Of a stretch of 63,823 bases of DNA, positions 1 through 63,823 are shown in pieces. Each line of letters begins with the position of its first letter. Position 1 is the stretch's first letter. The translations under genes and the position numbers were made by a program. Origin of the DNA: a virus. Location: the IMG/VR virus record IMGVR_UViG_3300042376_000206. One strand, 5' to 3'. The notes under the pieces were generated by a model. That model searched no databases and had not been told where the DNA came from. It was given only the letters and a program-made list of their open reading frames with translations.

Positions 1-121
1 TAAGTTACTTTGAACCAGAACCAAACCCACCTCCGCGCGTCGTGCTGGACTTGCGGTCCGAGAACAACGGCATCCGTGGATCATTGTTTCGCATGAAGTG
101 GTTGTCCACTGAGTCCATCTG
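1..121. repeat. terminal direct repeat, left copy (exact duplicate of 63703..63823)
   Basis: Read directly: bases 1..121 are identical to the last 121 bases of the window. Joining the ends gives an uninterrupted gene order: the stop of ORF 5..463 lies 15 nt upstream of the ATG of ORF 63083..63691. Confidence 0.95.
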
Positions 122-463
122 AGCTTGTGCTTGACGACCGTAGTAATCATCCCGTGAGCGTGCAAGTTCAGCGGGCATCTTGCAGAGCATGAGGCCACCA
201 ATTTCCACGTTCCCGGTCTTCTCGTTTCCGGCCAGCATAAGTTCAGGATGGTCAACCGCCTTCACCGGCTCCCAACCCTCACGCATCTTTTTGGACACGT
301 TGGTGGGGTCGGCCTGTCCCAGGACGTGCGTCGCAATCCAGCGATACACATAACCCGGCTCAGGTGTCGGATCGGGCAGCGAACTCGAAGGTGTGTACAC
401 CATACGAGCAGATTTTTCGCGTGACTGCATGTCACGAGGCATACGGTTTTGAGTTTCAGCCAT
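5..463 (-). CDS. hypothetical head-module protein (152 aa)
   Basis: ORF track. TAA stop at 5..7 and an 8-nt overlap with the upstream scaffold gene. Lies between scaffold and capsid genes once the ends are joined. No motif recognised. Confidence 0.75.
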   Translation of the reverse strand: MAETQNRMPRDMQSREKSARMVYTPSSSLPDPTPEPGYVYRWIATHVLGQADPTNVSKKMREGWEPVKAVDHPELMLAGNEKTGNVEIGGLMLCKMPAELARSRDDYYGRQAQAQMDSVDNHFMRNNDPRMPLFSDRKSSTTRGGGFGSGSK

Positions 464-1406
464 TTTGGTTCTCCAGTTTTGCCACTTGAGCAGCGTACTG
501 CTGCGGGGTCAGGCCCAGTTTCTTCGCCAACGCAACTTGTGTTTGGGTCAGACGGATTTTTCCAGCACTCGTTGTACGAGCGGCAGGTGCCACGACCGTT
601 GTGGGTTTCTTTTGAACCTCACCCGTTCTCGGCTTGTCTTCGTTGCCACCGAAAATCTCGGGGAACTTCGACTTCATGCGACCGTCAATCTGGTCGAAGT
701 AATCATCGGAGCGAGGGTCAACACCCCCGTTGACTAGCTTCTGGTGCAGCCCTAGTGCGTAGCTGGTGTATTCCTCAAATCCAGGTTGCCCGAACCACTG
801 GTTTTTAGCCTGCCAGCGCAGGGACTTTTCGTCGGGTTGAACTTGAACTTGCGGTTGTTGTTGAGTTTGTACAGGAATTTCTTCGGTCTGTAAAGCCTGC
901 GGACGGAATCTTTTGGCTTCCTCAACACGCCATTTAGCCGACGCCAGTTCTTCCTGGGCAGCGATGATGGCGTCTGTATCAAAAGACTCCTGTGCTTCCT
1001 TGAGTTTGCGACGGGCCATCTCCAGTTCACCTTCCGCTTCCTTGCGGGCGGAATTGACCAGAACCTCTTGGCCTTCGTTGTAGCTCTTCTTCAGCCGATT
1101 GTTTTCGGCGATAAGCTGCTGTGCAAGACGCTCAAGCTCAGCCTTCTCCCGAGCCACGGCTTCTTTCTGACGACGCTCGTCATGGCGGGCATGCGTCAGT
1201 TCTTTGATCCGCGACTGGACCTTATCCGAGTAGGACTCGATCTCTTCATCGGTCGGGTCAGAAACCTCTTTGTCTAGAGGTTTACGCCCGCGATCTCGCT
1301 CGGGGGTGTCGTCAACGATTTCGACATCTACGTCGCCTTCGCCTTCGATTTCTACCTTGACTTCGTTTTCCTTTTCGTCAGGAAACTTGAACTCTTCTTT
1401 GTCCAT
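456..1406 (-). CDS. putative scaffolding protein
   Basis: 316 aa. Very acidic N-terminus and a long Glu/Lys/Arg/Ala/Gln coiled-coil-like centre. The C-terminal tail ...IRLTQTQVALAKKLGLTPQQYAAQV is of the kind seen in phage scaffolds. Position is portal-to-capsid. Confidence 0.65.
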   Translation of the reverse strand: MDKEEFKFPDEKENEVKVEIEGEGDVDVEIVDDTPERDRGRKPLDKEVSDPTDEEIESYSDKVQSRIKELTHARHDERRQKEAVAREKAELERLAQQLIAENNRLKKSYNEGQEVLVNSARKEAEGELEMARRKLKEAQESFDTDAIIAAQEELASAKWRVEEAKRFRPQALQTEEIPVQTQQQPQVQVQPDEKSLRWQAKNQWFGQPGFEEYTSYALGLHQKLVNGGVDPRSDDYFDQIDGRMKSKFPEIFGGNEDKPRTGEVQKKPTTVVAPAARTTSAGKIRLTQTQVALAKKLGLTPQQYAAQVAKLENQNG

Positions 1407-1417
1407 TAATCACTCCT

Positions 1418-1858
1418 TCAAGCGCGGGTGAGTCCGCGAGGGTCTTGCACAACAGCATCCACCTGATCGTCATTGATCAGACGAAACTCTTTGCCAAAGA
1501 TTTTGAATCTGGTGCCGGAGTAAGTCCTCACCAACACAAAATCTCCAGGCTTACACCAAGCGCCCGTAGGGAAACGCTCGGGGTCTTTGTAGGCCGAAGG
1601 GCCTTGTTTGAGCACGAACAGCACCGTGGTGGCGTGTTCTTCTTGGCGCATGTAACTGTCAGCCTTGATCAGGCTTGAGTTCTCAAACGTGTCTGAAACA
1701 TCAGGCACGATGCACAGCAGTTTGTGACCTGCAGGCTCGGGAAGGGCTGTGGCCTTCTCTTCAGGGGCGAGGTTCTCGTCCTGTTCGTCCTGGGGTTGAA
1801 TGGTCTTAGGCAGGCTAATGCCCGGTGGGAGGATGATTCCCGCTTCACTCGTCTGCAT
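1418..1858 (-). CDS. GroES/gp31-like (Cpn10-fold) co-chaperonin candidate
   Basis: Start moved to ATG 1858 (MQTSEAG...) because the longer ORF runs through the upstream 64-aa gene. The C-terminal half, KPGDFVLVRTYSGTRFKIFGKEFRLINDDQVDAVV, matches by eye the GroES pattern GD.V.f..y.G.e.k..g.ey.i....dilav. Confidence 0.5.
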   Translation of the reverse strand: MQTSEAGIILPPGISLPKTIQPQDEQDENLAPEEKATALPEPAGHKLLCIVPDVSDTFENSSLIKADSYMRQEEHATTVLFVLKQGPSAYKDPERFPTGAWCKPGDFVLVRTYSGTRFKIFGKEFRLINDDQVDAVVQDPRGLTRA

Positions 1859-2039
1859 CTTCGGCTTTCTTTGCAAGGTCAAGGATGTAACGCTCTGCCA
1901 TCGCCAGACCTTGGATGACGCCGCAGAGCTTCTGGTATTCCTCAAAATTGCGACACGCACCACCCGCCAAGTCATCGGCGTAGTTGTTCATGTCGGTGCG
2001 TATTTGTTCGCGCAATACGCGTGCGAAATCTTGGATCAT
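1845..2039 (-). CDS. hypothetical protein (64 aa)
   Basis: ORF track. Its ATG overlaps the portal TGA as ATGA (2036..2039), suggesting translational coupling. Confidence 0.6.
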   Translation of the reverse strand: MIQDFARVLREQIRTDMNNYADDLAGGACRNFEEYQKLCGVIQGLAMAERYILDLAKKAEDADE

Positions 2040-4498
2040 TTAGTGGGCGTGTCCTTTCGGCGTTGTTGGGCCTCTTGCGCTTTGGCCTTTGCGATGTCGA
2101 TGCCCATGCGGACACCTTCACGTTCTTGCTGAGCCTGCAGTGCTGCCTTGTCTTTCTCGATGTCCGCCTGGGTCTTCATGGCACGAAGCTCCAGGTCGCC
2201 CTTGATGCGCTCAGCTTCAAGCTCCTGCTTATCTGCCGTAGCCGTTGCATCGAGCATGATCTTCTGAGCCTTGAGTTCAAGCTCCTTCTGACGCAGCGCC
2301 AGTTCTTGCTGCTGCATCTGGATCACCGGGTCTTGCATCTGCTGCTGCGCCTGCTGCATCGCGGCCTGCTGAGCGGCTTGGGCGTTGACTTGCGCAGCGG
2401 CTTGGGCCATCATTGACGACAGCGCGATCTCGATTTGCGGCGGGAGTTTCTCGTCTTCGGGAGGCAGAGGCATGCCCAACTGCGCCTCAATCTGCTTGCG
2501 CATCTTGTAGCCCAGGTGTTCAGCAATATGCGCTTGCTGCGCGGCAACGATTTGCTGCGCCATCGGGTTCTGCCCCACAACCTGCGCCACCAGCGGGTTC
2601 TGCGTAATCATCATGTGCACCGCGATGTGTGCGTCGTGATCCTGGTGCAGGAACGCCTTGACCGGCTTGTTCTTCAGCAAGTCTTGGTTCTCCGAAACGG
2701 GGTCGATAGGCTTCTCGTCGTCAGGCAACGGAACGAGCTTCTCTGCGTTCTTGATGCCCAACACGTCCAGCATCGCCCTGTGCAACTGCGGCAGGTCGTA
2801 AATCTGCGGGGCCATCTGCGCCATCTGAATGACGGCTTGGTACTGCACCACCCGCTGCGACATCGTGGCCGCGTTGGGGTCGCTCACAGGGATAACGTCT
2901 ACAAGGTCGTAGTCCGACTGCTTGGCCCGCTTGGTGCCGTACTCAGGGTCGTACTCGTAGTCCGGCTCGGTGTAGTCGCGGATGATCGACTTCAGGAGCT
3001 TGAACTCCTGCTTGAGCGAGTAGTGAGTGCGGGCCTGGACCGCCGTCAAAATTTTGAGTTGCCGCTCCAGCAGCGCCAGCGTGGTGCCCACCGGCGCCTG
3101 CGCAGACATGTCGGCCACCTTCATGTCTGCGGTGGCAGCGAAGCGACGACCCTCCTCTACGATGTTGCCCAGCAGGGTGTAGAGAACTTGGCTGGGCTCT
3201 TTGTACGGCAGCGGCAGGATGCTGTCGCGGATGTTGCCGGAGGCTACATCGACATCGCGGAACTCGCCAGGGGCGATAGGCGTGTCATCGCCCTTGATCC
3301 GCAAACCACGTGACTTCAGTCCGCCAGGGAGGTTAGACAGAGTGCCAGCATCAACAAGCTGACGCATGAGCGAAGTAGCACTCTTTGCAAAGCCACCGAT
3401 AAGATGGAACAGACCAAAGCCGTACGCTCCGAAGCCTGGAACGTACTGGTAGTGCACGAAGTGCTGGCGCTTGAGTTTGAGGTCGTCATCCTCGTTCCAA
3501 TTCCTGTAGATGCTCAGGATGGTGTTCGTACCGCGAATAACGGTAACCACGTACGGCACGGCAATCTCGCCGTCCTTGTCACCAAACGGGTCATCTGGGA
3601 TGTGCAGATCAACGTGCACCTCCATCAGCGTGAAGCGATCATCGTTGAGATCGCTGAAGCCCGTCTCTTTATCTTTGGCCTGCTGGATGTCGGACTTGTT
3701 CTTGTCCGGCTCGCCCAGTTCTACCTCACGGTAAAACCCTGCAGCCTGCAGCTTGATAAGGTCGTTCTTGCTCTTGCGCATGACGTGCGTCAGGCGACGG
3801 CACGTGTCCATGTCAGTGGTGCCGTACGGCAGGATGATGTCCTCCGCAGGCACAAACATGCTGACTTGACGACCTAGGTTCGGGTCGTAGTACACCTTCT
3901 TGAACGCCGAGCCGGTAGCCGGGAGGCTCCACAGCATGCGCTCGTGCTCAGGCCGGTACTCCTTCATGACTTCGGTCAACTCGAAGTTCATGTCGTCCTG
4001 CACACGAACGGCGGCTTCTTTCTTCTCGGGCGTCTCTTTGCCGATGATCTTGGTCTTGACCGGGCCTGCTGCAGGGAACGTCTCCGTGATCATCTCTGAC
4101 TGGAAGCGCACAACGGCTTCCGTAATCATCGGATGGAATACACCACAGGCGCCGTTCCACGGCTCCGTCCGCTCTTCGATCTGCAAGCCCAGCAGCTTCA
4201 GACCGTCCACATACGCCTTCTCCCACTCCTTGCGGGAGGCTTTGTCCTGGTCGATCTCAGACATCAGGTCGCCGCCCAGGCCCTCAATAAAGCCTGAGTC
4301 AAGATACTCAGCCAAGTTGGCGTCGAATGAGTCTGCGGTCTTGGGTTCTGGGCGGAGGCTGATCTCCATTCCGTCGATGCCGATGTTGACCTCTTCTGGG
4401 TCAACGATCTCGATTTCAATCTCGGGCTCTGCCTGTGCCAGTTCCTCGATGCCGGTGGGGGCGGGGTAAAGCGCCTTGTCGATGTTGGTTGCCATCAT
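2036..4498 (-). CDS. portal protein
   Basis: 820 aa, immediately downstream of the large terminase. Size and position are typical of a portal. Long Gln/Ala/Glu/Lys-rich helical C-terminal extension (barrel-like). RBS AAGGA upstream of ATGATG. Confidence 0.8.
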   Translation of the reverse strand: MMATNIDKALYPAPTGIEELAQAEPEIEIEIVDPEEVNIGIDGMEISLRPEPKTADSFDANLAEYLDSGFIEGLGGDLMSEIDQDKASRKEWEKAYVDGLKLLGLQIEERTEPWNGACGVFHPMITEAVVRFQSEMITETFPAAGPVKTKIIGKETPEKKEAAVRVQDDMNFELTEVMKEYRPEHERMLWSLPATGSAFKKVYYDPNLGRQVSMFVPAEDIILPYGTTDMDTCRRLTHVMRKSKNDLIKLQAAGFYREVELGEPDKNKSDIQQAKDKETGFSDLNDDRFTLMEVHVDLHIPDDPFGDKDGEIAVPYVVTVIRGTNTILSIYRNWNEDDDLKLKRQHFVHYQYVPGFGAYGFGLFHLIGGFAKSATSLMRQLVDAGTLSNLPGGLKSRGLRIKGDDTPIAPGEFRDVDVASGNIRDSILPLPYKEPSQVLYTLLGNIVEEGRRFAATADMKVADMSAQAPVGTTLALLERQLKILTAVQARTHYSLKQEFKLLKSIIRDYTEPDYEYDPEYGTKRAKQSDYDLVDVIPVSDPNAATMSQRVVQYQAVIQMAQMAPQIYDLPQLHRAMLDVLGIKNAEKLVPLPDDEKPIDPVSENQDLLKNKPVKAFLHQDHDAHIAVHMMITQNPLVAQVVGQNPMAQQIVAAQQAHIAEHLGYKMRKQIEAQLGMPLPPEDEKLPPQIEIALSSMMAQAAAQVNAQAAQQAAMQQAQQQMQDPVIQMQQQELALRQKELELKAQKIMLDATATADKQELEAERIKGDLELRAMKTQADIEKDKAALQAQQEREGVRMGIDIAKAKAQEAQQRRKDTPTK

Positions 4499-4504
4499 GA
4501 ATCC

Positions 4505-6043
4505 TTAGTAGTACGCCGCCTTGCGTGGCGTGAAGTAGCCCTGCTCGGCCTCATCAGAGTCCAAGCTGACAAAGCCCCCTTGACGGAAGCGCAGCAGGGC
4601 TTGGGTCGTAGTGTCCACGAAGTCGTCGTGCTCGCCTACTGGGAACGACGCCATCTCCTCGATGACCTCCCGTGCCCAGCGCGTGTCGGGCGCCCAGACT
4701 TTCCCAGAAAAGAACAGGTCAGCCACAGCGTTCATCCGCACCACCTTGTCGTTGCCACGTGATGGTGTGTACTCGGCCACGGGGATACCCATGTTTCTGA
4801 GTTCGTATATTAAAGGCGCACCTGCAGCCTTCTTTTCCACGATGAACGCGTCAGGCTCCCACTCTTTGTAGTGCTTGAGCGCCACTTGCTTGAGTTCGGG
4901 AAACGCCATTCGATCCTTAAACGCGTCCAGCAGAATCAACTGCGGGGCGTCGCCCTCTTCTTCGTTATAGAACACGCCCCAGGTGGTGCAGGCGCTGAAG
5001 TCGGAGGTGGTCTTTGTCTCGAACGCCGTGTCCCAAGACTGGATCACGTACTCGCACGTGGGCGGATCGTCTTTTGGCCACAGCCGCCAATGGTGGCGTC
5101 CCACGATGGCGGAAGAGTCTGCCGTAGGCTGCTGCATGTACTGCGCGTTCCAGAAACGCGGGTCCATGTTGGCCTTCTTGGACTTGAGTTGGTCCAGTGG
5201 CCACTGCTCTGGCCACAGAGACTTCTCATTCTCTTGGCTTTCGTTCAGGATGGCCGGTAACTCTACGATCTCCCACTGATCTGCGTCAGGGTTCTTGGTC
5301 TGGTAGTCGATGAGACGACCAGTGAGGTCCAGCAGCGACCACCTCGTCATGATGACGATGATGGCACCACCCGGCATCAAGCGTTGCAGCGGGCCGGTCT
5401 GGAACCACGACCATGCCGTGTCGAACGCGAGCCTTGAATTTATTTTTACATCTTGTTCGCTATGAGGATCGTCAATAACGAACAGATCAGCACCGCGACC
5501 AGCCAGAGCACCACCGACACCAGCAGCGTAATACTGGCCTCCTCGGGAGGTAGACCACTTCCCGGCGGCTTTTTGGTCCTCAGCCACCAGCGTTTCCGGG
5601 AAGAGTTCGCCGTACTCATCGCTGTTGATCAGGTTTCGGATGCGCCGACCAAAGTCCTCCGACAGGGACGCGGTGTGCGTGCCCATGATGATCTTCTTCT
5701 CTGGAAATTTACCCAGGAAGTACGCTGGAAACAAGTAGGAACTGAACTCGGACTTACCCATACGCGGGGCGATGTTGATGATCACCCGCTTTTTCTTGCC
5801 CGAGAGCACGTCTTCGAAGATTCTGGCCAGCTTTTTGTGGTGTGGCCCCACCTTGAACCCTGGATAGACGTGCTTGGCGAAGCCGATGAGGTTGGTTTTG
5901 GCCAAATCACGCGACACCCGGCGCTCTTTTTCCTCAAGCGCCTCAAAAAGCTCCATCTTCTCCTGCAAGGAGAGCGTCGGAAGCGCGGCCTGGATGGCCG
6001 CAAGCTCACGCGGGCTGATGCTATTGAGTGACTGGAGGTTCAT
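4505..6043 (-). CDS. terL: terminase large subunit
   Basis: 512 aa. Walker A-like NIAPRMGKSEF and Walker B-like ADLFVIDDPHSE. C-terminal nuclease-type acidic motifs (IQSWDTAFE, GEHDDFVDT). Confidence 0.9.
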   Translation of the reverse strand: MNLQSLNSISPRELAAIQAALPTLSLQEKMELFEALEEKERRVSRDLAKTNLIGFAKHVYPGFKVGPHHKKLARIFEDVLSGKKKRVIINIAPRMGKSEFSSYLFPAYFLGKFPEKKIIMGTHTASLSEDFGRRIRNLINSDEYGELFPETLVAEDQKAAGKWSTSRGGQYYAAGVGGALAGRGADLFVIDDPHSEQDVKINSRLAFDTAWSWFQTGPLQRLMPGGAIIVIMTRWSLLDLTGRLIDYQTKNPDADQWEIVELPAILNESQENEKSLWPEQWPLDQLKSKKANMDPRFWNAQYMQQPTADSSAIVGRHHWRLWPKDDPPTCEYVIQSWDTAFETKTTSDFSACTTWGVFYNEEEGDAPQLILLDAFKDRMAFPELKQVALKHYKEWEPDAFIVEKKAAGAPLIYELRNMGIPVAEYTPSRGNDKVVRMNAVADLFFSGKVWAPDTRWAREVIEEMASFPVGEHDDFVDTTTQALLRFRQGGFVSLDSDEAEQGYFTPRKAAYY

Positions 6044-6683
6044 CCGGGGTTTCCGGGGCGGTTTCTTCTGCGGTCGTGATGTCGATTACGTCCGTGACCT
6101 GCATGAAGCGGTTGATCTTGTCCTTGATCTTGGCTTCGATCTCGGCATCCGTCAGGTCAGTCTTCTTGACCTCCACCCGCTCCGTGAATAGCGCCACTTC
6201 CGTCACGCGCCCAAGCATGTCGAGCGCCTTCAGCCGGATTTTTGCGTCGGGGTGCTTGGTTTCCTCAAGGATTTGGCTCACGGCGTAGCCGCGAAGCTCC
6301 TTGGCCTGCTCCACAAACGCCCAGTCATACGCCACCAACATCCCTGTTAGGTGCCGCACAGCGGGTGGAGTCTTCAACTGGATGAGCGCCTTGCGCTGTT
6401 CCTCCGGCGACTGGGTGGTCATGGCCTGGAAAGCCTGCCGTGCCTGGGAGGCGGCTGCGGACTGCTGGGATTCTTCGGCGTTGGTGGCGCCCATTTCCTT
6501 GAGCCAGTCTGCGGTAGATACCTGGGCGGCTAAGACTTCATCCGAAGTCGCCTTATCCAAAGGCGTCACCTCGTCAAGGGTGGCCAGTGGTGGCTTGTAG
6601 TCAATCAGGTGTTCAAGCATTTCGAAGCGGGGCTTGCGTCCGTAATTGGGCGGAGTGTATAGTGGGTACCGAGCGGCGTGCAA
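6021..6683 (-). CDS. putative terminase small subunit (start uncertain)
   Basis: 220-aa ORF overlapping terL by 23 nt and first gene of the late arm. Call is by position only. The TTG at 6683 lies 26 nt from an AGGAGAAAC-like box (6710..6718). An alternative ATG sits at 6620. Confidence 0.4.
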   Translation of the reverse strand: MHAARYPLYTPPNYGRKPRFEMLEHLIDYKPPLATLDEVTPLDKATSDEVLAAQVSTADWLKEMGATNAEESQQSAAASQARQAFQAMTTQSPEEQRKALIQLKTPPAVRHLTGMLVAYDWAFVEQAKELRGYAVSQILEETKHPDAKIRLKALDMLGRVTEVALFTERVEVKKTDLTDAEIEAKIKDKINRFMQVTDVIDITTAEETAPETPDEPPVTQ

Positions 6684-6740
6684 GCGTCTCTCGAATGTGT
6701 GTTGGTTTTGTTTCTCCTCTCAGTTGCTAGACTGATCTTG

Positions 6741-6769
6741 CCCCGGCTGCAAAGACCGGGGCTTTTTTT
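6741..6769 (+). terminator. intrinsic-terminator-like hairpin in the divergent control region
   Basis: CCCCGG-ctgcaaaga-CCGGGG followed by c + T7. The U-tract exists only in the plus orientation, and no plus-strand gene lies upstream. Confidence 0.5.
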
Positions 6770-6796
6770 CGCCCATGCTTGTCAAATTTTTATAAT
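6768..6796 (+). promoter_or_regulatory. candidate sigma70-type early promoter
   Basis: Perfect TATAAT at 6791..6796. A weak -35 TTCGCC sits at 6768..6773 with a 17-nt spacer. The predicted start falls in the G6 run near 6803. Confidence 0.35.
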
Positions 6797-6827
6797 ATAC
6801 CGGGGGGTATTTTATTTGAAAAGGTAT

Positions 6828-6850
6828 GGGGGTGGGTTTGGTATTTGGGG
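6828..6850 (+). other. G-run cluster (G5-T-G3-N10-G4)
   Basis: Read directly: gggggtgggtttggtatttgggg on the plus (early-sense) strand. Confidence 0.5.
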
Positions 6851-6930
6851 TTTGTGGCGAGTTTCTGGAAAATGCTGAGTGTGGTTGGGGATTAGTGTTC
6901 ACACAACTACGCCACCTCGCTGCCAATATT

Positions 6931-6952
6931 GGGGGGTGGGGGTAGGGTGGGG
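6931..6952 (+). other. canonical G-quadruplex motif
   Basis: GGGGGGTGGGGGTAGGGTGGGG: four G-runs of 3 or more with loops of 1-2 nt, on the plus strand upstream of the first early gene. Confidence 0.7.
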
Positions 6953-6992
6953 TCGAGATACCCAGTTTCTGAGAATCTCGGAAACCCCAGTA

Positions 6993-7001
6993 TGCTACAA
7001 T
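6993..7001 (+). promoter_or_regulatory. candidate extended -10 promoter element (TGcTACAAT)
   Basis: TGCTACAAT lies 90 nt upstream of the first early ATG. No convincing -35. Confidence 0.3.
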
Positions 7002-7036
7002 AGATTCATCGGTTGGGATAAATCCCGCCGACAGCA

Positions 7037-7060
7037 CGGGGAAGGTTTCTTCCCCGTTTT
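7037..7060 (+). terminator. GGGGAAG-hairpin family copy 1 (leader terminator/attenuator-like)
   Basis: cGGGGAAG-gttt-CTTCCCCg followed by TTTT. Lies 31 nt upstream of the ATG at 7091. Confidence 0.55.
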
Positions 7061-7090
7061 CATTTGTCTCATCACTTGGAGGTATCCACC

Positions 7091-7501
7091 ATGAACACAC
7101 TCAACCAATTCGCATGGCAACTCGGTGCACACGCTCGCATCACGCAAGCCCACTCGCTTGTGTGGCACAAAGCCTATGTGAAGGCCACACCTGAGACGCA
7201 GGCCGCGTGGCGCGAGGGATTTATCACCCACTTCCTGCGCGGCAACCTTGAGGTCACAGAGGCGCAAGCCAAGGCCATCATGGGCAAGTCCCGCACAGAC
7301 CGCAGCACCGCCCATCAGAACGCCTACCGCGCTGCCGAGATGAAGTTCAACTACCACATCCGCCGCAACTCCAGCGGCGATGCTGAGCCTGCTAAGCCCA
7401 CCCGCACGACTGCCGCAGAGAAGGCGGCGTTCGCTCGGTTCCTGGCTGCGTTCGACGGCGATGTGAAGCGTCTGAAGGCTGTCGTCAAGGCTCTCGCCTG
7501 A
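7091..7501 (+). CDS. hypothetical early protein (136 aa)
   Basis: ATG at 7091 preceded by TTGGAGGT. The ORF-track start at 7064 lacks an RBS. Confidence 0.8.
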   Translation: MNTLNQFAWQLGAHARITQAHSLVWHKAYVKATPETQAAWREGFITHFLRGNLEVTEAQAKAIMGKSRTDRSTAHQNAYRAAEMKFNYHIRRNSSGDAEPAKPTRTTAAEKAAFARFLAAFDGDVKRLKAVVKALA

Positions 7502-7505
7502 TCCT

Positions 7506-7521
7506 GGGAAGATTTCTTCCC
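7506..7521 (+). promoter_or_regulatory. GGGGAAG-hairpin family copy 2
   Basis: GGGAAG-attt-CTTCCC followed by cgattcctg (no U-tract), 5 nt after the stop of 7091..7501. Confidence 0.55.
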
Positions 7522-7530
7522 CGATTCCTG

Positions 7531-7560
7531 CCGCACTCCCTCTGCGCGAGGGGGTTGCGG
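7531..7560 (+). promoter_or_regulatory. second stem-loop of the 7502..7605 spacer
   Basis: ccgcactccctc-tgcgc-gagggggttgcgg: about 12 bp of stem with one G-U pair and one bulge, followed by ttatttcc. Confidence 0.45.
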
Positions 7561-7605
7561 TTATTTCCGTTCGCCACGCGAACTCTTTTACTTTGGAGGT
7601 TTCCC

Positions 7606-7803
7606 ATGTCCAAGCAACTCAACCTGCGTCTCGGCTCCAACTGCCCGCCCCACATCAAAGCCCGCCTAGCCGAGCTACGAGCGGACTGCGTCCGTAGGAG
7701 CGAAGAGCACCACCGCAAGCAACGCATCCTCGACAACGCCGAGCGTTACGAGACTTGGCAAGAGGTGCGCCTGTCATCTCTGCCCCTGAAAGGCCGTCGC
7801 TGA
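7606..7803 (+). CDS. hypothetical early protein (65 aa)
   Basis: ATG at 7606 preceded by TTGGAGGT. This is the internal Met of ORF 7555..7803. Confidence 0.7.
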   Translation: MSKQLNLRLGSNCPPHIKARLAELRADCVRRSEEHHRKQRILDNAERYETWQEVRLSSLPLKGRR

Positions 7804-7809
7804 CCGGAT

Positions 7810-7829
7810 CGGGGAAGGTTTCTTCCCCG
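7810..7829 (+). promoter_or_regulatory. GGGGAAG-hairpin family copy 3
   Basis: cGGGGAAG-gttt-CTTCCCCg, 7 nt after the stop. No U-tract. Confidence 0.55.
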
Positions 7830-7862
7830 TGTCCAACTTTTGTCAGGGTTTACCCTCGGTTT

Positions 7863-8158
7863 TGGGTAGCTACCCACCTCCTCACTACCTACGGGCGCAA
7901 CATTGGGTAGCGTAAGCTGTTGATTTGTATGAACTACTACTACTACTACCCAACTACCCATATATATAGAGGTACACCAAAAAGATTTGTTGTTGTTCAC
8001 CCAAGCACGCCAGCTTTTTCTTTCTTAAAAAACTTTGCCATCTGTGCTTGCCCCAAATTCTGGGTAGTTGGGTAGCTGCCCAACTTCGTGAGCCGCATCA
8101 ATGACTTACACTACCCAATGTCTCGCCCGTACCTTGTGAGTAGGTGGGTAGCTACCCG
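7863..8158. repeat. large imperfect inverted repeat / heptamer (TGGGTAG) array flanking an AT-rich core
   Basis: Arms 7863..7960 and 8061..8158 align as reverse complements at 72 of 98 positions by hand alignment. There are ten TGGGTAG/CTACCCA heptamers: 14-bp palindromes at 7863..7876 and 8145..8158, singles at 7904 and 8111, and tandem pairs at 7946..7960 and 8061..8075. All are mirror-symmetric about position ~8010.5. The core 7961..8060 contains tatatata, ttgttgttgtt and ctttttctttcttaaaaaac. Confidence 0.9.
7933..7947. repeat. (ACT)5 microsatellite inside the left arm
   Basis: actactactactact read directly. It lies exactly where the two arms lose similarity. Confidence 0.9.
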
Positions 8159-8184
8159 AACCCTTACACCAAGCTGACACTACC

Positions 8185-8841
8185 ATGCCATCCAACACCA
8201 CCAAACCCCTTGCCACACGCCGCTGCACGCTGTGCTCACGCGACCTACCCCTGCGCCTGTTCCGGCGCTGGTCAAGGCTCAAGCTGCGCCTCGAAGACTC
8301 CTGCAATGCGTGCATCCCACCCAAACCCTACAAGGAGATGACCAAACGCGAACGCATCAACGCCCGCTCAACCTCACACACCAAGGTGTCGCCTGCCTAC
8401 CTCGACGCCATCGACAGGCGAGAACGCGAGCACTTCAAGAACAGCGTCTTGCCTGACCGAGCCTACGCAGCCCACTCAAGAACCCGGCGCGAGAACTGGA
8501 ACGCTGCCCTGCTCAACGCTGTGCGTGACGAGTTCGCATGGGCAAGCAACACCTACCTGCGTCACAGGTCGATGGTGGATAAAAACAAGGCCGAATACCA
8601 ACCGTATGTAGCCTTCTACAAATACTACGCAAGCCTTCTAAAACACATAAGAGATACCGCCGCGCCCAAATCAAAACTCAAGGGCACGCCAATAAAACCC
8701 ACGATGGAGGACGCCAATCCCCTGACCTACATAACACCGGAGGAATTAACCCGTCTCAAATACCTGTACACCCAGTGCACACCCATCCACGGCAAGCGAA
8801 GTGCTGCCCGCGACCCGTGGTTTCTTTTCTGGCAGCAGTAA
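8185..8841 (+). CDS. hypothetical protein with N-terminal CxxC...CxxC zinc-ribbon-like motif (218 aa)
   Basis: ORF track. RRCTLCSRDLPLRLF...EDSCNAC near the N-terminus. No Shine-Dalgarno before the ATG. First gene after the heptamer array. Confidence 0.7.
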   Translation: MPSNTTKPLATRRCTLCSRDLPLRLFRRWSRLKLRLEDSCNACIPPKPYKEMTKRERINARSTSHTKVSPAYLDAIDRREREHFKNSVLPDRAYAAHSRTRRENWNAALLNAVRDEFAWASNTYLRHRSMVDKNKAEYQPYVAFYKYYASLLKHIRDTAAPKSKLKGTPIKPTMEDANPLTYITPEELTRLKYLYTQCTPIHGKRSAARDPWFLFWQQ

Positions 8842-8842
8842 C

Positions 8843-8860
8843 GGGGAAGAAACCTTCCCC
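8843..8860 (+). promoter_or_regulatory. GGGGAAG-hairpin family copy 4 (loop inverted)
   Basis: GGGGAAG-aaac-CTTCCCC, directly followed by AGGAGG and the ATG at 8875. Confidence 0.55.
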
Positions 8861-8874
8861 AGGAGGACTACACC

Positions 8875-9147
8875 ATGCCCATGAACCTAAACAAACCCGA
8901 CTACGCAGGCAAGAGCGCAAGCGAACTCATCGAGATATTCGAGGCACAGATAGCCGCGCTGAGGCAGAAGAGATCGCCCATGAAAGTCAAAGACCTGATC
9001 GCAGCCTTGCAAGCGCAGGGCGTCAACCCCGATGCTGAGGTGCATGTGTGGCTCGATGGCGTGCACTACACCATCAACGCCGAAGTACCCGTCGATCCCT
9101 GGGGCGAGGACGGTATGTTTGTAGACATCAACCTGAAGGAGGAATGA
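8875..9147 (+). CDS. hypothetical early protein (90 aa)
   Basis: ORF track. AGGAGG RBS. Confidence 0.8.
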   Translation: MPMNLNKPDYAGKSASELIEIFEAQIAALRQKRSPMKVKDLIAALQAQGVNPDAEVHVWLDGVHYTINAEVPVDPWGEDGMFVDINLKEE

Positions 9148-9150
9148 CCC

Positions 9151-9414
9151 ATGATCAAACACAAGCAACCCACCTTCCACTTCCTGCTCACCTCCGTGTT
9201 CCGGTGGTACGCAAGCGAAGACCTACACGAGGCCATGAAGTACATGGACAAGCAGAAGGCAACCTACTGGGTGTGGTATGTGCCATGCCCCAAGACCAGC
9301 AGCTACGAGATCAACTTCTACCAACCCCAAGTCAAGGGCTGTTTCGTCCTGGCCCAGGTCGAGTTCGACAAGCGTGGCCGGGTAGTTCAACAGAAGGAAG
9401 GAGCAACAGCATGA
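9151..9414 (+). CDS. hypothetical early protein (87 aa)
   Basis: ORF track. GGAGGA RBS. Confidence 0.75.
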   Translation: MIKHKQPTFHFLLTSVFRWYASEDLHEAMKYMDKQKATYWVWYVPCPKTSSYEINFYQPQVKGCFVLAQVEFDKRGRVVQQKEGATA

Positions 9415-9590
9415 CAACACCCGAGAAAGAAGAACTGCTGTACCAACTGCACATCATCGAGGCGCTAGTGCGCCAAAGCGCAGAGTTCATGCAGGACAGC
9501 ACCAAGTGGGAGCAGTGCACCAACTTCAACGAGGCGGCACTTCACCGACTGAACAACCTGATCTACAACTTGAGAGGAGAAGCCAAGTGA
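9411..9590 (+). CDS. hypothetical early protein (59 aa)
   Basis: ATG at 9411 overlaps the previous TGA (ATGA). RBS GGAAGGAG. It is in the frame of ORF 9048..9590. Confidence 0.6.
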   Translation: MTTPEKEELLYQLHIIEALVRQSAEFMQDSTKWEQCTNFNEAALHRLNNLIYNLRGEAK

Positions 9591-10006
9591 ACGACAACAC
9601 GAAGACGCTCGACCCGGCACTGGTTGCAGTGCAGATGCAGGAGTGGCCCGACTCGGTGCTGCTCACCGACATTGAGATGCTGACGCTGCTCAACAGCGCA
9701 TACCCGGACTACCTCAAGGGTGAGAGCGCCGCCATCCGCGCAGAGGAGACGCGCAACATCGACCGCGCAGTGGCAAAGATCGAGCGACTGCAGAAGGAGG
9801 TGGAGCAGATGCGTGCGGTGTGGGCACGCAATGCGTTCCTATGCAGGACGCAAGACCCGCAAGGGTTCTTCTACGCCTGCGGCAAGCGAGAGGATGGCAG
9901 CTACCGCTACATCGGGTTCCGCTTCGGCCCCGAGCCACACCAGTACATGTCCGGGTTCATGGGCATGAACTACACCCCCAACCAACCACAAGGAATGGCA
10001 GCATGA
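9587..10006 (+). CDS. hypothetical early protein (139 aa)
   Basis: GTG at 9587 overlaps the previous TGA (GTGA). RBS GAGAGGAG. Frame of ORF 9506..10006. Confidence 0.65.
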   Translation: MNDNTKTLDPALVAVQMQEWPDSVLLTDIEMLTLLNSAYPDYLKGESAAIRAEETRNIDRAVAKIERLQKEVEQMRAVWARNAFLCRTQDPQGFFYACGKREDGSYRYIGFRFGPEPHQYMSGFMGMNYTPNQPQGMAA

Positions 10007-10188
10007 AACTAGATGAGGAGATGGTGCACATAGCCTGCGCCCACTTCGACCGCTACGGCGGTGGGTTCAACCAACGACTGGCCGCGCTGTGGCGCGTAGC
10101 CGACTCGGGCAACAAGCGCATCCTGATGGATGCATTCCACGACCTGTTCCTACGGGCGTACAACCAAGCGAGAAGGGAGACGGTATGA
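10003..10188 (+). CDS. hypothetical early protein (61 aa)
   Basis: ATGA overlap at 10003..10006. Frame of ORF 9820..10188. Confidence 0.6.
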   Translation: MKLDEEMVHIACAHFDRYGGGFNQRLAALWRVADSGNKRILMDAFHDLFLRAYNQARRETV

Positions 10189-10388
10189 AGAAAGACGAAG
10201 ACATCTACACCACAGATGACGGCAGGCTTGCCGCCGCTGTGTGCTTCAACGCAAGCGAGACGACCTGGGGCTACTATGTGATGGTCAGTCTCAACGGGGT
10301 GGAACTCAACACCACCCGCTACGATACCCGTGAGGAGGCCGAGGCAATGGCTGAGGTGTGGGTCAAGACGATGGAGGTGATGGCATGA
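10185..10388 (+). CDS. hypothetical early protein (67 aa)
   Basis: ATGA overlap at 10185..10188. RBS GGGAGA. Confidence 0.6.
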   Translation: MKKDEDIYTTDDGRLAAAVCFNASETTWGYYVMVSLNGVELNTTRYDTREEAEAMAEVWVKTMEVMA

Positions 10389-10594
10389 GTAGAAGCGGCA
10401 TCACCCTGGCGCTGGCCACGATTGGCCTGAGCCACGAAGCGGATGGGCACTGGCGTGCACACCTGCACTACCGAGGTTCACGCATCGCGCCCGGTGCTCC
10501 GATGGTGGTCATCAGACCCACCCGACAGGACGCATACGACGCAGCCAAGCGCGTGCTGAACCGGTATGGGTATGTGCGCCACACCGTTCAGTGA
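10385..10594 (+). CDS. hypothetical early protein (69 aa)
   Basis: ATGA overlap at 10385..10388. Frame of ORF 10358..10594. Confidence 0.6.
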   Translation: MSRSGITLALATIGLSHEADGHWRAHLHYRGSRIAPGAPMVVIRPTRQDAYDAAKRVLNRYGYVRHTVQ

Positions 10595-10596
10595 CC

Positions 10597-10621
10597 GGGA
10601 AGATTTCTTCCCCATTTTTTT
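10597..10621 (+). terminator. GGGGAAG-hairpin family copy 5 (intrinsic terminator)
   Basis: GGGAAG-attt-CTTCCC + ca + T7, 3 nt after the stop at 10594. Confidence 0.7.
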
Positions 10622-10631
10622 CAGCCCGATA

Positions 10632-10651
10632 CTTCCCACAAGTACGGGAAG
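10632..10651 (+). promoter_or_regulatory. swapped-arm hairpin CTTCCC-N8-GGGAAG
   Basis: Uses the same hexamer arms as the upstream terminator but in the opposite order. A possible TTCCCA-17-TACACT promoter overlaps it. Confidence 0.4.
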
Positions 10652-10683
10652 GGTATACACTGTCCACTTCTGGACAACCCGTG

Positions 10684-10702
10684 GCCGCTGCGGTTCAGCG
10701 GC
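10684..10702 (+). promoter_or_regulatory. stem-loop in the leader of the DUF932-like gene
   Basis: GCCGCTG-cggtt-CAGCGGC, 21 nt upstream of the ATG at 10724. Confidence 0.4.
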
Positions 10703-10723
10703 ATCTCAACTAGGAGAAACCAA

Positions 10724-11698
10724 ATGGCTCATCAAATCATGATCAAGAACGGCGTTGCTCAGTACGCCTCCACCCAGCGTGAGTGGCACGGCCTGGGGCA
10801 GTTGATGCCAGCAGGACAGAGCGTCGAGGAGTGGCAGACCGCCGCAGGCATGGACTACGAGGTGCAGCGTGGCTATGTCCGCTACGCCACCGAGCGTGGA
10901 CAGAACGCCGACCAGATGAAGGTCGTCAAGGACAAGGTGGTGCTGTTCCGCAGCGACACCAAGGATGCGCTTGGCGTGGTCAGTGATTCTTATAAAGTCG
11001 TTCAACCCCGTGAGGTGCTGGAGTTCTTCCGTGACTGGGCGCAGGCAGGTGGCATGACGATTGAAAGTGCTGGGGTTTTGTTCGGTGGCAAGCGGTACTT
11101 CGCCACCGCCAAGATCGCCGATGGCGTGTGCGTCGATGGGTACTCGGACAAGGTATCACCCTACGCCCTGCTCTCCACCAGTGCAGATGGATCGCTGGCA
11201 ACTGAGGCTAGGTGGACTGCCGTTCGTGCGGTGTGCGACAACACGCTGCGCATGGCACGCAGTGGTTCGGTCGCTGCAGTGCGGGTGACCCATCGCTCGG
11301 AGTTCAAGCCTGACGATGTGCGTGGCGTGATGGAGAACGCCAACGAGGAATTCAAAGCATTCCTCGAAACAGCACGCCTGTTGTCGGGCATCAAGGTGTC
11401 CCGCACCCTGGCCGAGGACATGACGGTGCACCTGTTCCGCACTGGCACGAGGGATGCCGATGCAGTCAAGGAGTCGCGTGGCTTCATCCGGGTCATGGAG
11501 TTGTTCAACGGCGCAGCCAAGGGCGCCATGCTTGAGACAGCGCAAGAGACTGCATGGGGCTGGCTCAACGCCGTGACCGAGTACACAGACCACCATATCC
11601 GTGCACACAACGAGGAGAACCGCAAGGCATCCGCCCTCTGGGGGCCGGGTGATGCGCTGAAGAACCGGGCGGTGGAGTTGGCACTCGCTGCCGCCTAA
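10724..11698 (+). CDS. DUF932-like (phage/plasmid TIGR03299-type) protein
   Basis: 324 aa. General pattern ...VSDSYKVVQPREVLEFF..., ...YALLSTSADGSLA..., ...VCDNTL... recalled from the DUF932 family. RBS AGGAGAAAC. Confidence 0.65.
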   Translation: MAHQIMIKNGVAQYASTQREWHGLGQLMPAGQSVEEWQTAAGMDYEVQRGYVRYATERGQNADQMKVVKDKVVLFRSDTKDALGVVSDSYKVVQPREVLEFFRDWAQAGGMTIESAGVLFGGKRYFATAKIADGVCVDGYSDKVSPYALLSTSADGSLATEARWTAVRAVCDNTLRMARSGSVAAVRVTHRSEFKPDDVRGVMENANEEFKAFLETARLLSGIKVSRTLAEDMTVHLFRTGTRDADAVKESRGFIRVMELFNGAAKGAMLETAQETAWGWLNAVTEYTDHHIRAHNEENRKASALWGPGDALKNRAVELALAAA

Positions 11699-11704
11699 AA
11701 GTTT

Positions 11705-11722
11705 GGGGAAGGTTTCTTCCCC
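11705..11722 (+). promoter_or_regulatory. GGGGAAG-hairpin family copy 6
   Basis: GGGGAAG-gttt-CTTCCCC followed by gattcgtg. Copy 2 has the same 3' flank, gattcctg. Confidence 0.55.
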
Positions 11723-11730
11723 GATTCGTG

Positions 11731-11754
11731 GGGAGCTTCGGCTCCCTTTTCTTT
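11731..11754 (+). terminator. intrinsic terminator
   Basis: GGGAGC-ttcg-GCTCCC + TTTTCTTT. Confidence 0.7.
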
Positions 11755-11778
11755 CCCTTCCATTTGGAGGTTTCAATC

Positions 11779-13119
11779 ATGTCTTACAACTTGACAAAGC
11801 TCGATGATGAATACAACGAGCATCTGATGCTCAGCGTGTTCGCTGACGCATCGTGGGTGGTGGCCTCACACCGCCTTTGGTTCAAGCGTCAACGCTACAA
11901 CTTCCCGCTGCACCCCATCGTGGATGCTTCGCTTCGCCTGTGCCGCCCTGCCGACTGGCACTTGCTCCTGCTGGAGTGGCCGCACGCAGCCGAGTCCGAC
12001 CCGTTCAAGATTGCCTACACCCGTGACGAGCGGGCAGGCGAGGCCGACCGGGTGGTGCTCACCACGATGGGTCGCTACATCATGCGCCACTTCCCTACGC
12101 TGCCTGATCACTACGTCCGTGATCTCGTGGCGCTGCACTCACCGCTGAAGTCCGACATGTACTTCGCTCGCACAGTCGAGGACATCGTGCACGGCGTGCA
12201 GCACGGCCCCAAGTCGTGCATGTCGTGGGAGCATGAGACTGTTGAGAACCACCCGTACAGCGTCTACGATCCCAAGTACGGCTGGCACTTGGCGCTGCGC
12301 CGTGAAGCTGACGGCGTCATCTGCGGTCGCTGCCTGTGCTGCGAGGATGCCAAGGGCAAGCGGTTCGTCAGGTCGTACAAGCGCGACCGCAATGGTGGTT
12401 ACAGCCACGCCGACGAGCAACTCGAAGCGTGGCTCAAGGCGCAGGGCTACGAGAAGGACAGCGGGTGGAACGGCTCACGCTTCGTTTACATCGAACGCCG
12501 CAACGGCTACCACGAGTCGTTCCTCGCGCCCTACCTCGATGGTGAAGAGCAGGGTGTGCGCGTAGGCATGGCGCTTGACGGCGGCAGGTTCCTCCACATC
12601 GTCGAGGACAGCGAGGCCGAGTTCACTTGCAACACCACCAGCGGTGAGCCAGACGAGGCAAGCTCGGTGGAGTGCGAGCACTGCGGCGCTTCGATGCACG
12701 AGGACGAGGGCACCTGGGCTGGGTATCACGAGGACACCCGCATCTGTCAGCACTGCGCGGACAACAGCTTCGTGTATGGCTACGGGCGCAACGGCCACGA
12801 GTACTACTTCCATACCGACCACGCAATCGAGGTCAACGGCAACTACTACCACGAGAGCTTCCTGCACGACAACGACATCGTGTGTGACGTCGATGGTGAC
12901 TACCAAGAACGCGACGACTGCGTGTATGTCGAGCGTGATGGCGAGTGGTATCCCAACCATGACAGCCGCATCGTGTGCAAGTACAACGACTGCTACGACC
13001 TACGCGATGAGTGTGTATACATCGAAGGCCAGTGGTATCACGAGGACGACGACGCCGACCTGATTGCGCAAGCACAGGCCAAGGCCGAGCCGCTTGAAGA
13101 AACCAACATTGATGAATGA
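11779..13119 (+). CDS. hypothetical Cys/His/Asp/Tyr-rich protein (446 aa)
   Basis: ATG at 11779 preceded by TTGGAGGT. Contains GPKSCM, a zinc-ribbon-like ECEHCG...ICQHC, and two copies of (D/E)CVY(V/I)E..G(E/Q)WY. Acidic C-terminus. Confidence 0.8.
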   Translation: MSYNLTKLDDEYNEHLMLSVFADASWVVASHRLWFKRQRYNFPLHPIVDASLRLCRPADWHLLLLEWPHAAESDPFKIAYTRDERAGEADRVVLTTMGRYIMRHFPTLPDHYVRDLVALHSPLKSDMYFARTVEDIVHGVQHGPKSCMSWEHETVENHPYSVYDPKYGWHLALRREADGVICGRCLCCEDAKGKRFVRSYKRDRNGGYSHADEQLEAWLKAQGYEKDSGWNGSRFVYIERRNGYHESFLAPYLDGEEQGVRVGMALDGGRFLHIVEDSEAEFTCNTTSGEPDEASSVECEHCGASMHEDEGTWAGYHEDTRICQHCADNSFVYGYGRNGHEYYFHTDHAIEVNGNYYHESFLHDNDIVCDVDGDYQERDDCVYVERDGEWYPNHDSRIVCKYNDCYDLRDECVYIEGQWYHEDDDADLIAQAQAKAEPLEETNIDE

Positions 13120-13138
13120 CCAACACAGGAGAAACAAC

Positions 13139-14272
13139 ATGACACAAACCAACACCATGCTTTTCAAGACCCTCGATGCTGCGCTGTCCCTGCGCCGCCC
13201 ACACGGCTCCGCTCAGGTTGCGGAGTTGCTGCTGTGGCTGATGGCAAACCTGCCCGAGGATTTGGAGTGCCGCATTGATGCCGCAGGCAATATGCACGTC
13301 GATGCCCGCACCGACGTCAACCACCGCACCCTGTTCATCGCCCACGTAGACACCGTGCACCGCACCGGTGGCGACAACAAGATAAACAAGACCGACACCA
13401 AGTGGAGCGCAGGCATGAAGGATCAGTGCCTGGGTGCAGATGACGGCGCAGGCGTGGCGATGCTGATGCACCTGATGCATTCCGGTATCCCTGGCTACTA
13501 CATCTTCAGCCAAGGCGAGGAGTGCGGCGGTATTGGTGCGAAGTTCCTGGCCGACTTCGATGACGCCACGCTGCTGCAGTTCGACCGCGCCATTGCGTTC
13601 GACCGCAAGGGTATCGACAGCGTGATCACGCACCAGTTCGGTGGGCGCTGCTGCTCTGATGCGTTTGCCCTGGCGCTTTCGTTGGCACTCAACACTGCAT
13701 CAGATGACGCACTGTTCCTCGCACCAGACAACACAGGTGTTTATACCGATACCGCAGAGTTCACTGGTCTGATTTCAGAGTGCACCAACATCAGTATTGG
13801 CTATGACGGTGCGCATGGTGATAAGGAATCTATTGACGTGGTGTATCTACAGATGCTGGCCGATGCAGTTGTTCAGATCAACTGGGACAACCTGCCCACC
13901 GAGCGCGACCCAAGCGCGGTGGATGCAGACGACTGGGGCTGGAACACAGGCGCACAGTGGGGCAACTACGACTGGGGTGCTGTGCCTGACGTCACGGGCG
14001 TCAAGGAGGTCAAGGGTAAGTTCATTCCCGAGTACACCCTGGAGATTGAATTGCAAGAGGCGCTCGACGACGCCATGTACGGACGACACAACACGCTCAT
14101 CAACCTGATTGCTGAGCACACCTACCCTGAAGACCCGGTGATTGCCAAGCGTCAGATAAACAAGAACCGACTGACTGATGATGTGTTGGCCTGGGCAGAG
14201 GAGATGCTGTATGACGGCCAACCTGCTCGGGACATTCTGGATGCTTTGTTTGAAGGAGCGCAGACGCACTGA
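13139..14272 (+). CDS. M28/M42-like dinuclear-zinc peptidase candidate
   Basis: ATG at 13139 after AGGAGAAAC. Ordered motifs are FIAHVDTVH, CLGADDGAGVAML and FSQGEECGGIGA. This resembles the His/Asp ... Asp ... Glu-Glu metal ligands of aminopeptidase-type clans. Confidence 0.55.
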   Translation: MTQTNTMLFKTLDAALSLRRPHGSAQVAELLLWLMANLPEDLECRIDAAGNMHVDARTDVNHRTLFIAHVDTVHRTGGDNKINKTDTKWSAGMKDQCLGADDGAGVAMLMHLMHSGIPGYYIFSQGEECGGIGAKFLADFDDATLLQFDRAIAFDRKGIDSVITHQFGGRCCSDAFALALSLALNTASDDALFLAPDNTGVYTDTAEFTGLISECTNISIGYDGAHGDKESIDVVYLQMLADAVVQINWDNLPTERDPSAVDADDWGWNTGAQWGNYDWGAVPDVTGVKEVKGKFIPEYTLEIELQEALDDAMYGRHNTLINLIAEHTYPEDPVIAKRQINKNRLTDDVLAWAEEMLYDGQPARDILDALFEGAQTH

Positions 14273-14310
14273 TAGGGCTTGCAACCCATCGTTACATTGT
14301 CTAAACTTGG

Positions 14311-14330
14311 ACTCGGGCAAAGACCCGAGT
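14311..14330 (+). terminator. terminator-like hairpin (weak U-tract)
   Basis: ACTCGGG-caaaga-CCCGAGT followed by cttaattc. Confidence 0.45.
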
Positions 14331-14353
14331 CTTAATTCAACAGGAGAAACATC

Positions 14354-14887
14354 ATGGCTAAAAGAAAGCTAACCACCATTTTGACCGTTACATCTAACAC
14401 GCCGATTGAACCCATTCAACCGGTAGTACCCACCATCCCTCTCGTTGTCAGCAAGGCCACAGTCATTCGTGAGTTGCTGGCCAGCGGCATGAAGCCCAAG
14501 GATATTGCTGAACAACTTGGGTGCAAGCCGCAGTACGTCTACGGCGTGATTGCCTACGAACGTAGTAAGGCTGCGAAGCTCAAGGCCAAAGCCAAGTACG
14601 CACGCAAGAAAGAGGTTGCCAATGGCGCACCCAAGCGCAAGTACGTCAAGAGTGGGAAGTATGCGAAGGCAGTCCCCGCGCCCACCACGCCGGTGGTGGA
14701 GCTTGACCGCGACCAACTGAAAGCGGAACAGGCCGAACTGCACGAACTCAATGCGGATTTCATCCGGCAACTCCAAGAGGCAAACAAGCCCAGGATTCAG
14801 TACATCGAGGTCGAGGTTCCTCAGCCTTTCTCCCACTACACCTTCTGGCAGCGCCTGCGTATCCTGTTCCTGGGGAGGGCAGCATGA
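14354..14887 (+). CDS. hypothetical protein with helix-turn-helix-like segment (177 aa)
   Basis: RBS AGGAGAAAC. Contains MKPKDIAEQLGCKPQYVYGVI followed by a Lys-rich stretch. Confidence 0.8.
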   Translation: MAKRKLTTILTVTSNTPIEPIQPVVPTIPLVVSKATVIRELLASGMKPKDIAEQLGCKPQYVYGVIAYERSKAAKLKAKAKYARKKEVANGAPKRKYVKSGKYAKAVPAPTTPVVELDRDQLKAEQAELHELNADFIRQLQEANKPRIQYIEVEVPQPFSHYTFWQRLRILFLGRAA

Positions 14888-15063
14888 AGTTCTTTGAGAT
14901 CGAACTCAGGCGCGAGTCCTACATCACCGTTGTTGTCAGCGCCTACTCTGCAGATGAGGCAGCGGACAAGCTCCTCAATAACCTGGAGGAGTACGTCGAT
15001 GGCGATCCCGACGAAGCTGACTGGGACATCACTGACATTGAAGAGGTAGGGAGAACCGAATGA
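14884..15063 (+). CDS. hypothetical acidic protein (59 aa, below ORF-track cutoff)
   Basis: Hand translation: MKFFEIELRRESYITVVVSAYSADEAADKLLNNLEEYVDGDPDEADWDITDIEEVGRTE. ATGA overlap with the upstream stop. Confidence 0.5.
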   Translation: MKFFEIELRRESYITVVVSAYSADEAADKLLNNLEEYVDGDPDEADWDITDIEEVGRTE

Positions 15064-15221
15064 AGACACGAGCATTGAAGATGGTGCGCCAGTTGTTTGC
15101 TGTGGACTACGTACCCATCCACACACAGCGCCACAACCAACGCCAATGGGTCAAGAGCGTTCGACAACTGGGTGACCGATGGCTACTCGCAAAGCCCCTC
15201 GACGTGCAAAAGAAGCACTAG
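15060..15221 (+). CDS. hypothetical basic protein (53 aa, below ORF-track cutoff)
   Basis: Hand translation: MKTRALKMVRQLFAVDYVPIHTQRHNQRQWVKSVRQLGDRWLLAKPLDVQKKH. ATGA overlap. Confidence 0.45.
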   Translation: MKTRALKMVRQLFAVDYVPIHTQRHNQRQWVKSVRQLGDRWLLAKPLDVQKKH

Positions 15222-15238
15222 ACCCACCGCCCAAAGTG

Positions 15239-15264
15239 TGGCCCTTCCCAACGTGGAAGGGCCA
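15239..15264 (+). promoter_or_regulatory. perfect 10-bp stem-loop
   Basis: TGGCCCTTCC-caacgt-GGAAGGGCCA with no U-tract. Lies in the spacer before the ParB-like gene. Confidence 0.5.
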
Positions 15265-15341
15265 GCCATACAAACCAAAGAGACAACCCAAACCCGATCC
15301 GGTGGCGGGACTTCCACCAGCACTCTTTTAGGAGAAACAAA

Positions 15342-16145
15342 ATGGCAAGAAAAGCAAAGCTCGTGACCGAGTACATCTCAGTATCGCCCGCTCTGGCACG
15401 CCAGTGGCTGATGCAGAACACCACCAACCGCCATATGCGTGAGGACATCGCGCACCGCTACGCCAAGGACATGGCTGAGGGGCGTTGGCAAACATCACAT
15501 CAGGGCCTTGCCTTCTACGAGGATGGCACGCTGGCCGATGGGCAGCATCGCCTGTTCGCTGTGACGGTGTACAACAAGCCCGTGACCTTCCTCGTCACGC
15601 GCAACGTGCCGCGCCTAGCTGCGCAGATGATTGACCAACACATCCCACGGCAGGCGCATGACGCCATCAAGATCGCAGGTGGTGAGAGTTGGATCGACCG
15701 CAACATCGTGGCCGTTGCCCGTGTGCTGCTCAACAACATGGGCAGCGATGTGCACCAGAAGTCGGTGTCGCAGATACAGGAATACATCGAGAGTTATTCG
15801 GAGCCCCTGCAGTTTGCGCACTCGCTTGCCGCGCAGCGGCGTAGGTTCCTGACGACTGCGGCAATCACAGCGTGCTACTTCTGCGCTGAGCAAGCGGGCG
15901 AATCCCGAGACAAGCTCAAGCGTTTCGGTGAGATCATGGCTCATGGCGAGATCGCAGGTGCGCACGAGAACGCTGCCATCCGCCTGCGCGAGTACCTGAT
16001 TCAGGCCGGTGGTGGTGCGTGGATCGGCGCAGCACGCCTGGAGACATCCAAGAAGGTGCAGCGTGCCATCCAGTTGTTCTGCCGTGGACAGTCCATCGCC
16101 AAGCTGATGCAGCCTGAGAAGCTGATCTACCCCATCCCGCAGTGA
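15342..16145 (+). CDS. ParB N-terminal-domain (ParB/Srx-fold) nuclease-like protein
   Basis: 267 aa. ...NRHMREDIAHRYAKDMAEGRW...GTLADGQHRLFAV... is the DGQHR-type core of ParB-like nuclease domains. RBS AGGAGAAAC. Confidence 0.7.
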   Translation: MARKAKLVTEYISVSPALARQWLMQNTTNRHMREDIAHRYAKDMAEGRWQTSHQGLAFYEDGTLADGQHRLFAVTVYNKPVTFLVTRNVPRLAAQMIDQHIPRQAHDAIKIAGGESWIDRNIVAVARVLLNNMGSDVHQKSVSQIQEYIESYSEPLQFAHSLAAQRRRFLTTAAITACYFCAEQAGESRDKLKRFGEIMAHGEIAGAHENAAIRLREYLIQAGGGAWIGAARLETSKKVQRAIQLFCRGQSIAKLMQPEKLIYPIPQ

Positions 16146-16156
16146 GGAGAAAGCCC

Positions 16157-16282
16157 ATGAATCGACTCAATCAAGACGATGGACTCGAAGAACTGGGCTG
16201 GCTTGCCGCCATGTTGGCGGCGCTGGCCTTCCTGTTCTTTTCCCTGGTGTACTTCCTGCACTGGGCAGGGTGGCTTACGTGA
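16157..16282 (+). CDS. mini membrane protein (41 aa)
   Basis: Hand translation: MNRLNQDDGLEELGWLAAMLAALAFLFFSLVYFLHWAGWLT. GAGGAG RBS. One predicted TM helix. Confidence 0.4.
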   Translation: MNRLNQDDGLEELGWLAAMLAALAFLFFSLVYFLHWAGWLT

Positions 16283-16398
16283 AGTGGCTGACTGACTGGC
16301 TTGCCGTGGCGTGGCTGCTTGCTGCCCTGGTTGTGGTGTTCCTCGCCCCGTTCGTGGTGGCGGCGGTCTTGATCACTTACTTGTGGGGGATGGTATGA
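16279..16398 (+). CDS. mini membrane protein (39 aa, GTG start)
   Basis: Hand translation: VKWLTDWLAVAWLLAALVVVFLAPFVVAAVLITYLWGMV. GTGA overlap upstream and ATGA overlap downstream. Confidence 0.35.
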   Translation: MKWLTDWLAVAWLLAALVVVFLAPFVVAAVLITYLWGMV

Positions 16399-16613
16399 AC
16401 CTAAGAGAAGCAGCGCAGCAGGCGCTTGAGGCGATGACGGGCGCAGTCGATGAGTTGCCACACGCAGGCTATCTCAATGATGCCATTACCGCCCTCCGCG
16501 CCGCGCTTGCGGAGCATGATCCCGCCGTTCAACGCGACCTTGCCTTCCAAAACATGGCAAGAATCATCCGCGAGTTGAAAGAAGAGCAGCAAGGGGGGCA
16601 GCATGGATCGTGA
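16395..16613 (+). CDS. hypothetical protein (72 aa)
   Basis: Internal ATG (MNLREAAQQALE...) of ORF 16311..16613, in an ATGA overlap. Confidence 0.6.
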   Translation: MNLREAAQQALEAMTGAVDELPHAGYLNDAITALRAALAEHDPAVQRDLAFQNMARIIRELKEEQQGGQHGS

Positions 16614-16923
16614 CACCATCATCCGACTGGCGCGGGAGTCCGGGATTATTCAGCCCGAGATAGTGTTTACACACCTTGAACGCTTCGCCGCCCTTGTTGC
16701 CGCTGCCGAGCGCAACCGAGCGTTAGAAATTGTTAGTGACATGAAGGAGGAACTGCAGGCCAAGTTTGAGCAGACCTACATGGAAGGCGTAATTGCAGGC
16801 GCCGCCGCCGAGCGTGAGGCGTGTGCGAAGGTGTGTGATGAGTTGGAGTACTACGAGGACGACGGCTCCATCCTTTCAGGCGAGTATTGGGCCAAATCCA
16901 TCAGAGCCAGGGGCCAGGAATGA
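16603..16923 (+). CDS. hypothetical protein, AAEREACAKVC-motif paralog 1 (106 aa)
   Basis: ORF track. Motif GAAAEREACAKVCDEL. Confidence 0.75.
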   Translation: MDRDTIIRLARESGIIQPEIVFTHLERFAALVAAAERNRALEIVSDMKEELQAKFEQTYMEGVIAGAAAEREACAKVCDELEYYEDDGSILSGEYWAKSIRARGQE

Positions 16924-17183
16924 ACAAACCATCTGGATCATTCCTCGCATGGGAGAACACCCTGTGCAATGCGTTAGACCACCCAAGAATTCAATCCCAA
17001 AACGCATGGGAGGATGGGTATGCGAGTGGCGTAGCAGCCGAGCGCGAGGCGTGTGCGAAGGTGTGTGAAAACTTGGCGAAAGACCGGGGGATGTTTCACC
17101 CTGACGATGAAGACTTCAAAAACGGTGTGTTGGCAGGTGCGGGTATGTGTGCTGTAACCATCAGAATGCGGGGGAAAAAATGA
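16920..17183 (+). CDS. hypothetical protein, AAEREACAKVC-motif paralog 2 (87 aa)
   Basis: ATG at 16920 (ATGA overlap). Motif GVAAEREACAKVCENL. The 32-nt DNA match 16807..16838 vs 17037..17068 has one mismatch. Confidence 0.7.
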   Translation: MNKPSGSFLAWENTLCNALDHPRIQSQNAWEDGYASGVAAEREACAKVCENLAKDRGMFHPDDEDFKNGVLAGAGMCAVTIRMRGKK

Positions 17184-17383
17184 GCGGCGACCACAACGCA
17201 ATACTGGCACAGATAGACGCGCAACCCAAGCCAAGACAGAAGGTATCTGAGAGATCAGTGCGGGTCACCATCGGCATGATGAGAAGCCTCGCACGCAACA
17301 TCCCCATCAGCCCGTTCCACCTACACGCCGCAGATCAGATGGAGCGGATGCTTGACGAACTGATTCGACTGAGGAAGAAATGA
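17180..17383 (+). CDS. hypothetical protein (67 aa)
   Basis: ATG at 17180 (ATGA overlap). Frame of ORF 17147..17383. Confidence 0.6.
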   Translation: MSGDHNAILAQIDAQPKPRQKVSERSVRVTIGMMRSLARNIPISPFHLHAADQMERMLDELIRLRKK

Positions 17384-17634
17384 ACCACATCAAACTTCTC
17401 ATGCAGTGCCACGCCTACCTGCGGGGGACTACTATCAACACTACTATCAGCACTTCTTCTGGCCCGCAGCCAATCGACCGCGACCAACTGGCACGCGACA
17501 TCGCCAACTACATCAACCACATCGGAAGCCATGCCGAAGGCTGCTGGGCATGGGGGCCTGAGCACTACGTGTGTGCGTACGAGCGCGTCAAAGAACTACA
17601 GGAGAAACTTCTTGCTGACACCGCCAAGTCCTAA
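17380..17634 (+). CDS. hypothetical protein (84 aa)
   Basis: ORF track. ATGA overlap. Confidence 0.7.
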   Translation: MNHIKLLMQCHAYLRGTTINTTISTSSGPQPIDRDQLARDIANYINHIGSHAEGCWAWGPEHYVCAYERVKELQEKLLADTAKS

Positions 17635-18022
17635 AGGCAAACGCCAGATCAAGATCAACGCCATCATGCAGGCGCAGCTAATCAAGCTGCTGCTGGAGGG
17701 CACGTACACCTGCCAGGAAATGGCGGAGATGACCGGGCTGCACTACGTGACCGTGTGCCAATACACCAGGGAGTTGCATCGCGCAGGTGCTGCCCATATC
17801 GCTGCCTGGGAGAAAGACCCACGTGGCCGTGATCTAGCGAAAATCTACAAACTTGGTGAGGGCACCGACAAGCGGCGTCAGAAGAAGACGCAGGCCGAGC
17901 GGCAGCGTGCCTACCGCACCAAGAAGAAGCAGATAAAGATCATGGAGTTGTTGAGATGCAATGCCCCGAGTGCGGCGCCAGTAGCCGAACCCTTGAAACA
18001 CGAAGAGCCGCAAACGGTTTGA
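17612..18022 (+). CDS. winged-helix/HTH-like DNA-binding protein (start uncertain)
   Basis: Contains YTCQEMAEMTGLHYVTVCQYTRELHRAG. The TTG at 17612 lies 6 nt after AGGAGA. An alternative ATG is at 17666. Confidence 0.6.
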   Translation: MLTPPSPKGKRQIKINAIMQAQLIKLLLEGTYTCQEMAEMTGLHYVTVCQYTRELHRAGAAHIAAWEKDPRGRDLAKIYKLGEGTDKRRQKKTQAERQRAYRTKKKQIKIMELLRCNAPSAAPVAEPLKHEEPQTV

Positions 18023-18309
18023 AACGAAGGAGATATGAGTGTCAGACGTGCACGTTTCGATTTACGACCCTCGGAACCCCGGAGAACCTGAGCGCGTATC
18101 CCAAAATGAGCCCGCACCGGAACGAGCAGACGGTAAGGACATCGAGGCAAGAGAAAGCCTACTACGAGCGAATGCGCGTCAAGAAGGAGGCGGACACTAC
18201 AAGCAGTTCCAAATCGAACCCTGGGACGCCATCGTTAGCTGGAATCTTGGCTACCTGGATGGCAACGCCGTCAAGTACCTCAGCCGGTGGCGACACAAGA
18301 ACGGAATAG
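17956..18309 (+). CDS. NrdR/Ogr-like zinc-ribbon protein (3' extent uncertain)
   Basis: The first 40 aa, MQCPECGASSRTLETRRAANGLKRRRYECQTCTFRFTT, fit the CPxC-x(n)-RRRxxCxxCxxRFTT zinc-ribbon pattern. The remaining ~75 aa are low-complexity and overlap the DUF3310-like gene out of frame. Confidence 0.45.
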   Translation: MQCPECGASSRTLETRRAANGLKRRRYECQTCTFRFTTLGTPENLSAYPKMSPHRNEQTVRTSRQEKAYYERMRVKKEADTTSSSKSNPGTPSLAGILATWMATPSSTSAGGDTRTE

Positions 18310-18377
18310 AAGACCTCAAGAAGGCGCGTCACTATATCGACAAGCTGCTTGAGGTAGAGCAGGCGAAGAATCCATAG
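18039..18377 (+). CDS. DUF3310-like protein
   Basis: GTG at 18039 lies 6 nt after AAGGAG. GGGHYKQFQIEPWDAIVSWNLGYLDGNAVKYLSRWRHKNGIEDLKKARHYIDKL matches the recalled DUF3310 pattern (GG.HY..eP.d.I..w.l....gNaiKYl.R...K.g..DL.KA.hY). Confidence 0.65.
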   Translation: MSDVHVSIYDPRNPGEPERVSQNEPAPERADGKDIEARESLLRANARQEGGGHYKQFQIEPWDAIVSWNLGYLDGNAVKYLSRWRHKNGIEDLKKARHYIDKLLEVEQAKNP

Positions 18378-18434
18378 GGCGACTTCATGGTTAGGTAACG
18401 ATGGCAAGCCTTGCAGATGCAACCCATCTTTGCC

Positions 18435-18470
18435 CTTGCGCAGTGTCGCCTCAGTAAATGGCTGCGCAAG
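18435..18470 (+). promoter_or_regulatory. stem-loop / operator-like dyad
   Basis: CTTGCGCAG-N18-CTGCGCAAG in the 160-nt spacer that precedes the replication genes. Confidence 0.35.
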
Positions 18471-18537
18471 ACCTCCACACCTAGACCAAGGGGGCTAGGA
18501 ATCTGCATCACCCCCTTACCCAAATACAGGAGCAGAC

Positions 18538-18840
18538 ATGGCCGCGACACCTGAGCGCAAGGTCAAGGACAAGATCAAGGCGATCTTGGAAAAGACAGGC
18601 GCTTACTACGCGATGCCCATCGGCAGTGGCTACGGCCACGCAGGTGTGCCCGACTTCCTCTGCTGCATCGGCGGACACTTCTTCTCGGTGGAAGCCAAGG
18701 CAGGCAAGGGGAAAACCACAGCCCTACAAGAGGCTGAGATGGCCAAGATAAAGGCCACAGGAGGAACGACCTTCGTGATCAACGAAGACAACATCAACCA
18801 ACTACAGGAGTGGCTGCATGCTAGGAGAGGTAATGAGTGA
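18538..18840 (+). CDS. VRR-NUC-type (PD-(D/E)xK) nuclease
   Basis: 100 aa. GVPDFLCCIGGHFFSVEAKAGKGKTTALQ gives the PD...E-x-K core. Confidence 0.7.
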   Translation: MAATPERKVKDKIKAILEKTGAYYAMPIGSGYGHAGVPDFLCCIGGHFFSVEAKAGKGKTTALQEAEMAKIKATGGTTFVINEDNINQLQEWLHARRGNE

Positions 18841-19111
18841 AGACGACAAGGCGTACTACGCCAGAATGGATGCGCAGATAGCGGCGATGCCGGACGATCA
18901 GCAGAAGGCGCTGATCAAGGCCATCAAGCTGATCCTGCGCACGTTCGTCGAAGAGGACACGCAAGGTGTCCTGGTGGTGGCCAGTGCCGATGGGTATCTG
19001 ACCACGATGGGGCTGAACGCCAGCTTTATTGAGTCTGCGTCCATCGTCCGCGCATCAGCGGAAGTGTTTGCGGACACATTCAAGAGCAACAACGAGGAGA
19101 CTAAACATTGA
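18833..19111 (+). CDS. hypothetical protein (92 aa)
   Basis: ATG at 18833 after GGAGAG. Frame of ORF 18818..19111. Confidence 0.7.
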   Translation: MSEDDKAYYARMDAQIAAMPDDQQKALIKAIKLILRTFVEEDTQGVLVVASADGYLTTMGLNASFIESASIVRASAEVFADTFKSNNEETKH

Positions 19112-21084
19112 ACCTACCTTTCAAGAGGGTGCTGGTTATTGACTTTGAAACGGCGTGGGACAGACGGGAATACACCCTCTCCAAGATGACCACGGAAGAA
19201 TATGTACGCGACCCCCGCTTCAAGGCTTGGGGGTTGTGCTGGAAAGAGGTAGGCGAGGACGCCTACCCCATGTGGGTTCGCGGCGAAGCCATCGCAGAGT
19301 GGGCTGAACAGATCGACTGGTCAACGACGGCGGTGCTGGCACACAACGCCCAGTTCGATGTGACCATCCTCTCCTGGCGCTACGGGGTTCAGCCCTGTTT
19401 TATTTTTGATACGTTGTCTATGGCTCGTGCGCTGCGCGGCATCGAGGTCGGCAACAGTCTGGCCAAACTCGCTGAAGACTTCGGGCTACCGCCCAAGGGT
19501 CAGGCGGTGCACAGCACAGACGGGATGCTGGACGAGATCAGCGAGGAAGTAGAAGACGAGTTGGCACAGTACTGCGCCCACGATGTGGTGCTGTGCGAGG
19601 GCATCTTCGACCGGCTGCTTCCTGGCTACCCTGCCAAGGAGTTGCGCCTCATCGACATGACGCTCAAGATGTACACAAGGCCGCTGCTGGAACTCGATAA
19701 GGAGATGCTGGCTAAGGCCATCGAAGACGAAAGGAACGCCCGTGAAGGACTACTACATAGGCTCGGCGTGGATGAGGCTTCGCTTGCTTCAAACGAACAG
19801 TTTGCTGAAGCACTCCGAGAGCTTGGCGTGGAGCCGCCAAAGAAGACTAGCAAGACGACAGGTAAAGAAACTTATGCGCTTGCTAAGAACGATGCCCTCT
19901 TCCAGTCGCTTATCAACGGGGACAGGGAAGATGTTGCACTCCTCTGTGAAGCACGCCTCAAAGTTAAGTCAACAAGCGAGCGTACGCGAGCGCAGCGTTT
20001 TCTGGACATCGCACATCGTGGCCGGTTACCGGTCCCGCTGAGCTACTTCGGTGCAGGCACCGGGCGCTGGACGGCCAGTAAGGGCAGCGCCATCAACATG
20101 CAGAACTTAAAACGTGGCAGCTTCCTCCGAAACTCCATCATGGCCCCGCAGGGGCACGTACTGGTTGCTGGTGACCTTTCGCAGATCGAGCCCCGTGTCC
20201 TCGCGGTTCTTTCGGATAACGAGGCTCTACTAGACGTGTTCCGTGCCGGTGGTGACCCGTATGCCGCCTTCGGCGCACAGATGTTCAACATCCCTGGCAT
20301 GAACAAGGACAGCCACCCAGTAGAGAGGCAGTCCGCCAAGTCTGCGCTGCTTGGCGCAGGCTACCAGTTGGGGTGGGCGTCGTTCGCTGCGCAGCTTCTC
20401 ACCGGGTTCCTGGGCGCAGCACCCCTGCGCTACACCATAAAGGACGCCAAGACCCTGGGCGTGACAGCCGCTGATGTAGACCGCTTCCTGTCCTGGGAGG
20501 ACAACATCAAGCGCATGGAGAGCATCCCGCACACCTGCACGAACAAGGAACTGGCCATCCACTGTCTCGCAGCCAAGGCCATCATCGACAGGTACCGGGC
20601 CGCTTCGCAGCCCGTGGTGGCGTTCTGGAACCTGTGCCAGGAACTCATCGAGTACAGCCTGTACAAGGGCAAGGAGTACACGCACAAGTGCATCACCTTC
20701 CGCAAGGAGCAAATCATCTTGCCAAGCGGTATGGCGATGCGGTATCCTGATCTCCGCCCGGACAAGGGCGATGGTGGCAAGGTCGTTTGGACCTACGCTG
20801 ACGGCAACAAGCGCGTCAGTTTGTACGGCGGCAAGGTCACCAACAACATTGTCCAGGGCACGGCGCGGTGCGTGATGACCGATGGAATGCTAAGGGTTGC
20901 GAAGAAGTACCCTTTGGTAGGCACGGTGCATGACGAACTGATTGCCGTGGTGCCTGAAGAAGAGGCGGAGGACGCGAAGACTTGGGTCTTCGCGCAGATG
21001 GTCGCGCCTGTGCCGTACCTCCCCGGCATCCCACTCAAGACTGATGTGGGCTACAACAGGCGCTACGGACTAGCCAAGGGTTAA
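19108..21084 (+). CDS. DNA polymerase, family A, with 3'-5' exonuclease domain
   Basis: TTG start after GAGGAG. Exo motifs VIDFET, AHNAQFD and YCAHDV. Pol motifs DLSQIEPRVLA (A), RQSAKSALLGAGYQ (B-like) and GTVHDELI (C). Confidence 0.9.
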   Translation: MNLPFKRVLVIDFETAWDRREYTLSKMTTEEYVRDPRFKAWGLCWKEVGEDAYPMWVRGEAIAEWAEQIDWSTTAVLAHNAQFDVTILSWRYGVQPCFIFDTLSMARALRGIEVGNSLAKLAEDFGLPPKGQAVHSTDGMLDEISEEVEDELAQYCAHDVVLCEGIFDRLLPGYPAKELRLIDMTLKMYTRPLLELDKEMLAKAIEDERNAREGLLHRLGVDEASLASNEQFAEALRELGVEPPKKTSKTTGKETYALAKNDALFQSLINGDREDVALLCEARLKVKSTSERTRAQRFLDIAHRGRLPVPLSYFGAGTGRWTASKGSAINMQNLKRGSFLRNSIMAPQGHVLVAGDLSQIEPRVLAVLSDNEALLDVFRAGGDPYAAFGAQMFNIPGMNKDSHPVERQSAKSALLGAGYQLGWASFAAQLLTGFLGAAPLRYTIKDAKTLGVTAADVDRFLSWEDNIKRMESIPHTCTNKELAIHCLAAKAIIDRYRAASQPVVAFWNLCQELIEYSLYKGKEYTHKCITFRKEQIILPSGMAMRYPDLRPDKGDGGKVVWTYADGNKRVSLYGGKVTNNIVQGTARCVMTDGMLRVAKKYPLVGTVHDELIAVVPEEEAEDAKTWVFAQMVAPVPYLPGIPLKTDVGYNRRYGLAKG

Positions 21085-21104
21085 CCAACAACAAAGGAGA
21101 AACG

Positions 21105-21425
21105 ATGACAAGCAAACAAGCCCCACCAATACCGCGCCGCATCAAAGTCGGCGACAAGATGTATTCGGTGGACATCATCCAGTCGATGCAGCGTGCGCGT
21201 GAACGTGGCCGCATCTGGTACGAAGCCGGTCGCATCCAGATTGGTCAGACCAGCAACGTCGATGGTCGCAAGTACAGCGACATCCAGATGAGCGAAACCT
21301 TCTGGCACGAACTGGTGCACGCCATCCTCTATGAGATGGACAACCAGTTGCATCGCAACGAGAAGTTCGTGCACGATTTCGCCATGCATCTCGCCAAGGC
21401 CATCCAATCAGCGAAGTTCAAATGA
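21105..21425 (+). CDS. small HExxH metallopeptidase-like protein
   Basis: 106 aa with FWHELVHAILYE (HExxH). RBS AGGAGAAAC. Confidence 0.55.
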   Translation: MTSKQAPPIPRRIKVGDKMYSVDIIQSMQRARERGRIWYEAGRIQIGQTSNVDGRKYSDIQMSETFWHELVHAILYEMDNQLHRNEKFVHDFAMHLAKAIQSAKFK

Positions 21426-22087
21426 CAAAAGTTACATGGTCACACAGCAGCCTCAAGGACTTCGAGGGGTGTGCTCGCCGCTACCACGAGGTCAAAGTAT
21501 TAAAGCGGTATCCGTTTCAGGAAACGCAACATACGATTTATGGAAAAGATGTGCACAAGGCCATTGAGGACTACGGCAAGGACGGCACGCCCATCCCTGA
21601 GAAGTACGCGCAGTTCAAGCCGGTGGTGGATGAGATCATGAAGAAGCCGGGGCGCAAGCTGTTTGAGCACGAGATGGGCATCACGCGTGACCTGCAGCCT
21701 TGCGGCTTCAGCGATTCCAATCGTTGGGTGCGCGGCATCGCCGACCTGCTCATCATCAACGACGACAACCTGACCGCCAAGGTGGTTGACTGGAAAACAG
21801 GTAGCAACAAGTACCCCGACCGGGACCAACTCATCCTCATGTCGCTGATGGTCTTCGCCCACTTCCCCCATATCAGGCAGGTCAAGTCGGCGCTGGTGTT
21901 CCTGGTCAAGGAGACGCTGACCACCCACGCCATGCTGCGCGGTGAGGCCGAGGAAGCATGGTGGCGCTACAAGGAGCGTGTGGCCAAGCTGGAGACAGCG
22001 CACGCCACCGACGTGTGGAACCCATCTCAATCACCGCTGTGCGGCTGGTGCCCTGTCACCACCTGCACGCTCAACCCCAAGCACTAG
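21422..22087 (+). CDS. Cas4/RecB-like PD-(D/E)xK exonuclease
   Basis: 221 aa. GIADLLII...KVVDWKTG core. One N-terminal Cys (EGCARRY) plus a C-terminal CGWCPVTTC cluster, as in Cas4-type Fe-S nucleases. Confidence 0.75.
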   Translation: MTKVTWSHSSLKDFEGCARRYHEVKVLKRYPFQETQHTIYGKDVHKAIEDYGKDGTPIPEKYAQFKPVVDEIMKKPGRKLFEHEMGITRDLQPCGFSDSNRWVRGIADLLIINDDNLTAKVVDWKTGSNKYPDRDQLILMSLMVFAHFPHIRQVKSALVFLVKETLTTHAMLRGEAEEAWWRYKERVAKLETAHATDVWNPSQSPLCGWCPVTTCTLNPKH

Positions 22088-22096
22088 GAGTCGATC

Positions 22097-22327
22097 ATGT
22101 CCCGCAACTACCGCTCTGAATACGACAACTACCAGGGCACACCTGAGCAGATCAAGAAGCGTGCTGAGCGCGTCAAAGCGCGGCGCATGATGGAGAAGAC
22201 GGGCGCTGCCAAGAAGGGCGACGGCAAGGATGTTGACCACATCAAGCCGATGCGCAGCGGCGGCACCTCTACTAAGGCCAACTTGCGCATGCGAAGCAAG
22301 AGCGCCAACCGATCAGACAACAAGTAG
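22097..22327 (+). CDS. small HNH-like protein
   Basis: 76 aa. GKDVDHIKPMRSGGTSTKANLRMRSKSANRS resembles a minimal D-H...N...N HNH core. Confidence 0.5.
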   Translation: MSRNYRSEYDNYQGTPEQIKKRAERVKARRMMEKTGAAKKGDGKDVDHIKPMRSGGTSTKANLRMRSKSANRSDNK

Positions 22328-22334
22328 GAGAAAC

Positions 22335-23903
22335 ATGGAAGTCATCGACAACAAGCTGCTCGTCTTCAAGACGCGCAGCCCGGATAGGTATTCCCTAATC
22401 CCGAAGAGCAGGGTGCTGCCGCGCCCTGGTGGAGGCTACGACGTAGCCGTTTACTGGGGTCTGGACGAGGTGCGGGTGCTCAAGAACCTGGGCGTCAAGA
22501 ACGTACCCTCGCCGATCTTTGGTAGATATGAGTGGCCTGGGCGCTTCAAGCCTATGGCCCACCAGAAGGAGACAGCCTCCTTCCTCACGCTCAACCGCCG
22601 CGCCTTTGTCCTGTCCGAACCCGGAACAGGTAAAACGTTAAGTGCACTCTGGGCGGCAGACTACCTGATGAAGCGCGGTGAGGTTCGACGCTGCTTGATC
22701 CTGTGTCCGCTGTCGATCATGCACAGCGCCTGGATGCAGGACTTGGGCAACAGCGTCATCCATCGCAGCGCGGTGGTGGCGCACCACCCGCAAGCAGCCA
22801 GAAGAATAGAACTCATCCAAGAGAACTACGAGTTCGTGATCGTCAACTACGAAGGTCTGGGTCTGATTGCCAACGAGGTGAAGAACGATGGGCGTTTTGA
22901 TTTAGTTATTGTTGATGAAGCCAACGCTTACAAGAACCCGCAGACCAAGCGGTGGAAGGCACTTGCTTCTGTCCTGACGCCCGACACGTACCTGTGGATG
23001 ATGACCGGGACGCCTGCTTCCCAGAGTCCTGTGGATGCGTATGGACTGGCCAAGCTCGTCAACCCGACCAACGTGCCCAAGTTCTACACGGCGTGGCGCG
23101 ACTCGGTGATGAACAAGATCACCATGTTCAAGTGGGCGCCCAAGGCTGATGCTGCCGACAAGGTGCACGCTGCACTGCAACCCGCCATCCGCTACACCAA
23201 GGCCCAGTGCCTGGACCTGCCGCCTGTACTGACGACCACCCGCGAGGTGCCGCTCACGCCGCAGCAAGCCAAGTACTACAACCTGCTCAAGACCCAGATG
23301 CTGGTCATGGCCGCAGGAGAGACGATCACGGCAGTCAACGCTGCCGCTGCGCTAAATAAACTTCTCCAGATCAGTTCCGGTGTCGCGTACACCGACAACA
23401 AGGAGACGGTCGAATTCGACGCCACCCCACGCCTGAATGTGTTGATGGAAGCACTCGAACAAACAGAGCGGAAGGTGATCATCTTCGCGCTGTTCCGCGC
23501 AGCCATCGACGCCATCAGCGATTTCCTCAACAAGAACGGGATCGCCAACGAGCAGATTCACGGTGGCGTGACAGCCACCAAGCGCGGCGACATCATCAGG
23601 CGCTTCCAAACGCAGCCCACCCCAAGGGTGCTGGTCATGCAGCCGCAGGCTACAGCGCACGGCATCACACTGACCGCTGCCGACACGGTGATCTTTTACG
23701 GGCCGCTGATGAGCGTCGAGCAGTACACCCAGTGCATCGCACGGGCTGACCGCAAGGGGCAGAACTCAGACAAGGTGACCGTCATCCACATCGAGGGTTC
23801 GCCCGTGGAGAAGAAGATGTTCAAGGCGCTTACGGAGAAGGTGGACGACAACGCCATGCTCGTGAGCCTGTTCAACAGCGAAATAAAGGAAAGGGGGTTG
23901 TAG
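22335..23903 (+). CDS. SNF2-family helicase/translocase
   Basis: ATG at 22335 after AGGAGAAAC. Motifs LSEPGTGKT (I), VIVDEANAYKN (II), ITLTAADTVIFYGP (V) and QCIARADRKGQ (VI). Confidence 0.9.
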   Translation: MEVIDNKLLVFKTRSPDRYSLIPKSRVLPRPGGGYDVAVYWGLDEVRVLKNLGVKNVPSPIFGRYEWPGRFKPMAHQKETASFLTLNRRAFVLSEPGTGKTLSALWAADYLMKRGEVRRCLILCPLSIMHSAWMQDLGNSVIHRSAVVAHHPQAARRIELIQENYEFVIVNYEGLGLIANEVKNDGRFDLVIVDEANAYKNPQTKRWKALASVLTPDTYLWMMTGTPASQSPVDAYGLAKLVNPTNVPKFYTAWRDSVMNKITMFKWAPKADAADKVHAALQPAIRYTKAQCLDLPPVLTTTREVPLTPQQAKYYNLLKTQMLVMAAGETITAVNAAAALNKLLQISSGVAYTDNKETVEFDATPRLNVLMEALEQTERKVIIFALFRAAIDAISDFLNKNGIANEQIHGGVTATKRGDIIRRFQTQPTPRVLVMQPQATAHGITLTAADTVIFYGPLMSVEQYTQCIARADRKGQNSDKVTVIHIEGSPVEKKMFKALTEKVDDNAMLVSLFNSEIKERGL

Positions 23904-23951
23904 ACTGAACTGGACAATGTATACTCTTTGACACAACAACAGGAGAAGCAA

Positions 23952-24341
23952 ATGACAGACAACACCATCCCACTCGACAAACTAGCCCGCATCTACGTGA
24001 AGATGCGCGCTGCCATGCAAGACCTCGACAAGCAGATCGAGACGATCAAGGCTCAGCAGCAGGAAGTGAAGAACGCCATGAAGGATCAGATGATGGCGCT
24101 CGGCACCAAGTCTGCCCGCACTGAGTTCGGAACGATCACGCTCAAGGAAAAGTCCCGGTTCTACACCCAGGACTGGGACAGCTTCAAGAAGTTCGTCGTC
24201 GAACACGACGCCGTTGACCTCTTGGAGAAGCGCATCGCGCAACTCAACATGCAGACGTTCTTGGAAGAGAACCCCGACCTGCATCCCCCTGGACTCAGCA
24301 GCCTTGCTGAGTTCGACATCTCTGTAACCAAGCCCCGCTAA
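23952..24341 (+). CDS. hypothetical coiled-coil protein of the recombination/replication module
   Basis: ATG at 23952 after AGGAGAAGC. Helical N-terminal half. Lies directly upstream of the SSB-like gene. Confidence 0.7.
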   Translation: MTDNTIPLDKLARIYVKMRAAMQDLDKQIETIKAQQQEVKNAMKDQMMALGTKSARTEFGTITLKEKSRFYTQDWDSFKKFVVEHDAVDLLEKRIAQLNMQTFLEENPDLHPPGLSSLAEFDISVTKPR

Positions 24342-24352
24342 GGAGAAACAAC

Positions 24353-25264
24353 ATGAGCAACGTAGCTCTTTTTTCTGGTTCCAATGTTCCCGCCTTCGCC
24401 AAGAAAGGCGAACTGTCTGACATCGCCAAGTCCCTCGCTGGTGGCGGCGGTGGTGGCGGCAAGCGCATCTCGATCAAGGGCGGTGTGTTCCGCCTGTTGG
24501 TCGGCGGCAAGGAGGTGGCTTCGATTGACGAACGCTACCTCGATGTTGTGATCGTCAACGCCGCTCCCAAGATCGGGCGCACCTTCTACGCCAAGTCCTA
24601 CGACGGTGAGACGCCTGCGGCTCCTGACTGCTGGTCTGCCGATGGCGAGACGCCTAGCCCCGACGCCGCCAACAAGCAGTCGGATCGTTGCGCCAACTGC
24701 CCCCAGAACGTCAAGGGCTCCGGCATGGGTGAGTCCCGCGCCTGCCGCTTCTCGCAGCGTCTGGCTGTAGTCCTGGCCAACAACCTCGAAGGCGACGTGA
24801 TGCAGCTTCAACTGCCTGCCACGTCCATCTTCGGCAAGGAAGAAGGCGACAAGCGCCCCCTGCAAGCCTACGCCCGCTACGTGGTGGCCAATCAGGCAAG
24901 CCCTGAGATGATGGTCACCCGCATGCAGTTCGATACCAAGGCTGAGGCGCCCAAGCTGTTCTTCAAGCCTGTGCGTTGGCTCGACGAGAGCGAGTACGAG
25001 GTGGCGGTCAAGCAGGGTCAGACCGATGACGCCAAGCGTGCCATCACCATGACCGTGGCCAAGACGGACAATGTGGCTGCACCGGCTCCCCTGGCCCTGG
25101 AAGGCGCTAAGCCCAAGGCCACCAAGAAGCCCAAGGCTGAGCCTGCGGTGGAGGCAGAGGACGAGTCCGTAGAGCCGACCGTTCGCAAGGGCAAGTCGGA
25201 TGAACCCCCTGCCGCAGGCAAGTCATCTTTGGCTAAGCTGGCGGCTGATTGGGATGATGAGTAA
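24353..25264 (+). CDS. putative ssDNA-binding protein
   Basis: 303 aa. Gly7 run and a Cys cluster (PDCWSADG...RCANCPQN...SRACRF). Pro/Ala/Lys-rich linker and an acidic C-terminal tail ...LAADWDDE like SSB tails. The function is inferred. Confidence 0.45.
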   Translation: MSNVALFSGSNVPAFAKKGELSDIAKSLAGGGGGGGKRISIKGGVFRLLVGGKEVASIDERYLDVVIVNAAPKIGRTFYAKSYDGETPAAPDCWSADGETPSPDAANKQSDRCANCPQNVKGSGMGESRACRFSQRLAVVLANNLEGDVMQLQLPATSIFGKEEGDKRPLQAYARYVVANQASPEMMVTRMQFDTKAEAPKLFFKPVRWLDESEYEVAVKQGQTDDAKRAITMTVAKTDNVAAPAPLALEGAKPKATKKPKAEPAVEAEDESVEPTVRKGKSDEPPAAGKSSLAKLAADWDDE

Positions 25265-25271
25265 CAACTCC

Positions 25272-25289
25272 AGGGGGCTTCGGCCCCCT
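25272..25289 (+). terminator. hairpin AGGGGGC-ttcg-GCCCCCT (weak U-tract)
   Basis: Lies 8 nt after the stop at 25264. The same 18-nt hairpin sequence occurs after the capsid gene at 62089..62106. Confidence 0.5.
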
Positions 25290-25297
25290 TATTCAAC

Positions 25298-25579
25298 ATG
25301 TCCTACTCAGTAAAAACCCTTAATACCGTCAAGGCAGCGCCCAAGACGCTAGGCAATCAGCTTGGCCGATGGGCGGTTCACCTGGATTTTCCTGTGTCCC
25401 AAGTCTCCGAAATCACTGGCGCTTCGCGCCAGACGGTGTACAACTGGTTCACCGGCAAATCCACCGTGATTAACGGCTACCGACCAACCGTTGAGCGCCT
25501 GCTTCAGATTCTGATGAAGGCCCAAGACAAAGAACAAGCGTGGAGAAAAGCATGTCAGGAATTCAATATTCAAGCCTGA
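25298..25579 (+). CDS. HTH (XRE/Cro-like) DNA-binding protein
   Basis: 93 aa. VSQVSEITGASRQTVYNWFTGK is a classic helix-turn-helix. Confidence 0.75.
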   Translation: MSYSVKTLNTVKAAPKTLGNQLGRWAVHLDFPVSQVSEITGASRQTVYNWFTGKSTVINGYRPTVERLLQILMKAQDKEQAWRKACQEFNIQA

Positions 25580-25743
25580 GCGACGATGAGTTCGAGCGTC
25601 AGGTCTACATGACGATGGTCATGGGTGCACTGCCACCAGAGGTAGCCCAAGAGTTGGCCAAGCGCCAGACAACTGACCGAGAGAAGGAACGATCCGCTGC
25701 TTCGCTGAACCCCAAGCAACAACCCCTGCCCTTCAGCGAATAA
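25552..25743 (+). CDS. hypothetical protein (63 aa)
   Basis: ATG at 25552 after GGAGAA. The GTG at 25540 is also possible. Confidence 0.6.
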   Translation: MSGIQYSSLSDDEFERQVYMTMVMGALPPEVAQELAKRQTTDREKERSAASLNPKQQPLPFSE

Positions 25744-25756
25744 ACCGAGGAGTCCT

Positions 25757-28654
25757 ATGGAACCGCTAGAGTTCTTAGCGGCTGTCCTGCCGTCTCCCGG
25801 TCACGGGTATTACTGCGCGGCAGAACTCTCCTCCAAGAGAAAACAGCACGTCTTCATCGAAGACATCGCTGAGATGCGTCCGTACGTATCTCAGTGGTTG
25901 GAGGGTCAGCAGGACATCTACTTTGCGCTTGCGACGTTTGCCGATAAGGGCAGTCGCACCGCAGACAACGCTGAGTACATCAAGTCCTTGTTCATCGACA
26001 TGGATGGGTACGACAGCAAGGAAGCAGCACAGGAGGCACTGGATAAGTTCTTGGCAGACACCGGGCTCGACGCCTTTGGCAAGCCCTGGATCATCGCTTC
26101 AGGCGGCGGTCTGCACTGCTACTGGGCGTTCGACAAGCCCCTGACCGTAGGTGAGTGGAAGCCGATTGCTGAGACGTTCAAGCGTCTGTGCAAGGAGCGG
26201 TCACTGGCCATCGACAACACCGTCACGGCAGACGCCGCACGGGTGTTGCGTGTTCCTGGCACCAAGAACTTCAAGAAGAAGTACGGCGAGCCGCGCCCGG
26301 TGGAGGTGCTGGCTGAGGGCGACGCTCCTGTAAACCCACAGGAGTTCTTCGCCAAGCTGCGCGACCTGCTCGGAGACACAGCGCCAACCCCATACGCCCA
26401 AGGCATGAACCTGCCTGGGCAGCGCCCAGTCAACGCCACCAAGACGGGCGTGCAGATGCTGGCCAACACCATCGTGCGGTTCAAGCACATACTGGCTAAG
26501 ACGGGCGATGGCGACGGTTGCTTGCAGCTTGATCACTACGTCAACCACGCCAAGGATGACGGCATGGAGCCGCTGTGGCGGGGCTGGCTGAGTCAAGCCA
26601 AGTACTGCGCCGATGGCGAGAAGGCTTCGATCTGGCTGAGCCAACTCCACCCGTACGACGACGAGCGCATGCAGGCAAAGCTGCGCGAGATAAAAGGCCC
26701 CTATCCCTGCGTCAAGTTCGATAGCGAGAACCCAGGCGTGTGCCAGAAGTGCAAGCACTTCGGCAAGATCACCAACCCCCTGGCCCTGGGCCGGGAACTG
26801 GTGGCCGACAACTCCGAGAAAGAGGTCGAGATCAAGCCGAGCGACCCGGACGATCCCGAGGCACCCACCATCAAGGTGGTGCGCCCGACGCCTCCCAAGG
26901 GCTACGCATACGGCGCCAATGGCGGTGTGTATGCCGACCGGATCGTGGAGGAAGCAGACGGAACCAAGCGCAAGAAGCAGGTCATGATCCTGCCGTACGA
27001 CATGTTCGTGGTGGACATCCTGAACAAGGACAACGAGCACACCGTCCACATGGTGGCCAATCGCCCCAACGCTCCTGCCGACGTGCTGTTCGCTCAACGG
27101 GCGGTGGTCAGCAAGGACGAACTGCTCAAGTCCCTGGCGCAGCAGAACATCATGGCTGCGTTCGGCGCAGGCAACGACAAGAATCTGGTGGAGTACATCC
27201 GGGCCTGCGTGGAGGAGGCCAGCGTCAACAAACGCGCAATCAAGATTCCTCAGCAGTACGGGTGGCAGGAGGACAACTCCTTCGTCTACTCCGGGCGCAT
27301 CTTCTTTCCCGATGGCCGCACGCGCACCGTGCCGATGCCAGACCTGCAGAACCTGACACGCAACACGCGGGCAGCGGGCACACTGGAGGAGTGGCGCAGG
27401 TTCCCAGAACTGATGGTGCAGCGTGGGCTGTACGACCTCCTGGCCGTCTCTACTATGGCGTTTGGCGCACCGCTGATGCGCTTCACGCAGTTCGCTTGCT
27501 TGACCATCCATGCAGGCTCGACCAGTTCTGGTACTGGTAAGACGATGGCGATGAACCTGATCAACTCGGTCTGGGGGCATCCGACCCGGTACCGCACAGG
27601 CAAGTCCACCTCAGCAGTCACGATGCAGCAGCGCATCGGTAACCTGAACTCGCTGCCCTTCACCTCGGACGAGATCACACACAAGTCCCGGCAGGAGATG
27701 GAGTGGTTCCCTGGCCTGATCTTCGATCTGGCTGAGGGCCAGGGCAAGGAGAAGTCCGAAGCCCACCACAACCGAGAGCGCCTGAACCTCGTCTCCTGGG
27801 CGACGCAAGCCTACCTGACATCGAACACGCACATGCACGACTTCATGTCGGGCGTGCGCAAGCACACCTCCCAAGGTGAGTTGTTCCGCATGTTGGAGTG
27901 GACGCCCGAGGAGAAGCTCAACTGGACGCCGGAAGAGGAAGACATCCTGCGCCTGCTCAACACCAATCACGGGGTGGCGGGCGAGAAGTACGTCCGGTGG
28001 CTTGTGCAGAACCAAGACACCGCCCGCAAGGTGTTGGCCAAGACGCACGAACGCCTTAAGCGTGAGTGGGCGCTAACTGGTGAAGAGCGGTACTGGGGCA
28101 ATGGCTGTGCGTGTGATGTCGCCGGAGCAATCCTGGCCGGTTCCAACTACGCAGGCATCTTCGACTACCCCGTAGACGAGATCATCAACAGCTTCTTCAA
28201 GTTGGTGGAGAAGGCCCGCAAGGTGGTGCGCACCGGTTCGCGCAACGCCGAGGATGTTCTCAACGCCTTCACCCGTGACCACTACGGTCACTTCGTGGTG
28301 GTCAAGCGCAGCAACGGGTCGTTCATGGCGTCACTGGGTAACGGAGAGCCGGTTGATCAGTCAATCACGCGCAGTACCGTCATGGGACGCGTGGAGCATG
28401 GCATCGACAAGCCTGGGTTCGTGGACTACTTCATCGAGGAATCGGTGATGCGCTCACACTGCGTATCCATGTCCTACGGCTATGAAGACTTCAGGCGGCA
28501 GATAGCCACCATCGAAGGCTACAGCGTCAAGGTGCTGCGCAAGGACATGATGGCCAGGACCAAAGGCCCACAGATGCGGGTGCACGCGCTGTGCATCAGT
28601 CGCAGAGAAGAACTAGACAACAGTGCCGAAATACTTCCCGTGGGAGAAGATTGA
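25757..28654 (+). CDS. primase-polymerase / helicase fusion protein
   Basis: 965 aa. N-terminal AEP-like DxD (SLFIDMDGY). C-terminal P-loop HAGSTSSGTGKT and Walker B-like LPFTSDEI. Confidence 0.85.
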   Translation: MEPLEFLAAVLPSPGHGYYCAAELSSKRKQHVFIEDIAEMRPYVSQWLEGQQDIYFALATFADKGSRTADNAEYIKSLFIDMDGYDSKEAAQEALDKFLADTGLDAFGKPWIIASGGGLHCYWAFDKPLTVGEWKPIAETFKRLCKERSLAIDNTVTADAARVLRVPGTKNFKKKYGEPRPVEVLAEGDAPVNPQEFFAKLRDLLGDTAPTPYAQGMNLPGQRPVNATKTGVQMLANTIVRFKHILAKTGDGDGCLQLDHYVNHAKDDGMEPLWRGWLSQAKYCADGEKASIWLSQLHPYDDERMQAKLREIKGPYPCVKFDSENPGVCQKCKHFGKITNPLALGRELVADNSEKEVEIKPSDPDDPEAPTIKVVRPTPPKGYAYGANGGVYADRIVEEADGTKRKKQVMILPYDMFVVDILNKDNEHTVHMVANRPNAPADVLFAQRAVVSKDELLKSLAQQNIMAAFGAGNDKNLVEYIRACVEEASVNKRAIKIPQQYGWQEDNSFVYSGRIFFPDGRTRTVPMPDLQNLTRNTRAAGTLEEWRRFPELMVQRGLYDLLAVSTMAFGAPLMRFTQFACLTIHAGSTSSGTGKTMAMNLINSVWGHPTRYRTGKSTSAVTMQQRIGNLNSLPFTSDEITHKSRQEMEWFPGLIFDLAEGQGKEKSEAHHNRERLNLVSWATQAYLTSNTHMHDFMSGVRKHTSQGELFRMLEWTPEEKLNWTPEEEDILRLLNTNHGVAGEKYVRWLVQNQDTARKVLAKTHERLKREWALTGEERYWGNGCACDVAGAILAGSNYAGIFDYPVDEIINSFFKLVEKARKVVRTGSRNAEDVLNAFTRDHYGHFVVVKRSNGSFMASLGNGEPVDQSITRSTVMGRVEHGIDKPGFVDYFIEESVMRSHCVSMSYGYEDFRRQIATIEGYSVKVLRKDMMARTKGPQMRVHALCISRREELDNSAEILPVGED

Positions 28655-28916
28655 GCGAGGGCAGGGGTTCTTCATCCCTGCCCTTGATCTCGAAGCCATG
28701 CGTGAAGCAGGGTTGCGTGCGGCTGTGCCTTTGAAGCTGAAGGATGCACGGGCGCTGCCGTGCATCCACCAGGGGTTTATCGGGCTTCTATTCTTCCGAG
28801 CGTGTCCCGCACAGAAGAAGCGACCAGTATCTTCGCCTGACGCAGATCATCCAGAAGATCACGCTTCTCCTGAGATGTCAGAGTACTACCGCGAACCTGA
28901 CGCTCCGCCTTCGTGA
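28623..28916 (+). CDS. questionable small ORF overlapping the convergent giant gene
   Basis: GTG start with no clear RBS. PWEKIERGQGFFIPA... resembles a small phage protein pattern I recall only vaguely. The last 140 nt are antisense to 28777..38721, and a 9-bp hairpin lies inside it. Confidence 0.3.
   Translation: MPKYFPWEKIERGQGFFIPALDLEAMREAGLRAAVPLKLKDARALPCIHQGFIGLLFFRACPAQKKRPVSSPDADHPEDHASPEMSEYYREPDAPPS
28658..28684 (+). terminator. hairpin at the convergent junction (candidate early-arm terminator)
   Basis: AGGGCAGGG-gttcttcat-CCCTGCCCT followed by tgatct. Lies 4 nt after the primase-helicase stop. Confidence 0.4.
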
Positions 28917-31900
28917 TCTCGCCGATCTGTTGCCGGAAGGTGCCAGACAGCGACGCCAATTGAATCTTCTCCAGGTTGTCGCGCAAGTAAGCGTCGGCCC
29001 TGGCCAGTTCGCCCTTCTCCACAAGCCCTTCGTAGGTTTCCTTGGCGGCGGTGTAGTCCTTGAGCCGCTCGAACGTGTCGTCGATGATGCCTGCTGCGTC
29101 CTTGGGCTGGAACAGCGTACCCACCAGCGGCATCTGAGACATGCGCTTCTCGGGCAGATCTGTCTCCGGCGTAGGCAGCACCACGTTGGGAACCTGCATG
29201 AGCGCCATGCCCAGGCTACCGGTGTAGCCGCTGACCAGCGTCTCGATCTTGATCGGGGAGATGTTGAACAGCCGTCCCAGGAGTTTGGCAGTCTCGGAAG
29301 TGTTCTCCCGATAGCGTGCCCAAGGCTCCTGCATCTGCTCAGCAGCAGACTCCAGATCGCGCCCTGTGAAGAAGGACTTGCCCAGGCCCACCTCGATCAA
29401 CGGCTTGAACGCAGCGGGGACGCCGTAGTTGCCGCCACCAGGAATCATGTTGCGGATGATGCCCTTGAGCGCATCAACCGCCTCATCAGCACCACGCTCA
29501 GCGTAGATGCCGTTGATGAGCGCCTCGGGCAGCGCCTTGAAGATGTAACCCAGTTCAAACGGGATGGGTACGCGCAACTTCTCATCGAAGCCAGGAATCG
29601 GTACAAACCAGTTGTTGTACTTCTCATCGGGCCGAGCGTTCTTGTACGTCTCGTCGTCCTGCATGGCCATCGCGTACATCATGGACATACCGGCAAGCAT
29701 CGTGCCACGAGCGATCAGCTTCTCCTTGATCTGCAGCCGCTCGTTCATCGGCATCTGGCCACGCAGTGAGCGATACAACACGTCGAGCGACTGAATTTGC
29801 GCATTCATGAACGGAATCAGCGTGGTCAGCAACTGCACGCTCGGGTCGATACCGCGCCGTGCAAAGTTCATCGACTCCAGCGCCATGAAGGTGGCTTCCA
29901 TTTCGGACAGCCCCTGGTTGATGTAGCTCTCGTACTGGGCGCGGCGGGTGGCGGCATCGGCCTCCATCGACATCGCTTCCAGTTTGGAGAACGCCTTGGC
30001 CCAGCCCGGACGACCTTCTTGCATCTCACGCAACAGACGCGCCTTGTCCTCAGAGGTTCCCGTGAAGACCTGCCCACCCGTGATGCCACGCCTGTCTACG
30101 CTACTGGCTCTGCCAATTTGCTGCAGAGCGCCGAGCACTGGGGGTGCGTTGGAGCCGCTGGCCATGTAGGAGGACAGCGAGTCACGGAACAACTGCCGAC
30201 CTGCGTAGACGGGCGATGCGGTGATCGCACGGCGCAGGAACCGGGCGGGGATGCCCATGAGTTCAATCGCTTGGGGGAACATAGTCGGGATACCGGCCAG
30301 ACCCTTGGTCAGCAGTTCAGACGGGATGCCGATGTGGTCGGTATCGACGATGGCAAACCAGTCCTCACCATCAATCTTGAACTCGACCGCCCCCTGGGGA
30401 GCGCCTCTCTTGCCTGCCTTCCTGATCTTGGCCAGTCCAACAGACGCCATCTCCCACATCGCGTTCTTCACGGCGATGTTGCGCATGGCCATGTCAATCA
30501 GCATCGACGTGTTCTGCACGCTGCTGTCGAGGAAGTTGAAGATCGGCTCTTCGCCACCCACCAGTTCTTGCAGGTGCGGGCTGTCCTTGAGGTTGCCGAT
30601 GCGAACAGGCGTCAGGCCACCAATCATCAGTTCGGCAACGCCGTTGCGCACGCGGTAGTACGGGATGTAGTCCTTCTCCTTGAGCAAGCGGTCGGCTTCT
30701 TCCTTGCTCATCGCGCTTGTCTGCACCATGAACCGCAGCAGGTTCTGGTTGTACTCGTTGTACATTTCGCGGACGTCAGCAAACGCTTCCTTGAGTGTGG
30801 GGTTGGCCTCAATCTCAGCAAACGCGCTCTTGATGTCGGCCTCGGTGGGCAGCGAATCAATGGTCTTCCGCAGGTGCGCTTCGCGCTGCTTGACGCGAAT
30901 CTTGTCGTCTGCCGACAGTTTGCCGCTGGCCAACTCCTGCTCAATCTCTTTCAGTTCCGCTTCAGCCGCCGCACGTCCAAAGTTCAGCTTGTCGTAGCCC
31001 TTGTTGTCGGCACGCAGCTTGGCCAGATACAGGGTAGACAGGCGGTTGGCAGCATCGGCGCTGCCTGCTGCCTTGACGACATCCTTTCGGCTCAGGCGCT
31101 CAACAATCTGCTTGATGCTCACACCAGGCACCGACTCGATGATCCACTCGGTGCCACCATCCCGGCGCTTCTTCTCCATCAACTGCGGCACGCCCTCGGA
31201 CAGCGACAGCGACGTGAAGTTCATCCGCATGCCGTACATCCGCAGGTAGTACATCATCTGCATACCCTTGACAGCGTCACCCACCATCCCAGACACCTTC
31301 TCCAGGGGGGCAAGCGCATCAAGGAAGCGGGTGCGGAACCCCAGGCCCAGCATGCTCTGCTTGAACTTGGCGTAGGTGCTGGGCGACTGCGAGATCATCT
31401 TGTCGGCAGTCAGACCCGCGCCTTCCATAGCCGCGTTGTACTTGGGCGCACGAGAGAAAAGGATTTCGTCTGCCTGCCCAACACGGTCTATGTTTGCGGC
31501 AACGATAGTCGGACCTTCTGCCTTGTCGCCAAAGTCCACGTAGTTGAACCGAGCATCCGTGTCGGTGACCTTGCCACTACGCGCCGCCCGGTCAAGATAC
31601 TTGTGTCCTGCAATCCCATGCTTAAAGAGCCACATGGATGCGTCTTTTGGAGTCAGCCCGTTATTCCTAAAGACGCTTTCAAGCTCCGAAATAAAATCTT
31701 GCTTTGTCTTGCCAGAATCAAACACCGCCTGAAGTTTGGTGGTAAACAAATAGTTTGGGCGCTTAGGGAGCCCAGCTTTTGCAGCCTCTGTCAGCAACCT
31801 TGCGTCATCCGCGTCAATGCGCGCTGTTCTCTTTGGTGTCGGCACATCGCCCAGCGCATTTGCCACCGCATTCTTGACATACTCATTCTGATCCTTCAAC

Positions 31901-34900
31901 GGAAGGTCGAGCATGTAGTACTCGCTCTCAGGGCGCACGCCCAAGACGCGCTTCATTACCCCTTTGGGGCGAGGGACGGGCGGCTCTGTAACATTGGCTC
32001 CGCCAAGCCTATTAACATCAATCTGGTTAAGTGCTTCAAGTTCGGCTGTGTATTCTTCAATCTGTTTTTTCCAAAAATCCCTATTCTTTTTATTGCCGCC
32101 CATAGCGCCGTACTTTTTGGCGTCAGCAATTTCTGTTTTGGCTTCTTCTTTACTCTTCTTCAACCTTTCAACAAAAAGTGCGCGGAGGTCTGCTCCCGGT
32201 TTAGCTCCGTAAATATCAAGCAGGACGCGCCCCACCGCTTTTTCATAGGGGTCTTTAGAACCATATAGCTCGGTGTCGGTCTTGCCGTCATAAGTGAGCT
32301 TGGTTGTAACGCCATCGAAAATAAAGTCTGCTACTTTATCTCTAAGCGCAGGTTTTGAAATAGCGCCTTTTATGCGCGCTGTCGGAGTGTTGTATAGGCT
32401 AAGTTTTGCAAGCACGTCTGCATCTGCCAAGTCCATATACGCGGCAAGATCACTTATCTCTTCCCCAGTAAGTGCGCTCAACCCCGCCTTATCAATCGCA
32501 TCCTTGGCTTTTTTGAAGCCTGCAGCGTCGTAGCCGTACTCAAAGAGCGTCCCCGCAGCATCAAAAGAATCAAGTTCGGTGGCCCCATCGTCGATGTACG
32601 GCTTGTACTCCATAAGATGGAACAGGTCGCTGGCTGTCAGTCCGTTGACTTTGTGCCGCTGAGACTCCCACCACGCTTTGATCTTTGGGCTGTTCCGCCA
32701 GTCATCTAGCTGCTTCTCAGCTTCTTGCTGTTGGTAATGCTGCGCAGTGCTGTACCGCTGAGCGCGATACGTACCAAACCCAAACACCTGAGCGCCTTCA
32801 CCGGTGCCCATGAAGGAGTGGTCGAATTCCTTGAAGACCTTGCCAGTGCCGTGCCATGTGCCGCGCAGTTCCAGATGCGCTGCGCCGTAGGCCATATTGA
32901 CCAGATCGCCTACCTTGAGGTTTCCAGGGTTTACGCCAAACACACGCAGTGCCTGCATAAACTTATCCGCAATGGCCTTCAGCCAAGCGCGAACAACGCC
33001 ACCTTCCTTGGCCTCTGCATCAGGGCGAATGCCTGCCTTGACGGCTTCTTCGACAGCGTAGGCAATGATCTCATCATCCATCTGCGCAGCAGATGTCTTG
33101 GCTGCTTTAGCGCGCGCAATCGCAGCGCGGCCAATCCGGCCTTCAATCGTGTACTCCGGGCGCGTAGTCCAAGACTTGACGGCGTTCGCCAGACCCCGAT
33201 ACTGGGACTCACTGAACAGGTTGCGGAAGCCAATGTGCGCACCGACCTCGTGCAGCAGGATGGCCAGACCGTCGCCCTTGCCGATGTTGTTGGCGATCAA
33301 GTAAGCCGTAGGCTCGCCGCGTTTAGGCCCGTACACAAAGCCAACCGCATCGTCGGGAATCTTGTCCTTGAACTCAGGGTGAGCGGCGATCAGTTCGGCA
33401 AGGTTGTTGTAAATCTTGACCTTATCCGCACGCAAGCCCTTGATGCCAAGCGCCTTCTCCAACTCTTCACCCAGCGTCGCAGCAGTCTGCGGGTTGTTGG
33501 GTTTGCCTTTGGCCTTAGAGAAACGAATATCTTCGTTACCGATACGCACGGAGTCGAGCACATCCTCAACACCCTCGTACATATCCGCAATACGTTCAGC
33601 GCCTTTCTTCTCAGCAGCCATTGCCTCGAACGCGCCTTGCAGACGCTTGGTGCGTTGCGTCGAAGTTTCTTGCTTCTTAAAGCGGCTCTCTAGCACCCTA
33701 CGCTCATAGGGCGTGAGTTGCTGCATAGCCAGAACTGTGACCTGCTCATCAGACTTGAAAAGGCCCTCGCTACGCAGACGCTTTTTAACGTCGATCTCAA
33801 GGTCGCGGAGTTTTTCCGTCAGCGGACCTAGCAGTTCTTTCTCAGACCCAACGCCTTTACCCTTGAACGTAGTCTTCTGAGCTTTGCGAGCCTTGCGTTT
33901 TTCAGTGCGGCTCAACTCAGGCGTGCCCAGTTGCTCTTCGAGCATGGCGGCTTCGCGCTTAAGCTCAGCAATCTCACTGTTCAGACGTTCCTTGGTGGCG
34001 TCTGTGCGGGCGCGGCCAATCGCTGCTTCCTTCTCGGCAACTTCGTTGCCAATCTCAAGGATGCGATCTTCCAGTTCTGTTTCGCGCTCTTCCGCAGCCG
34101 CCTTGCGGGCGTCTGCCAATTTCTGGACTTCGTCTGCACGCTCACGCGCTTCAGCCGCCTGCTCCCGTGCAAGCTCTTCTGCGCTACTGATAGGCGTGAC
34201 ACGGCCCGCTTGCCTGCGAATACCCGGCAAGCCCAGCCCCGACATTGCGCGGCCAGTGCTGATGGTGGCTTCTTGCACAGCCTTACGCTGAGCCACAAGC
34301 TCCTTAGCGGCATCCTTCCGCTCCGCGCCTTGCAGGCGCTTGAGCTTGTCTTCTAGCTTCGTCAAGCGATCACGCTCAAACGTGACCCACTCATCGGCTG
34401 CAGCCTGGAGTTCAGACGACAGCACGAACCCACGCATGCCGGTGGTTTCAGCAGGCTCAATGTTTTGGCTTGGCTTCTCAAGCGCGGTGGCCAGATCGGC
34501 TTGCAGCTTTAGCAGAGCGTTTGTCTCTTCTGTGCGGATGACATCAATCAGCCGTACTGCATCCATGTCGCCTGCCGCCACAGCCGCAGCACGCTCCTTG
34601 CTCACCGCCTGCAGGCTTTGCAGTACCGCCGTGATTTCCTTCTGGAAGCGTTCCGTAATCTCCGCCATCTGCGCTTTCTTCAGCGCAGCCTGGAATGTTT
34701 CGCGGTAAACCTCGCGCTGCTTTTCAATCGCTTCCTGAGTCTCACCAATCTTTTGGTTGCGCTTAGCCTTGTCCTGGGCATCCTTAGCGTCCCAAGCCTC
34801 TTTTACATCGGCAAGCAGCTTTTTGCCGCGCTCCACCGCAGCACGGGCCTTCTTGACAGGCGGTGAGTTTTCAAAGTTGCGGGCAGTCGCACGGGCAAAT

Positions 34901-37900
34901 GCCGTGGCCGGAAGTTCTTTTTCTTCAAACAGATCAGCCTGCTTGGTCGGAGCTTTGGCAGGCTCACGCTCTTCTTCATCAAAGCGTTGGCCTTGGGCCT
35001 CAAGCTCACGCCGCTCTGAGGCAGGCATTGGCTTGGTAATGACGGGCGCTTGCTCCTCACCAAAGTCAAACCCTTGCTGCGCCAGTTGCGCACGCTCGTC
35101 CTCGGTAAGCCGCCTAGCCGGTGCGCCTTCTTCTGCTTCCGACAGCCCCAATGCGTCATCTATCTCGCGCAAGAGCTTGGCATCTTCGCCGGTAGCAGCA
35201 CGCTGCTCAACTCCTACAGGCGCAACCGTGGGCCGAGGTCCGGCAAGACGCTTGTTCAAGTTCTCCAGTTGCGTCTCGTATGTAGCCAGAAGGGTTTGAG
35301 CCTTGCGCTTCTTGGCAGGCGTCAACTCTTTGCCGTTCTCATCTACACCGGATGCCACCAAACGCTGCTGCGCTTGATACTGGCGATTGATCTCGTCCCT
35401 GCGGAACGCCAGTGCGTCGTAGCCCTTTTGCGCCCGTGCGCCCTCTACACCGCCCGTGACGGCGGTGGTACGTCCTTGCAGCACCCGCGTGGCCAGCGTC
35501 TCGGCAGCATCGAGCAAACCTGCGGTAAACGGTGCAGGGCCAGCTTTACCTTCAGGCCCGACTGCGGTCAGCACATCGCGCCCACCACGACCGGCTTCAA
35601 TAGCTGCCTGCGCACGCTGCAGACCCTCCACAATCTCAGGGGCCAAATCAGGCCGCGTTTGCAGAGCGCGGGTAATTAGGTTGCCTACATACTCACGACG
35701 CCGACGCAGTTCACCACCCAATGTTTCGGCAGTCTCACCACGCGCTTCAGCCGTTTTTTGCGCTTCCGTAATCGCGTACTGTGGGCGCAGCAGCGACTCA
35801 GCACGACGACCTTCTTCAGGCACAGCACTCAGTCGGCTAGAAATCTGCCGGAGTTGCTCTTGCAGTACTGCAGTAGCGGCTTTTTGAGCGCCAAACTGGC
35901 GCTCTTCCAGGGGTCGAGTATCGACAAGACGCGCCTTGCCCTTATCCACCAACACCATCGAGTACGTGCCGTCCTTGTTGCGGCGACGTTCGTAGGCAGG
36001 GCGGCGGGGCTGATACTTTTCGTAAGCGCGGCGGAACTCATCCGCTGCCTGGATTTCAGCCTTGCGGCGCTCTTCACCGGTCAGTTCAACTGCGCCGGTC
36101 TTTTCCGTCAGAGCAAGCCGCTCTGACTCCGTCATGTCGCGCAAGGACTTGCCCGAAGCCGCCTCACGCTCAGTCAACTTCTTGGCCAGCGCCGCCTGTA
36201 CGGTCTGCTTCTTGTAGTCTTCCAGAGCGGCGTTCAGCCACTGCTGGTCAGTGAGCGACGGCATGCGCTCATAGGTCTTGATGAGGTCTTCGGCGCTACG
36301 GGGCTTGGCCGCAGAGCGCGTGACCCACTCATCAAAAACCTGCTGCATCTGAAGTGCAGCCTTGAGTGCGTCGTCCTGAGACAGCGCCTTGCCAAACATC
36401 CGCTGCGTAGCTGCAGCTTCCTTGATGGCAGCGTCGATGAATCGAGCGCGGGCCTTGTCAACCTGGACGCGAAGCGTCTCGGCGGTAGAAGAAGCTGCAC
36501 CTTGCTGTTCTTTGTCGCCCAGGGTAAGGCCGCTGCGCAGGTCATCAATCAGACCCGCTGCATCCATCAGGGCGCTGTCCTGCTCCTTGCGGAGCTTAGA
36601 AATCAGCGATGCGTTGCCGCCCTGCTGCTCAATCTGGTTGAGCACCTGCTGTGCGTTTTCACGCTCTTTGCTCTTGGCGGCTCCGACTTCACGGTTGCCT
36701 GCGGCAAACGCCTGCTCTGCTGCCTTGGCGGCAGCATCTCGTTGCGCAATGGCTTCGTCCAAACGCTGCAGAAATACAGTACCACGTCGATCCACCGTCG
36801 CCCCTTCGGGCACTTCCACAGTAGGCGTGCCTTTAAGCGCGGTGTTGACGAGGTTGGTCAGGTTAGTGTCAAACGTACTCTCTCTGCGCTCTGCATCAAG
36901 CGCCTCTTGATCCTGCTGCCACTGCTCCAAGAACAGTTGTTGCGGTTCTGTGCGTTGCGCTTTGAGTAGCTCGGTTTCGCCGGGGAAAGCCAATCTGCCC
37001 TGCAGTCTGGCTTGTGCACGCAAAAGCTCTTGCATGCGCTCAAGGATGAGGTTGCTTTGCGGGCGACTCATCCCAGGCAGTTGTGCCTTGGTTTCAATCA
37101 GCTTAGCTGCGGCGGCAGGGTCTTGAATCAGGTATTTGGGAATGTCTCGGCCAGTACCCATGCCAGCGTTAATGTTCTGCTGAGCAAGCTCCAGGCGCTC
37201 TTTAGCGTAGGCTTCCAGTTCCGCACGCTCTGCGTCTTCTGGGGCTGCAGGCTCCAGCCCCAGGATTTCCGCTTCAATATCCGCAGCTTCCGGCGCTGCT
37301 GCTTTAGCGGCAGGCTTCAACTGCACCATACGCGCCTTGATGCGCTTGGCTTCATCCGAGGTGCGATCAAGCTGCTTGAGACGCGCCTTGAGTCTGGTGT
37401 ATTCCGCTTCGTTTGCCGCCTTGGCTTCAGCATCAAACTGCTCAAGCATATAGTCTTCAGGCGTCATCCCTGCTACACGCTGCTGCTCGGCAAACTGCTT
37501 GAAGAACTTCTCGCCACCCGCCCGGTTGTAGTCCTTGACGATCTGCGAAAGCTCAGTCCTTTGGAAGTCCTTGTATTCTTTGCGAAGCTCCTTGGCCCTG
37601 GCCAATGAGGCAGGGTCATCCTTCTGCGCGTCAAGCGCCTTGATCTCGGCCTTGTAGGCGTTGTCTTTTTCCTTGGCGGCTTGGTAGTCCGCTTGCAGTT
37701 TCGTCAGGTACTCCGGCTGCTTGCGCTTCTCGGCTTCTTCGGCTTCGAGCTTGGCCTTTTCTTCAAGCGCAGCTCTGCGCTGATCTTGGGCAACTTCGTC
37801 TAGCTTTCTACGCGCAAGCCCCTGCTCACCACCACGCTCAACGAAGCGGCCCACAGGCGACAAGCCAGCGCCAAGCACGGCACCACCAATAAAGCTGTCG

Positions 37901-38721
37901 ATGTACTCCTCACGAGCGCCTGGGTCTGAAATCGAAAGACCTGCTTGCAGGCGCTCAAAGTACTGCTGACCAGCTTCGGTCAAGCCTTCAATACCGGCGG
38001 TGCGCGCGCCAGTCTTAGCGTAGTCAGCAAAAGTCTGCTTGAAACCTTGCTCGGCAATGCGCTTGGCTTCGGCCTCGGTGATGTCTTTACCAACCGACCT
38101 AAACAGGTTGCGCACCAGCGGCAGCGCCTTCAAACTGACAATATCAAGCGCAGCCTGGGGGACGGCAGCGGCTGCGGCAGCAGCACCGCTAGCCCGCTCA
38201 AGCGACACCTCCTCACCACGCTCCTTTTGGGCTTCCAGTTGGCGAGCAAGGTTGGTGCCAGTGAACTGCGCCAGAGATGCCAAACCAGCACCGGCAGTGC
38301 CGACGATAGGTGCAGCCGCACCAAGCGGAATAGCCGCAGCACCGGCGGCAACAGGTGCCAACATGTACGGCAGCGACCCGCCAAGGAGTTCGCCAAACTT
38401 GGTGAGCGGTGCCTCAGTCCAACCTTTTTCGGTGGGACGGAAAATGCCCCGAGCAATATCTTCCTGCTCGGCCTGATACCGCTGGGCGTCCTTCTCGTTT
38501 ATGAAGCCGAGCTTGCCGCCAAGCAACGCGGCCTCACCCCTTATCGATTGAGCAGACGCCTTGAAGGCCGCGCCAAAACCAGACTCAGGCTCGCGCTCAG
38601 GCTCACGTCGAACAAAGGCTTCAGGGTATTCCCTACGCGCACGCGCAAATGCCTGCTGCGGGGTTTCGCCCTCCCGCACTGTGACGTAACTGCCGTTTGG
38701 GAGGGGTACGTACTGAGCCAT
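28777..38721 (-). CDS. giant (3314 aa) virion/ejection-type polyvalent protein
   Basis: A single uninterrupted ORF and last gene of the late arm, after three ejection-type genes. The N-terminus has Gly/Ala-rich hydrophobic segments. There is about 1400 aa of Ala/Glu/Lys/Arg/Gln coiled-coil-like sequence. The globular second half carries LLHEVGAHIG and WHGTGKVFKEFDH..GTGEGAQVFGFGTY. A hydrophobic C-terminal region includes LIARGTMLAGMSMMYAMAM. Confidence 0.85.
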   Translation of the reverse strand: MAQYVPLPNGSYVTVREGETPQQAFARARREYPEAFVRREPEREPESGFGAAFKASAQSIRGEAALLGGKLGFINEKDAQRYQAEQEDIARGIFRPTEKGWTEAPLTKFGELLGGSLPYMLAPVAAGAAAIPLGAAAPIVGTAGAGLASLAQFTGTNLARQLEAQKERGEEVSLERASGAAAAAAAVPQAALDIVSLKALPLVRNLFRSVGKDITEAEAKRIAEQGFKQTFADYAKTGARTAGIEGLTEAGQQYFERLQAGLSISDPGAREEYIDSFIGGAVLGAGLSPVGRFVERGGEQGLARRKLDEVAQDQRRAALEEKAKLEAEEAEKRKQPEYLTKLQADYQAAKEKDNAYKAEIKALDAQKDDPASLARAKELRKEYKDFQRTELSQIVKDYNRAGGEKFFKQFAEQQRVAGMTPEDYMLEQFDAEAKAANEAEYTRLKARLKQLDRTSDEAKRIKARMVQLKPAAKAAAPEAADIEAEILGLEPAAPEDAERAELEAYAKERLELAQQNINAGMGTGRDIPKYLIQDPAAAAKLIETKAQLPGMSRPQSNLILERMQELLRAQARLQGRLAFPGETELLKAQRTEPQQLFLEQWQQDQEALDAERRESTFDTNLTNLVNTALKGTPTVEVPEGATVDRRGTVFLQRLDEAIAQRDAAAKAAEQAFAAGNREVGAAKSKERENAQQVLNQIEQQGGNASLISKLRKEQDSALMDAAGLIDDLRSGLTLGDKEQQGAASSTAETLRVQVDKARARFIDAAIKEAAATQRMFGKALSQDDALKAALQMQQVFDEWVTRSAAKPRSAEDLIKTYERMPSLTDQQWLNAALEDYKKQTVQAALAKKLTEREAASGKSLRDMTESERLALTEKTGAVELTGEERRKAEIQAADEFRRAYEKYQPRRPAYERRRNKDGTYSMVLVDKGKARLVDTRPLEERQFGAQKAATAVLQEQLRQISSRLSAVPEEGRRAESLLRPQYAITEAQKTAEARGETAETLGGELRRRREYVGNLITRALQTRPDLAPEIVEGLQRAQAAIEAGRGGRDVLTAVGPEGKAGPAPFTAGLLDAAETLATRVLQGRTTAVTGGVEGARAQKGYDALAFRRDEINRQYQAQQRLVASGVDENGKELTPAKKRKAQTLLATYETQLENLNKRLAGPRPTVAPVGVEQRAATGEDAKLLREIDDALGLSEAEEGAPARRLTEDERAQLAQQGFDFGEEQAPVITKPMPASERRELEAQGQRFDEEEREPAKAPTKQADLFEEKELPATAFARATARNFENSPPVKKARAAVERGKKLLADVKEAWDAKDAQDKAKRNQKIGETQEAIEKQREVYRETFQAALKKAQMAEITERFQKEITAVLQSLQAVSKERAAAVAAGDMDAVRLIDVIRTEETNALLKLQADLATALEKPSQNIEPAETTGMRGFVLSSELQAAADEWVTFERDRLTKLEDKLKRLQGAERKDAAKELVAQRKAVQEATISTGRAMSGLGLPGIRRQAGRVTPISSAEELAREQAAEARERADEVQKLADARKAAAEERETELEDRILEIGNEVAEKEAAIGRARTDATKERLNSEIAELKREAAMLEEQLGTPELSRTEKRKARKAQKTTFKGKGVGSEKELLGPLTEKLRDLEIDVKKRLRSEGLFKSDEQVTVLAMQQLTPYERRVLESRFKKQETSTQRTKRLQGAFEAMAAEKKGAERIADMYEGVEDVLDSVRIGNEDIRFSKAKGKPNNPQTAATLGEELEKALGIKGLRADKVKIYNNLAELIAAHPEFKDKIPDDAVGFVYGPKRGEPTAYLIANNIGKGDGLAILLHEVGAHIGFRNLFSESQYRGLANAVKSWTTRPEYTIEGRIGRAAIARAKAAKTSAAQMDDEIIAYAVEEAVKAGIRPDAEAKEGGVVRAWLKAIADKFMQALRVFGVNPGNLKVGDLVNMAYGAAHLELRGTWHGTGKVFKEFDHSFMGTGEGAQVFGFGTYRAQRYSTAQHYQQQEAEKQLDDWRNSPKIKAWWESQRHKVNGLTASDLFHLMEYKPYIDDGATELDSFDAAGTLFEYGYDAAGFKKAKDAIDKAGLSALTGEEISDLAAYMDLADADVLAKLSLYNTPTARIKGAISKPALRDKVADFIFDGVTTKLTYDGKTDTELYGSKDPYEKAVGRVLLDIYGAKPGADLRALFVERLKKSKEEAKTEIADAKKYGAMGGNKKNRDFWKKQIEEYTAELEALNQIDVNRLGGANVTEPPVPRPKGVMKRVLGVRPESEYYMLDLPLKDQNEYVKNAVANALGDVPTPKRTARIDADDARLLTEAAKAGLPKRPNYLFTTKLQAVFDSGKTKQDFISELESVFRNNGLTPKDASMWLFKHGIAGHKYLDRAARSGKVTDTDARFNYVDFGDKAEGPTIVAANIDRVGQADEILFSRAPKYNAAMEGAGLTADKMISQSPSTYAKFKQSMLGLGFRTRFLDALAPLEKVSGMVGDAVKGMQMMYYLRMYGMRMNFTSLSLSEGVPQLMEKKRRDGGTEWIIESVPGVSIKQIVERLSRKDVVKAAGSADAANRLSTLYLAKLRADNKGYDKLNFGRAAAEAELKEIEQELASGKLSADDKIRVKQREAHLRKTIDSLPTEADIKSAFAEIEANPTLKEAFADVREMYNEYNQNLLRFMVQTSAMSKEEADRLLKEKDYIPYYRVRNGVAELMIGGLTPVRIGNLKDSPHLQELVGGEEPIFNFLDSSVQNTSMLIDMAMRNIAVKNAMWEMASVGLAKIRKAGKRGAPQGAVEFKIDGEDWFAIVDTDHIGIPSELLTKGLAGIPTMFPQAIELMGIPARFLRRAITASPVYAGRQLFRDSLSSYMASGSNAPPVLGALQQIGRASSVDRRGITGGQVFTGTSEDKARLLREMQEGRPGWAKAFSKLEAMSMEADAATRRAQYESYINQGLSEMEATFMALESMNFARRGIDPSVQLLTTLIPFMNAQIQSLDVLYRSLRGQMPMNERLQIKEKLIARGTMLAGMSMMYAMAMQDDETYKNARPDEKYNNWFVPIPGFDEKLRVPIPFELGYIFKALPEALINGIYAERGADEAVDALKGIIRNMIPGGGNYGVPAAFKPLIEVGLGKSFFTGRDLESAAEQMQEPWARYRENTSETAKLLGRLFNISPIKIETLVSGYTGSLGMALMQVPNVVLPTPETDLPEKRMSQMPLVGTLFQPKDAAGIIDDTFERLKDYTAAKETYEGLVEKGELARADAYLRDNLEKIQLASLSGTFRQQIGEITKAERQVRGSTLTSQEKRDLLDDLRQAKILVASSVRDTLGRIEAR

Positions 38722-38733
38722 GTTCTGCAGCGA

Positions 38734-40737
38734 TTAGGGGAGGACAGGTGCGCCAGCGGGTGGCGCCGAAACGGGTCGAACGCCTATACCTTGAATGTAG
38801 GCATTAACCGCATCATAAGCGTCCTTGTTAGATTTCTTCAACATTTCCAATGCACCTGGAGTTGAAAGTAGTTTGCCTGCAAGCGTGGCCATTGCCTGCT
38901 CACTGGTCTTGGCCTGCTGTACAAAAGTAAAGCCTTCTTTGACGTCACCGTTGCCCAACGCTGCGTACAGTTTTTGTTCAGGTCCAGGCAACGTAGCAAG
39001 TTCCCGACGGAGATCGGCGTCGGCTTTGGCAAGCGCCTCTCTGCTACCAATATCAATTTTCTGCATGTACTCGCGGTGGGCAAAATCAAGTCTCTGCCGT
39101 TTATCTGCCGCTTCGATTTCGCGCTCTTTAGCGAAGAACCCTGCGGCAAGTTGACCTCTCTTAAGCCCCAGGTCTTGTTCGGCGCTAAGGAAGTAACGCT
39201 CACTGGCTGTCTGCTGCTCGTCGGCCCGCTCCATACGGTCCAAGGCTTCTTTGGTGTCGCCTTTGGCTTCCAAGCGCCGAGCTTCTTGGATGTTGGCCAG
39301 TTGCAGATCACGCTGCTTACCGGCTTCTTTGAGTTTAGAAACCGCCGCTTGGTACTCCTTGGCACCGATGTTAAAGCCCTTGGCGATATTGACCAGGGCG
39401 TTGGGCGACTCTCCAGAAGCCACAGCCAATCCGGCGCTGATAAGCCCCCAGGCGCCAGCTTGACTCATTTCTCTTTCTGCACCTTCGGCCTGCTTTTTCA
39501 GCAACGCCTCAAGCCCAGCCTGTGCTGGCTCAGTGGGCGTGGCTTCTTCGCGCCGTGCCTGAGCAGTCAGCCTGCGGGCGTCTTCCCGTATGCGCTGTTT
39601 CCTAAGTGCCTCCTCATATGCGCCTGTGGGCAGGAAAGTCCCCGCCACATCCATTGCGCCTTGCGGCGTCAACGCAGACATAAACTCACGCGCAGTAGGC
39701 GCTGTTCCGGGAGCACTCGTAGCCGCTCCAGCAGCCGTGCCAGGAGCCGTTGGACGTTGTGCGGCAACACCAGGGGCGGCACCAGGGGCGGCACCAGGGG
39801 CGGCACCACCAACAGGCGCACCTCTTTGCGCTGCAGCAACCTGACCGGCTTGAACTTGAGGCATGCGAGCGCCCCGTTGCTCAGCTTCCGGGCCGTACGC
39901 AGCCTCAATATCCTCGTAAGGCACGGGCATAGAGGCCAAAGAAGCCGCCGTCAACGCCGTTTTTTCAGGCGTCGGTTGTTTTTGCGGGGCGGGTGGTTTA
40001 GCCCGAGCACGTGCTTCTGCGTCTAGCTTTTCGTAAAGCGCGGGGGCTTTCTCACGGATCACGTCCTTGATACCAAGAAGACCATACTGCTTAAGCGCCT
40101 TGAGTTGCGACTCCGTCAATGACGGAAGCAGTCGATCAATAACCGCAGCAGTCTCTACGTCCGTGTCGGTTTGCTCCATGAACAAGCCTGGAATACCTGC
40201 ACGAGAACCGTATGTAGTAGACAGGTCGCTACGCAGTCGAGCCTCACTAGGCCCAAAAAAGCTCTGGTATAGCCGACCCATGCTGCGACCAAAAGGCGTA
40301 GTGCCTCCCTCATCAAACCGCTGCACCGCACCGCCCTCGGCCATGCGCACGACAGGCTCGCTGCGTTGGGTAAAGTCAAACATGCCGCCGCGAGAGAACG
40401 CGTCTTCAGCGGTGTCCGAGACGCCGCCTTCGGCGTAACCTGCGATACCACCATCAGCCATGCGCTCCATGTTGGGTGCTTGCAGTCCGGCAATACCGGG
40501 CGCTGGCTGGGGCTGCTGACCCATCGCCATGAGGGCTTGATCTGCCACCTTGGGTTGAGGCTGGGCCATTTGCGCCTGAGCGGCTTGACGCATCTTCTTT
40601 CGCGCCATGTCCTCAGCAATCACCATCGGGAAGATGTACGGGTCTTGCTTGTACATCTGCGCTACGCGCTGCAATGCCTGATCCGGCATCATGCGCAGTT
40701 GCTCAGTGAACTGATTGACGTTCGGAATCATGCTCAA
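38734..40737 (-). CDS. internal virion/ejection protein candidate (667 aa)
   Basis: ORF track. Gln/Ala/Pro-rich with an (APGA)n tract and a coiled-coil C-terminal half. Position is equivalent to podovirus core proteins. Confidence 0.7.
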   Translation of the reverse strand: MSMIPNVNQFTEQLRMMPDQALQRVAQMYKQDPYIFPMVIAEDMARKKMRQAAQAQMAQPQPKVADQALMAMGQQPQPAPGIAGLQAPNMERMADGGIAGYAEGGVSDTAEDAFSRGGMFDFTQRSEPVVRMAEGGAVQRFDEGGTTPFGRSMGRLYQSFFGPSEARLRSDLSTTYGSRAGIPGLFMEQTDTDVETAAVIDRLLPSLTESQLKALKQYGLLGIKDVIREKAPALYEKLDAEARARAKPPAPQKQPTPEKTALTAASLASMPVPYEDIEAAYGPEAEQRGARMPQVQAGQVAAAQRGAPVGGAAPGAAPGAAPGVAAQRPTAPGTAAGAATSAPGTAPTAREFMSALTPQGAMDVAGTFLPTGAYEEALRKQRIREDARRLTAQARREEATPTEPAQAGLEALLKKQAEGAEREMSQAGAWGLISAGLAVASGESPNALVNIAKGFNIGAKEYQAAVSKLKEAGKQRDLQLANIQEARRLEAKGDTKEALDRMERADEQQTASERYFLSAEQDLGLKRGQLAAGFFAKEREIEAADKRQRLDFAHREYMQKIDIGSREALAKADADLRRELATLPGPEQKLYAALGNGDVKEGFTFVQQAKTSEQAMATLAGKLLSTPGALEMLKKSNKDAYDAVNAYIQGIGVRPVSAPPAGAPVLP
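39769..39804. repeat. 12-bp x3 perfect tandem repeat (accaggggcggc)
   Basis: Read directly. Encodes the AAPGAAPGAAPG part of the 667-aa protein. Confidence 0.9.
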
Positions 40738-41972
40738 CGCCCCATGTTGTAGATTGCCAGATCAGCCAGACCTGCGGGTTTCTCTCGGTACTCGGCGTCC
40801 TCGACTTCGCCGCCACCCTTCATACCAAACAGCTTGCTTGCGCCCAGAGCGGCGGTGCCCAAACCAGCAACTTGAGATATGGCAGAAGGCGGCTGCTGAT
40901 ACAGCGCCGAGCCAGTCTGCGTCAGTGGCACGCCACGGATGATGTCGGACATGAAGCCCAACTGCTTGTACGGGTAGTTCTGGTAGTTGAGGAAGTCTTG
41001 GTACTGAGCGCCCAAGATGTCCTGCATGCGCTGCTGTTGCTGCTGACCGTACTGAGCCTGCAACTGGTTGAGCGCAAGGTTCTGGCCAAACTGCGTCTGA
41101 CCCAGACTGCCAAGTTGTTGCGCTGACTGAAGCGCCGCTTGCAGACCCTGCAACCCCAGACCGGCGCCATACTGACGTGACTGCTCGCCAAGCTGCGCAG
41201 CGGCTTGACCGTACTGAGCGCCGAGCCCTGCTTGCTGCATCAGGTTGCCGTAGCCAAACTGACGAGACTGTTCAGCGGCTTGCTGCGCCTGCATCCGAGC
41301 CTGTTGGTTGGCCATCTGCGCCTGGAGCCGAGCGCCTTGCTCGGCGTTGAACTGCTGCTGTGCTTGCTGATACGCGGCCTGCAATCCTTGGGCTTGGATG
41401 CCCCCCATCTGCGTGGCAAGGTTGCGTTGCGCTTCGGCGTTCTCGATGGCTTGACGCGCACCACCAAACGCACCGGCACGGGCGTACTTCTGACCCCGAG
41501 CAGTAGCGGCGATGTCCGCTTGGCGCTGTGCTTCGCGCTGCTGAACGTCCACCACGCTCTGCATGTACGGAGACATAAAACTTTGAGCCGCGTTGGGATC
41601 GGCAAACGTCTGCGTGCCAACGCCAGAAGCCGTGAACGCTGTGGGCGTGTATGCGCCCAGCCCCTGGTAGAAGTTGCCAAACTGGGAAGGCTGATACTGG
41701 TTGTAAGCCAACGCCCGAAGACCTGCGGTGCCTGCCAGGGCCGAAGCATCGGCCAACTGAGGAGCCGCCTCCATCGCCTGGGCACCGGCAAACGCCTGCT
41801 GCTGCAGCGGGGTGAACTGAGCAAACCGCTCACCCATGTACTGCTGGTACGGGTTGTACTCAACGTCGGTTAGCGCCTCGGCTTTACCGAGCAGCGCCTC
41901 TGCATAAGGTGCGACGACAGGAGCAAAGCCTGTCTGGTACTGCTGTACTTGGTACGGGGTGGGATCAGCCAT
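40734..41972 (-). CDS. internal virion/ejection protein candidate, Gln-rich (412 aa)
   Basis: ORF track. Very Gln/Ala/Gly-rich. 4-nt overlap with the downstream gene. Confidence 0.7.
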   Translation of the reverse strand: MADPTPYQVQQYQTGFAPVVAPYAEALLGKAEALTDVEYNPYQQYMGERFAQFTPLQQQAFAGAQAMEAAPQLADASALAGTAGLRALAYNQYQPSQFGNFYQGLGAYTPTAFTASGVGTQTFADPNAAQSFMSPYMQSVVDVQQREAQRQADIAATARGQKYARAGAFGGARQAIENAEAQRNLATQMGGIQAQGLQAAYQQAQQQFNAEQGARLQAQMANQQARMQAQQAAEQSRQFGYGNLMQQAGLGAQYGQAAAQLGEQSRQYGAGLGLQGLQAALQSAQQLGSLGQTQFGQNLALNQLQAQYGQQQQQRMQDILGAQYQDFLNYQNYPYKQLGFMSDIIRGVPLTQTGSALYQQPPSAISQVAGLGTAALGASKLFGMKGGGEVEDAEYREKPAGLADLAIYNMGR

Positions 41973-41981
41973 GATGCTTCC

Positions 41982-44477
41982 TTATGCGGGCAAGTATTGC
42001 TCGGCCTTGGTGTTCTTGGCCACCTTGCCTTTGCCGGTTGTCTTGGCGCGTGCACGCTGCACACGATCCATCATTGCGTAGAGTTTGCGAGCGCCTGCTT
42101 CGGTCGAGCCGTTGCCAATTTCAGAGACGATCCGGGCGGGCACCACGAACTCACCATCGGCGAGGCGCGCGGGTTGCCGGTTACCAATCGTTGCCGGGAT
42201 GCTGTCAGAGACGCCGTCTCCCGGGCCGCGCAACAGGCGCCCACCATCGGAGTAGCCGCCCAGGTTGTACTGCTGGACGTTGCCACCACGAGCAGCGGCA
42301 GACGCGATGTCCATCAAACCGCCTGCTTTGCCGCCAGGAACATCCGTGTTACCGGTTCTGCCACCGCCGGTGGTTTCTGTCCAACCCTTGCGGCCTTCTT
42401 TCTGGCCAAAAGTCTCCCAGTGGTATCGGGCGTAGGCGTCGGCTGTCATGCCAGTAGCGCCCTTGAGCCATTCTTGGTACACGTCGGGGTTGGCCTTGAA
42501 GTACGACTCGGTGTTGCCAACAACAGGGTTGCCTGCCTGATCGCGGATGGGTGCGTTGGCCGTAGAGGGCGTGCGCTCAACGAACTGGGGGTTTCTCACA
42601 TACCGCTGCGTTGCAGGATCAAAAATCAAACGCTTAGCCTTGATGTTCTCAGGCGCACCGAGGACGGCCTCGGCGTACGGACGCATCAACTCACCAGTGG
42701 GCGTGAACGGCTTGACCGGGTACGCGCCACGGCCCATCAAATAATCGTAGGCTTGGCTGCTGCCGCCCTTCAAATCGCTGAAGCGGAACTCGTTGTAGGC
42801 AGCGCGGGCCTGCATTTCCGGGATGCCCTTGCCGCGAGCGAAGGCAACAACGTCGCCGTACAGCGCGTTGGGATTCTGGGTCAAGTAGCCTTTCAGTTCA
42901 GCAAAGGCTTGGTTCTGCGTGTAGGTGCGGTCAGTCGGCTTGATGTCCGTGATGACCGGCATCTTGGTAGAGCCGCCGCCTTGCTCGTAGGCGCTCTTTA
43001 CCTCACTCATCGTGGGTGCCGTGGGCTGGAACGGCGTGCCGAGCGTAACCCTGGGATCACTGATGACCGGAGCGGCGGGCAAATCTGCCGGGGTATAGGT
43101 GGTGTCTGCACCTGAAGTTACAGGTGGAGGAGGCGTGGGTCTGTTCGGCGCAGACACGCCAATGTCGCGTTTGATCTGCCGAATCTGTGCCTCAATCTCA
43201 GGCATCGACAGACCGGCCTCATATCGACCCATCCAGTAATTCAGACCTTCTGTCTCGGCCTCGCGGTTCAAAACATTGCGGTAAATATCGTTGATTTGAC
43301 TACCAATTTCATCGGTAGGCTTAGCCGCAGCGTAGTTATAACCAGCCGGAGCCGTGCCCGAGATGGTGGCGGGCGCGTTTGGGTTGGCAGCAACGGCGCT
43401 GAAGTTGTAACCTTGCGTGCTCAGAGGCAGGGGGGTGGGTTGGGCCACAGCGCGAGCAGCGTCAATCTGTTGCGCCAACATGGGGTTGGCGGCGCGGGTT
43501 TGGTTGACCACATCGTTAAAAGAACCAAGCCCCTGTCCCATCCAGTACTTGATGGCCTCTTCGTCGGGGTTGGTGACAGCCAGCGGGTTGCTCTTGTAGG
43601 CTTGCAGCACTTGCTCACGGGTAGCCAGAGGCGGTGGTGTACCGCCATCGGCAAGGGCCACGATCCCGCTTGATCCCATCAATCCACCACCCGCCGCATA
43701 TACAGGCTCTTGCGGAATATACGTACCGCCGTAGGGATCAAACGTGTAGCCGCGATACATGCCACGGTTCTGGGCAATGCTGGGCAAACCAACATTTGGC
43801 GGCGCGAGCATCTGCTCCGCTGCCGGAGCCAGGGCGTACATGGCGGGGCGAGCCAAAGATGAAAACCCACCAATCGGGCCAGGGGCGCTCTTAAGCGCCT
43901 GGAAACTTCCCGCTGCCTGCTCCATAAACGGCTTGGCGGCAAAGTCTGAGTAGGCTGTCTTTGCGGCGTTTTGAACAAACTGATTGGCAGCTTCCCCAAC
44001 TATGGGTTCTGCCATACCTTGCGCCGCAGCAGCGTTTATTTCCGCCAACCTTGTGCCAGCAGTTTTTGCAGCATCCGCTGCAGCCGCAGAGGCCCCCGCG
44101 CTTTCAGCACCGGTAAAGGCCGCACCCAAGTTAGCGCCGCCGTAAGCGCCAAGACCGGCCATGATGCCTTCTTTGAGACTTCCTTTGGCAAGACCTGCTA
44201 CGGCACCAACGGTCAAACCAGCCTGCATGGCCGACATCAAGCCTAAACCTGCAGGGCCAAGCGCAAAGCCTGCCACCATTGGCAGTATCGACTTCAACAG
44301 CCCCTTGAGGCTAAAGGCTTCGGGCAGGCCCGTTTCCGGGTTGATGGTCAGTGAACCGCCGTGCTTCAGCGCCAGAGCATGCAGCCCCGCGACTTCTTCG
44401 GGGGCCATGTGCACCAGCATGGTGTCACCGTTGCGCCCCTTGGACGCCATGTGGTCGGCTAGTACAGCAAGGCTCAT
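41982..44477 (-). CDS. internal virion protein candidate with DUF4214-like repeats (831 aa)
   Basis: GGAGG RBS. N-terminal GDTMLVHMAPEEVAGL...LTINPETGLPEAF motif followed by a hydrophobic Gly/Ala segment. Later modules include IYRNVLNREAETEGLNYWMGRYEAG and YFKANPDV...YARYHWETFGQKEGR. Confidence 0.7.
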   Translation of the reverse strand: MSLAVLADHMASKGRNGDTMLVHMAPEEVAGLHALALKHGGSLTINPETGLPEAFSLKGLLKSILPMVAGFALGPAGLGLMSAMQAGLTVGAVAGLAKGSLKEGIMAGLGAYGGANLGAAFTGAESAGASAAAADAAKTAGTRLAEINAAAAQGMAEPIVGEAANQFVQNAAKTAYSDFAAKPFMEQAAGSFQALKSAPGPIGGFSSLARPAMYALAPAAEQMLAPPNVGLPSIAQNRGMYRGYTFDPYGGTYIPQEPVYAAGGGLMGSSGIVALADGGTPPPLATREQVLQAYKSNPLAVTNPDEEAIKYWMGQGLGSFNDVVNQTRAANPMLAQQIDAARAVAQPTPLPLSTQGYNFSAVAANPNAPATISGTAPAGYNYAAAKPTDEIGSQINDIYRNVLNREAETEGLNYWMGRYEAGLSMPEIEAQIRQIKRDIGVSAPNRPTPPPPVTSGADTTYTPADLPAAPVISDPRVTLGTPFQPTAPTMSEVKSAYEQGGGSTKMPVITDIKPTDRTYTQNQAFAELKGYLTQNPNALYGDVVAFARGKGIPEMQARAAYNEFRFSDLKGGSSQAYDYLMGRGAYPVKPFTPTGELMRPYAEAVLGAPENIKAKRLIFDPATQRYVRNPQFVERTPSTANAPIRDQAGNPVVGNTESYFKANPDVYQEWLKGATGMTADAYARYHWETFGQKEGRKGWTETTGGGRTGNTDVPGGKAGGLMDIASAAARGGNVQQYNLGGYSDGGRLLRGPGDGVSDSIPATIGNRQPARLADGEFVVPARIVSEIGNGSTEAGARKLYAMMDRVQRARAKTTGKGKVAKNTKAEQYLPA

Positions 44478-44524
44478 ACGGCCTCCAAGAAAAGGGTTGA
44501 AATCATTTTAGGTCGTTTGGGTGC

Positions 44525-45907
44525 TTAGCGGCTAATCTCTTCCCAGTCCAGAGAGCCAAGCACCTGATCCCCGTTGGATGCAGCCGTGCAAGCAAGCGTC
44601 AGTTCATACGCAGTGGCGGTGAACGGATCGCGCTCCAGTTGAGAAGCGAACAACGCTTCCTTCAAAATGTCAACGCTGTTGGAACCCTGATTGGAACCCT
44701 GAAAGAAACCCGTTGCCAGAATCCGACCGGTGCCCACGGTGAACGCCGTGCCGGTGATGTTGTACTCAACTGCGGAGTTTGTGCCTGCGCTGACCCATGT
44801 CCCGCCCGTTGTGGTGCCAGATGCCACAACCTCCCACTTGTAGTTGGCGTTGTTGGTGATGCCCAGAATAGATATAGCCGTCAGGATGGCAATCGCGTCA
44901 AGGCGGGCTGTCTTCAAACGAATCGACACTACAGGGTAGAACGTCCCGGCAGTGGTCAGTGTGCGGGGACTTGTGATGGTGTTACCGGCAGACAACTGCG
45001 CACCGCGCAACTCGTAGCCGCCTTCAGAAATCACGGTCGAGCACACCTGTTTGAGCGTACTTGCGCCGGTGGTCGCCGCCACATTGGTCATCTCGTACCG
45101 CAGCGGCAAAGAAGCGGTGGTGATGTAGGTGGTATTGACCAGATTGGCGTGGTCAAAGTTGTGGCACGGGACAAATGCCCCGTTGATGATGAAGCCCGTG
45201 CGGACCGTACCAAGACCAAGCCACTCAATATCAAGGTACAGAATCTGTGCCTTAGAAGAATCCAGCGTCAGGCCAGACGGGCCGGTGCCGTCCAGTGGGT
45301 CTTGGTTCCAATCTGCCTGCGCCACACGGGTGTTGATCGGAGCGCCTGTCACGCTGCTGCGCTCGACCATGTAGTTGGTTGAGCCTTCGCGTTCAAAGTA
45401 AATGCCGTTGGCCGCACCGTAATAGCCCGCACGTTGACGCAGATTGGCCTTGGCTGTACCAAACACAAACGTGTTCATAACCAACAGGCTCTTACCCGGC
45501 TGATACGAAAAGACTTTGATGGTTTCTCGAATGATCTGGTCACCACTGGCCGAGCCAACCGTCAGGTCCATCAGACCTTCATTGGCGTTAAACGTTGCCG
45601 CTGCGGTGCCGGTTATGCTGTTGACCCACAGGTTGTTGTCCGCATAGCGATGGGATGAGTCGAACAAGGTCAGCGGGTTGCTGACCCGCAGCCGCCCAAA
45701 GGCGTCTACGTTGGTGCCACCGATGGAGATTGGGATGGGAGAAGTTGTAGCCACAATCCGCCTCAGTATTGCGTCAAGCCGGTTGAAGTACAGACGCAGG
45801 ACGTTGTTGAACTGCTCGTGATAACGCGACTCGTACGCAGTTGGCGCCAACGGCAGGTTTGGGGGTGCAGGGACGATTGCATCTTCAATTAGCAAACTCA
45901 TGGTCAA
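44525..45907 (-). CDS. virion (tail) structural protein (460 aa)
   Basis: The N-terminal ...YESRYHEQFNNVLRLYFNRLDAIL pattern is one I recall from podovirus tail proteins. 4-nt overlap with the upstream gene. Confidence 0.6.
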   Translation of the reverse strand: MTMSLLIEDAIVPAPPNLPLAPTAYESRYHEQFNNVLRLYFNRLDAILRRIVATTSPIPISIGGTNVDAFGRLRVSNPLTLFDSSHRYADNNLWVNSITGTAAATFNANEGLMDLTVGSASGDQIIRETIKVFSYQPGKSLLVMNTFVFGTAKANLRQRAGYYGAANGIYFEREGSTNYMVERSSVTGAPINTRVAQADWNQDPLDGTGPSGLTLDSSKAQILYLDIEWLGLGTVRTGFIINGAFVPCHNFDHANLVNTTYITTASLPLRYEMTNVAATTGASTLKQVCSTVISEGGYELRGAQLSAGNTITSPRTLTTAGTFYPVVSIRLKTARLDAIAILTAISILGITNNANYKWEVVASGTTTGGTWVSAGTNSAVEYNITGTAFTVGTGRILATGFFQGSNQGSNSVDILKEALFASQLERDPFTATAYELTLACTAASNGDQVLGSLDWEEISR

Positions 45908-47748
45908 CGCCGCCCATCCGGTCTGATGTCAATACGCGGAGCACCCAACTGCCAAGTCGTACCAAGCGTGTTGGAGTCGATCTTGAAGATCATCTGCCGC
46001 CCACGCACGCGGGTGTAAATCTGCCCGGTGAACTCTTCGGTGATGACGTACGTGCTGCCCTTGACGACTGCTTGCCCCGCGTTATCAACGCTGCCTGAGC
46101 CTGAGTTGTACAGCCCGTAGAGCGTCATGTTGACTGTGGGCGTGTTGGCCGTCGAGTTCTCAAACGTCAGGTCAGGCAGTATGCGCCAGACAAACCCGAA
46201 GTTGTGGCCATCGCCGATGTCGAACTCAGACGATGAGATATAGGCGTTGATGGCGGTGGGAGTTCCGGTAGCGTTGTCGTCCAGCCCCTCTTCGTGATTA
46301 ACCAGCAGCCCCGTCTGAGCCGTGGAGTTATAGGTCGCAGCCATCGGGAAGTCGCGCAGGCCGGAGTCGAGCCATGCAGTCCTGGCCATCGTGCCGTAGT
46401 ACCAGATTTTCTCGACGTAGTTGTAGACGACGTACTTGTCGATGATGGTCGAGTTTGCTGAGCAGTAGAACCACCAGACTTCATTGAAGCCTTCGTTCGT
46501 ACCAGCAAAGACCTGTGCCGCCTGCGACTGATTGAAGTCACTAAACACATACCGGCGCAAGTCACAGTTGAGCGTCTGCACCCGACCGTCGTAGGCGTAG
46601 AACTTGTCTACGCCCATCCAATACACCACGCCCGAGGCAATGACCGCTGCGTTGGGGCCTTCAATCGAAATGTTGTCGCCAAGAAGCTGCGCGCCCCAGA
46701 AGATCGGTGCGTCCAAATACTGCAACGAGTAAATGGCAGAGTCGGTGAAGACCACGATTTCTTGGCGAGCCTGCACTGCCGCAACAATTTCTGAGCCGTG
46801 AGACAGGCGCAAGCTGCCCGCTTGATTAGTTGCCGAAGGCGTCCAGTTGACGGCATCTTCTTGGTCGGACCACCGGATCAACATGGGGTCAAGCGTGGCA
46901 CTGCCGTAGTCGTTGCAGCCCATCGCAAACACGAAGCGGTTGATGTCCGAAACAAAGATGTCGTTCTGTACTGTCGGCACGTCCGACGCACCGGGCAGAC
47001 TGGAGAGCAAAACCCCTCGTGTGGTCAAACTTGTTGTCGCGTCCCAGTAATAGATACCGGCTCCGCGTGGGCCAAAAACCAAGTCTTGGCCAAAGTTGGC
47101 TTGGCTCCACAGCCGAATGGCTGTATTGGATGTGCCACCGATACCCCAGAACCCGGAACCCCACGCACCTGCACCCCATCCGGTCAAGGGGACTGCAAAG
47201 GCAGGGCCGACGTTGATTTGGTATTGAGCAGACACCGCCGAACCACCTGTGGACACCGCAGGAATAGCAGACGTTACCGTGATGGTGTAGGAGTTGATGG
47301 TGACAAAGGTGATCTGGAACTCACCATTGAGAAGCGCAGCGTAGGTGCCCGTGACCCCACTGAAGGTTACGAAGTCACCGTTCACACACCCGTGCGCGGG
47401 GGCAGTTACTGTGACCGTCGTGGTGCCGTTGCCCGTAAATGGGTCGGTGCCAAGCGTAGTCGTCGTGCGGATCGGGGTGATGTCGTTGTACGCACCGCCG
47501 TTCTCAATATAAAACTTCAGGTTGGTGCCGACACCAAGCAGGTTCAAGTTACCCAGCGTCACCCAGTTCCACAAAGAACGGCAGACGCCAAGGAAGGTGT
47601 TGGCAGAAATGCGAGTCCAGCCGCCAATGACTTCGGGGTTGCCTTGACGGAAGCGAACCTTGTCGCACTCAAACCAACCCCCCTCGGTGGTGTACCGCGT
47701 GTTCTCGCGGTTGACTCCGGGCTTGAACAGGATTTTCTGGAGTGGCAT
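45904..47748 (-). CDS. tail tubular/nozzle-like protein (614 aa)
   Basis: ORF track. N-terminus MPLQKILFKPGVNRENTRYTTEGGWFECDKVRFRQG. Size and position precede the ejection proteins. Confidence 0.6.
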   Translation of the reverse strand: MPLQKILFKPGVNRENTRYTTEGGWFECDKVRFRQGNPEVIGGWTRISANTFLGVCRSLWNWVTLGNLNLLGVGTNLKFYIENGGAYNDITPIRTTTTLGTDPFTGNGTTTVTVTAPAHGCVNGDFVTFSGVTGTYAALLNGEFQITFVTINSYTITVTSAIPAVSTGGSAVSAQYQINVGPAFAVPLTGWGAGAWGSGFWGIGGTSNTAIRLWSQANFGQDLVFGPRGAGIYYWDATTSLTTRGVLLSSLPGASDVPTVQNDIFVSDINRFVFAMGCNDYGSATLDPMLIRWSDQEDAVNWTPSATNQAGSLRLSHGSEIVAAVQARQEIVVFTDSAIYSLQYLDAPIFWGAQLLGDNISIEGPNAAVIASGVVYWMGVDKFYAYDGRVQTLNCDLRRYVFSDFNQSQAAQVFAGTNEGFNEVWWFYCSANSTIIDKYVVYNYVEKIWYYGTMARTAWLDSGLRDFPMAATYNSTAQTGLLVNHEEGLDDNATGTPTAINAYISSSEFDIGDGHNFGFVWRILPDLTFENSTANTPTVNMTLYGLYNSGSGSVDNAGQAVVKGSTYVITEEFTGQIYTRVRGRQMIFKIDSNTLGTTWQLGAPRIDIRPDGRR

Positions 47749-47763
47749 AACCGTATTCTCGTG

Positions 47764-48267
47764 TCAAGACAAGAAAAGGGCAATCTCGGCTTCACGGCGT
47801 TTTACCAGACCCGGCAGGACTTTGCCACCACCCATCGTCCACTGGCGGAAGGCGTCTGCCGCTCCGTTCCAGTCATCCCGATTGGCTCGCATCCTGATCT
47901 GACTGCGCTGAAGGTTGCCTAGCCCTGCATTAAAGGCAAAACTGACCAAAGCGTCAAAAGAGCCTTGACGGCCAGATACGCCGGGAACAAGTCGAAGAAC
48001 ACCACGTTCAAAAGTCCCGACATCATCACGGAATAGTTCGTCGATCTCCGTCTTAGTCCAGACACGGTTGTCCTCCGGCTTCAGGGGGAACTCGTTGCGG
48101 AGCATCCCGGTGTAGCCTTCCTTGCGGATGACCGGGAGCCTGATCTGCTCTTGGTATAGGACGTGGCCATAGCCAATCGTCCAGATATGGGCAGGGCAAA
48201 GGTAGGGTTTACTCCTAAAGCCCTCATACTTGTGCATGAGGTCTTCGCCCGCCTTGCTCAGTTTCAC
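47764..48267 (-). CDS. endolysin, GH24 (T4-lysozyme-like) muramidase
   Basis: 167 aa. HKYEGFRSKPYLCPAHIWTIGYGH gives the E-x8-(D/C)-x5-T catalytic pattern of GH24 lysozymes. Confidence 0.9.
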   Translation of the reverse strand: MKLSKAGEDLMHKYEGFRSKPYLCPAHIWTIGYGHVLYQEQIRLPVIRKEGYTGMLRNEFPLKPEDNRVWTKTEIDELFRDDVGTFERGVLRLVPGVSGRQGSFDALVSFAFNAGLGNLQRSQIRMRANRDDWNGAADAFRQWTMGGGKVLPGLVKRREAEIALFLS

Positions 48268-48767
48268 TTCTTACTCCACTGGCGCGACCCGAACCAGTAG
48301 CCAATGATGCCGCCAAGGATCGCCATCTCGTCGGCGGAGAAGATCAGGTCAGAGTACAGAATGATGTCGTCCATGCCCTGAATCAAATTCGGATGGTTCC
48401 ACAGATACCACGCCATGAAGGCGTTGATGGCCACCAACTCAAAGACGAAGATGTAGGTAACTGTAGGGCGAACGGTGCCGGTGTAGTTCACCACCCACCG
48501 AGAAGCCTTGTCCATGATCTTCTGGTCGTGCGCCAGAGCCGCCTCGGTCATCCGGGCGTCAGTCTCCATCGCCACCTGCTCGGTGCGAATCTCTTCCATC
48601 CGAGCCTGGGCGGCAAAGCCTGCTGCGGCCAATTGCAGTTCCCGCTCGGTCTGCACCTGGGCCAACTTCAGTTCATGGGCTTGATCTGCCTTGTTCTGGA
48701 AGTATTCAAGCAATTTGGGCAGGCCCGAGAGCAGCAGGCCCCCGAGGGTGGAAAGAAGCGACAGCAT
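48264..48767 (-). CDS. holin candidate (GTA-type 3-TM holin-like)
   Basis: 167 aa. Hydrophobic N-terminus, a coiled middle and two C-terminal TM segments. ATGA-type overlap with the endolysin gene. Confidence 0.55.
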   Translation of the reverse strand: MLSLLSTLGGLLLSGLPKLLEYFQNKADQAHELKLAQVQTERELQLAAAGFAAQARMEEIRTEQVAMETDARMTEAALAHDQKIMDKASRWVVNYTGTVRPTVTYIFVFELVAINAFMAWYLWNHPNLIQGMDDIILYSDLIFSADEMAILGGIIGYWFGSRQWSKK

Positions 48768-48768
48768 C

Positions 48769-49245
48769 TCAGGCTCCTAGAGCAAAGAAGAACAGAAGCA
48801 CCCCGACCGCCCCCACGCCGATGGAGGCATAGAACAGACTCAGGGTGACGGCCAGGATGGCGGCAGAGGACAGGACGATGGCCAGTTGCAGCGCCATGCC
48901 GGAGTAGGAATAGTAGGAAGACTTGGCCTTGGCGGCGTCGCGCTTGGCTTCAGCAGCACGGGCCTTTTCCATAATCTCGTCCATGTCGGCGCGTTGCTTG
49001 GTGGCCTTCTGCTCGTTGTTGGTGACCTCGTATATGGTCGCCCGGACGTTCTTGGCCTGATACCACGCCCACAGGTTGTTGGACTCTATGGTTCCATTGA
49101 GAACCGCAGAGGAGTTCCTTCCGGCAAAGTAATTTGTAACAGCAAGGAGTAGAGCAAGCAGGCTAATAGAAACCGCAGCAAGAGCCTTGACATGGGCCTC
49201 CCTCTCTGAACGGCTTGCGCCTTCCGGCGGCTTCCTGAAACTCAT
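48769..49245 (-). CDS. DUF4337-like membrane protein
   Basis: 158 aa. TM helix, then NNLWAWYQAKNVRATIYE plus a Lys/Ala coiled segment, then C-terminal TM helices. This layout is recalled from DUF4337. Confidence 0.5.
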   Translation of the reverse strand: MSFRKPPEGASRSEREAHVKALAAVSISLLALLLAVTNYFAGRNSSAVLNGTIESNNLWAWYQAKNVRATIYEVTNNEQKATKQRADMDEIMEKARAAEAKRDAAKAKSSYYSYSGMALQLAIVLSSAAILAVTLSLFYASIGVGAVGVLLFFFALGA

Positions 49246-49736
49246 TGCTGTACCTTGTCGAGTAAGTAGTAACCCACCCCAATCAGGGCGGTTGCCACGA
49301 AGGCAATACCTGCCCCGTACTTCACATTGAGCATGAACTCCTGCTGCCGTAGGCGGTGCTCACGCTCCTTCTTCTCGCGCTCCTTCTTCAACCGGATGCG
49401 CTCCATAATCATCTCGTTGTAGACGCTCTCACCGTAGTGAGCGACGATCAGAATCTTGAGTTCGTACTCTTGCTTGATCAGCGCCTGCTTGTGCATCGTG
49501 ATCTGCAAGGCTTCATTCTCAATGCTGTCGTCGTGCAACAGCCGCTTGAAGACCGAGGGCTTCTTGTTGGCTTTCTCGTTGGCTAGGCGATTGAAGTCCC
49601 CGAAAGCCCCGTACCATTTGCCGATCTGACCGGCAACGTCCTGAATCTCGCGGCCCGTGGCGACGAGTTTCTTAACGGCTCCGAACGCAGCATTCGCTGC
49701 TGAGACTGCCGCGAGAATGCCGGTGATCGGTTCCAT
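49242..49736 (-). CDS. membrane-anchored coiled-coil protein (164 aa)
   Basis: ORF track. Central KKEREKKEREHRLRQQE segment and a C-terminal TM helix GIAFVATALIGVGYYLL. Confidence 0.7.
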   Translation of the reverse strand: MEPITGILAAVSAANAAFGAVKKLVATGREIQDVAGQIGKWYGAFGDFNRLANEKANKKPSVFKRLLHDDSIENEALQITMHKQALIKQEYELKILIVAHYGESVYNEMIMERIRLKKEREKKEREHRLRQQEFMLNVKYGAGIAFVATALIGVGYYLLDKVQQ

Positions 49737-49934
49737 CTACAGCCCGAAGAACTTCTTGACCACCTCTGCCATTGCGCCAGGGCCAAGCAGAACAGCGCCC
49801 AGAGTGATGTACAGCCAGACCTCGATGTTTCGCATCCGCTTGCTGCCATCTTCAAGGCGCTTTTCAATCGCCTCGTACCTCTGGGCGCAGACGGCCTCAT
49901 GCACCGCCACGCGCACTTCGACCGACTCTTCCAT
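49737..49934 (-). CDS. small membrane protein (65 aa)
   Basis: The ATG at 49934 overlaps the upstream TGA (ATGA); the ORF track uses a GTG at 49937. C-terminal TM helix VWLYITLGAVLLGPG. Confidence 0.65.
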   Translation of the reverse strand: MEESVEVRVAVHEAVCAQRYEAIEKRLEDGSKRMRNIEVWLYITLGAVLLGPGAMAEVVKKFFGL

Positions 49935-50113
49935 CACTGCACCTGGGTATCGCCTTGGGCGACTTCGGGCATGGGCACCTGCGGCGTAGCCTGCGACTGG
50001 ATTTCAGCCACCAGAGGGAACACTTCGGCGTAAGGCCGGGTGCCCAGATATTGCAGGATGGCGTTGACCAGGGGCAGCGTGAGGGTGATGGGCGTGTCGT
50101 TGGTGGGTTGCAT
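49934..50113 (-). CDS. hypothetical protein (59 aa, below ORF-track cutoff)
   Basis: Hand translation: MQPTNDTPITLTLPLVNAILQYLGTRPYAEVFPLVAEIQSQATPQVPMPEVAQGDTQVQ. AAGGAG lies 5 nt upstream. Confidence 0.5.
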   Translation of the reverse strand: MQPTNDTPITLTLPLVNAILQYLGTRPYAEVFPLVAEIQSQATPQVPMPEVAQGDTQVQ

Positions 50114-50122
50114 GTGTACTCC

Positions 50123-50353
50123 TTATTCGTTGGCAGCGATGGCGGCGTTCAGCGGAGCAAGGTCTTGGTCTTGCATCCACTCCTTGGCCACCATGATTTT
50201 CAGGTGATCGACGTTGCGCTGCTTGCAATCGGCCCAGTCGGCATCGTCCATGCCTTCGGGCTTACCGGCGTTCAGCAGGTTCACGCTGTCCATCGCGGCT
50301 GCGTAGTGGCGAGCGATTTGCTCGGGGGTCAGGGTGTCGATGATTTCAGACAT
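50123..50353 (-). CDS. hypothetical acidic protein (76 aa)
   Basis: ORF track. Starts 1 nt after the tail-fiber stop. Confidence 0.7.
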   Translation of the reverse strand: MSEIIDTLTPEQIARHYAAAMDSVNLLNAGKPEGMDDADWADCKQRNVDHLKIMVAKEWMQDQDLAPLNAAIAANE

Positions 50354-50354
50354 T

Positions 50355-53300
50355 TCAGTTTCCTTTCAGGGTTGCAAGTTCTGCCTTGAGTTGTTCAACC
50401 TGTGCCGACAACTCTTGGACTGCTTTGACAAGCGGGGAGATAAACATCTCGCGGCTGATGGCTTGGATACCGTCTGAGCCTTGATCCCAACCATTGAAGG
50501 TGGTGCAGCCTTCTGCGTCCATCGCGGCTTTGACTTCCTGCGCCACGAAGCCGTGGATTACCGTCGTGGTGTCCTTGCCGTTCACCTCGTTGTAGTACGG
50601 ATGATCCTTTGGCAGTTCGTTCTGCGCCTTCCAAGTGAACTTGATTGGGTTCAGACGGTTGATGAACGACAGCCCCAAAGTGTCAGGGCCGACGATGTTC
50701 TTCATCGTGCCGTCAGAGGTTTGCGTCCATGTGGCGTTCGCCTCATAGGAGTTATAAATCTTTCCTGAAGCACTCCCAATGGTCACATTAGCGTCTGCTT
50801 GGCCTTCAACAGCGTGCCCTATTACTATCTGCTTATCCGCAGTGGCCGTCGAAGTTCGTGCGTAAGCACCAATTAAAGTGTTTCTGATTCCAGTAGTTAG
50901 AACAACGGTACTTCTTCCACCCTCCGCACCAATAATTGTGTTGCTATGACCAGTTGTAATGCCATCTCCGGCGGTTGGCCCCATCACGACGTTGTAGTAG
51001 CCAGTCGTGTTTGAATCTAACGCAAGATTGCCAACCGCTACATTGCTATAACCAGTGGTGTTGGCGGTGAGCGCCTCCAGTCCAAGGGCGACATTGTTTG
51101 CGCCAGTGCTATTTGACCGCAACGCGCTTTTGCCAACCGCCGTATTCCCGACTGCGGTTGTGTTATTTGACATACAGTCAAAACCAACAGCGACGTTATG
51201 ATAGCCAGTCGTGTTTGATGCAAGCGACTGCACCCCAAATGCGGAGTTTTGATACCCTGTGGTGTTGCTAAATAAAGCAGGGTTCCAACCGGCGGCTGTA
51301 TAGCCGCCCACCCCTACGTTTGCATCTCCGGTGGTGTTATTTGATAACACGCTTCTACCAACTGCCGTAATGCTGCCAGTGGTATTTGAAAATCCGGCTC
51401 GATAGCCAACAAGAGTGTTTTCAGCCCCGGTTGTAGTGCTATACCCCGCCTGATAACCAACGGCAGTGTTATTGGAGGCGGTTGTGTTGGCGTAAAGAGC
51501 CTCAAATCCAATAGCGACATTAAAAGCCCCTGTGGTATTTGAATACAGAGCCGTATAACCAACCGCGCTGTTGCCATTGGCCGTGGTATTTGACTGGAGC
51601 GCATACGCTCCAATTGCAGTGTTCTGCCCACCTGTAGTATTGCTAAATCCTGCCCGATAGCCTACAGCGGTGTGATTTGATGATGTTGTACTGGACTGAA
51701 GCGCCGAACGACCAATGGCAGTATTGTAAATGCCAGTAGTATTGCTATACAGAGCATACACGCCAGTTGCCGTGTTGTCGGTGCCCGTGATATTTAGATA
51801 TGCAGCCTGATAACCAACAGCAGTGTTGGTGTCTGCTGTGGTGTTACGAGAAAGCGCACCAGTACCAATTGCTGTATTAAGACCTCCAGTCGTGTTTGAG
51901 TGGCCCGCACCATAACCGGAGGGGTCCATGCCCCCTACGAACGTATTGCGCGATCCGGTCGTATTGAAAACACCGGCATATGTACCGGTGAACAGGTTGC
52001 CCGCACCGGTTGTATTCGTGAGTCCCGCATACCAACCAAGAGCAGTGTTGAAAGAGGCGGTGGTATTCGCGTACAGAGCCTGATAACCAACAGAAACGTT
52101 GTAATTCCCGGTGGTGTTTGCCCAAAGGGACAAAGAACCAAGTGCGACGTTTTGAGTGCCGGTGGTGTTGGCACGAAGCGCCTCAGCGCCGACAGCGGTG
52201 TTATTAGAAGCGGTGGTGTTGAGGTACAGGGATTGAATGCCTATTGCGGTGTTGTAAGCCCCGCTTGTACCGGAGCCATAGGAGTAGTAACCCAATGCGG
52301 TGTTGCCGTCCCCAGTAATGGTCGCGTTGCCTGCACGGCTTCCAACAAGGGTTGAATATCGACCTGTGGTAAGTCCTCCACCCGCAAGGTATCCGCCGAA
52401 GAAGTTTTCTGTACCCGTCGTATTGTTAAGCCCCGCCTGATAACCAACTGCGGTGTTGTAGGAGGCGGTGGTGTTGGATGCAAGTGCTTGGTCGCCAAAA
52501 GCAGAATTATAATTTCCTGATGTGTTTGCAGTTAAAGCCAAGTAACCAAATGCATTATTAAGACTCCCAGTGCTATTGGAATACAAGGCTCTGTAACCAA
52601 CTGCCGTTAATGCATTTGATCCAGAGGTTGTGTATCCAGCCTGATACCCAACTAGCGTTACAAAACCGGAGTTGTTTGTTGTCTGCGTGAATCCTGCTTG
52701 ATATCCAACCGCAACGCTGCCAACTCCATTGCTGTTGTTAGCAAATGCTTGATAACCAAGCACGGCATTGAAAGGAGTTCCACCGGGGGTTGACCCATAC
52801 ACCGTACCCAACGCAGTCGGCGTGGCGGCAGCGGTTGAGATCGTTGAGAACGACAGCGTTCCAGAGCCGTTGGTGGTCAACGCCTGACCGTTCGTGCCGT
52901 CAGCAGACGGCAGTGTCCAAGTGACGTTGGATGCCACCGTAGCGGGGGCTTGAAAAGCCACCCAGTTGCTATTGTCGGAATCTCCAAGGCGAAGATCGCC
53001 CTGAGAGCCAATCTGGAGGTTGGTTCCGTCGAATGTCAGCGCACTCCCTGTGGCAAGTGCACTGCTAGACGAGGCGTACAGAACACCGTTTGCCGTGAAG
53101 GAAGTAAGGCCCGTGCCGCCGTTCGTGGTGGCAAGCGTTCCTGCCAGGGTGACTGCGCCGGAAGTGGCGGAGTTGGGCGTGAAGCCCGTCGTGCCTGCGC
53201 TGAAAGTTGTTACGCCGTCAGCGACACTTGACGCCACCTTCACGAAGTCCGAGCCGTCCCAGGCAATCAGGGCCTTCTCGCCCGATACCATCGTCACGCC

Positions 53301-53660
53301 CGTGGTCGGACCTGCGCCAACCACCTTGACGCTTTGACTGGTCGAAGTCGCGTTCAAAACCAAGTACACCTTGCTCGCCGCAGGAGCGGTGATGGTTAAG
53401 AGCGAAGCGGGGTTGCCCGTGCAGTTGATGATCTGATACTGAGCCGATCCCGTTGAGCCAGACCCCACTTGAGTCAGGTTAGACGCCGTGGTCACGGACA
53501 GGGTAACTGCCGTTTGGCTTCCGCTGATGGTCTGAGCACCCGCGACAGCCGCGTCCAGATACTTGGTGATGTAGTCGTTTACCGTGTCGCCCCAGGTGCC
53601 TGAAAGTTCACCCGTGACCGGCAGGGCAAGGCCCAGAAGGGAGGTATATGAGGTGGGCAT
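50355..53660 (-). CDS. tail fiber with ~39 x 17-aa NTAxG...NTTG repeats and C-terminal S74-type intramolecular chaperone domain
   Basis: 1101 aa. N-terminal LLGLALPVTGELSGTWGDTVN fiber-anchor pattern. Residues ~297..962 repeat with 17-aa period (e.g. NTAVGYRAGFSNTTGGQ). The C-terminus, TSDGTMKNIVG...LNPIKFTW...HGFVAQEV...LVKAVQEL plus a coiled coil, fits the endosialidase-chaperone (peptidase S74) layout. Confidence 0.85.
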   Translation of the reverse strand: MPTSYTSLLGLALPVTGELSGTWGDTVNDYITKYLDAAVAGAQTISGSQTAVTLSVTTASNLTQVGSGSTGSAQYQIINCTGNPASLLTITAPAASKVYLVLNATSTSQSVKVVGAGPTTGVTMVSGEKALIAWDGSDFVKVASSVADGVTTFSAGTTGFTPNSATSGAVTLAGTLATTNGGTGLTSFTANGVLYASSSSALATGSALTFDGTNLQIGSQGDLRLGDSDNSNWVAFQAPATVASNVTWTLPSADGTNGQALTTNGSGTLSFSTISTAAATPTALGTVYGSTPGGTPFNAVLGYQAFANNSNGVGSVAVGYQAGFTQTTNNSGFVTLVGYQAGYTTSGSNALTAVGYRALYSNSTGSLNNAFGYLALTANTSGNYNSAFGDQALASNTTASYNTAVGYQAGLNNTTGTENFFGGYLAGGGLTTGRYSTLVGSRAGNATITGDGNTALGYYSYGSGTSGAYNTAIGIQSLYLNTTASNNTAVGAEALRANTTGTQNVALGSLSLWANTTGNYNVSVGYQALYANTTASFNTALGWYAGLTNTTGAGNLFTGTYAGVFNTTGSRNTFVGGMDPSGYGAGHSNTTGGLNTAIGTGALSRNTTADTNTAVGYQAAYLNITGTDNTATGVYALYSNTTGIYNTAIGRSALQSSTTSSNHTAVGYRAGFSNTTGGQNTAIGAYALQSNTTANGNSAVGYTALYSNTTGAFNVAIGFEALYANTTASNNTAVGYQAGYSTTTGAENTLVGYRAGFSNTTGSITAVGRSVLSNNTTGDANVGVGGYTAAGWNPALFSNTTGYQNSAFGVQSLASNTTGYHNVAVGFDCMSNNTTAVGNTAVGKSALRSNSTGANNVALGLEALTANTTGYSNVAVGNLALDSNTTGYYNVVMGPTAGDGITTGHSNTIIGAEGGRSTVVLTTGIRNTLIGAYARTSTATADKQIVIGHAVEGQADANVTIGSASGKIYNSYEANATWTQTSDGTMKNIVGPDTLGLSFINRLNPIKFTWKAQNELPKDHPYYNEVNGKDTTTVIHGFVAQEVKAAMDAEGCTTFNGWDQGSDGIQAISREMFISPLVKAVQELSAQVEQLKAELATLKGN
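50775..52772. repeat. 51-bp-period coding repeat array inside the tail fiber gene
   Basis: Derived from the 17-aa periodicity of the translated protein. The copies are degenerate at the DNA level. Confidence 0.75.
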
Positions 53661-53669
53661 CTAAGGCTC

Positions 53670-54692
53670 CTATTGCGTGTTGATGGTCGTCCAGCCCGCT
53701 GCTTGCGTGTCGGGCACTTGTGTCCAGCCGGACGACTGGGTGTTGCCGATATTCTGCCAATTTGCCGTCTGGGTGTCATCAATGATTTCCCATAGCGGCC
53801 TGCCGGTGATGCTGTCTGTGGCGTTGGCAAGTTCTTGGATGGCAGCAACAAACTGTGCTGCTGCCGCGTTTATGTCTGTTCCGGTTGCGGTTTCGGAAAC
53901 CGTGGCATTGAAGTTTTGATTGACCGCCGCTGCGTCTGTGCCCGTGGCAGTTTCGGAAACCTCTACATTCAACTGGGCTGCTGCTGCAATATCATCCGAC
54001 GCACTGGCTGATTCTTCGATGACGCTGTTGAACAAGAAGGCAGAGTCAAAGGTGTCTGTGCCCGTAGCAGACTCATCCACCACCCCGGCGTAGGTCGGCG
54101 TGGAAGAAACATCGTCAGTGCCCGTAGCAGATTCGGTGACCGCGCACCCATAAGTGGGTGTAGAAGAGATGTCGTCTGTGCCCGTGGCGGATTCAGATAT
54201 GACCGCTCCAAGTGTGGCAACAGCAGACGTGGTGTCTTGCCCCTCAGCCGTTTCCGTGATGAGCGCACCAAGCGTAGCGATGGAGGAAACATCGTCCGTG
54301 CCCGTCGCGGACTCAGAAACATCAGAAGCAAGCGTAGCGGCTGCGGACACATCATCCGTGCCAGTAGCAGTTTCAGTGATGGTTCCCGCGTAGGTCGGGA
54401 TAGCCGAGATGTCGTCTGTGCCGGTGGCAGACTCAGAAAGCAAAGCCCCAAAGGTTGCGGCAGCGGAGATGTCGTCCGTGCCGGTGGCTGTTTCCGTAAC
54501 AGCCGAAGCAAAAGTAACTGAGGACTCAATCGAGTCCGTGCCGGTGGCTGTCTCAGAAAGAGAAGAAGAGAAGGTAACAGCGGAGGAAGGGGCGTCCGTC
54601 CCGGTAGCCGACTCATCGACGGCCCGGTCATAAACGGAATCACCCCAACCGGCCTGACCCCAGGTGCCGGAACCCCATCCGCCCTCTGCCAC
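53670..54692 (-). CDS. tandem-repeat virion protein (13.5 x 20 aa, E[ST]ATGTDD...)
   Basis: 340 aa. Trp/Gly-rich ends (GGWGSGTWGQAGWG; ...ANWQNIGNTQSSGWTQVPDTQAAGWTTI). Residues 27..~299 are head-to-tail 20-aa units such as ESATGTDDISAIPTYAGTIT. Confidence 0.8.
   Translation of the reverse strand: MAEGGWGSGTWGQAGWGDSVYDRAVDESATGTDAPSSAVTFSSSLSETATGTDSIESSVTFASAVTETATGTDDISAAATFGALLSESATGTDDISAIPTYAGTITETATGTDDVSAAATLASDVSESATGTDDVSSIATLGALITETAEGQDTTSAVATLGAVISESATGTDDISSTPTYGCAVTESATGTDDVSSTPTYAGVVDESATGTDTFDSAFLFNSVIEESASASDDIAAAAQLNVEVSETATGTDAAAVNQNFNATVSETATGTDINAAAAQFVAAIQELANATDSITGRPLWEIIDDTQTANWQNIGNTQSSGWTQVPDTQAAGWTTINTQ
53796..54614. repeat. 60-bp tandem coding repeat array (~13.5 copies)
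   Basis: The recurrent gtgcc(c/g)gt(a/g)gc(a/g)ga(c/t)tc signature appears every 60 nt on the plus strand. Confidence 0.85.
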
Positions 54693-54701
54693 CGTTCATC
54701 C

Positions 54702-55274
54702 TCAACCGGCGAGGCTGAAGGTGTAGGTCACTGCCAGGATGTCACCAGACACAACGGAGCGGTCGCCAGGACTGGAGAAAGCCTTCTCCGAGAACAGCGT
54801 GCCCGTCGTGCCGCCCTTGGCCGAACCGGAGGTCAGGAACGCACCGCCCACCGTGCCTGTGGCGTTGATGGTGAAGTTGGCCGGGGTGCCCGAGTTGGTC
54901 ACCACCGATGGGTTGGCATTGGTCGCAGCCGTGAGCGTCGGAGCCACACGGGTCGAGTTGCTGTAGCCCGTGAACTCTGTCCAGCCCTTGGAAGACATCG
55001 TGTCCGCAGCGTTGGTCGTCACGCCGGGACCAGTGATCAGGCCAAGATACCAAGTCGTGATTTGCGTGGTTGTAGTCAGAGACGTGCCCGCCATGTACTG
55101 AAGGCCGACATTGACCACGAGGTTGTCTTCCTCGACAGACCACTTCAGGTTGCCGTCCTTATCGAAGCACTCCAATTTGTAGCGGCCCACAGCCGTGGCC
55201 TGCTCTTGGCCTTGTGCTCCTGCGATCAAGCCGCTTGCGACGAAGTCTGCGGCCTTGGCGATTTCGGTGGTCAT
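54702..55274 (-). CDS. virion structural protein (190 aa)
   Basis: ORF track. Thr/Gly/Ala-rich, beta-type composition. Lies in the tail/neck block. Confidence 0.7.
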   Translation of the reverse strand: MTTEIAKAADFVASGLIAGAQGQEQATAVGRYKLECFDKDGNLKWSVEEDNLVVNVGLQYMAGTSLTTTTQITTWYLGLITGPGVTTNAADTMSSKGWTEFTGYSNSTRVAPTLTAATNANPSVVTNSGTPANFTINATGTVGGAFLTSGSAKGGTTGTLFSEKAFSSPGDRSVVSGDILAVTYTFSLAG

Positions 55275-55283
55275 TTGATGCTC

Positions 55284-55718
55284 CTATGCAATGCGAATAA
55301 TCGCGTTGGTGCTGTCCGCGACGGGGAACTGCACCTGAAAAGAAGTGACAGCGGTTTTATCGCCGCCAAAGTCGAGAACGCAAACAGTGGGGTTGCCCCC
55401 ACCAACCTTATAAATTAGCGCACCACGGCAAGTGAACGATGCCGGGTTCCACGTAGCGTTGGCAAACGACAGATACGCCGTCGTGTTGTTGGGGTTGGTT
55501 CCCGTCGTGGGCGCCACAGACACCGTGATAACTTCACCACCCGTGGTGTAACCACCACCAGCCGGAACTTCGCTTGCCGTTGTGTACGCCGCAGTAGTCG
55601 GGCCGATGGTCGCCCCACCCGTGTAGAGCGCCATCTTGAACGTGTCAGTGCTGAAGTTGAACTGGCCAGAGGCCAAGCCCACCTTGAACTGATTGGTCGC
55701 GCCTTGCTCGATGGGCAT
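55284..55718 (-). CDS. virion structural protein (144 aa)
   Basis: ORF track. Composition and length are similar to the neighbouring 190-aa protein. Confidence 0.7.
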   Translation of the reverse strand: MPIEQGATNQFKVGLASGQFNFSTDTFKMALYTGGATIGPTTAAYTTASEVPAGGGYTTGGEVITVSVAPTTGTNPNNTTAYLSFANATWNPASFTCRGALIYKVGGGNPTVCVLDFGGDKTAVTSFQVQFPVADSTNAIIRIA

Positions 55719-56404
55719 TACTTGACCCCGTTATTCTGCGGCAGCGGCGCCAGACGCGACTGGCCACTACGGTATGCATCGCTGCGCTCCAGACCATCAC
55801 CCAGGCGCTTGGCCAGTTGCAGGGCTTCCATGTACTTCTGGTTGTACAGCGCAAGCATGTCCTGCTCACCCTTCATGTAGGTGTAGGCTTCAACCAGCGA
55901 GCCGTACAGCAGCACAGAGTCGAAGTTGTCACCCAACCAAGTCTGGCCATTTGCAGCCACCGTGATTGATTCAGGGTAGTAGAAGTAGTGAAGCTCGATC
56001 TCGTACGACGCGTCGGGCGTGGGGCCAAGAATGAACGTCAGTTCATCTTCGTTGTCTGAACGTGGGCCGAACAATGCGTAGTACCGGGGGATCGCCTTAT
56101 CCGTGTTCGGGTTCGGGTACGCCTGCCGGATGAAGTTCACGTCTTTGTTCAGCAAGTACTCGTACGACCCCGTGGCATCAATTGCTGCCATCGAATACAC
56201 CGCCAGGAAGTCTGACGGGCACTGAAGGTATTTATTGTTTGCCGTGGTGTAGCCCGTGACGTTCTTGCGAAGCGAAGGGAACTGAACGGAGTTGAAAATG
56301 CGCTGCTCAGCTTGTTGGACGAAAACGGGTATCTGAGCAACGAAATCGCTGCTCGGGTTTTCGGTATACGCCTGGATGGCGTTGCTGAGTTGCGTGTAGT
56401 TCAC
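55718..56404 (-). CDS. neck/head-tail connector-like protein (228 aa)
   Basis: ORF track. The call is by position only. Confidence 0.6.
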   Translation of the reverse strand: MNYTQLSNAIQAYTENPSSDFVAQIPVFVQQAEQRIFNSVQFPSLRKNVTGYTTANNKYLQCPSDFLAVYSMAAIDATGSYEYLLNKDVNFIRQAYPNPNTDKAIPRYYALFGPRSDNEDELTFILGPTPDASYEIELHYFYYPESITVAANGQTWLGDNFDSVLLYGSLVEAYTYMKGEQDMLALYNQKYMEALQLAKRLGDGLERSDAYRSGQSRLAPLPQNNGVK

Positions 56405-56607
56405 GCCATCGGTCCCCTGGCCATCGTGCCCTTGGTGGCGCAGCCAGTACCACGGATTTTGATGCCCGAAGTCTTGGTCGGCTTGTATTCGTTGGCGTGC
56501 ATGTTGGCCACGGACACGTCCATGCGCAGCGCCTTCTTGATGTCGTCAGCGCCAACAACCGGTGTGGCCACCGGCTTGGGAGTCTTGTAGGTTGCCATGT
56601 CAGACAC
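56401..56607 (-). CDS. small basic protein (68 aa)
   Basis: ORF track. C-terminus ...IRGTGCATKGTMARGPMA is related to the RGKT.G tails at 58962..59670. Confidence 0.65.
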   Translation of the reverse strand: MSDMATYKTPKPVATPVVGADDIKKALRMDVSVANMHANEYKPTKTSGIKIRGTGCATKGTMARGPMA

Positions 56608-56782
56608 CTTTCTGCTTGCGGCCAGGGTTCATCTGGTTGGCCACCTTGGCCAGACCACGACCCATCTTCAGCATGTCGCTGTTGGTCTTGCCACCAGCAC
56701 GCATTTTCTTGACGGCGGGATCGGGGTGTGCGCCCTTGCCCTTGGCCATGTGCTGCTTCAGCATTTCTTTAACGCCTGCCAT
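56600..56782 (-). CDS. small Lys/Gly-rich basic protein (60 aa)
   Basis: ORF track. MAKGKGAHPDPAVKKMRAGGKTNSDMLKMGRG. Confidence 0.65.
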   Translation of the reverse strand: MAGVKEMLKQHMAKGKGAHPDPAVKKMRAGGKTNSDMLKMGRGLAKVANQMNPGRKQKGV

Positions 56783-56791
56783 TTTTTGCTC

Positions 56792-57220
56792 CTATGCCGT
56801 CACAACTGTGACTGTACCAATTTGAACCGTTAATACCAAGTAGTTGGGCGTGAGCCCAGCATCGGGGCCGCGAGAACCACCAACCGGATTCCAGCCCCAC
56901 TGGAAGTCCCGACTGCCTTCACTCGGGAAACCCACCGCATCCTGCGTGGTTGCTGTGGTATCAGTTATTTGAAGTCCGGTGTTACCCGACTGCACGTAAC
57001 TCAGATCAGGACGCGGATTGCGCAAGCCTTGCGGGTCATCGACCGGGTACATGCCCAACTGCAACTGCGGTTGGTCGGGGTCCCAGCAGACCGGGCAGAC
57101 CAAGAGGTTGTAGGTCTTGGTCTTAACAACTTCCTTGCGCAGTTGCGTGAGCTTGAACCGAAAGTCGCAGCGGTCACACTGCGCAATCGCATTCTTGCCT
57201 GACGCAAACCGGTTGCCCAT
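56792..57220 (-). CDS. zinc-ribbon virion protein (142 aa)
   Basis: CDRCDFRF...LVCPVCWD gives two CxxC pairs. Confidence 0.7.
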   Translation of the reverse strand: MGNRFASGKNAIAQCDRCDFRFKLTQLRKEVVKTKTYNLLVCPVCWDPDQPQLQLGMYPVDDPQGLRNPRPDLSYVQSGNTGLQITDTTATTQDAVGFPSEGSRDFQWGWNPVGGSRGPDAGLTPNYLVLTVQIGTVTVVTA

Positions 57221-58171
57221 TTAGGTGCCGCTCCCGATGTACATCTGCCGGGGCACGAACCGCACCGCTGCCTTCTCTTGATCCTCGCCTGCGGCAATCA
57301 GCCAAGCCTCGTCATACTGAGCCTTGAGAATCTCAAGGCGGCTCAGCCCATCAGGAATCTTCAGCGCGATGTAGTACGCCAAACCTGCCACGAGGCAGGG
57401 CAGGAAACGGAACGGCACGTCCATCGTCTTGATGCCGCCACCAGCGTCCTGCGTGCGGCGCATGCGCCAGTACACAAACTGGTATGTCTGACCGGGGTTA
57501 GGTGTTGGCCAAACCGTGATGGACTGCTTCTGAGACAAATAAATGGGTGCGCTGGCTGCGTGGCTTGCCGCTGTAGTTCCGTCTTGGCCACGGCAGCAGT
57601 TTAGAAGGTAGGCAGGGTTGCCGTTGGCCGCAGCCTGATACTCGTTGTAGAAGATCAGTTCCGTGCCAATGCGCACGAAGCCTGCGTTGGGGATGTTGTT
57701 GACCGACGATACCGGGATCGACGTGTCTGTGCTGTTGCATCCCGGAGCCGCCACCGTGATGCTCATCAGGTTCTCTTGTGCCGTCAGGCGTTGGATGTAC
57801 ACCTGAATTGGTCGGCCTGTGATCAGTTTGTTGGGAATGGTGGCGTAGGTGCTGACGCTGATCCGGGTGATGGTCAGGTCGGCTTGATTGGTGGGGACGT
57901 TGGCGTTGGTGCGGATGACGTGATCCAACAGGTCTACCGTGTCGTCCGGTAGCGCATATGTCGGTTGTCCCGTAGCCAAGGTGATAACGCGCTGCTCAAA
58001 CGTCCACATGTTGACGCCGCGATTACCCCAATCAGCAAACAGCAAGTTAAGGCTACGACGAGCGGTTCGCAGGTCGTATCCGGTTCTGAGTTCCCCACCC
58101 GCACGCTCAAACGCCTCCTCGACGATCTCATTGAGATCGAGGTCAAAACTGGATACGCCAGAAGTAGTCAT
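57221..58171 (-). CDS. putative head-tail adaptor / virion structural protein (316 aa)
   Basis: N-terminal FDLDLNEIVEEAFERAG...ARRSLNLLFADWGNRGVNMW pattern recalled from podovirus adaptor-type proteins. Confidence 0.6.
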   Translation of the reverse strand: MTTSGVSSFDLDLNEIVEEAFERAGGELRTGYDLRTARRSLNLLFADWGNRGVNMWTFEQRVITLATGQPTYALPDDTVDLLDHVIRTNANVPTNQADLTITRISVSTYATIPNKLITGRPIQVYIQRLTAQENLMSITVAAPGCNSTDTSIPVSSVNNIPNAGFVRIGTELIFYNEYQAAANGNPAYLLNCCRGQDGTTAASHAASAPIYLSQKQSITVWPTPNPGQTYQFVYWRMRRTQDAGGGIKTMDVPFRFLPCLVAGLAYYIALKIPDGLSRLEILKAQYDEAWLIAAGEDQEKAAVRFVPRQMYIGSGT

Positions 58172-58401
58172 CTGAATCTCGCGGTCTTCTTAGCGATGGC
58201 CTTGGGTTGCGCTACGAACTGCTTGCCGGAGGCTTTGCCTGCTCGTTTTGCTCGGGTTGAGGCGGCGTACTCTTGGGGCGAGAGAGCCTTGATCGCAGCT
58301 TCTGGAAGGTATCGCTCACCAGTTTTACTAGACGGTTTACCACTTTTGGTCCTCCACTTCTGGTCAGTCCAGTCCTTCAGCGACTGCTGAGGCTTCTTCA
58401 T
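58168..58401 (-). CDS. small basic protein (77 aa)
   Basis: ORF track. Lys/Ala/Ser-rich, WTDQKWRTKSGKPSSKTGERYLP. Confidence 0.7.
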   Translation of the reverse strand: MKKPQQSLKDWTDQKWRTKSGKPSSKTGERYLPEAAIKALSPQEYAASTRAKRAGKASGKQFVAQPKAIAKKTARFR

Positions 58402-58676
58402 TTGCCCAACTTCTTTAAAGTCTGAGCAAACCGTGCCCGCTGACCCAACTTGCCCGGAGCCTTAGCAGCCTTGGCAAGCGTCTTAGCCGGGATAGTCTTG
58501 CCTTCCTTGACGCCAAGCGACTTGCGCAAAGCACCGGGCTTTTTGATGGCTTCTTGGATGAACTTACCGCCCTTGGCCATGCCACCCTTTTTCGCGGCTT
58601 CAACACCACGACCCTTGAGGATGTCAGCCTGGGTAACCTTGCCGTCGCCGGTCAGATCGGGAAATTTACTAGCCAC
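58398..58676 (-). CDS. small Lys/Gly-rich basic protein (92 aa, GTG start)
   Basis: The GTG at 58676 lies 6 nt after GGAGG. The longer track ORF (to 58886) would overlap the upstream gene out of frame. Confidence 0.6.
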   Translation of the reverse strand: MASKFPDLTGDGKVTQADILKGRGVEAAKKGGMAKGGKFIQEAIKKPGALRKSLGVKEGKTIPAKTLAKAAKAPGKLGQRARFAQTLKKLGK

Positions 58677-58959
58677 GGTAACCTCCGCCTTTAGCCTTGT
58701 ACTGCTTGGCCAGAAGCTGCGCCTTGCGGGCGCTCCACTGGCCTGCCGCCGTGCCCTGCGTAGCCTGCCCCTTGATCTTCTCGAAGAGCGACTTGCGCAT
58801 ACCGGGCTTGGTGTAGTTGCCTGCTTCGTTAACCTTGGACTTGGTGGTCCCGCCTTCGGCGTACATGTCAACGTCGTTCGGGTCATCCTTGCGTCGGATG
58901 ACCTTCTTCTTGGGCATCTTGGAGGGGGCGATTGCCCCCATCCCCCGGCTCGGCATCAT
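58669..58959 (-). CDS. small basic protein (96 aa)
   Basis: ORF track. C-terminal GQWSARKAQLLAKQYKAKGGGYRG motif. Confidence 0.7.
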   Translation of the reverse strand: MMPSRGMGAIAPSKMPKKKVIRRKDDPNDVDMYAEGGTTKSKVNEAGNYTKPGMRKSLFEKIKGQATQGTAAGQWSARKAQLLAKQYKAKGGGYRG

Positions 58960-58961
58960 GG

Positions 58962-59246
58962 CTACACCATCTTTCCACGGGTCTTGCCACGCATGGCGCA
59001 GCCGTCTGCACGAGACGAAGCCGTACCACCCTTGGCCTTGGGAATCGGATCAGATGCCATCTTCATGTCGCGCTCCAACTTCCGACGCTCTGCCGGAGTC
59101 AGCTTGCCCGTTCTGTCGATGTTCATCTTTCCAAGACGCTGCGCTGGAGTAAGCGGCTTCGGAGCAGACTTCATGTCTTCCGTATTGGCAGGAACCTCCG
59201 TGCCTTCGCGGAAGACGCCACCGCCAGCGTTATAGCGGCGTTTCAT
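58962..59246 (-). CDS. small basic protein (94 aa)
   Basis: ORF track. Ends ...SSRADGCAMRGKTRGKMV. Confidence 0.7.
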   Translation of the reverse strand: MKRRYNAGGGVFREGTEVPANTEDMKSAPKPLTPAQRLGKMNIDRTGKLTPAERRKLERDMKMASDPIPKAKGGTASSRADGCAMRGKTRGKMV

Positions 59247-59247
59247 C

Positions 59248-59670
59248 TCAGCAGGTCTTTCCGCCGCGCTTCATGCCCAGAGGCTTCGATGCGGCCATCT
59301 TGACCATCGTGCCCTTGGTCTTGCCTTTGGTGGCCAGACCGTCGCGGCTAGGAGCAGCGGTAGGAACTGCGCCCATCTTGGCCTTGGTGATACCGCCAGA
59401 AGCCATCTTCTTCATCTTCATGCCCTTCATTTCGGACTCCTCATGTTTGATCATTGACTTAGGGGCACCGGCCTTTTTCATGAAGCCGATCTCCTTCTTC
59501 ACCATCGCCTTGGACTCTTTCATCTCGCCACCTTCTTTGAACTTGCGGCCCTTGTCCGCTTTCAAGAACTCAGCCCCAACGGATTGGGGAACTCCTGCCT
59601 TCTTGGCGAACTTGGGGTTTGACGCCACCGCCGCCATGAACCTGTGCTGCTTACCGCTAACGCTTGGCAT
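59248..59670 (-). CDS. small Lys/Met/Gly-rich basic protein, DUF3008-like N-terminus (140 aa)
   Basis: The N-terminal SGKQHRFMAAVASNPKFAKKAG resembles the DUF3008 signature. Contains ...PSRDGLATKGKTKGTMV. Confidence 0.7.
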   Translation of the reverse strand: MPSVSGKQHRFMAAVASNPKFAKKAGVPQSVGAEFLKADKGRKFKEGGEMKESKAMVKKEIGFMKKAGAPKSMIKHEESEMKGMKMKKMASGGITKAKMGAVPTAAPSRDGLATKGKTKGTMVKMAASKPLGMKRGGKTC

Positions 59671-59671
59671 A

Positions 59672-59926
59672 TCAGCAGTTCCATGCCCGAAGACTCTTGT
59701 TAATCCTCGAATTCGGATCTTTTGCGGTTTTTTCGCTCGTCAACTTCTTTTTCATCCCTTTCATACGGGCGCAAAAAGAGTCGCGGCGTGGACCGCCCTC
59801 CGGTTGAGGTGCCTTCAACCCTGGCTTCCCTGGATTCGCGGCGTTGTAGGAGGCTCGCCCCTTGGCGTTCAAGCCGCCCTTGGGGTTCTTTCCTTCCTTG
59901 CGCTGCCATGCCGGGGTCTTAGCCAT
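59672..59926 (-). CDS. small basic protein (84 aa)
   Basis: Start moved to ATG 59926 (MAKTPAWQRKEGKNPKGGLNAKGRASY...), giving an 8-nt overlap with the upstream gene. Confidence 0.65.
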   Translation of the reverse strand: MAKTPAWQRKEGKNPKGGLNAKGRASYNAANPGKPGLKAPQPEGGPRRDSFCARMKGMKKKLTSEKTAKDPNSRINKSLRAWNC

Positions 59927-60419
59927 AAAAGATCGTCGTGGTGACGTTGCTGACCAAGCCAACGTAGATACCGTTCTCGGCCAGGATGCCCTCACCGGGA
60001 ATGATCACATTGAACGCTGTCGAGTTGTACGAGTCGGCCTCCAACAAGAGATCGGCGTACATGGTGACTGCAGGGCTTCCAGTGATGGTGCCCGAAGCAG
60101 TGTCCGTAACCGTGAACGTGTTGGCGTTGGATACCGTCACAGCGTACACGTTGGTCGTCGCCGTGCCGCCAGTGCCTGCCGAGAAAGACAGCCACACGCG
60201 GTCGCCAGTGGCGAGTCCGTGCGCCGTGATGGTCACCGTGACTGTATTGGTCGAACGACCGTACGTGCCGGTCTGAGCCAGATTGTTGGCGTACACCGTG
60301 TTGCGCGTGGCAGCACTGGCATTGGCCGAAACAATCGCACCCTTGAGACGCGTACGGTAGGTGACCGCTACACCAGACGCCGCCATGTGCGCTGATTTAA
60401 CGTCGTATTGCATCGCCAT
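59919..60419 (-). CDS. virion structural protein (166 aa)
   Basis: ORF track. Thr/Ala/Gly/Val-rich, beta-type composition. Confidence 0.7.
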   Translation of the reverse strand: MAMQYDVKSAHMAASGVAVTYRTRLKGAIVSANASAATRNTVYANNLAQTGTYGRSTNTVTVTITAHGLATGDRVWLSFSAGTGGTATTNVYAVTVSNANTFTVTDTASGTITGSPAVTMYADLLLEADSYNSTAFNVIIPGEGILAENGIYVGLVSNVTTTIFYG

Positions 60420-60573
60420 CTTTTTGCTCCGGTTCTGGTGCGTCTAACCTGTCTAATAGCATCCTGTAGGCTTGAATCGTGGCTTGAGCCTGGATTTGGA
60501 AGGTCACCGCCTTCTGCATCTCACGCTCAAGCTCAGCAACTTCAGCCTCCAAGAATTCCTTGGTTATCTGCAT
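60397..60573 (-). CDS. hypothetical helical protein (58 aa, below ORF-track cutoff)
   Basis: Hand translation: MQITKEFLEAEVAELEREMQKAVTFQIQAQATIQAYRMLLDRLDAPEPEQKDGDAIRR. Its ATG shares one base with the upstream TGA. Confidence 0.4.
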   Translation of the reverse strand: MQITKEFLEAEVAELEREMQKAVTFQIQAQATIQAYRMLLDRLDAPEPEQKDGDAIRR

Positions 60574-61178
60574 CAGGGCGTGAAGGTGGCGTAAGCGGGG
60601 ACGTAATAGGGCGTGCCGCCAATGGTCACCTTGATGACCTTAGAAGGCGATGCAGCCACCGCACTGGCAGTAGGCGCAACCGTAGCCGCAGGGCCAGTCT
60701 CGATGTTGATCAGGTTCTGAACTTCACCGGTCTGAGAGCCGCTGTCGGTCACGCGAATGAACGAAGAGGCCGCGCCCAGAGTGACGTTGGTGCCGTAGTC
60801 GGTATCCAGTTGCAGAACAGCCAACGTGCCGCCAGGAGTGGTAGCCGTGCCACCCAACGTGGCGCGGATGGCGTTGGCCGCACCAGAGATGGTGCCCGTG
60901 GTGTTGATCGACGTGCTGATGTGAGCGCCGTTGATCGTGCCGCCCGTTGCCGCACCTGCACCAGTAACGACGGAGAACGCACGCAGCGTCTCGCCGGAGC
61001 CAGTCGAGGTAAATGCCAGACGGTTGTACGACAGGCGGGTGTCGCCCGTCGTAGCCGAAGTGGTGGCGTAAGACGAACTGATGTTGCCAGCGGTCGTGAC
61101 GGAAATGGGACTAGATGCAGTGCCGCCAATGAAACCATTGTTCGACGCAACTGGGCCGGAGAAGGTAGTGCGAGCCAT
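60573..61178 (-). CDS. virion structural protein, possible capsid-surface protein (201 aa)
   Basis: ORF track. Thr/Ser/Gly/Ala-rich. Ends ...VIKVTIGGTPYYVPAYATFTP. Confidence 0.65.
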   Translation of the reverse strand: MARTTFSGPVASNNGFIGGTASSPISVTTAGNISSSYATTSATTGDTRLSYNRLAFTSTGSGETLRAFSVVTGAGAATGGTINGAHISTSINTTGTISGAANAIRATLGGTATTPGGTLAVLQLDTDYGTNVTLGAASSFIRVTDSGSQTGEVQNLINIETGPAATVAPTASAVAASPSKVIKVTIGGTPYYVPAYATFTP

Positions 61179-61267
61179 CGCATATTCCTCAAATTGCGCT
61201 TGCTGTCTGTGAGGTCAGTCCGCCAAGCCGGTCAGCAAGCAGGTTTGGAATCTTGGGACTTGCGTAT

Positions 61268-61999
61268 TTATACACCGGGGCCTGGGGCAGCGTCAACGTA
61301 TTTAAAGCACCAGCCCTTCAAAGGTCCCCGAGTTAAGGGTTTGCCTGATTTCAAAGCGCGGTTAACTGTGGGGGGTTTGAGGTCTAGGGCTTCCCGCAGC
61401 GCCTGAATACTGGGGTACTTTGTGACGCTGCCGGTAGCGTCACACACCTCCACTGCCTTGCTAACCTTGGCGCCGTGATCGGGCCGCTTCTTGCCGTACC
61501 AGAAGTTGCCTTCGCCAGACAACGTGGCGCTGATCTTGGCTCGAACTGCGGCGGGTTTTGGTTTACCAAGCATAGTGGCGCGACGCTTAGTTTTTTCCTC
61601 GGGGGACTGCACACGCGCTTTAGACGCTACGCCAATACGGTGTTTGGCATCGTCCGTGTGTTTATGCCCCCAAGTCGGACTTAACGGGCCCGACATCCCT
61701 AAGTGAGGTGCGGTTGCGTCTACGCCAATGTTGTAGCAGTAGTCTTTGCCCACGTGCTCCTTGAGCCACCTGTTTTCTGCCGCAAGAAGGTCGGCAGCTA
61801 GCGCAAGTTCTTCGACCACGACAAAGACAAACGCCTGCTCGCCGTACTTGACCCATGCCGCTTGCAGGTGGCGGTTGTTGTGCTTGCCGGTACGCAACTC
61901 GGAAAAGTGCCGCGTCTTTCGGCGCTTCAGGTCTACCGCGCTGCCGACGTAGAACTTGTTGTTGACGACGTTGATGATTTTGTAGATGCCTCTGGCCAT
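61268..61999 (-). CDS. GIY-YIG homing endonuclease (free-standing)
   Basis: MARGIYKIINVVNNKFYVGSAVDLKRRKTRHFSELRTGKHNNRHLQAAWVKYG...FVFVVVEE gives the GIY-(10)-YVG, R, H.N and E motifs. Basic NUMOD-like linker repeats and a C-terminal HTH-like ALDLKPPTVNRALKSGK. Confidence 0.9.
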   Translation of the reverse strand: MARGIYKIINVVNNKFYVGSAVDLKRRKTRHFSELRTGKHNNRHLQAAWVKYGEQAFVFVVVEELALAADLLAAENRWLKEHVGKDYCYNIGVDATAPHLGMSGPLSPTWGHKHTDDAKHRIGVASKARVQSPEEKTKRRATMLGKPKPAAVRAKISATLSGEGNFWYGKKRPDHGAKVSKAVEVCDATGSVTKYPSIQALREALDLKPPTVNRALKSGKPLTRGPLKGWCFKYVDAAPGPGV

Positions 62000-62046
62000 G
62001 TGGCGCTCCTCGACTTAGACACAGGTAACGCCCCGCATCTTGGACA

Positions 62047-62076
62047 AGTGTACCACGAACTTAAACAATAACACAA
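62047..62076 (-). promoter_or_regulatory. candidate promoter for the homing endonuclease gene
   Basis: Minus-strand TTGTGT-18 nt-TACACT. Weak match to consensus. Confidence 0.3.
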
Positions 62077-62080
62077 GCAT

Positions 62081-62106
62081 AAAAACAAAGGGGGCCGAAG
62101 CCCCCT
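62081..62106 (-). terminator. intrinsic terminator after the major capsid gene
   Basis: Minus strand: AGGGGGC-ttcg-GCCCCCT + TTGTTTTTAT, 30 nt after the capsid stop. Confidence 0.85.
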
Positions 62107-62136
62107 CTGCAACCCGCATAAATGCTAGGTTTTAGC

Positions 62137-63066
62137 TTAGGCTCCGGCAGAGCCCCAAATTCCGAGGGGGTCCGACCAGCCGAACGAGTACCTCTCGCGG
62201 GCCTTGTAGCGCACGTTGCCGGTGTCGAAGTCACCGTCCATCGAGGTGCCCATAGCGACACGCTCGAAATGCTTCAGACCGTTGGGCACGTCCGTGGTCA
62301 GGAACCAGGCGTTGACGTCGGTCAAGAAGTGGTTGACGGTGAAGCCACCGGGGATTGCACCCATCTGCTTGATAGCGTTGATGTCGTTATCAGCAGTGGC
62401 CACGCGCAGTTCAGTGTCAAGCAGGCGCTTGGCAACGAACATCAGGCTGGGCGGAATGACCAGCTTGACCGGCTTGGCGGCGATCAGCAGACCGCGTTCG
62501 TCCGTCCACGCAGCGATCTGAATCACAGCGTTTTCGAGCGACGTCTCGTTCAGGTCAACGGCAACAGACGGGCTGTTGTAGTTCACACCACCGGAAACCA
62601 GGGGGTGACCCACGCGAGCAGCCGAGGAGTTGACGCCGAACAGCGACACGCCGTCACCGCCGGGGTAAGCGCCGTTGAAGCCGTTGTTCAGAACGGCAGC
62701 GGCCTTGACCTGCTTGGTGTAGGACATCGCACGGGCCAGAGCCTTGGTGTAGCGGGCAGACAGACTGTCATACAGGTTGTCTTCCACTGCTTCCTCGGTG
62801 ATCGAGAAGCCAAGGGCGATAGTCTCGTGGTTGTAACGAGCGGTGAAGGCTTCCTGCGCATTGTCATACGCGATGGCCTGACCTTCGTTCTTCACCGGAG
62901 CGGCATTGAAGCCAGCCAGCTTGGTTTCTTCTTCGAAGGAACGCTCGGACTTCTCAGTCTCGTAGATTTCCTTGTGCTCTTCGCCGTAGCGAGCGTACTC
63001 CATACCGAACAGAGCGTTCAGGCCGGGCAGGAGTTCCTTGAGTAGTTGGGCACGAGAAATTGCCAT
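62137..63066 (-). CDS. major capsid protein candidate
   Basis: 309 aa. Lies downstream of portal, scaffold and the accessory genes and is followed by the strongest terminator in the window. N-terminus MAISRAQLLKELLPGLNALFG. The composition fits a capsid subunit, but the fold was not verified. Confidence 0.7.
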   Translation of the reverse strand: MAISRAQLLKELLPGLNALFGMEYARYGEEHKEIYETEKSERSFEEETKLAGFNAAPVKNEGQAIAYDNAQEAFTARYNHETIALGFSITEEAVEDNLYDSLSARYTKALARAMSYTKQVKAAAVLNNGFNGAYPGGDGVSLFGVNSSAARVGHPLVSGGVNYNSPSVAVDLNETSLENAVIQIAAWTDERGLLIAAKPVKLVIPPSLMFVAKRLLDTELRVATADNDINAIKQMGAIPGGFTVNHFLTDVNAWFLTTDVPNGLKHFERVAMGTSMDGDFDTGNVRYKARERYSFGWSDPLGIWGSAGA

Positions 63067-63082
63067 TTCAGATCACTCCTTA

Positions 63083-63691
63083 TCAGGCAACGCCAGTTGC
63101 ATTCGTGTACGAATGCTGGCCGATGTTGAACTTCACCAACACATCGGTCTTGGCATCACCAACAGTCGAGAACGGACCGTTGACAAAGCCGACCAGACGG
63201 AAGCCCGCAGTGAGGGCTTGCGTCGTGGCGCTCAGGGCCGACAGCGAATTGCCCGAGGTGGTGGAGCCACCCGTGCCTGCCGTACCGCTCTGAGCAGCGG
63301 CGAAGAGCATGTTTTGACCCAGTTGAGTCTGCGTCACAGGGCCATCGGCCTGGGCTTGGAACACGGCGCGGTCGTCATCGACGACGTACGCAACAGCGTT
63401 CAGCGAACCCGAGGGATAGTACTGCGAGAAGACCGTCTGGCCTTGCGCGTTGACGTACGAGCAGCCCACAAAGACACCGATGGTGCCAGCGGGGAATGCG
63501 TCGCCGGTGCCACCAGTCTCAGTCACGAGGCGGATGTAACCGTCAGTGTGGATTTTCACCACTTGGCCGTAGAAGAGGTTGCTCGAATAGCCAGCGGGGT
63601 CAATCAGAAATTGACGCGTTTCGCCTGCGTACGGCAGACCGTCAACTCGGTTTACAGCCCGTAGGCCGTAGGGAGCAGCAGTAGATGCCAT
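63083..63691 (-). CDS. capsid-associated protein candidate (202 aa)
   Basis: ORF track. GGAG RBS. Gly/Thr/Ala/Val-rich. Lies directly upstream of the capsid gene. Confidence 0.65.
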   Translation of the reverse strand: MASTAAPYGLRAVNRVDGLPYAGETRQFLIDPAGYSSNLFYGQVVKIHTDGYIRLVTETGGTGDAFPAGTIGVFVGCSYVNAQGQTVFSQYYPSGSLNAVAYVVDDDRAVFQAQADGPVTQTQLGQNMLFAAAQSGTAGTGGSTTSGNSLSALSATTQALTAGFRLVGFVNGPFSTVGDAKTDVLVKFNIGQHSYTNATGVA

Positions 63692-63702
63692 TTAAGGACT
63701 CC

Positions 63703-63823
63703 TAAGTTACTTTGAACCAGAACCAAACCCACCTCCGCGCGTCGTGCTGGACTTGCGGTCCGAGAACAACGGCATCCGTGGATCATTGTTTCGCATGAAG
63801 TGGTTGTCCACTGAGTCCATCTG
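63703..63823. repeat. terminal direct repeat, right copy (duplicate of 1..121; contains a truncated copy of the 3' end of ORF 5..463)
   Basis: Exact identity read directly. Confidence 0.95.

Follow-up and report, generated by a model that had tools for sequence, protein, structure and literature searches.

A dyad-symmetric non-coding element at positions 7841 to 8180 of the phage genome analysed here is real, non-random, conserved and functional. We see a somewhat better than even chance that it is the origin of replication of the phage. This reading had been put forward in the original prediction and is still a prediction, but it is strengthened because the phage encodes a helicase of the Rep/Cch type, the IHF sites are conserved, the element is present throughout the family, the lowest duplex stability is found here and no other array competes with it.

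Location of the element in the phage genome

The window, i.e. the whole stretch of 63,823 nucleotides that was analysed, represents a complete phage genome. The assembly is circular and the first 122 nt are repeated at positions 63702-63823. The early and replication genes form a block on the plus strand (about 7064-28654), which includes the genes of a family-A DNA polymerase, an exonuclease, an SNF2 helicase and a 965-aa primase-helicase. The remaining genes are located on the minus strand, among them the genes of the small and the large terminase subunit, a probable portal gene (2036-4498, outside the scanned set) and the gene of a 3314-aa protein. The element is positioned 0.8 kb into the early block, after the small ORFs 7092-7501 and 7606-7803 and before the ORF of a 218-aa protein. 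The distance to the point where the two gene blocks diverge is about 1 kb, so that replication forks leaving the element would mostly run with transcription. The terminase genes are 1.2 to 1.9 kb away, with two early genes and a divergent promoter region (6684-7060) in between; the putative small terminase gene (220 aa, 6021-6683, minus strand) begins 1.2 kb from the start of the element. Analysis of the GC skew, which had been suggested as a check, was uninformative, as the skew in the window is dominated by gene orientation and gives no origin signal.

Judged by TerL, the nearest isolated phages (about 50% identity) are the pelagiphages HTVC023P/027P, DSL-LC04 and cyanophages of the MinM2 type. 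No similarity at the DNA level was found between the region 7500-8900 and isolated phages, and the pelagiphage paper contains no statement on ends, origins or IHF. The nearest matches in bacterial genomes are short MAG contigs, most of them proteobacterial, and Rfam provides a weak hint to Betaproteobacteria; the host is probably Gram-negative. Hairpins of the type listed in Table 1 are present in both orientations in the early region. A relationship to N4-like phages, with a giant virion RNA polymerase and hairpin promoters, was considered and rejected: TerL places the phage near HTVC023P-type and related podophages and not near N4, the 3314-aa protein has no sequence match in the PDB, and the hairpins do not share one orientation.

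Table 1. Coordinates of the element, its parts and the associated genes (positions in the window; a dot is given for features without strand)
Feature	Position	Strand	Remarks
Whole dyad-symmetric non-coding element	7841..8180	.	two arms, centre and short symmetric flanks TGTCAGGGTT / AACCCTTACA; syntenic in relatives
GGGGAAG-gttt-CTTCCCC hairpin	7811..7828	+	after the upstream ORF and ahead of the element; the early region has six hairpins of this kind
Outer-left 22-bp iteron block	7863..7884	-	TGAGGAG G TGGGTAG CTACCCA; holds the 14-bp palindrome TGGGTAGCTACCCA
Degenerate heptamer CTACCTA	7885..7891	-	7888-7889 and mirror positions 8132-8133 complementary in no relative
Single left heptamer	7904..7910	+	abuts the IHF site; in the conserved module AACATTGG(GTAG)-CGTAAG-N4-TTGAT
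Left IHF consensus AATCAACAGCTTA (WATCAANNNNTTR)	7913..7925	-	full match; relatives keep the consensus bases, N4 varies
Arm-specific spacer	7925..7945	.	no dyad symmetry (36% complementary); overlaps (ACT)5.7 at 7933-7949
Inner-left tandem heptamers CTACCCAACTACCCA	7946..7960	-	unchanged in lineages A, B and C
Asymmetric 100-bp centre, proposed unwinding region	7961..8060	+	length (98-101 bp) and orientation conserved
Inner-right 22-bp iteron block	8061..8082	+	TGGGTAG T TGGGTAG CTGCCCA
Right IHF consensus ATCAATGACTTA	8097..8108	+	preceding base C, W unmet in the window; A in several relatives
Single right heptamer	8111..8117	-	abuts the IHF site; from the search for exact TGGGTAG
Outer-right 22-bp iteron block	8137..8158	+	TGAGTAG G TGGGTAG CTACCCG
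218-aa protein, zinc ribbon and long helices	8185..8841	+	adjoins the element on its downstream side in all cases with a located homologue (lineages A-E, L070, L103/L143 type)
965-aa primase-helicase, proposed trans-acting initiator	25757..28654	+	N-terminal primase-like region, DUF927 AAA+ helicase, C-terminal helix-helix-beta-hairpin (winged-helix-like)

Heptamer array and symmetry of the arms

Ten TGGGTAG heptamers had been described for the element. Nine copies are exact, and these are at the same time the only exact copies in the genome (4.37 expected), all of them within 7863-8151. The tenth copy (CTACCCG, 8152-8158) contains one mismatch, and consequently only the left one of the two outer 14-bp palindromes claimed before is perfect. 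With up to one mismatch allowed, 13 of the 143 sites of the genome are located in 7841-8180, six on the left and seven on the right side. The mirror symmetry about 8010.5 was confirmed as exact, with coordinates that total 16021 for each pair of sites, and a recount of the complementarity of the arms without gaps reproduced the values given before (72/98 overall and 51/62 in the outer part). A repeat search identified inverted arms of 67 nt (82%), which are the largest inverted repeat of the genome. Other non-coding repeat arrays were not found in the genome.

The repeat unit is a 22-bp block, in which two heptamers in the same direction, separated by one nucleotide, are directly followed by a heptamer in the opposite direction. 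Each arm contains two of these blocks, 76 bp apart, at 7863-7884(-) and 7939-7960(-) on the left and at 8061-8082(+) and 8137-8158(+) on the right. Together with a single site this amounts to about six heptamer iterons per arm, and the two arms are oppositely directed. From the outside to the inside an arm consists of the 22-bp block with the palindrome, a degenerate heptamer, the single heptamer with the IHF site, a 21-bp spacer and the inner tandem heptamers. Symmetry is found in modules, namely in the outermost 62 bp and the innermost 15 bp of the arms, and is missing from the 21 bp in between. An (ACT) microsatellite had been noted in the left arm in place of the symmetry; the left spacer overlapping this repeat is complementary at chance level. 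TACCT is not inverted between the arms: its orientation at 7886-7890 is also that at 8130-8134. The flanking ORFs are 381 bp apart (7804-8184), which corrects the earlier value of 355 bp for the non-coding gap.

IHF sites

The sequence ATCAANNNNTTR is present once per arm at mirror positions, 7913-7924(-) and 8097-8108(+), between the two 22-bp blocks of the arm; in the whole genome it was found eight times compared with 2.35 expected occurrences. The left site is a full match to the IHF consensus WATCAANNNNTTR, and the right site matches at all positions but W. Across seven lineages the consensus is perfect in 12 of 14 arms, with ATCAA and TTR kept. The N4 stretch varies between CAGC, TGAC, CGAC, TGGC, GCAC, GGAC, GGGC and CAAC. 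This is the pattern that selection on the predicted IHF contact bases, and not on the N positions, would leave in the sequences. In more distant lineages (TerL about 80% identical) the IHF consensus is absent. A host carrying IHF is assumed throughout.

Centre of the element

The centre is 62% AT and contains on the plus strand, in this order, TATATATA, a TTG/TGT run, GCCAG at the dyad centre 8010.5 and a T/C-rich tract. The claim that it is the most AT-rich stretch could not be maintained: by percentage it ranks second to fourth, depending on the window size. Calculation of the duplex stability revealed that 7899-7998, which comprises the left half of the centre and the inner left arm, has the lowest stability of all 100-bp duplexes in the genome (nearest-neighbour dG -123; mean -151, sd 6).

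A search of the element for sigma-70-like promoters gave no match. By eye, a sigma-54-like sequence and a sequence resembling P4 iterons (TGTTCACC) were recognized in the centre, but they are not kept in the relatives and were discarded. DnaA boxes (TTATCCACA or TTWTNCACA) are absent from 7800-8200 at up to two mismatches, and TTWTNCACA is absent genome-wide, which rules out a DnaA-dependent origin. There is no GATC in 7840-8180. A comparison of the window with Rfam gave no match at the gathering threshold, and for the element there was no match even at E values up to 1.

Conservation of the element in related phages

Relatives were recovered by a 15-mer search and by protein-anchored searches of viromes and metagenomes. 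Near-identical contigs are present, for example, in the samples IMG 3300042905, 3300042939 and 3300042389. In every examined relative with the region recovered the element is syntenic and always has the small ORF on one side and the ORF 8185 homologue on the other. Lineages A, B and C, whose downstream proteins are 68% and 41% identical to that of the window, have exact inner tandem pairs, near-exact outer palindromes (one base is changed in C), the IHF consensus with other N4 bases and a centre of 98-101 bp. The lineages L068/L072/L074, L070 and L073 retain the IHF pair and the layout with altered repeats: TGGGTAG is lost in L070, and L073 contains GTGGTAGCTACCAC and GTGGTAG-CGTAAG-N4-TTGAT. 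The more distant lineages (TerL about 80% identical) show the same plan with TGGATAG, TATCTATCTAT/ATAGATAGATA or GTGGGTA/GTGGGCC as repeats and a TATATA-rich, strand-asymmetric centre. Thus, the repeats differ by lineage yet are related (TGGGTAG, GTGGTAG, TGGATAG, GTGGGTA/GTGGGCC), and the core GGTA/GGGTA is old and drifts slowly. The orientation of the centre relative to the flanking genes is identical in all contigs recovered. Clusters of TGGGTAG in L027 and L043 turned out to be part of unrelated elements. A search of 185,579 bacterial and archaeal genomes did not detect the element.

In an alignment of eight sequences the outer 62 mirror pairs are 85% complementary, and the 21 pairs that separate the inner repeats from the IHF site are complementary at chance level. 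Sixteen mirror pairs are changed on both sides, compared with 5.3 in shuffled controls and one to two with the partner slid. Nearly all of these double changes stem from one lineage split, so that a single conversion from arm to arm is sufficient as an explanation. We read the arms, on the basis of these alignments, as protein-binding modules that evolve in concert and not as a selected stem, because the conserved bases form discrete motifs and do not follow the pairing.

The primase-helicase as candidate initiator

Among the candidate binders listed in the original prediction the primase-helicase gained support, and no other one did. The 965-aa protein contains the Pfam domain DUF927 (E 1.7e-24), and phmmer against the PDB retrieved 8TCH (E 5e-7) and 5DGK (E 6e-5). 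An AlphaFold model of residues 370-965 (pLDDT 87.9) was compared with known structures using Foldseek. It matched 8TCH, the initiator-helicase of SaPIbov1 (E 1.7e-18), and 5DGK, Cch of SCCmec (E 3.5e-18, TM 0.64/0.72), with alignments of about 610 columns for targets of 484-519 residues, i.e. over essentially the full length of the targets. Judged by sequence and by the predicted fold, the protein belongs to the SaPIbov1 Rep/SCCmec Cch family of self-loading initiator-helicases, which are of the MCM-like AAA+ type. Cch is known to carry DUF927 and to be related to SaPIbov1 Rep (PMC7581432). The end of the helicase model consists of helix-helix-beta-beta (residues 526-581 of the fragment), a part that aligned only within the whole fragment.

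The C-terminal domain of the helicase (about residues 880-965) shows only a little more variation than the core, and within it the putative DNA-reading region is highly conserved. A co-variation of this domain with the iteron sequence did not emerge from the lineages compared: both loci, iterons and helicase C-terminus, were recovered in only two lineages besides that of the window, and one of the two, L080, has no array at the expected position. The conserved C-terminal motifs fit a slowly drifting iteron core, which is agreement and not proof. The element is located 17.6 kb upstream of the helicase gene. No iteron-like sequence was found beside this gene, and the 120 bp downstream of it hold only a hairpin.

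Genes adjacent to the element

The product of ORF 8185 is one of at least 291 members of a protein family characterized by an N-terminal CxxC...CxxC zinc ribbon and long helices. A comparison with isolated phages yielded no match for this protein. Its assignment to a known DNA-binding or initiator fold was abandoned, as the AlphaFold model is of moderate confidence and has no significant match in PDB or BFVD; with regard to its proposed role as a binder, the zinc ribbon is thus all it offers in known DNA-binding folds. The product could be an origin-associated protein or the product of a regulated gene. ORF 8185 lacks an obvious ribosome-binding site, and the element fills the sole intergenic space upstream of it. 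The small ORF on the other side (7606-7803) exists in two versions, whose distribution does not follow that of the repeats. One version is common to lineage B and L070, but B contains ten TGGGTAG and L070 none, and this ORF was therefore rejected as the binder of the heptamers. The genome also codes for several small HTH proteins.

Discussion

The classical origin layout proposed for the element, if understood as the lambda or plasmid type with its direct iterons next to an AT-rich end, does not describe it. Its anatomy corresponds instead to the type with opposed iterons that is known from SaPIs and from viral origins using double hexamers. SaPI origins consist of 6-12 penta- or hexanucleotide iterons around an AT-rich centre, half to the left and half to the right, with no fewer than two on either side in opposite directions. 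They are bound by the C-terminal winged helix of Rep, and two Rep hexamers have been proposed to self-load, one on each side (PMC9371898).

Beyond the anatomy of the sequence and the family identity of the helicase, we infer the following mechanism. The winged-helix-like C-terminal domains of the 965-aa primase-helicase would bind the heptamers. Host IHF would bend each arm sharply and bring the outer and inner blocks side by side, where both could be engaged by one hexamer. Two hexamers, one per arm, would then be directed towards the centre and open it with no need for a loader of its own, in the manner suggested for SaPI Rep, and the fused primase would begin bidirectional synthesis. Firing may be modulated by early transcription across the element or by the zinc-ribbon protein encoded downstream.

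The elements of SaPIs (SaPIbov1, SaPI1, SaPI5) and SCCmec (Cch/Cch2) share with the phage the helicase family, as indicated by DUF927 and the fold matches to 8TCH and 5DGK, a primase encoded with or fused to the helicase, and short iterons in two opposed sets around an AT-rich centre, with a count of 6-12 in the islands and 12-13 here. In contrast to the islands, where the origin is located directly downstream of the helicase gene, the element of the phage is found far upstream of it. It is also larger, with long arms evolving in concert, its heptamers are organized in 22-bp triple blocks with a conserved IHF site per arm, and it resides in a tailed phage of about 64 kb with a probably Gram-negative host and not in a satellite island. 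The core origins of SV40/polyomaviruses and papillomaviruses also combine inverted sites for an initiator-helicase with two head-to-head hexamers that melt adjacent AT-rich DNA, and origin binder and helicase are one protein, as proposed here; they differ by their compact size (about 64 bp), a one-sided AT tract, a DNA-binding domain N-terminal to the helicase and the lack of an IHF-type bending protein. In archaeal oriC, ORB elements flank the DUE, and the inverted initiator sites on either side of the unwinding element set the polarity of helicase loading. There, however, initiator (Orc1/Cdc6) and helicase (MCM) are distinct proteins and IHF is not involved. The IHF-assisted origins oriC, pSC101 and R6K gamma resemble the element in having an IHF site amid groups of initiator sites, which are united near the unwinding region by the bend, but they work with DnaA and/or Rep, direct iterons and an AT-rich region at one end, whereas the phage element has no DnaA boxes and shows two-fold symmetry.

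A more far-reaching version of the origin reading, which we consider conceivable but doubtful, makes the element the bacterial-virus counterpart of the double-hexamer origins of eukaryotic viruses. The six heptamers of one IHF-folded arm would meet six winged-helix domains of one ring, two rings would be arranged head to head on a centre of fixed length, and the adjacent zinc-ribbon protein with its novel fold would represent a new origin-associated factor.

Several points speak against the origin reading: the distance of the element from the helicase gene, the lack of the IHF consensus in the more distant lineages, the missing signal in the GC skew, and the similar appearance that an operator array or a pac site like that of P1 would have in an analysis of this kind. 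Other functions have to be weighed against the origin. It is unlikely, but by no means negligible as a possibility, that the element is an operator array or transcription gate, with a phage regulator on the heptamers and IHF looping the DNA, which controls the zinc-ribbon gene and delayed-early genes or blocks read-through from the immediate-early genes. The position of the element in the only intergenic space before an ORF without obvious ribosome-binding site would suit this role, as would the conserved neighbourhood of small ORF, element and zinc-ribbon ORF, the small HTH proteins of the genome and the abutting direct and inverted heptads, which resemble the sites of ribbon-helix-helix repressors. 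Yet the element lacks a sigma-70-like promoter, the exact heptamer occurs nowhere else in the genome, the upstream small ORF does not co-vary with the repeats in B and L070, and 12-13 sites over 300 bp with a 100-bp spacer of low stability and conserved length exceed what known operators need. Both roles may also coexist; the iterons of many plasmids act as operator and origin together. A single strand of the element folds far better than shuffled sequences (-73.8 kcal/mol, z = -10.8), and this and the complementary, doubly changed mirror pairs would be in line with a structure-forming inverted repeat, either a DNA cruciform, a single-strand hairpin or an early RNA hairpin processed by RNase III, in which the heptamers are incidental. 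Such a structure is very improbable in our view, since one arm-to-arm conversion accounts for the double changes, the 21 pairs near the inner repeats are at chance level, two positions are complementary in no sequence, and the best-conserved bases are those of the heptamers and of the IHF consensus with its variable N4, not those required for pairing. In addition, a loop of 100 nt is known to disfavour cruciform extrusion, and an Rfam match is missing.

The pac site of phage P1 likewise combines an IHF site with short repeats in two clusters and a functional centre: within 161 bp it contains clusters of four and three hexamers, an IHF site and a central cleavage site (PMC10028697). A corresponding function of the phage element, with terminase bound to the two repeat clusters, a bend introduced by IHF and the first cut in the centre, would suit the circular assembly with its 122-bp overlap, which is compatible with headful packaging, and the terminase genes being close by. 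We nevertheless regard it as improbable. Known pac and cos sites are located within or beside the small terminase gene, whereas two early genes and a promoter region intervene here, and ends or pac would rather be expected in the non-coding region 6684-7060 beside the terminase genes. Packaging is directional, so that strict two-fold symmetry would be unexpected, and the element is part of an early transcription unit. P1 pac, moreover, is situated inside the pacA gene and its hexamers carry GATC for Dam control; neither this nor the size of 161 bp applies to the phage element, which contains no GATC. Only a minimal chance is left for a recombination site, that is an attP with arm-type and IHF sites around a core or an invertible switch like fim, and we rejected both. 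Lambda attP and the fim switch do resemble the element in their arm repeats and IHF sites on either side of an AT-rich core within about 300 bp (about 240-300 bp for attP), and the unrelated island L027 has TGGGTAG pairs beside the gene of a P4-type integrase. The likeness of L027 is, however, a chance product of the selection by the 15-mer search. Unlike in lambda, the arms of the phage element are inverted copies of each other, the 30 proteins scanned from the early and replication block and from neighbouring genes yielded neither integrase nor invertase, a bacterial attachment partner is not known, with the element absent from the bacterial and archaeal genomes searched, and inverted variants of the centre do not occur in the recovered contigs.

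Hardly any uncultivated phage has a known origin of replication. To our knowledge, self-loading helicases of the Rep/Cch type have been studied solely in staphylococcal islands. If the element is the origin of replication, their mechanism would extend to a large phage family with probably Gram-negative hosts, represented by hundreds of contigs in public viromes, and in a version that recruits host IHF and is located far from the initiator gene. The 22-bp block or the 340-bp element would then provide a compact substrate for studying the positioning of hexamers and the opening of a duplex without a loader, and a practical marker to locate origins in related metagenomic genomes. Should the double-hexamer reading be true as well, an origin would be defined for the first time in a very large and abundant family of uncultivated freshwater and marine podophages.

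Flank and arms of the heptamer array

A stretch of about 28 bp immediately beyond the left arm of the dyad-symmetric TGGGTAG array is conserved and reads GTCCAACTTTTGTCAGGGTTTACCCT. Its counterpart is flipped in the related phages of lineage B, where it reads AGGGTAAACCCTTGTCAAAAGTTGGAC (contig L059, about 5630-5675). Within the arms the motif TACCT occurs twice in the same direction, although the surrounding DNA is mirror-symmetric, and the two central positions of this motif are non-complementary in all eight aligned relatives. The symmetric arms contain a direction-sensitive feature.

Genes adjoining the array

The gene directly downstream of the array encodes a member of a protein family that comprises at least 291 sequences with lengths of about 210-230 amino acids. 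These proteins have a zinc ribbon with four cysteines at the N-terminus and contain long helices, and their C-terminal P-W/aromatic tail is conserved. In every case where a homologue was located, its gene adjoins the array. Neither an annotation nor a structural neighbour was found for this family.

The small ORF directly upstream occupies the same slot in the relatives L059, L068, L070, L072 and L074 and exists in two strongly divergent versions, one in lineages A and C (MSKQLNLRLGSN...KARLAELRA...) and one in lineages B and D (MPHT.RHQQRALPLRGG.PNPKAK...). In each version a helix seems to follow a short strand, and both may be ribbon-helix-helix-like; a comparison with Pfam and PHROG gave no match for this ORF.

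The heptamer in an unrelated contig

In the unrelated contig L027, a P4-type tyrosine integrase gene has TGGGTAGTTGGGTAG and two CTACCCA copies in inverted orientation right at its start (9047-9103). All of these probably serve that island as arm-type sites, and the heptamer common to both sequences is most likely a coincidence picked out by the search.

Further features of the genome

The first 122 nt of the window recur at its end. This repeat reflects a circular or terminally redundant genome whose assembly overlaps itself, and the actual genome is about 63,701 bp long. Among the minus strand genes, a 3314-aa ORF, presumably an internal virion or ejection protein, has PHROG 18222 (unknown function) as its sole match, and a PDB sequence comparison gave no match. 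Two other ORFs on the same strand, of 1101 aa and 340 aa, contain long arrays of coding repeats (periods 51 nt and 60 nt) and probably encode fibre or tail proteins.

A non-coding region of 380 bp separates the divergent small terminase gene from the first early gene. Against Rfam, the terminator-like hairpin within it matched a betaproteobacterial sRNA at a sub-threshold level (E 0.013). The early and late promoters may lie in this region, which is also a candidate location for pac or the physical ends of the genome.

A second hairpin, GGGGAAG-N2-4-CTTCCCC, is present in six copies, all confined to gaps between early plus strand genes. The loop is inverted in one of them (8843), and a T run follows only two of the six. 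Compensatory changes preserve the stem in relatives (GGGGAGA..TCTCCCC in L060, GGGGAC..GTCCCC in L059). In the early operon this hairpin may act in RNA processing or stability, or as an attenuator.

Positions of the described features in the window
Feature	Position	Location
End repeat	1-122, 63702-63823	
Non-coding region	6684-7063	
Terminator-like hairpin	6735-6770	within 6684-7063
AT-rich patch	6774-6873	within 6684-7063
G-rich runs GGGGGGTGGGGGTAGGGTGGGGT	about 6932-6954	within 6684-7063
GGGGAAG-N2-4-CTTCCCC hairpins	7038-7055, 7506-7521, 7811-7828, 8843-8860, 10597-10612, 11705-11722	
Small upstream ORF	7606-7803	
Conserved segment	7829-7856	
TACCT	7886-7890, 8130-8134	one per arm
Downstream gene	8185-8841	
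3314-aa ORF	28777-38721	minus strand
Coding repeat arrays	50987-52770, 53874-54617	minus strand ORFs

Follow-up and report, generated by a model that had tools for sequence, protein, structure and literature searches.

The final gene of the minus-strand late arm of this virus genome encodes a cysteine-free protein of 3314 aa which, judged from its domains and gene context, is a phage-type large polyvalent protein and a novel member of an already known class. It is most likely packed in the capsid and expelled into the host together with the DNA, and it carries an exchangeable cargo slot that in this phage holds a putative ADP-ribosyltransferase-like cassette. The window, meaning the whole stretch of 63,823 nucleotides analysed here, has an exact 121-bp terminal direct repeat; the genome is therefore taken to be complete, with 63,702 unique bp.

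The giant gene is a single uninterrupted ORF at 28777-38721 on the minus strand, with an ATG start and 3314 codons plus stop according to the ORF list and its translation. It occupies 15.58% of the window, which confirms the single 3314-aa frame and the 15.6% share of the genome given in an earlier note on this DNA. By composition the product has a mass of 365.5 kDa, a pI of 6.6, no Cys and 0.4% His, and across the family Cys amounts to 0.003%. Alignments with relatives begin at residue 1 (consensus MAQY.PLP.G), which supports the ATG start. Metagenomic matches to the giant protein exceed 1,200 and measure about 2,200-3,600 aa. The earlier note had named the fusion of several genes by sequencing error as a possible fault, and an open frame that is fused by assembly error or non-coding was also considered; the long antisense ORFs inside the gene (e.g. 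823 aa at 29797-32268) were the one observation found in its favour, and they reflect how seldom TTA, CTA and TCA codons are used (17/3315). The same continuous ORF is carried at full length by the independent metagenome contigs P0002 and P0003 (94% and 79% identity), and dN/dS lies well below 1 in every region of the gene, the low-complexity spacer included (0.09-0.38), as under purifying selection. The artefact reading, to which we give practically no weight, was thus refuted, and the gene is real. Synonymous divergence (Ks) rises tenfold at the module borders. The gene and its parts are as follows.

38734..44477, minus strand: three upstream late genes (667, 412 and 831 aa), candidates for ejection proteins by position and one PHROG match
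28777..38721, minus strand: giant gene, from the ORF list and translation, full-length homologues and dN/dS
37522..38721, minus strand: conserved module at the N-terminus (aa 1-400), to which about 113 of 120 homologues align
38257..38397, minus strand: hydrophobic Gly/Ala-rich segment 1 (aa 109-155), Kyte-Doolittle 19-mer maximum 1.67
38110..38193, minus strand: hydrophobic Ala-rich segment 2 (aa 177-204), 19-mer maximum 1.42
37837..37905, minus strand: hydrophobic Gly-rich segment 3 (aa 273-295), 19-mer maximum 1.27, FIGGAVLG motif conserved
33520..37521, minus strand: variable charged helical spacer (aa 401-1734) free of His and Cys, conserved in the closest relatives only
32860..33519, minus strand: mid module (aa 1735-1954), conserved in 85 of 120 homologues and a candidate metallopeptidase of zincin type
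33235..33252, minus strand: HEVGAH motif (aa 1824-1829; HExxxH), with H, E, G and second H invariant in 28 aligned sequences
31477..32859, minus strand: cargo slot filled by an ART-like cassette of 461 aa (aa 1955-2415), with homology breaking off sharply at aa 1954 and 2416
32719..32859, minus strand: ART-PolyVal-like strands 1-2 (aa 1955-2001: TWHGT...GFGTY), sub-threshold to Pfam ART-PolyVal
31519..31641, minus strand: conserved C-terminal cassette motif (aa 2361-2401: GIAGHKYLD...FNYVDF), the second stretch in small ART-like proteins
28780..31476, minus strand: C-terminal module (aa 2416-3314), common to phage large polyvalent proteins and present in all 120 homologues
29122..29655, minus strand: Pfam LPD38 domain PF18857 (aa 3023-3200), E=7.1e-31, 108.2 bits against a cut-off of 27

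Membership of the class is carried by the C-terminal module. LPD38, the 'Large polyvalent protein associated domain 38', is the only Pfam family above threshold in the giant protein, and its distribution is phage-only (Iyer et al. 2017, PMC5512222). The module was found by tblastn in Vibrio, Bacillus, Escherichia, Planktothrix and other phages, and in BFVD the C-terminal ~900 aa match C-terminal fragments of 51 phage polyvalent proteins (E<=1e-3). An HMM of the module scored 228 bits against Pag-Yong1, 195 against PTXU04_00025 and 25 against phi24B gp47; over this module the identity to PTXU04 and Pag-Yong1 is 23-28%. Three of the features by which polyvalent proteins are recognised are present, namely an inventory domain above threshold (LPD38), several unrelated domains in one huge chain whose architecture varies between orthologues (five modules), and a location among late/virion phage genes. 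Of the five, the N- and C-terminal modules are kept in about 113-120 of the 120 homologues. The AF2 model of the C-terminal region, of moderate confidence (pLDDT 65.7), consists largely of helices and some small sheets; since neither this model nor the one that covers the mid module has a significant PDB match, no function is assigned from fold.

Between the mid module and the C-terminal module lies the cargo slot, whose length ranges from 5 to 487 aa in 86 relatives and which is empty in about 33 of them. The cassettes that fill it fall into two BLAST-linked groups, and replacement is seen directly between near-identical relatives: P0004 carries a different cassette, LPD23, between flanks 81% and 97% identical to those of the giant protein, and P0049 carries a canonical ART-PolyVal domain in the slot. 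The order of HExxxH module, slot and C-terminal module recurs in PTXU04, where the slot is empty, and in phi24B, where it holds MuF_C. In the present phage no other region of the gene has a dN/dS as low as that of the cassette (0.09). Against Pfam ART-PolyVal (PF18760) it scored E=0.11-0.93 and 10.7-13.7 bits, below the gathering threshold of 31.2 bits, with only its first ~47 residues aligned to the profile. Within that stretch WHGT and GFGTY, at profile positions 10-49, supply the strand-1 His and strand-2 Tyr expected of ART domains and resemble the Tox-ART-HYD2 clade to which ART-PolyVal belongs. A homologous cassette in P0088 matches ART-PolyVal at E=5.9e-7, hhalign of the cassette with canonical ART cassettes gave E=1e-4, and nine of ten small relatives of the cassette match ART-PolyVal. 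The C-terminal motif of the cassette is matched as a second stretch in many small ART-like proteins, where it reads GxxGxKYLD...NYVVF. ART-PolyVal measures ~140 aa, whereas the cassette has 461 aa with large helical insertions, and the strand-5 acidic residue of the former is not identifiable in the latter, where NYVDF is conserved instead. The cassette has Asn one residue before the Tyr, a place taken by Glu in two canonical ART cassettes; in a third, Asp stands one position before it. Hhalign left FNYVDF, a motif conserved throughout the cassette sub-family, unaligned to canonical strand 5. The sub-threshold ART-like family comprises 716 cluster representatives. We tentatively regard the cassette as a divergent ADP-ribosyltransferase-like domain with putative activity.

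The mid module, which precedes the slot, is missing from 34 of 120 homologues. Where it occurs, LHEVGxH is at least 95% conserved (84 sequences), and a downstream stretch, E..AY.VEE (aa 1884-1892), is also invariant, with E1884, E1891 and E1892, possible third metal ligands, placed in a helix by the AF2 model. Over the module that model (pLDDT mostly 75-94) runs from a helix through three strands to the motif helix and more helices, an order of secondary structure compatible with that of zincins. An HMM of the module matches PTXU04_00025 at aa 1133-1230, where the motif reads HEIIVH, and phi24B gp47 at aa 1535-1597. The spacing HExxxH departs from the HExxH in a helix that defines MPTase-PolyVal, and no profile or fold match to a zincin family was obtained in Pfam, in PDB sequences or with Foldseek; more generally, the module gave no match in Pfam, the PDB or Foldseek. 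For nine diverse sequences, Pfam returned no peptidase beyond one weak match each to DUF6782 (E=0.095) and Peptidase_M76 (E=0.18), and Foldseek of the AF2 model, queried as a two-domain model, returned nothing from the PDB at E<0.3. The module is tentatively described as a candidate metallopeptidase and as an unannotated domain family common to PTXU04 and phi24B.

The N-terminal module contains the three Gly/Ala hydrophobic segments listed above, which bear out the earlier description of this end of the protein; hydrophobicity was judged by Kyte-Doolittle 19-mer means, and the values are moderate. Residues flanking segment 1 are conserved in 99 homologues. No significant match was found between this module and the N-termini of PTXU04_00025, phi24B gp47 or HTVC027P gp85, and the match to Pag-Yong1, searched against that one sequence, is weak (E=0.002). 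The spacer that follows is always long (920-1716 aa in 84 relatives) and has a dN/dS of 0.12-0.16. In the PDB a family profile through it matches nothing but coiled-coil proteins, and a crude heptad score over aa 300-1700 gave a patchy signal, with 18% of residues (4.5% expected) above the 95th percentile of shuffles.

Several claims of the earlier note can be refined on these grounds. Some coiled-coil character of its ~1400 residues is supported, but 'uninterrupted' was an overstatement, as aa 300-1700 contain 47 Pro and 77 Gly and run for at most 168 aa without a Pro. The wide variation of spacer length among relatives speaks against a strict molecular ruler. The globular region with catalytic-looking motifs does contain such motifs, yet it resolves into two units, the HExxxH module and the swappable cassette; the hydrophobic C-terminal region proved only mildly so (19-mer means 1.0-1.2). 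The statement that no domain could be assigned with confidence gives way, with search tools, to a firm LPD38 and tentative ART-like and HExxxH assignments. Its polyvalent-protein reading is supported by LPD38, the shared C-terminal module and the exchangeable slot, and the option of a carrier of enzymes gains direct sequence support from the slot contents that differ between near-identical relatives.

The giant gene is convergent with the replication arm, which ends in a DUF927 primase/helicase gene (25757-28654). Upstream of it, in the same orientation, are genes for terminase, portal, capsid, adaptor and a tailspike. The last-gene position described previously therefore holds; the three preceding proteins, taken there to be of ejection type, owe that label to one weak match of the 412-aa protein to phrog_4287 'DNA ejection protein' (E=3.8e-7). 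The 667- and 831-aa proteins gave no informative match, and no PDB relatives were found for any of the three. The gene order around the giant gene is the same in the relative L002, and synteny is similar in phi24B and Pag-Yong1. With a portal protein 40% identical, Pag-Yong1 counts among the cultured phages nearest to the window by that protein. Pelagiphage HTVC027P has a related portal and an unrelated 1342-aa protein at the position of the giant gene.

Known giant proteins resemble the present one to different degrees. PTXU04_00025 of Escherichia phage PTXU04 (2,197 aa; LPD38 only) shares the C-terminal module (195 bits; tblastn E=1e-32; BFVD rank 13), the HExxxH module and the complete lack of Cys, and its gene lies near the end of a gene block, adjoining oppositely oriented lysis and replication genes; knock-down showed that it is needed for efficient infection (bioRxiv 10.1101/2023.09.18.558157). 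It differs in being ~1,100 aa shorter, in an essentially empty slot, in an N-terminal region without significant similarity and in its enterobacterial host. In the Stx phage phi24B, gp47 (vb_24B_48; 2,807 aa) also has LPD38, its HExxxH-module match precedes a cargo domain and the C-terminal module, and its gene is likewise the last of the late arm. Similarity is nevertheless very low, with one ~150-aa BLAST segment (E=1e-7), and gp47 has LPD5, a canonical HExxH, LPD1 and MuF_C where the giant protein has a featureless spacer and the ART-like cassette; gp47 also contains 2 Cys. Proteomics showed this LPD38 giant to be abundant in virions, the cryo-EM map does not show it, and it was proposed to be an ejection protein; the same study asks how the giant protein is organised in the capsid (bioRxiv 10.64898/2026.04.10.717836). 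The 'large polyvalent protein' of Planktothrix phage Pag-Yong1 (2,772 aa as annotated) shares the C-terminal module (228 bits), Gly/Ala-rich hydrophobic N-terminal segments, the lack of Cys and a gene convergent with the other arm, but has no significant HExxxH-module match and carries other HExxH motifs instead. Records related to Pag-Yong1 label the region RelA/SpoT.

Two further likenesses are by description. The 'DarB-like' giants JC1 gp69 of Burkholderia phage JC1 and Bcep22 gp75 (~4,500 aa) are single giant ORFs at the end of a morphogenesis module, virion-associated by mass spectrometry, with LPD38 near the C-terminus; for JC1 gp69, virions purified on CsCl yielded 51 unique peptides (PMC9144972). 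They carry lytic transglycosylase, methylase and helicase domains, which the giant protein does not have, and a Pfam search at E<=1 found no DNA methylase or helicase domain in it. The virion RNA polymerase gp50 of coliphage N4 (3,500 aa) is packaged and ejected, with an alpha-helical N-terminal injection region, a central catalytic part and a C-terminal region that holds a zincin-like motif and is needed for encapsidation (Iyer et al. 2017, PMC5512222). The likeness to gp50 lies in giant size and layout and does not imply C-terminal homology; no T7-like single-subunit RNA polymerase domain was found in the giant protein with Pfam or PHROGs, the only match being phrog_18222, of unknown function.

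Other readings of the protein were weighed against packaging and ejection with a payload. It may be an internal structural protein only, serving as capsid core, DNA-spooling element or periplasm-spanning conduit, with the HExxxH and ART-like parts as degenerate relics devoid of an enzymatic role. The essential PTXU04_00025, with its empty slot and no recognisable effector domain, would fit this, as would the empty slot in about one third of relatives, the 34 of 120 without mid module, the spacer that is always kept long and the Asn that replaces an acidic residue in the ART-like motif. The HExxxH with its downstream Glu is invariant, however, in 84 sequences, the cassette is the part of the gene with the lowest dN/dS, and cassettes, canonical ART-PolyVal and LPD23 among them, are swapped as intact units, the pattern expected of functional payloads. 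We consider a purely structural role improbable, though it is the most credible of the alternatives weighed here.

A late-expressed, unpackaged protein that acts in the infected cell as envelope scaffold, superinfection-exclusion factor or lysis-related factor is a much weaker candidate. A filament anchored in the membrane, cytoplasmic or periplasmic, could equally have hydrophobic N-terminal segments and a long helical region, and packaging is known from homologues; against this, the same C-terminal module occurs in purified-virion proteins of two unrelated phages (phi24B, JC1), and the gene lies within the virion-morphogenesis arm in every relative examined. Least probable among the roles considered, and very unlikely indeed, is a fibre or adhesin on the outside of the particle. 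Its great length, plentiful helix-forming residues and variable central region could suggest one, yet fibre, collagen, beta-helix and receptor-binding signatures are lacking, the genome has a tailspike gene of its own at 50355-53660 (1101 aa, with a Peptidase_S74 chaperone), and phi24B gp47 is absent from external cryo-EM density. Moreover, conservation peaks at the C-terminus instead of a particle-attachment N-terminus, and the variable part lies elsewhere than at the distal end.

For the preferred reading of a packaged and ejected polyvalent protein, in which packaging and ejection are inferred by homology, the following mechanism is proposed. A constant 'chassis' would consist of the N-terminal module with its three hydrophobic segments, the long charged helical spacer and the ~900-aa LPD38 C-terminal module. 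The latter may incorporate the protein into the particle or may itself be the part essential for infection. The cysteine-free chain would exit in a largely unfolded state by way of the portal-tail channel, the hydrophobic N-terminal segments would engage and possibly insert into host membranes, and the spacer could give reach across the envelope; a role as envelope-spanning conduit is compatible with this layout. Between spacer and C-terminal module would sit an optional payload unit, the HExxxH module followed by the slot, in which the former may act as a zinc metallopeptidase that cuts the polypeptide and the ART-like domain of the latter may modify a host target early in infection by ADP-ribosylation. 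A more far-reaching version is speculative and, taken as a whole, rather unlikely. It holds that the chassis is an essential trans-envelope DNA-delivery 'internal tail', which unfolds through the portal and spans the periplasm in a large, mostly uncultured group of short-tailed phages, and that the HExxxH module represents an undescribed family of self-cleaving peptidases that frees the slot cassette, with a twin-arginine-like N-terminal signal in some relatives returning it across the membrane.

Giants with LPD38 make up 15-22% of the genome in several short-tailed phage groups. The more than 1,200 relatives represent a natural experiment in which the N-terminal module, spacer and C-terminal module are kept and the HExxxH module and cassette come and go by recombination, a pattern of retention that points to candidate parts for a core function and others for host manipulation. 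The exact cargo borders are given here (aa 1954/1955 and 2415/2416), and two unannotated domain families are flagged, the HExxxH module shared with PTXU04 and phi24B and the sub-threshold ART-like family. Because the group to which this phage belongs has cultured members that infect abundant marine bacteria (SAR11, Roseobacter), such payloads may matter for the start of these infections.

The giant gene (28777-38721, minus strand) is a single unbroken ORF of 3314 codons plus stop that opens with ATG; its extent is exactly that given in the earlier note, and it is not an artefact. The same continuous frame occurs in independent contigs with full-length identities of 94% and 79%, and dN/dS against the 94% relative is 0.09-0.38 across all regions, including 0.15 in the low-complexity spacer. 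More than 1,244 public metagenome proteins match the protein, and the 120 listed among them span 2,244-3,588 aa. The ATG start is supported because homologue alignments begin at residue 1; no Shine-Dalgarno sequence was evident ahead of it. The predicted product has a mass of 365.5 kDa and a pI of 6.6, contains no Cys and 0.4% His, and lacks histidine completely in its first ~1700 residues. The codons of an 823-aa antisense ORF (29797-32268, plus strand) are in register with those of the giant gene. This ORF was rejected as a real gene, as its breaks are placed differently in relatives, and is a by-product of codon usage, TTA, CTA and TCA being nearly absent (17 of 3315 sense codons).

The two ends of the window (1-121 and 63703-63823) are exact direct repeats of 121 bp, which indicates that the genome is complete, either circularly closed or terminally redundant, with 63,702 unique bp, of which the giant gene takes up 15.6%. 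The main landmarks of the two arms are listed below.

Landmark genes of the genome
19108-21084, plus strand: DNA polymerase A, replication arm
plus strand: SNF2 helicase, replication arm
25757-28654, plus strand: DUF927 primase/helicase, replication arm
4505-6043, minus strand: large terminase, late arm
2036-4498, minus strand: portal, late arm
62137-63066, minus strand: capsid protein (309 aa), late arm
57221-58171, minus strand: SU10-type adaptor, late arm
50355-53660, minus strand: tailspike, late arm

The late arm passes through the window ends, and the giant gene is its final gene, facing the primase gene. A search between these convergent gene ends for a consensus terminator or promoter found none, and the three proteins encoded upstream of the giant gene have no relatives in the PDB.

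Three further late-arm genes were observed, all on the minus strand. A GIY-YIG-type homing-endonuclease-like ORF (61268-61999, phrog_314, E=1e-31) lies directly downstream of the major capsid gene. The capsid ORF seems complete, at 309 aa versus 302 aa in phage HTVC027P, so the endonuclease seems to be free-standing, neither intron nor intein, and a split capsid gene was rejected. A 460-aa 'virion structural protein' (44525-45907, phrog_1645, E=3e-146) shares 60-67% identity with proteins from T4-like cyanophages (S-RIM8, S-WAM2, S-RIM12) and from SAR116 phage HMO-2011, and no other gene of this phage comes nearly as close to those viruses; a relative (L002) has a 215-aa gene at its position. 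This gene looks like a putative transfer across phage families into the late arm. The third gene encodes a 185-aa protein (1418-1975) whose C-terminal part is GroES-like (co-chaperonin, phrog_3188, E=9e-8); it is placed between the portal and the scaffold/capsid genes, and the equivalent site in HTVC027P is annotated as co-chaperone GroES.

By portal, the nearest cultured relatives (34-44% identity) are the pelagiphages HTVC027P and HTVC023P, the roseophages CRP-901 and CRP-902, the Planktothrix phage Pag-Yong1 and Caulobacter phages. Pag-Yong1 has an annotated large polyvalent protein of 2,772 aa with the same C-terminal module as the giant protein, whereas HTVC027P encodes at the same genomic position a 1,342-aa protein, gp85, without detectable similarity to it. 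Papers on phages of the HTVC023P and CRP-901 types contain no discussion of a giant protein. Both its sequence and its genomic context are those of phage-type large polyvalent proteins, a kind of protein that is already known.

A BLAST comparison of the giant protein with its 120 best homologues gave a sharp map of five modules, which refines the layout proposed in the earlier note.

Modules and segments of the giant protein
aa ~45-400: N-terminal module, conserved in ~113 of 120 homologues
aa 109-155, 177-204 and 273-295: three Gly/Ala-rich hydrophobic segments within the N-terminal module
aa ~400-1734: charged spacer, rich in Ala, Glu, Lys, Arg and Gln
aa 1735-1954: mid module (HExxxH), present in 85 of 120 homologues
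aa 1955-2415: cargo slot, with exact homology breakpoints
aa 2416-3314: C-terminal module, in 120 of 120 homologues
aa 3023-3200: LPD38 (Pfam, 108 bits), within the C-terminal module

A tblastn search with the N-terminal 1907 aa found no match among phage records, and sequence conservation of the spacer is limited to the nearest relatives. The spacer had been read as uninterrupted coiled-coil-like sequence. In aa 300-1700, 18% of residues stand out by a crude heptad score, versus 4.5% in shuffles, and the family profile finds only coiled-coil proteins in the PDB for this region; the 47 prolines in the same interval, with a longest Pro-free stretch of 168 aa, show that any coiled coil here is not uninterrupted. 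A role as a molecular ruler had also been suggested. The spacer is never short, yet it is far from constant in length (920-1716 aa in 84 relatives, median 1366), and this wide spread makes a strict ruler function unlikely.

Relatives in isolated phages were found for the C-terminal module only, at 22-28% identity, in phages of Vibrio, Bacillus (Pascal-like), Thalassomonas, Escherichia (PTXU04, Pondi), Achromobacter, Aeromonas, Planktothrix and Synechococcus. The AF2 model of this module (pLDDT 65.7) had no significant PDB neighbour and 51 BFVD matches at E<=1e-3, many of them the second, third or fourth piece of a large phage protein, with annotations that vary between polyvalent protein and RelA/SpoT, lysozyme-like, methylase, ART or zeta-toxin domains. 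Together, the homology and the BFVD matches indicate that the module is a common carrier of phage polyvalent proteins.

In the mid module, the motif LHEVGxH (HExxxH, aa 1824-1829) is nearly invariant and E..AY.VEE (aa 1884-1892) is invariant. Its AF2 model (pLDDT mostly 75-94) runs from a helix through three strands to the motif helix and then more helices, the order of secondary structure described for zincins (Iyer et al., PMC5512222). The module had no match in Pfam, in the PDB or by Foldseek, and no family recurred consistently when nine diverse HExxxH modules were searched against Pfam. It resembles MPTase-PolyVal, though it has neither the HExxH motif nor a profile match of that family. 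In a search of just three sequences, with modest bit scores, the mid-module HMM found aa 1133-1230 of PTXU04_00025, from Escherichia phage PTXU04 (HEIIVH and a matching downstream E..A.A.E; domain E 4.9e-7), and aa 1535-1597 of phi24B gp47 (HEIIHH; domain E 3.5e-5). In both giants the HExxxH module sits immediately upstream of the C-terminal module, the slot between them being empty in PTXU04 and holding MuF_C in phi24B. The recurrence of this order (HExxxH module, slot, C-terminal module) indicates that the unit predates the present phage group.

The slot boundaries are best seen in the metagenomic homologue P0004, whose identity is 81% through aa 1954 and 97% beginning at aa 2416; in between, its slot carries a 404-aa cassette that is unrelated and contains Pfam LPD23. 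In ~33 of 86 relatives the slot is 5-20 aa long, and in the rest its length is ~148, ~300 or 400-487 aa; BLAST links the contents of at least 100 aa into two groups, of 33 and 23 members. Between the window and P0004 (contig L007), synonymous divergence reaches ~1.3 in the N-terminal and mid modules but stays at 0.10-0.17 in the spacer and in the C-terminal module. The giant gene is thus a recombinational mosaic, whose N-terminal module has also recombined, independently of the cassette. The type of the mid module tracks that of the cassette: identity is 71-88% with a window-type cassette and 51-53% with LPD23 in the slot or with an empty slot.

The window cassette opens with TWHGT...GEGAQVFGFGTY, which aligns with the His of strand 1 and the Tyr of strand 2 in Pfam ART-PolyVal. 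The cassette resembles this family, though it scores below the profile threshold (E 0.1-0.9); the homologous cassette of P0088, another metagenomic homologue, matches at E=5.9e-7. With hhalign, comparison with canonical ART cassettes of relatives gave E=1e-4, meaningful similarity being confined to the N-terminal ~40 residues. A full scan of 1.84 billion cluster representatives returned 716 cassette relatives at E<=1e-3, with proteins of ~250-350 aa at one end of the range and, at the other, giants in which as many as 10 stretches match. Most of the small relatives examined match in two pieces, the opening motif and a closing GxxGxKYLD...NYV(V/D)F motif; nine of ten match ART-PolyVal and four of ten also DUF3990. 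These similarities point to a divergent ART-like domain enlarged by insertions. At the candidate third catalytic position the conserved residue is Asn; two canonical cassettes carry Glu there, and in a third an Asp lies one position earlier. No residue is therefore assigned to this position, and ART activity of the cassette is uncertain.

A separate observation concerns the start of the slot. In 16 of the 53 relatives with a slot of at least 100 aa (P0011-P0014, P0016, P0020, P0029, P0047, P0060, P0066, P0084, P0092, P0093, P0098, P0108 and P0113), the cassette starts with a sequence resembling a twin-arginine signal (SRRQFLRGAGAALGAMKLPP). It sits internally in a protein of ~3000 aa, right after the HExxxH module (equivalent to window aa 1955), and its hydrophobic stretch is short for a genuine Tat signal. 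If the protein were cut at the slot start, the released piece would carry a Tat-like N-terminus.

Other functions were considered for the protein as a whole. Neither an N4-like RNA polymerase nor a DarB-like methylase/helicase was retained, as Pfam and PHROG found no such domains. The best Foldseek matches of the C-terminal model, to TolC/OprN-type channels (E 0.06-1, TM-score <=0.11), were not counted as evidence. Pfam searches with the whole protein and five segments (E up to 5) gave LPD38 plus sub-threshold noise only, phmmer against the PDB returned nothing, and 50,697 phage records searched by megablast with the whole gene contained no match. Neither AF2 model had a Foldseek match in the PDB at E<=0.001; the mid module and cassette had been searched as one model, which probably lowered sensitivity.

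The giant protein is probably a virion-borne, ejected polyvalent protein. This core interpretation of the earlier note gains support from the C-terminal module shared with phi24B gp47, JC1 gp69 and PTXU04_00025. The first, proposed by the authors of that study to be an ejection protein (bioRxiv 10.64898/2026.04.10.717836), is abundant in virions yet not visible in the cryo-EM map; gp69 was the second-best-scoring protein of purified JC1 virions (PMC9144972); knock-down of PTXU04_00025 impairs infection (bioRxiv 10.1101/2023.09.18.558157). The position of the gene and the virtual lack of Cys argue in the same direction. Cys makes up 0.003% of residues across the 120 homologues (His 0.2% in spacers) and is also absent from PTXU04_00025 and the Pag-Yong1 protein, which would suit unfolded transit through an oxidising compartment. 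Peptidase activity of the mid module, ART activity of the cassette and membrane insertion are each held tentatively, at somewhat below even chances. The analysis adds, modestly, a five-module map, an exactly bounded cargo slot with recombinational exchange, an unannotated HExxxH module that this protein shares with PTXU04 and phi24B, and a large sub-threshold ART-like family.

Since the N-terminal module, spacer and C-terminal module are always kept and the mid module and cassette are dispensable, a division of labour is suggested. The retained chassis would do an essential job, which may be particle incorporation, tail passage, or contacting or spanning the envelope, and the mid module and cassette would form an optional payload. 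That the HExxxH module and the cassette lie side by side and are inherited together fits the proposal of Iyer et al. (PMC5512222) that metallopeptidases cut polyvalent proteins into working units.
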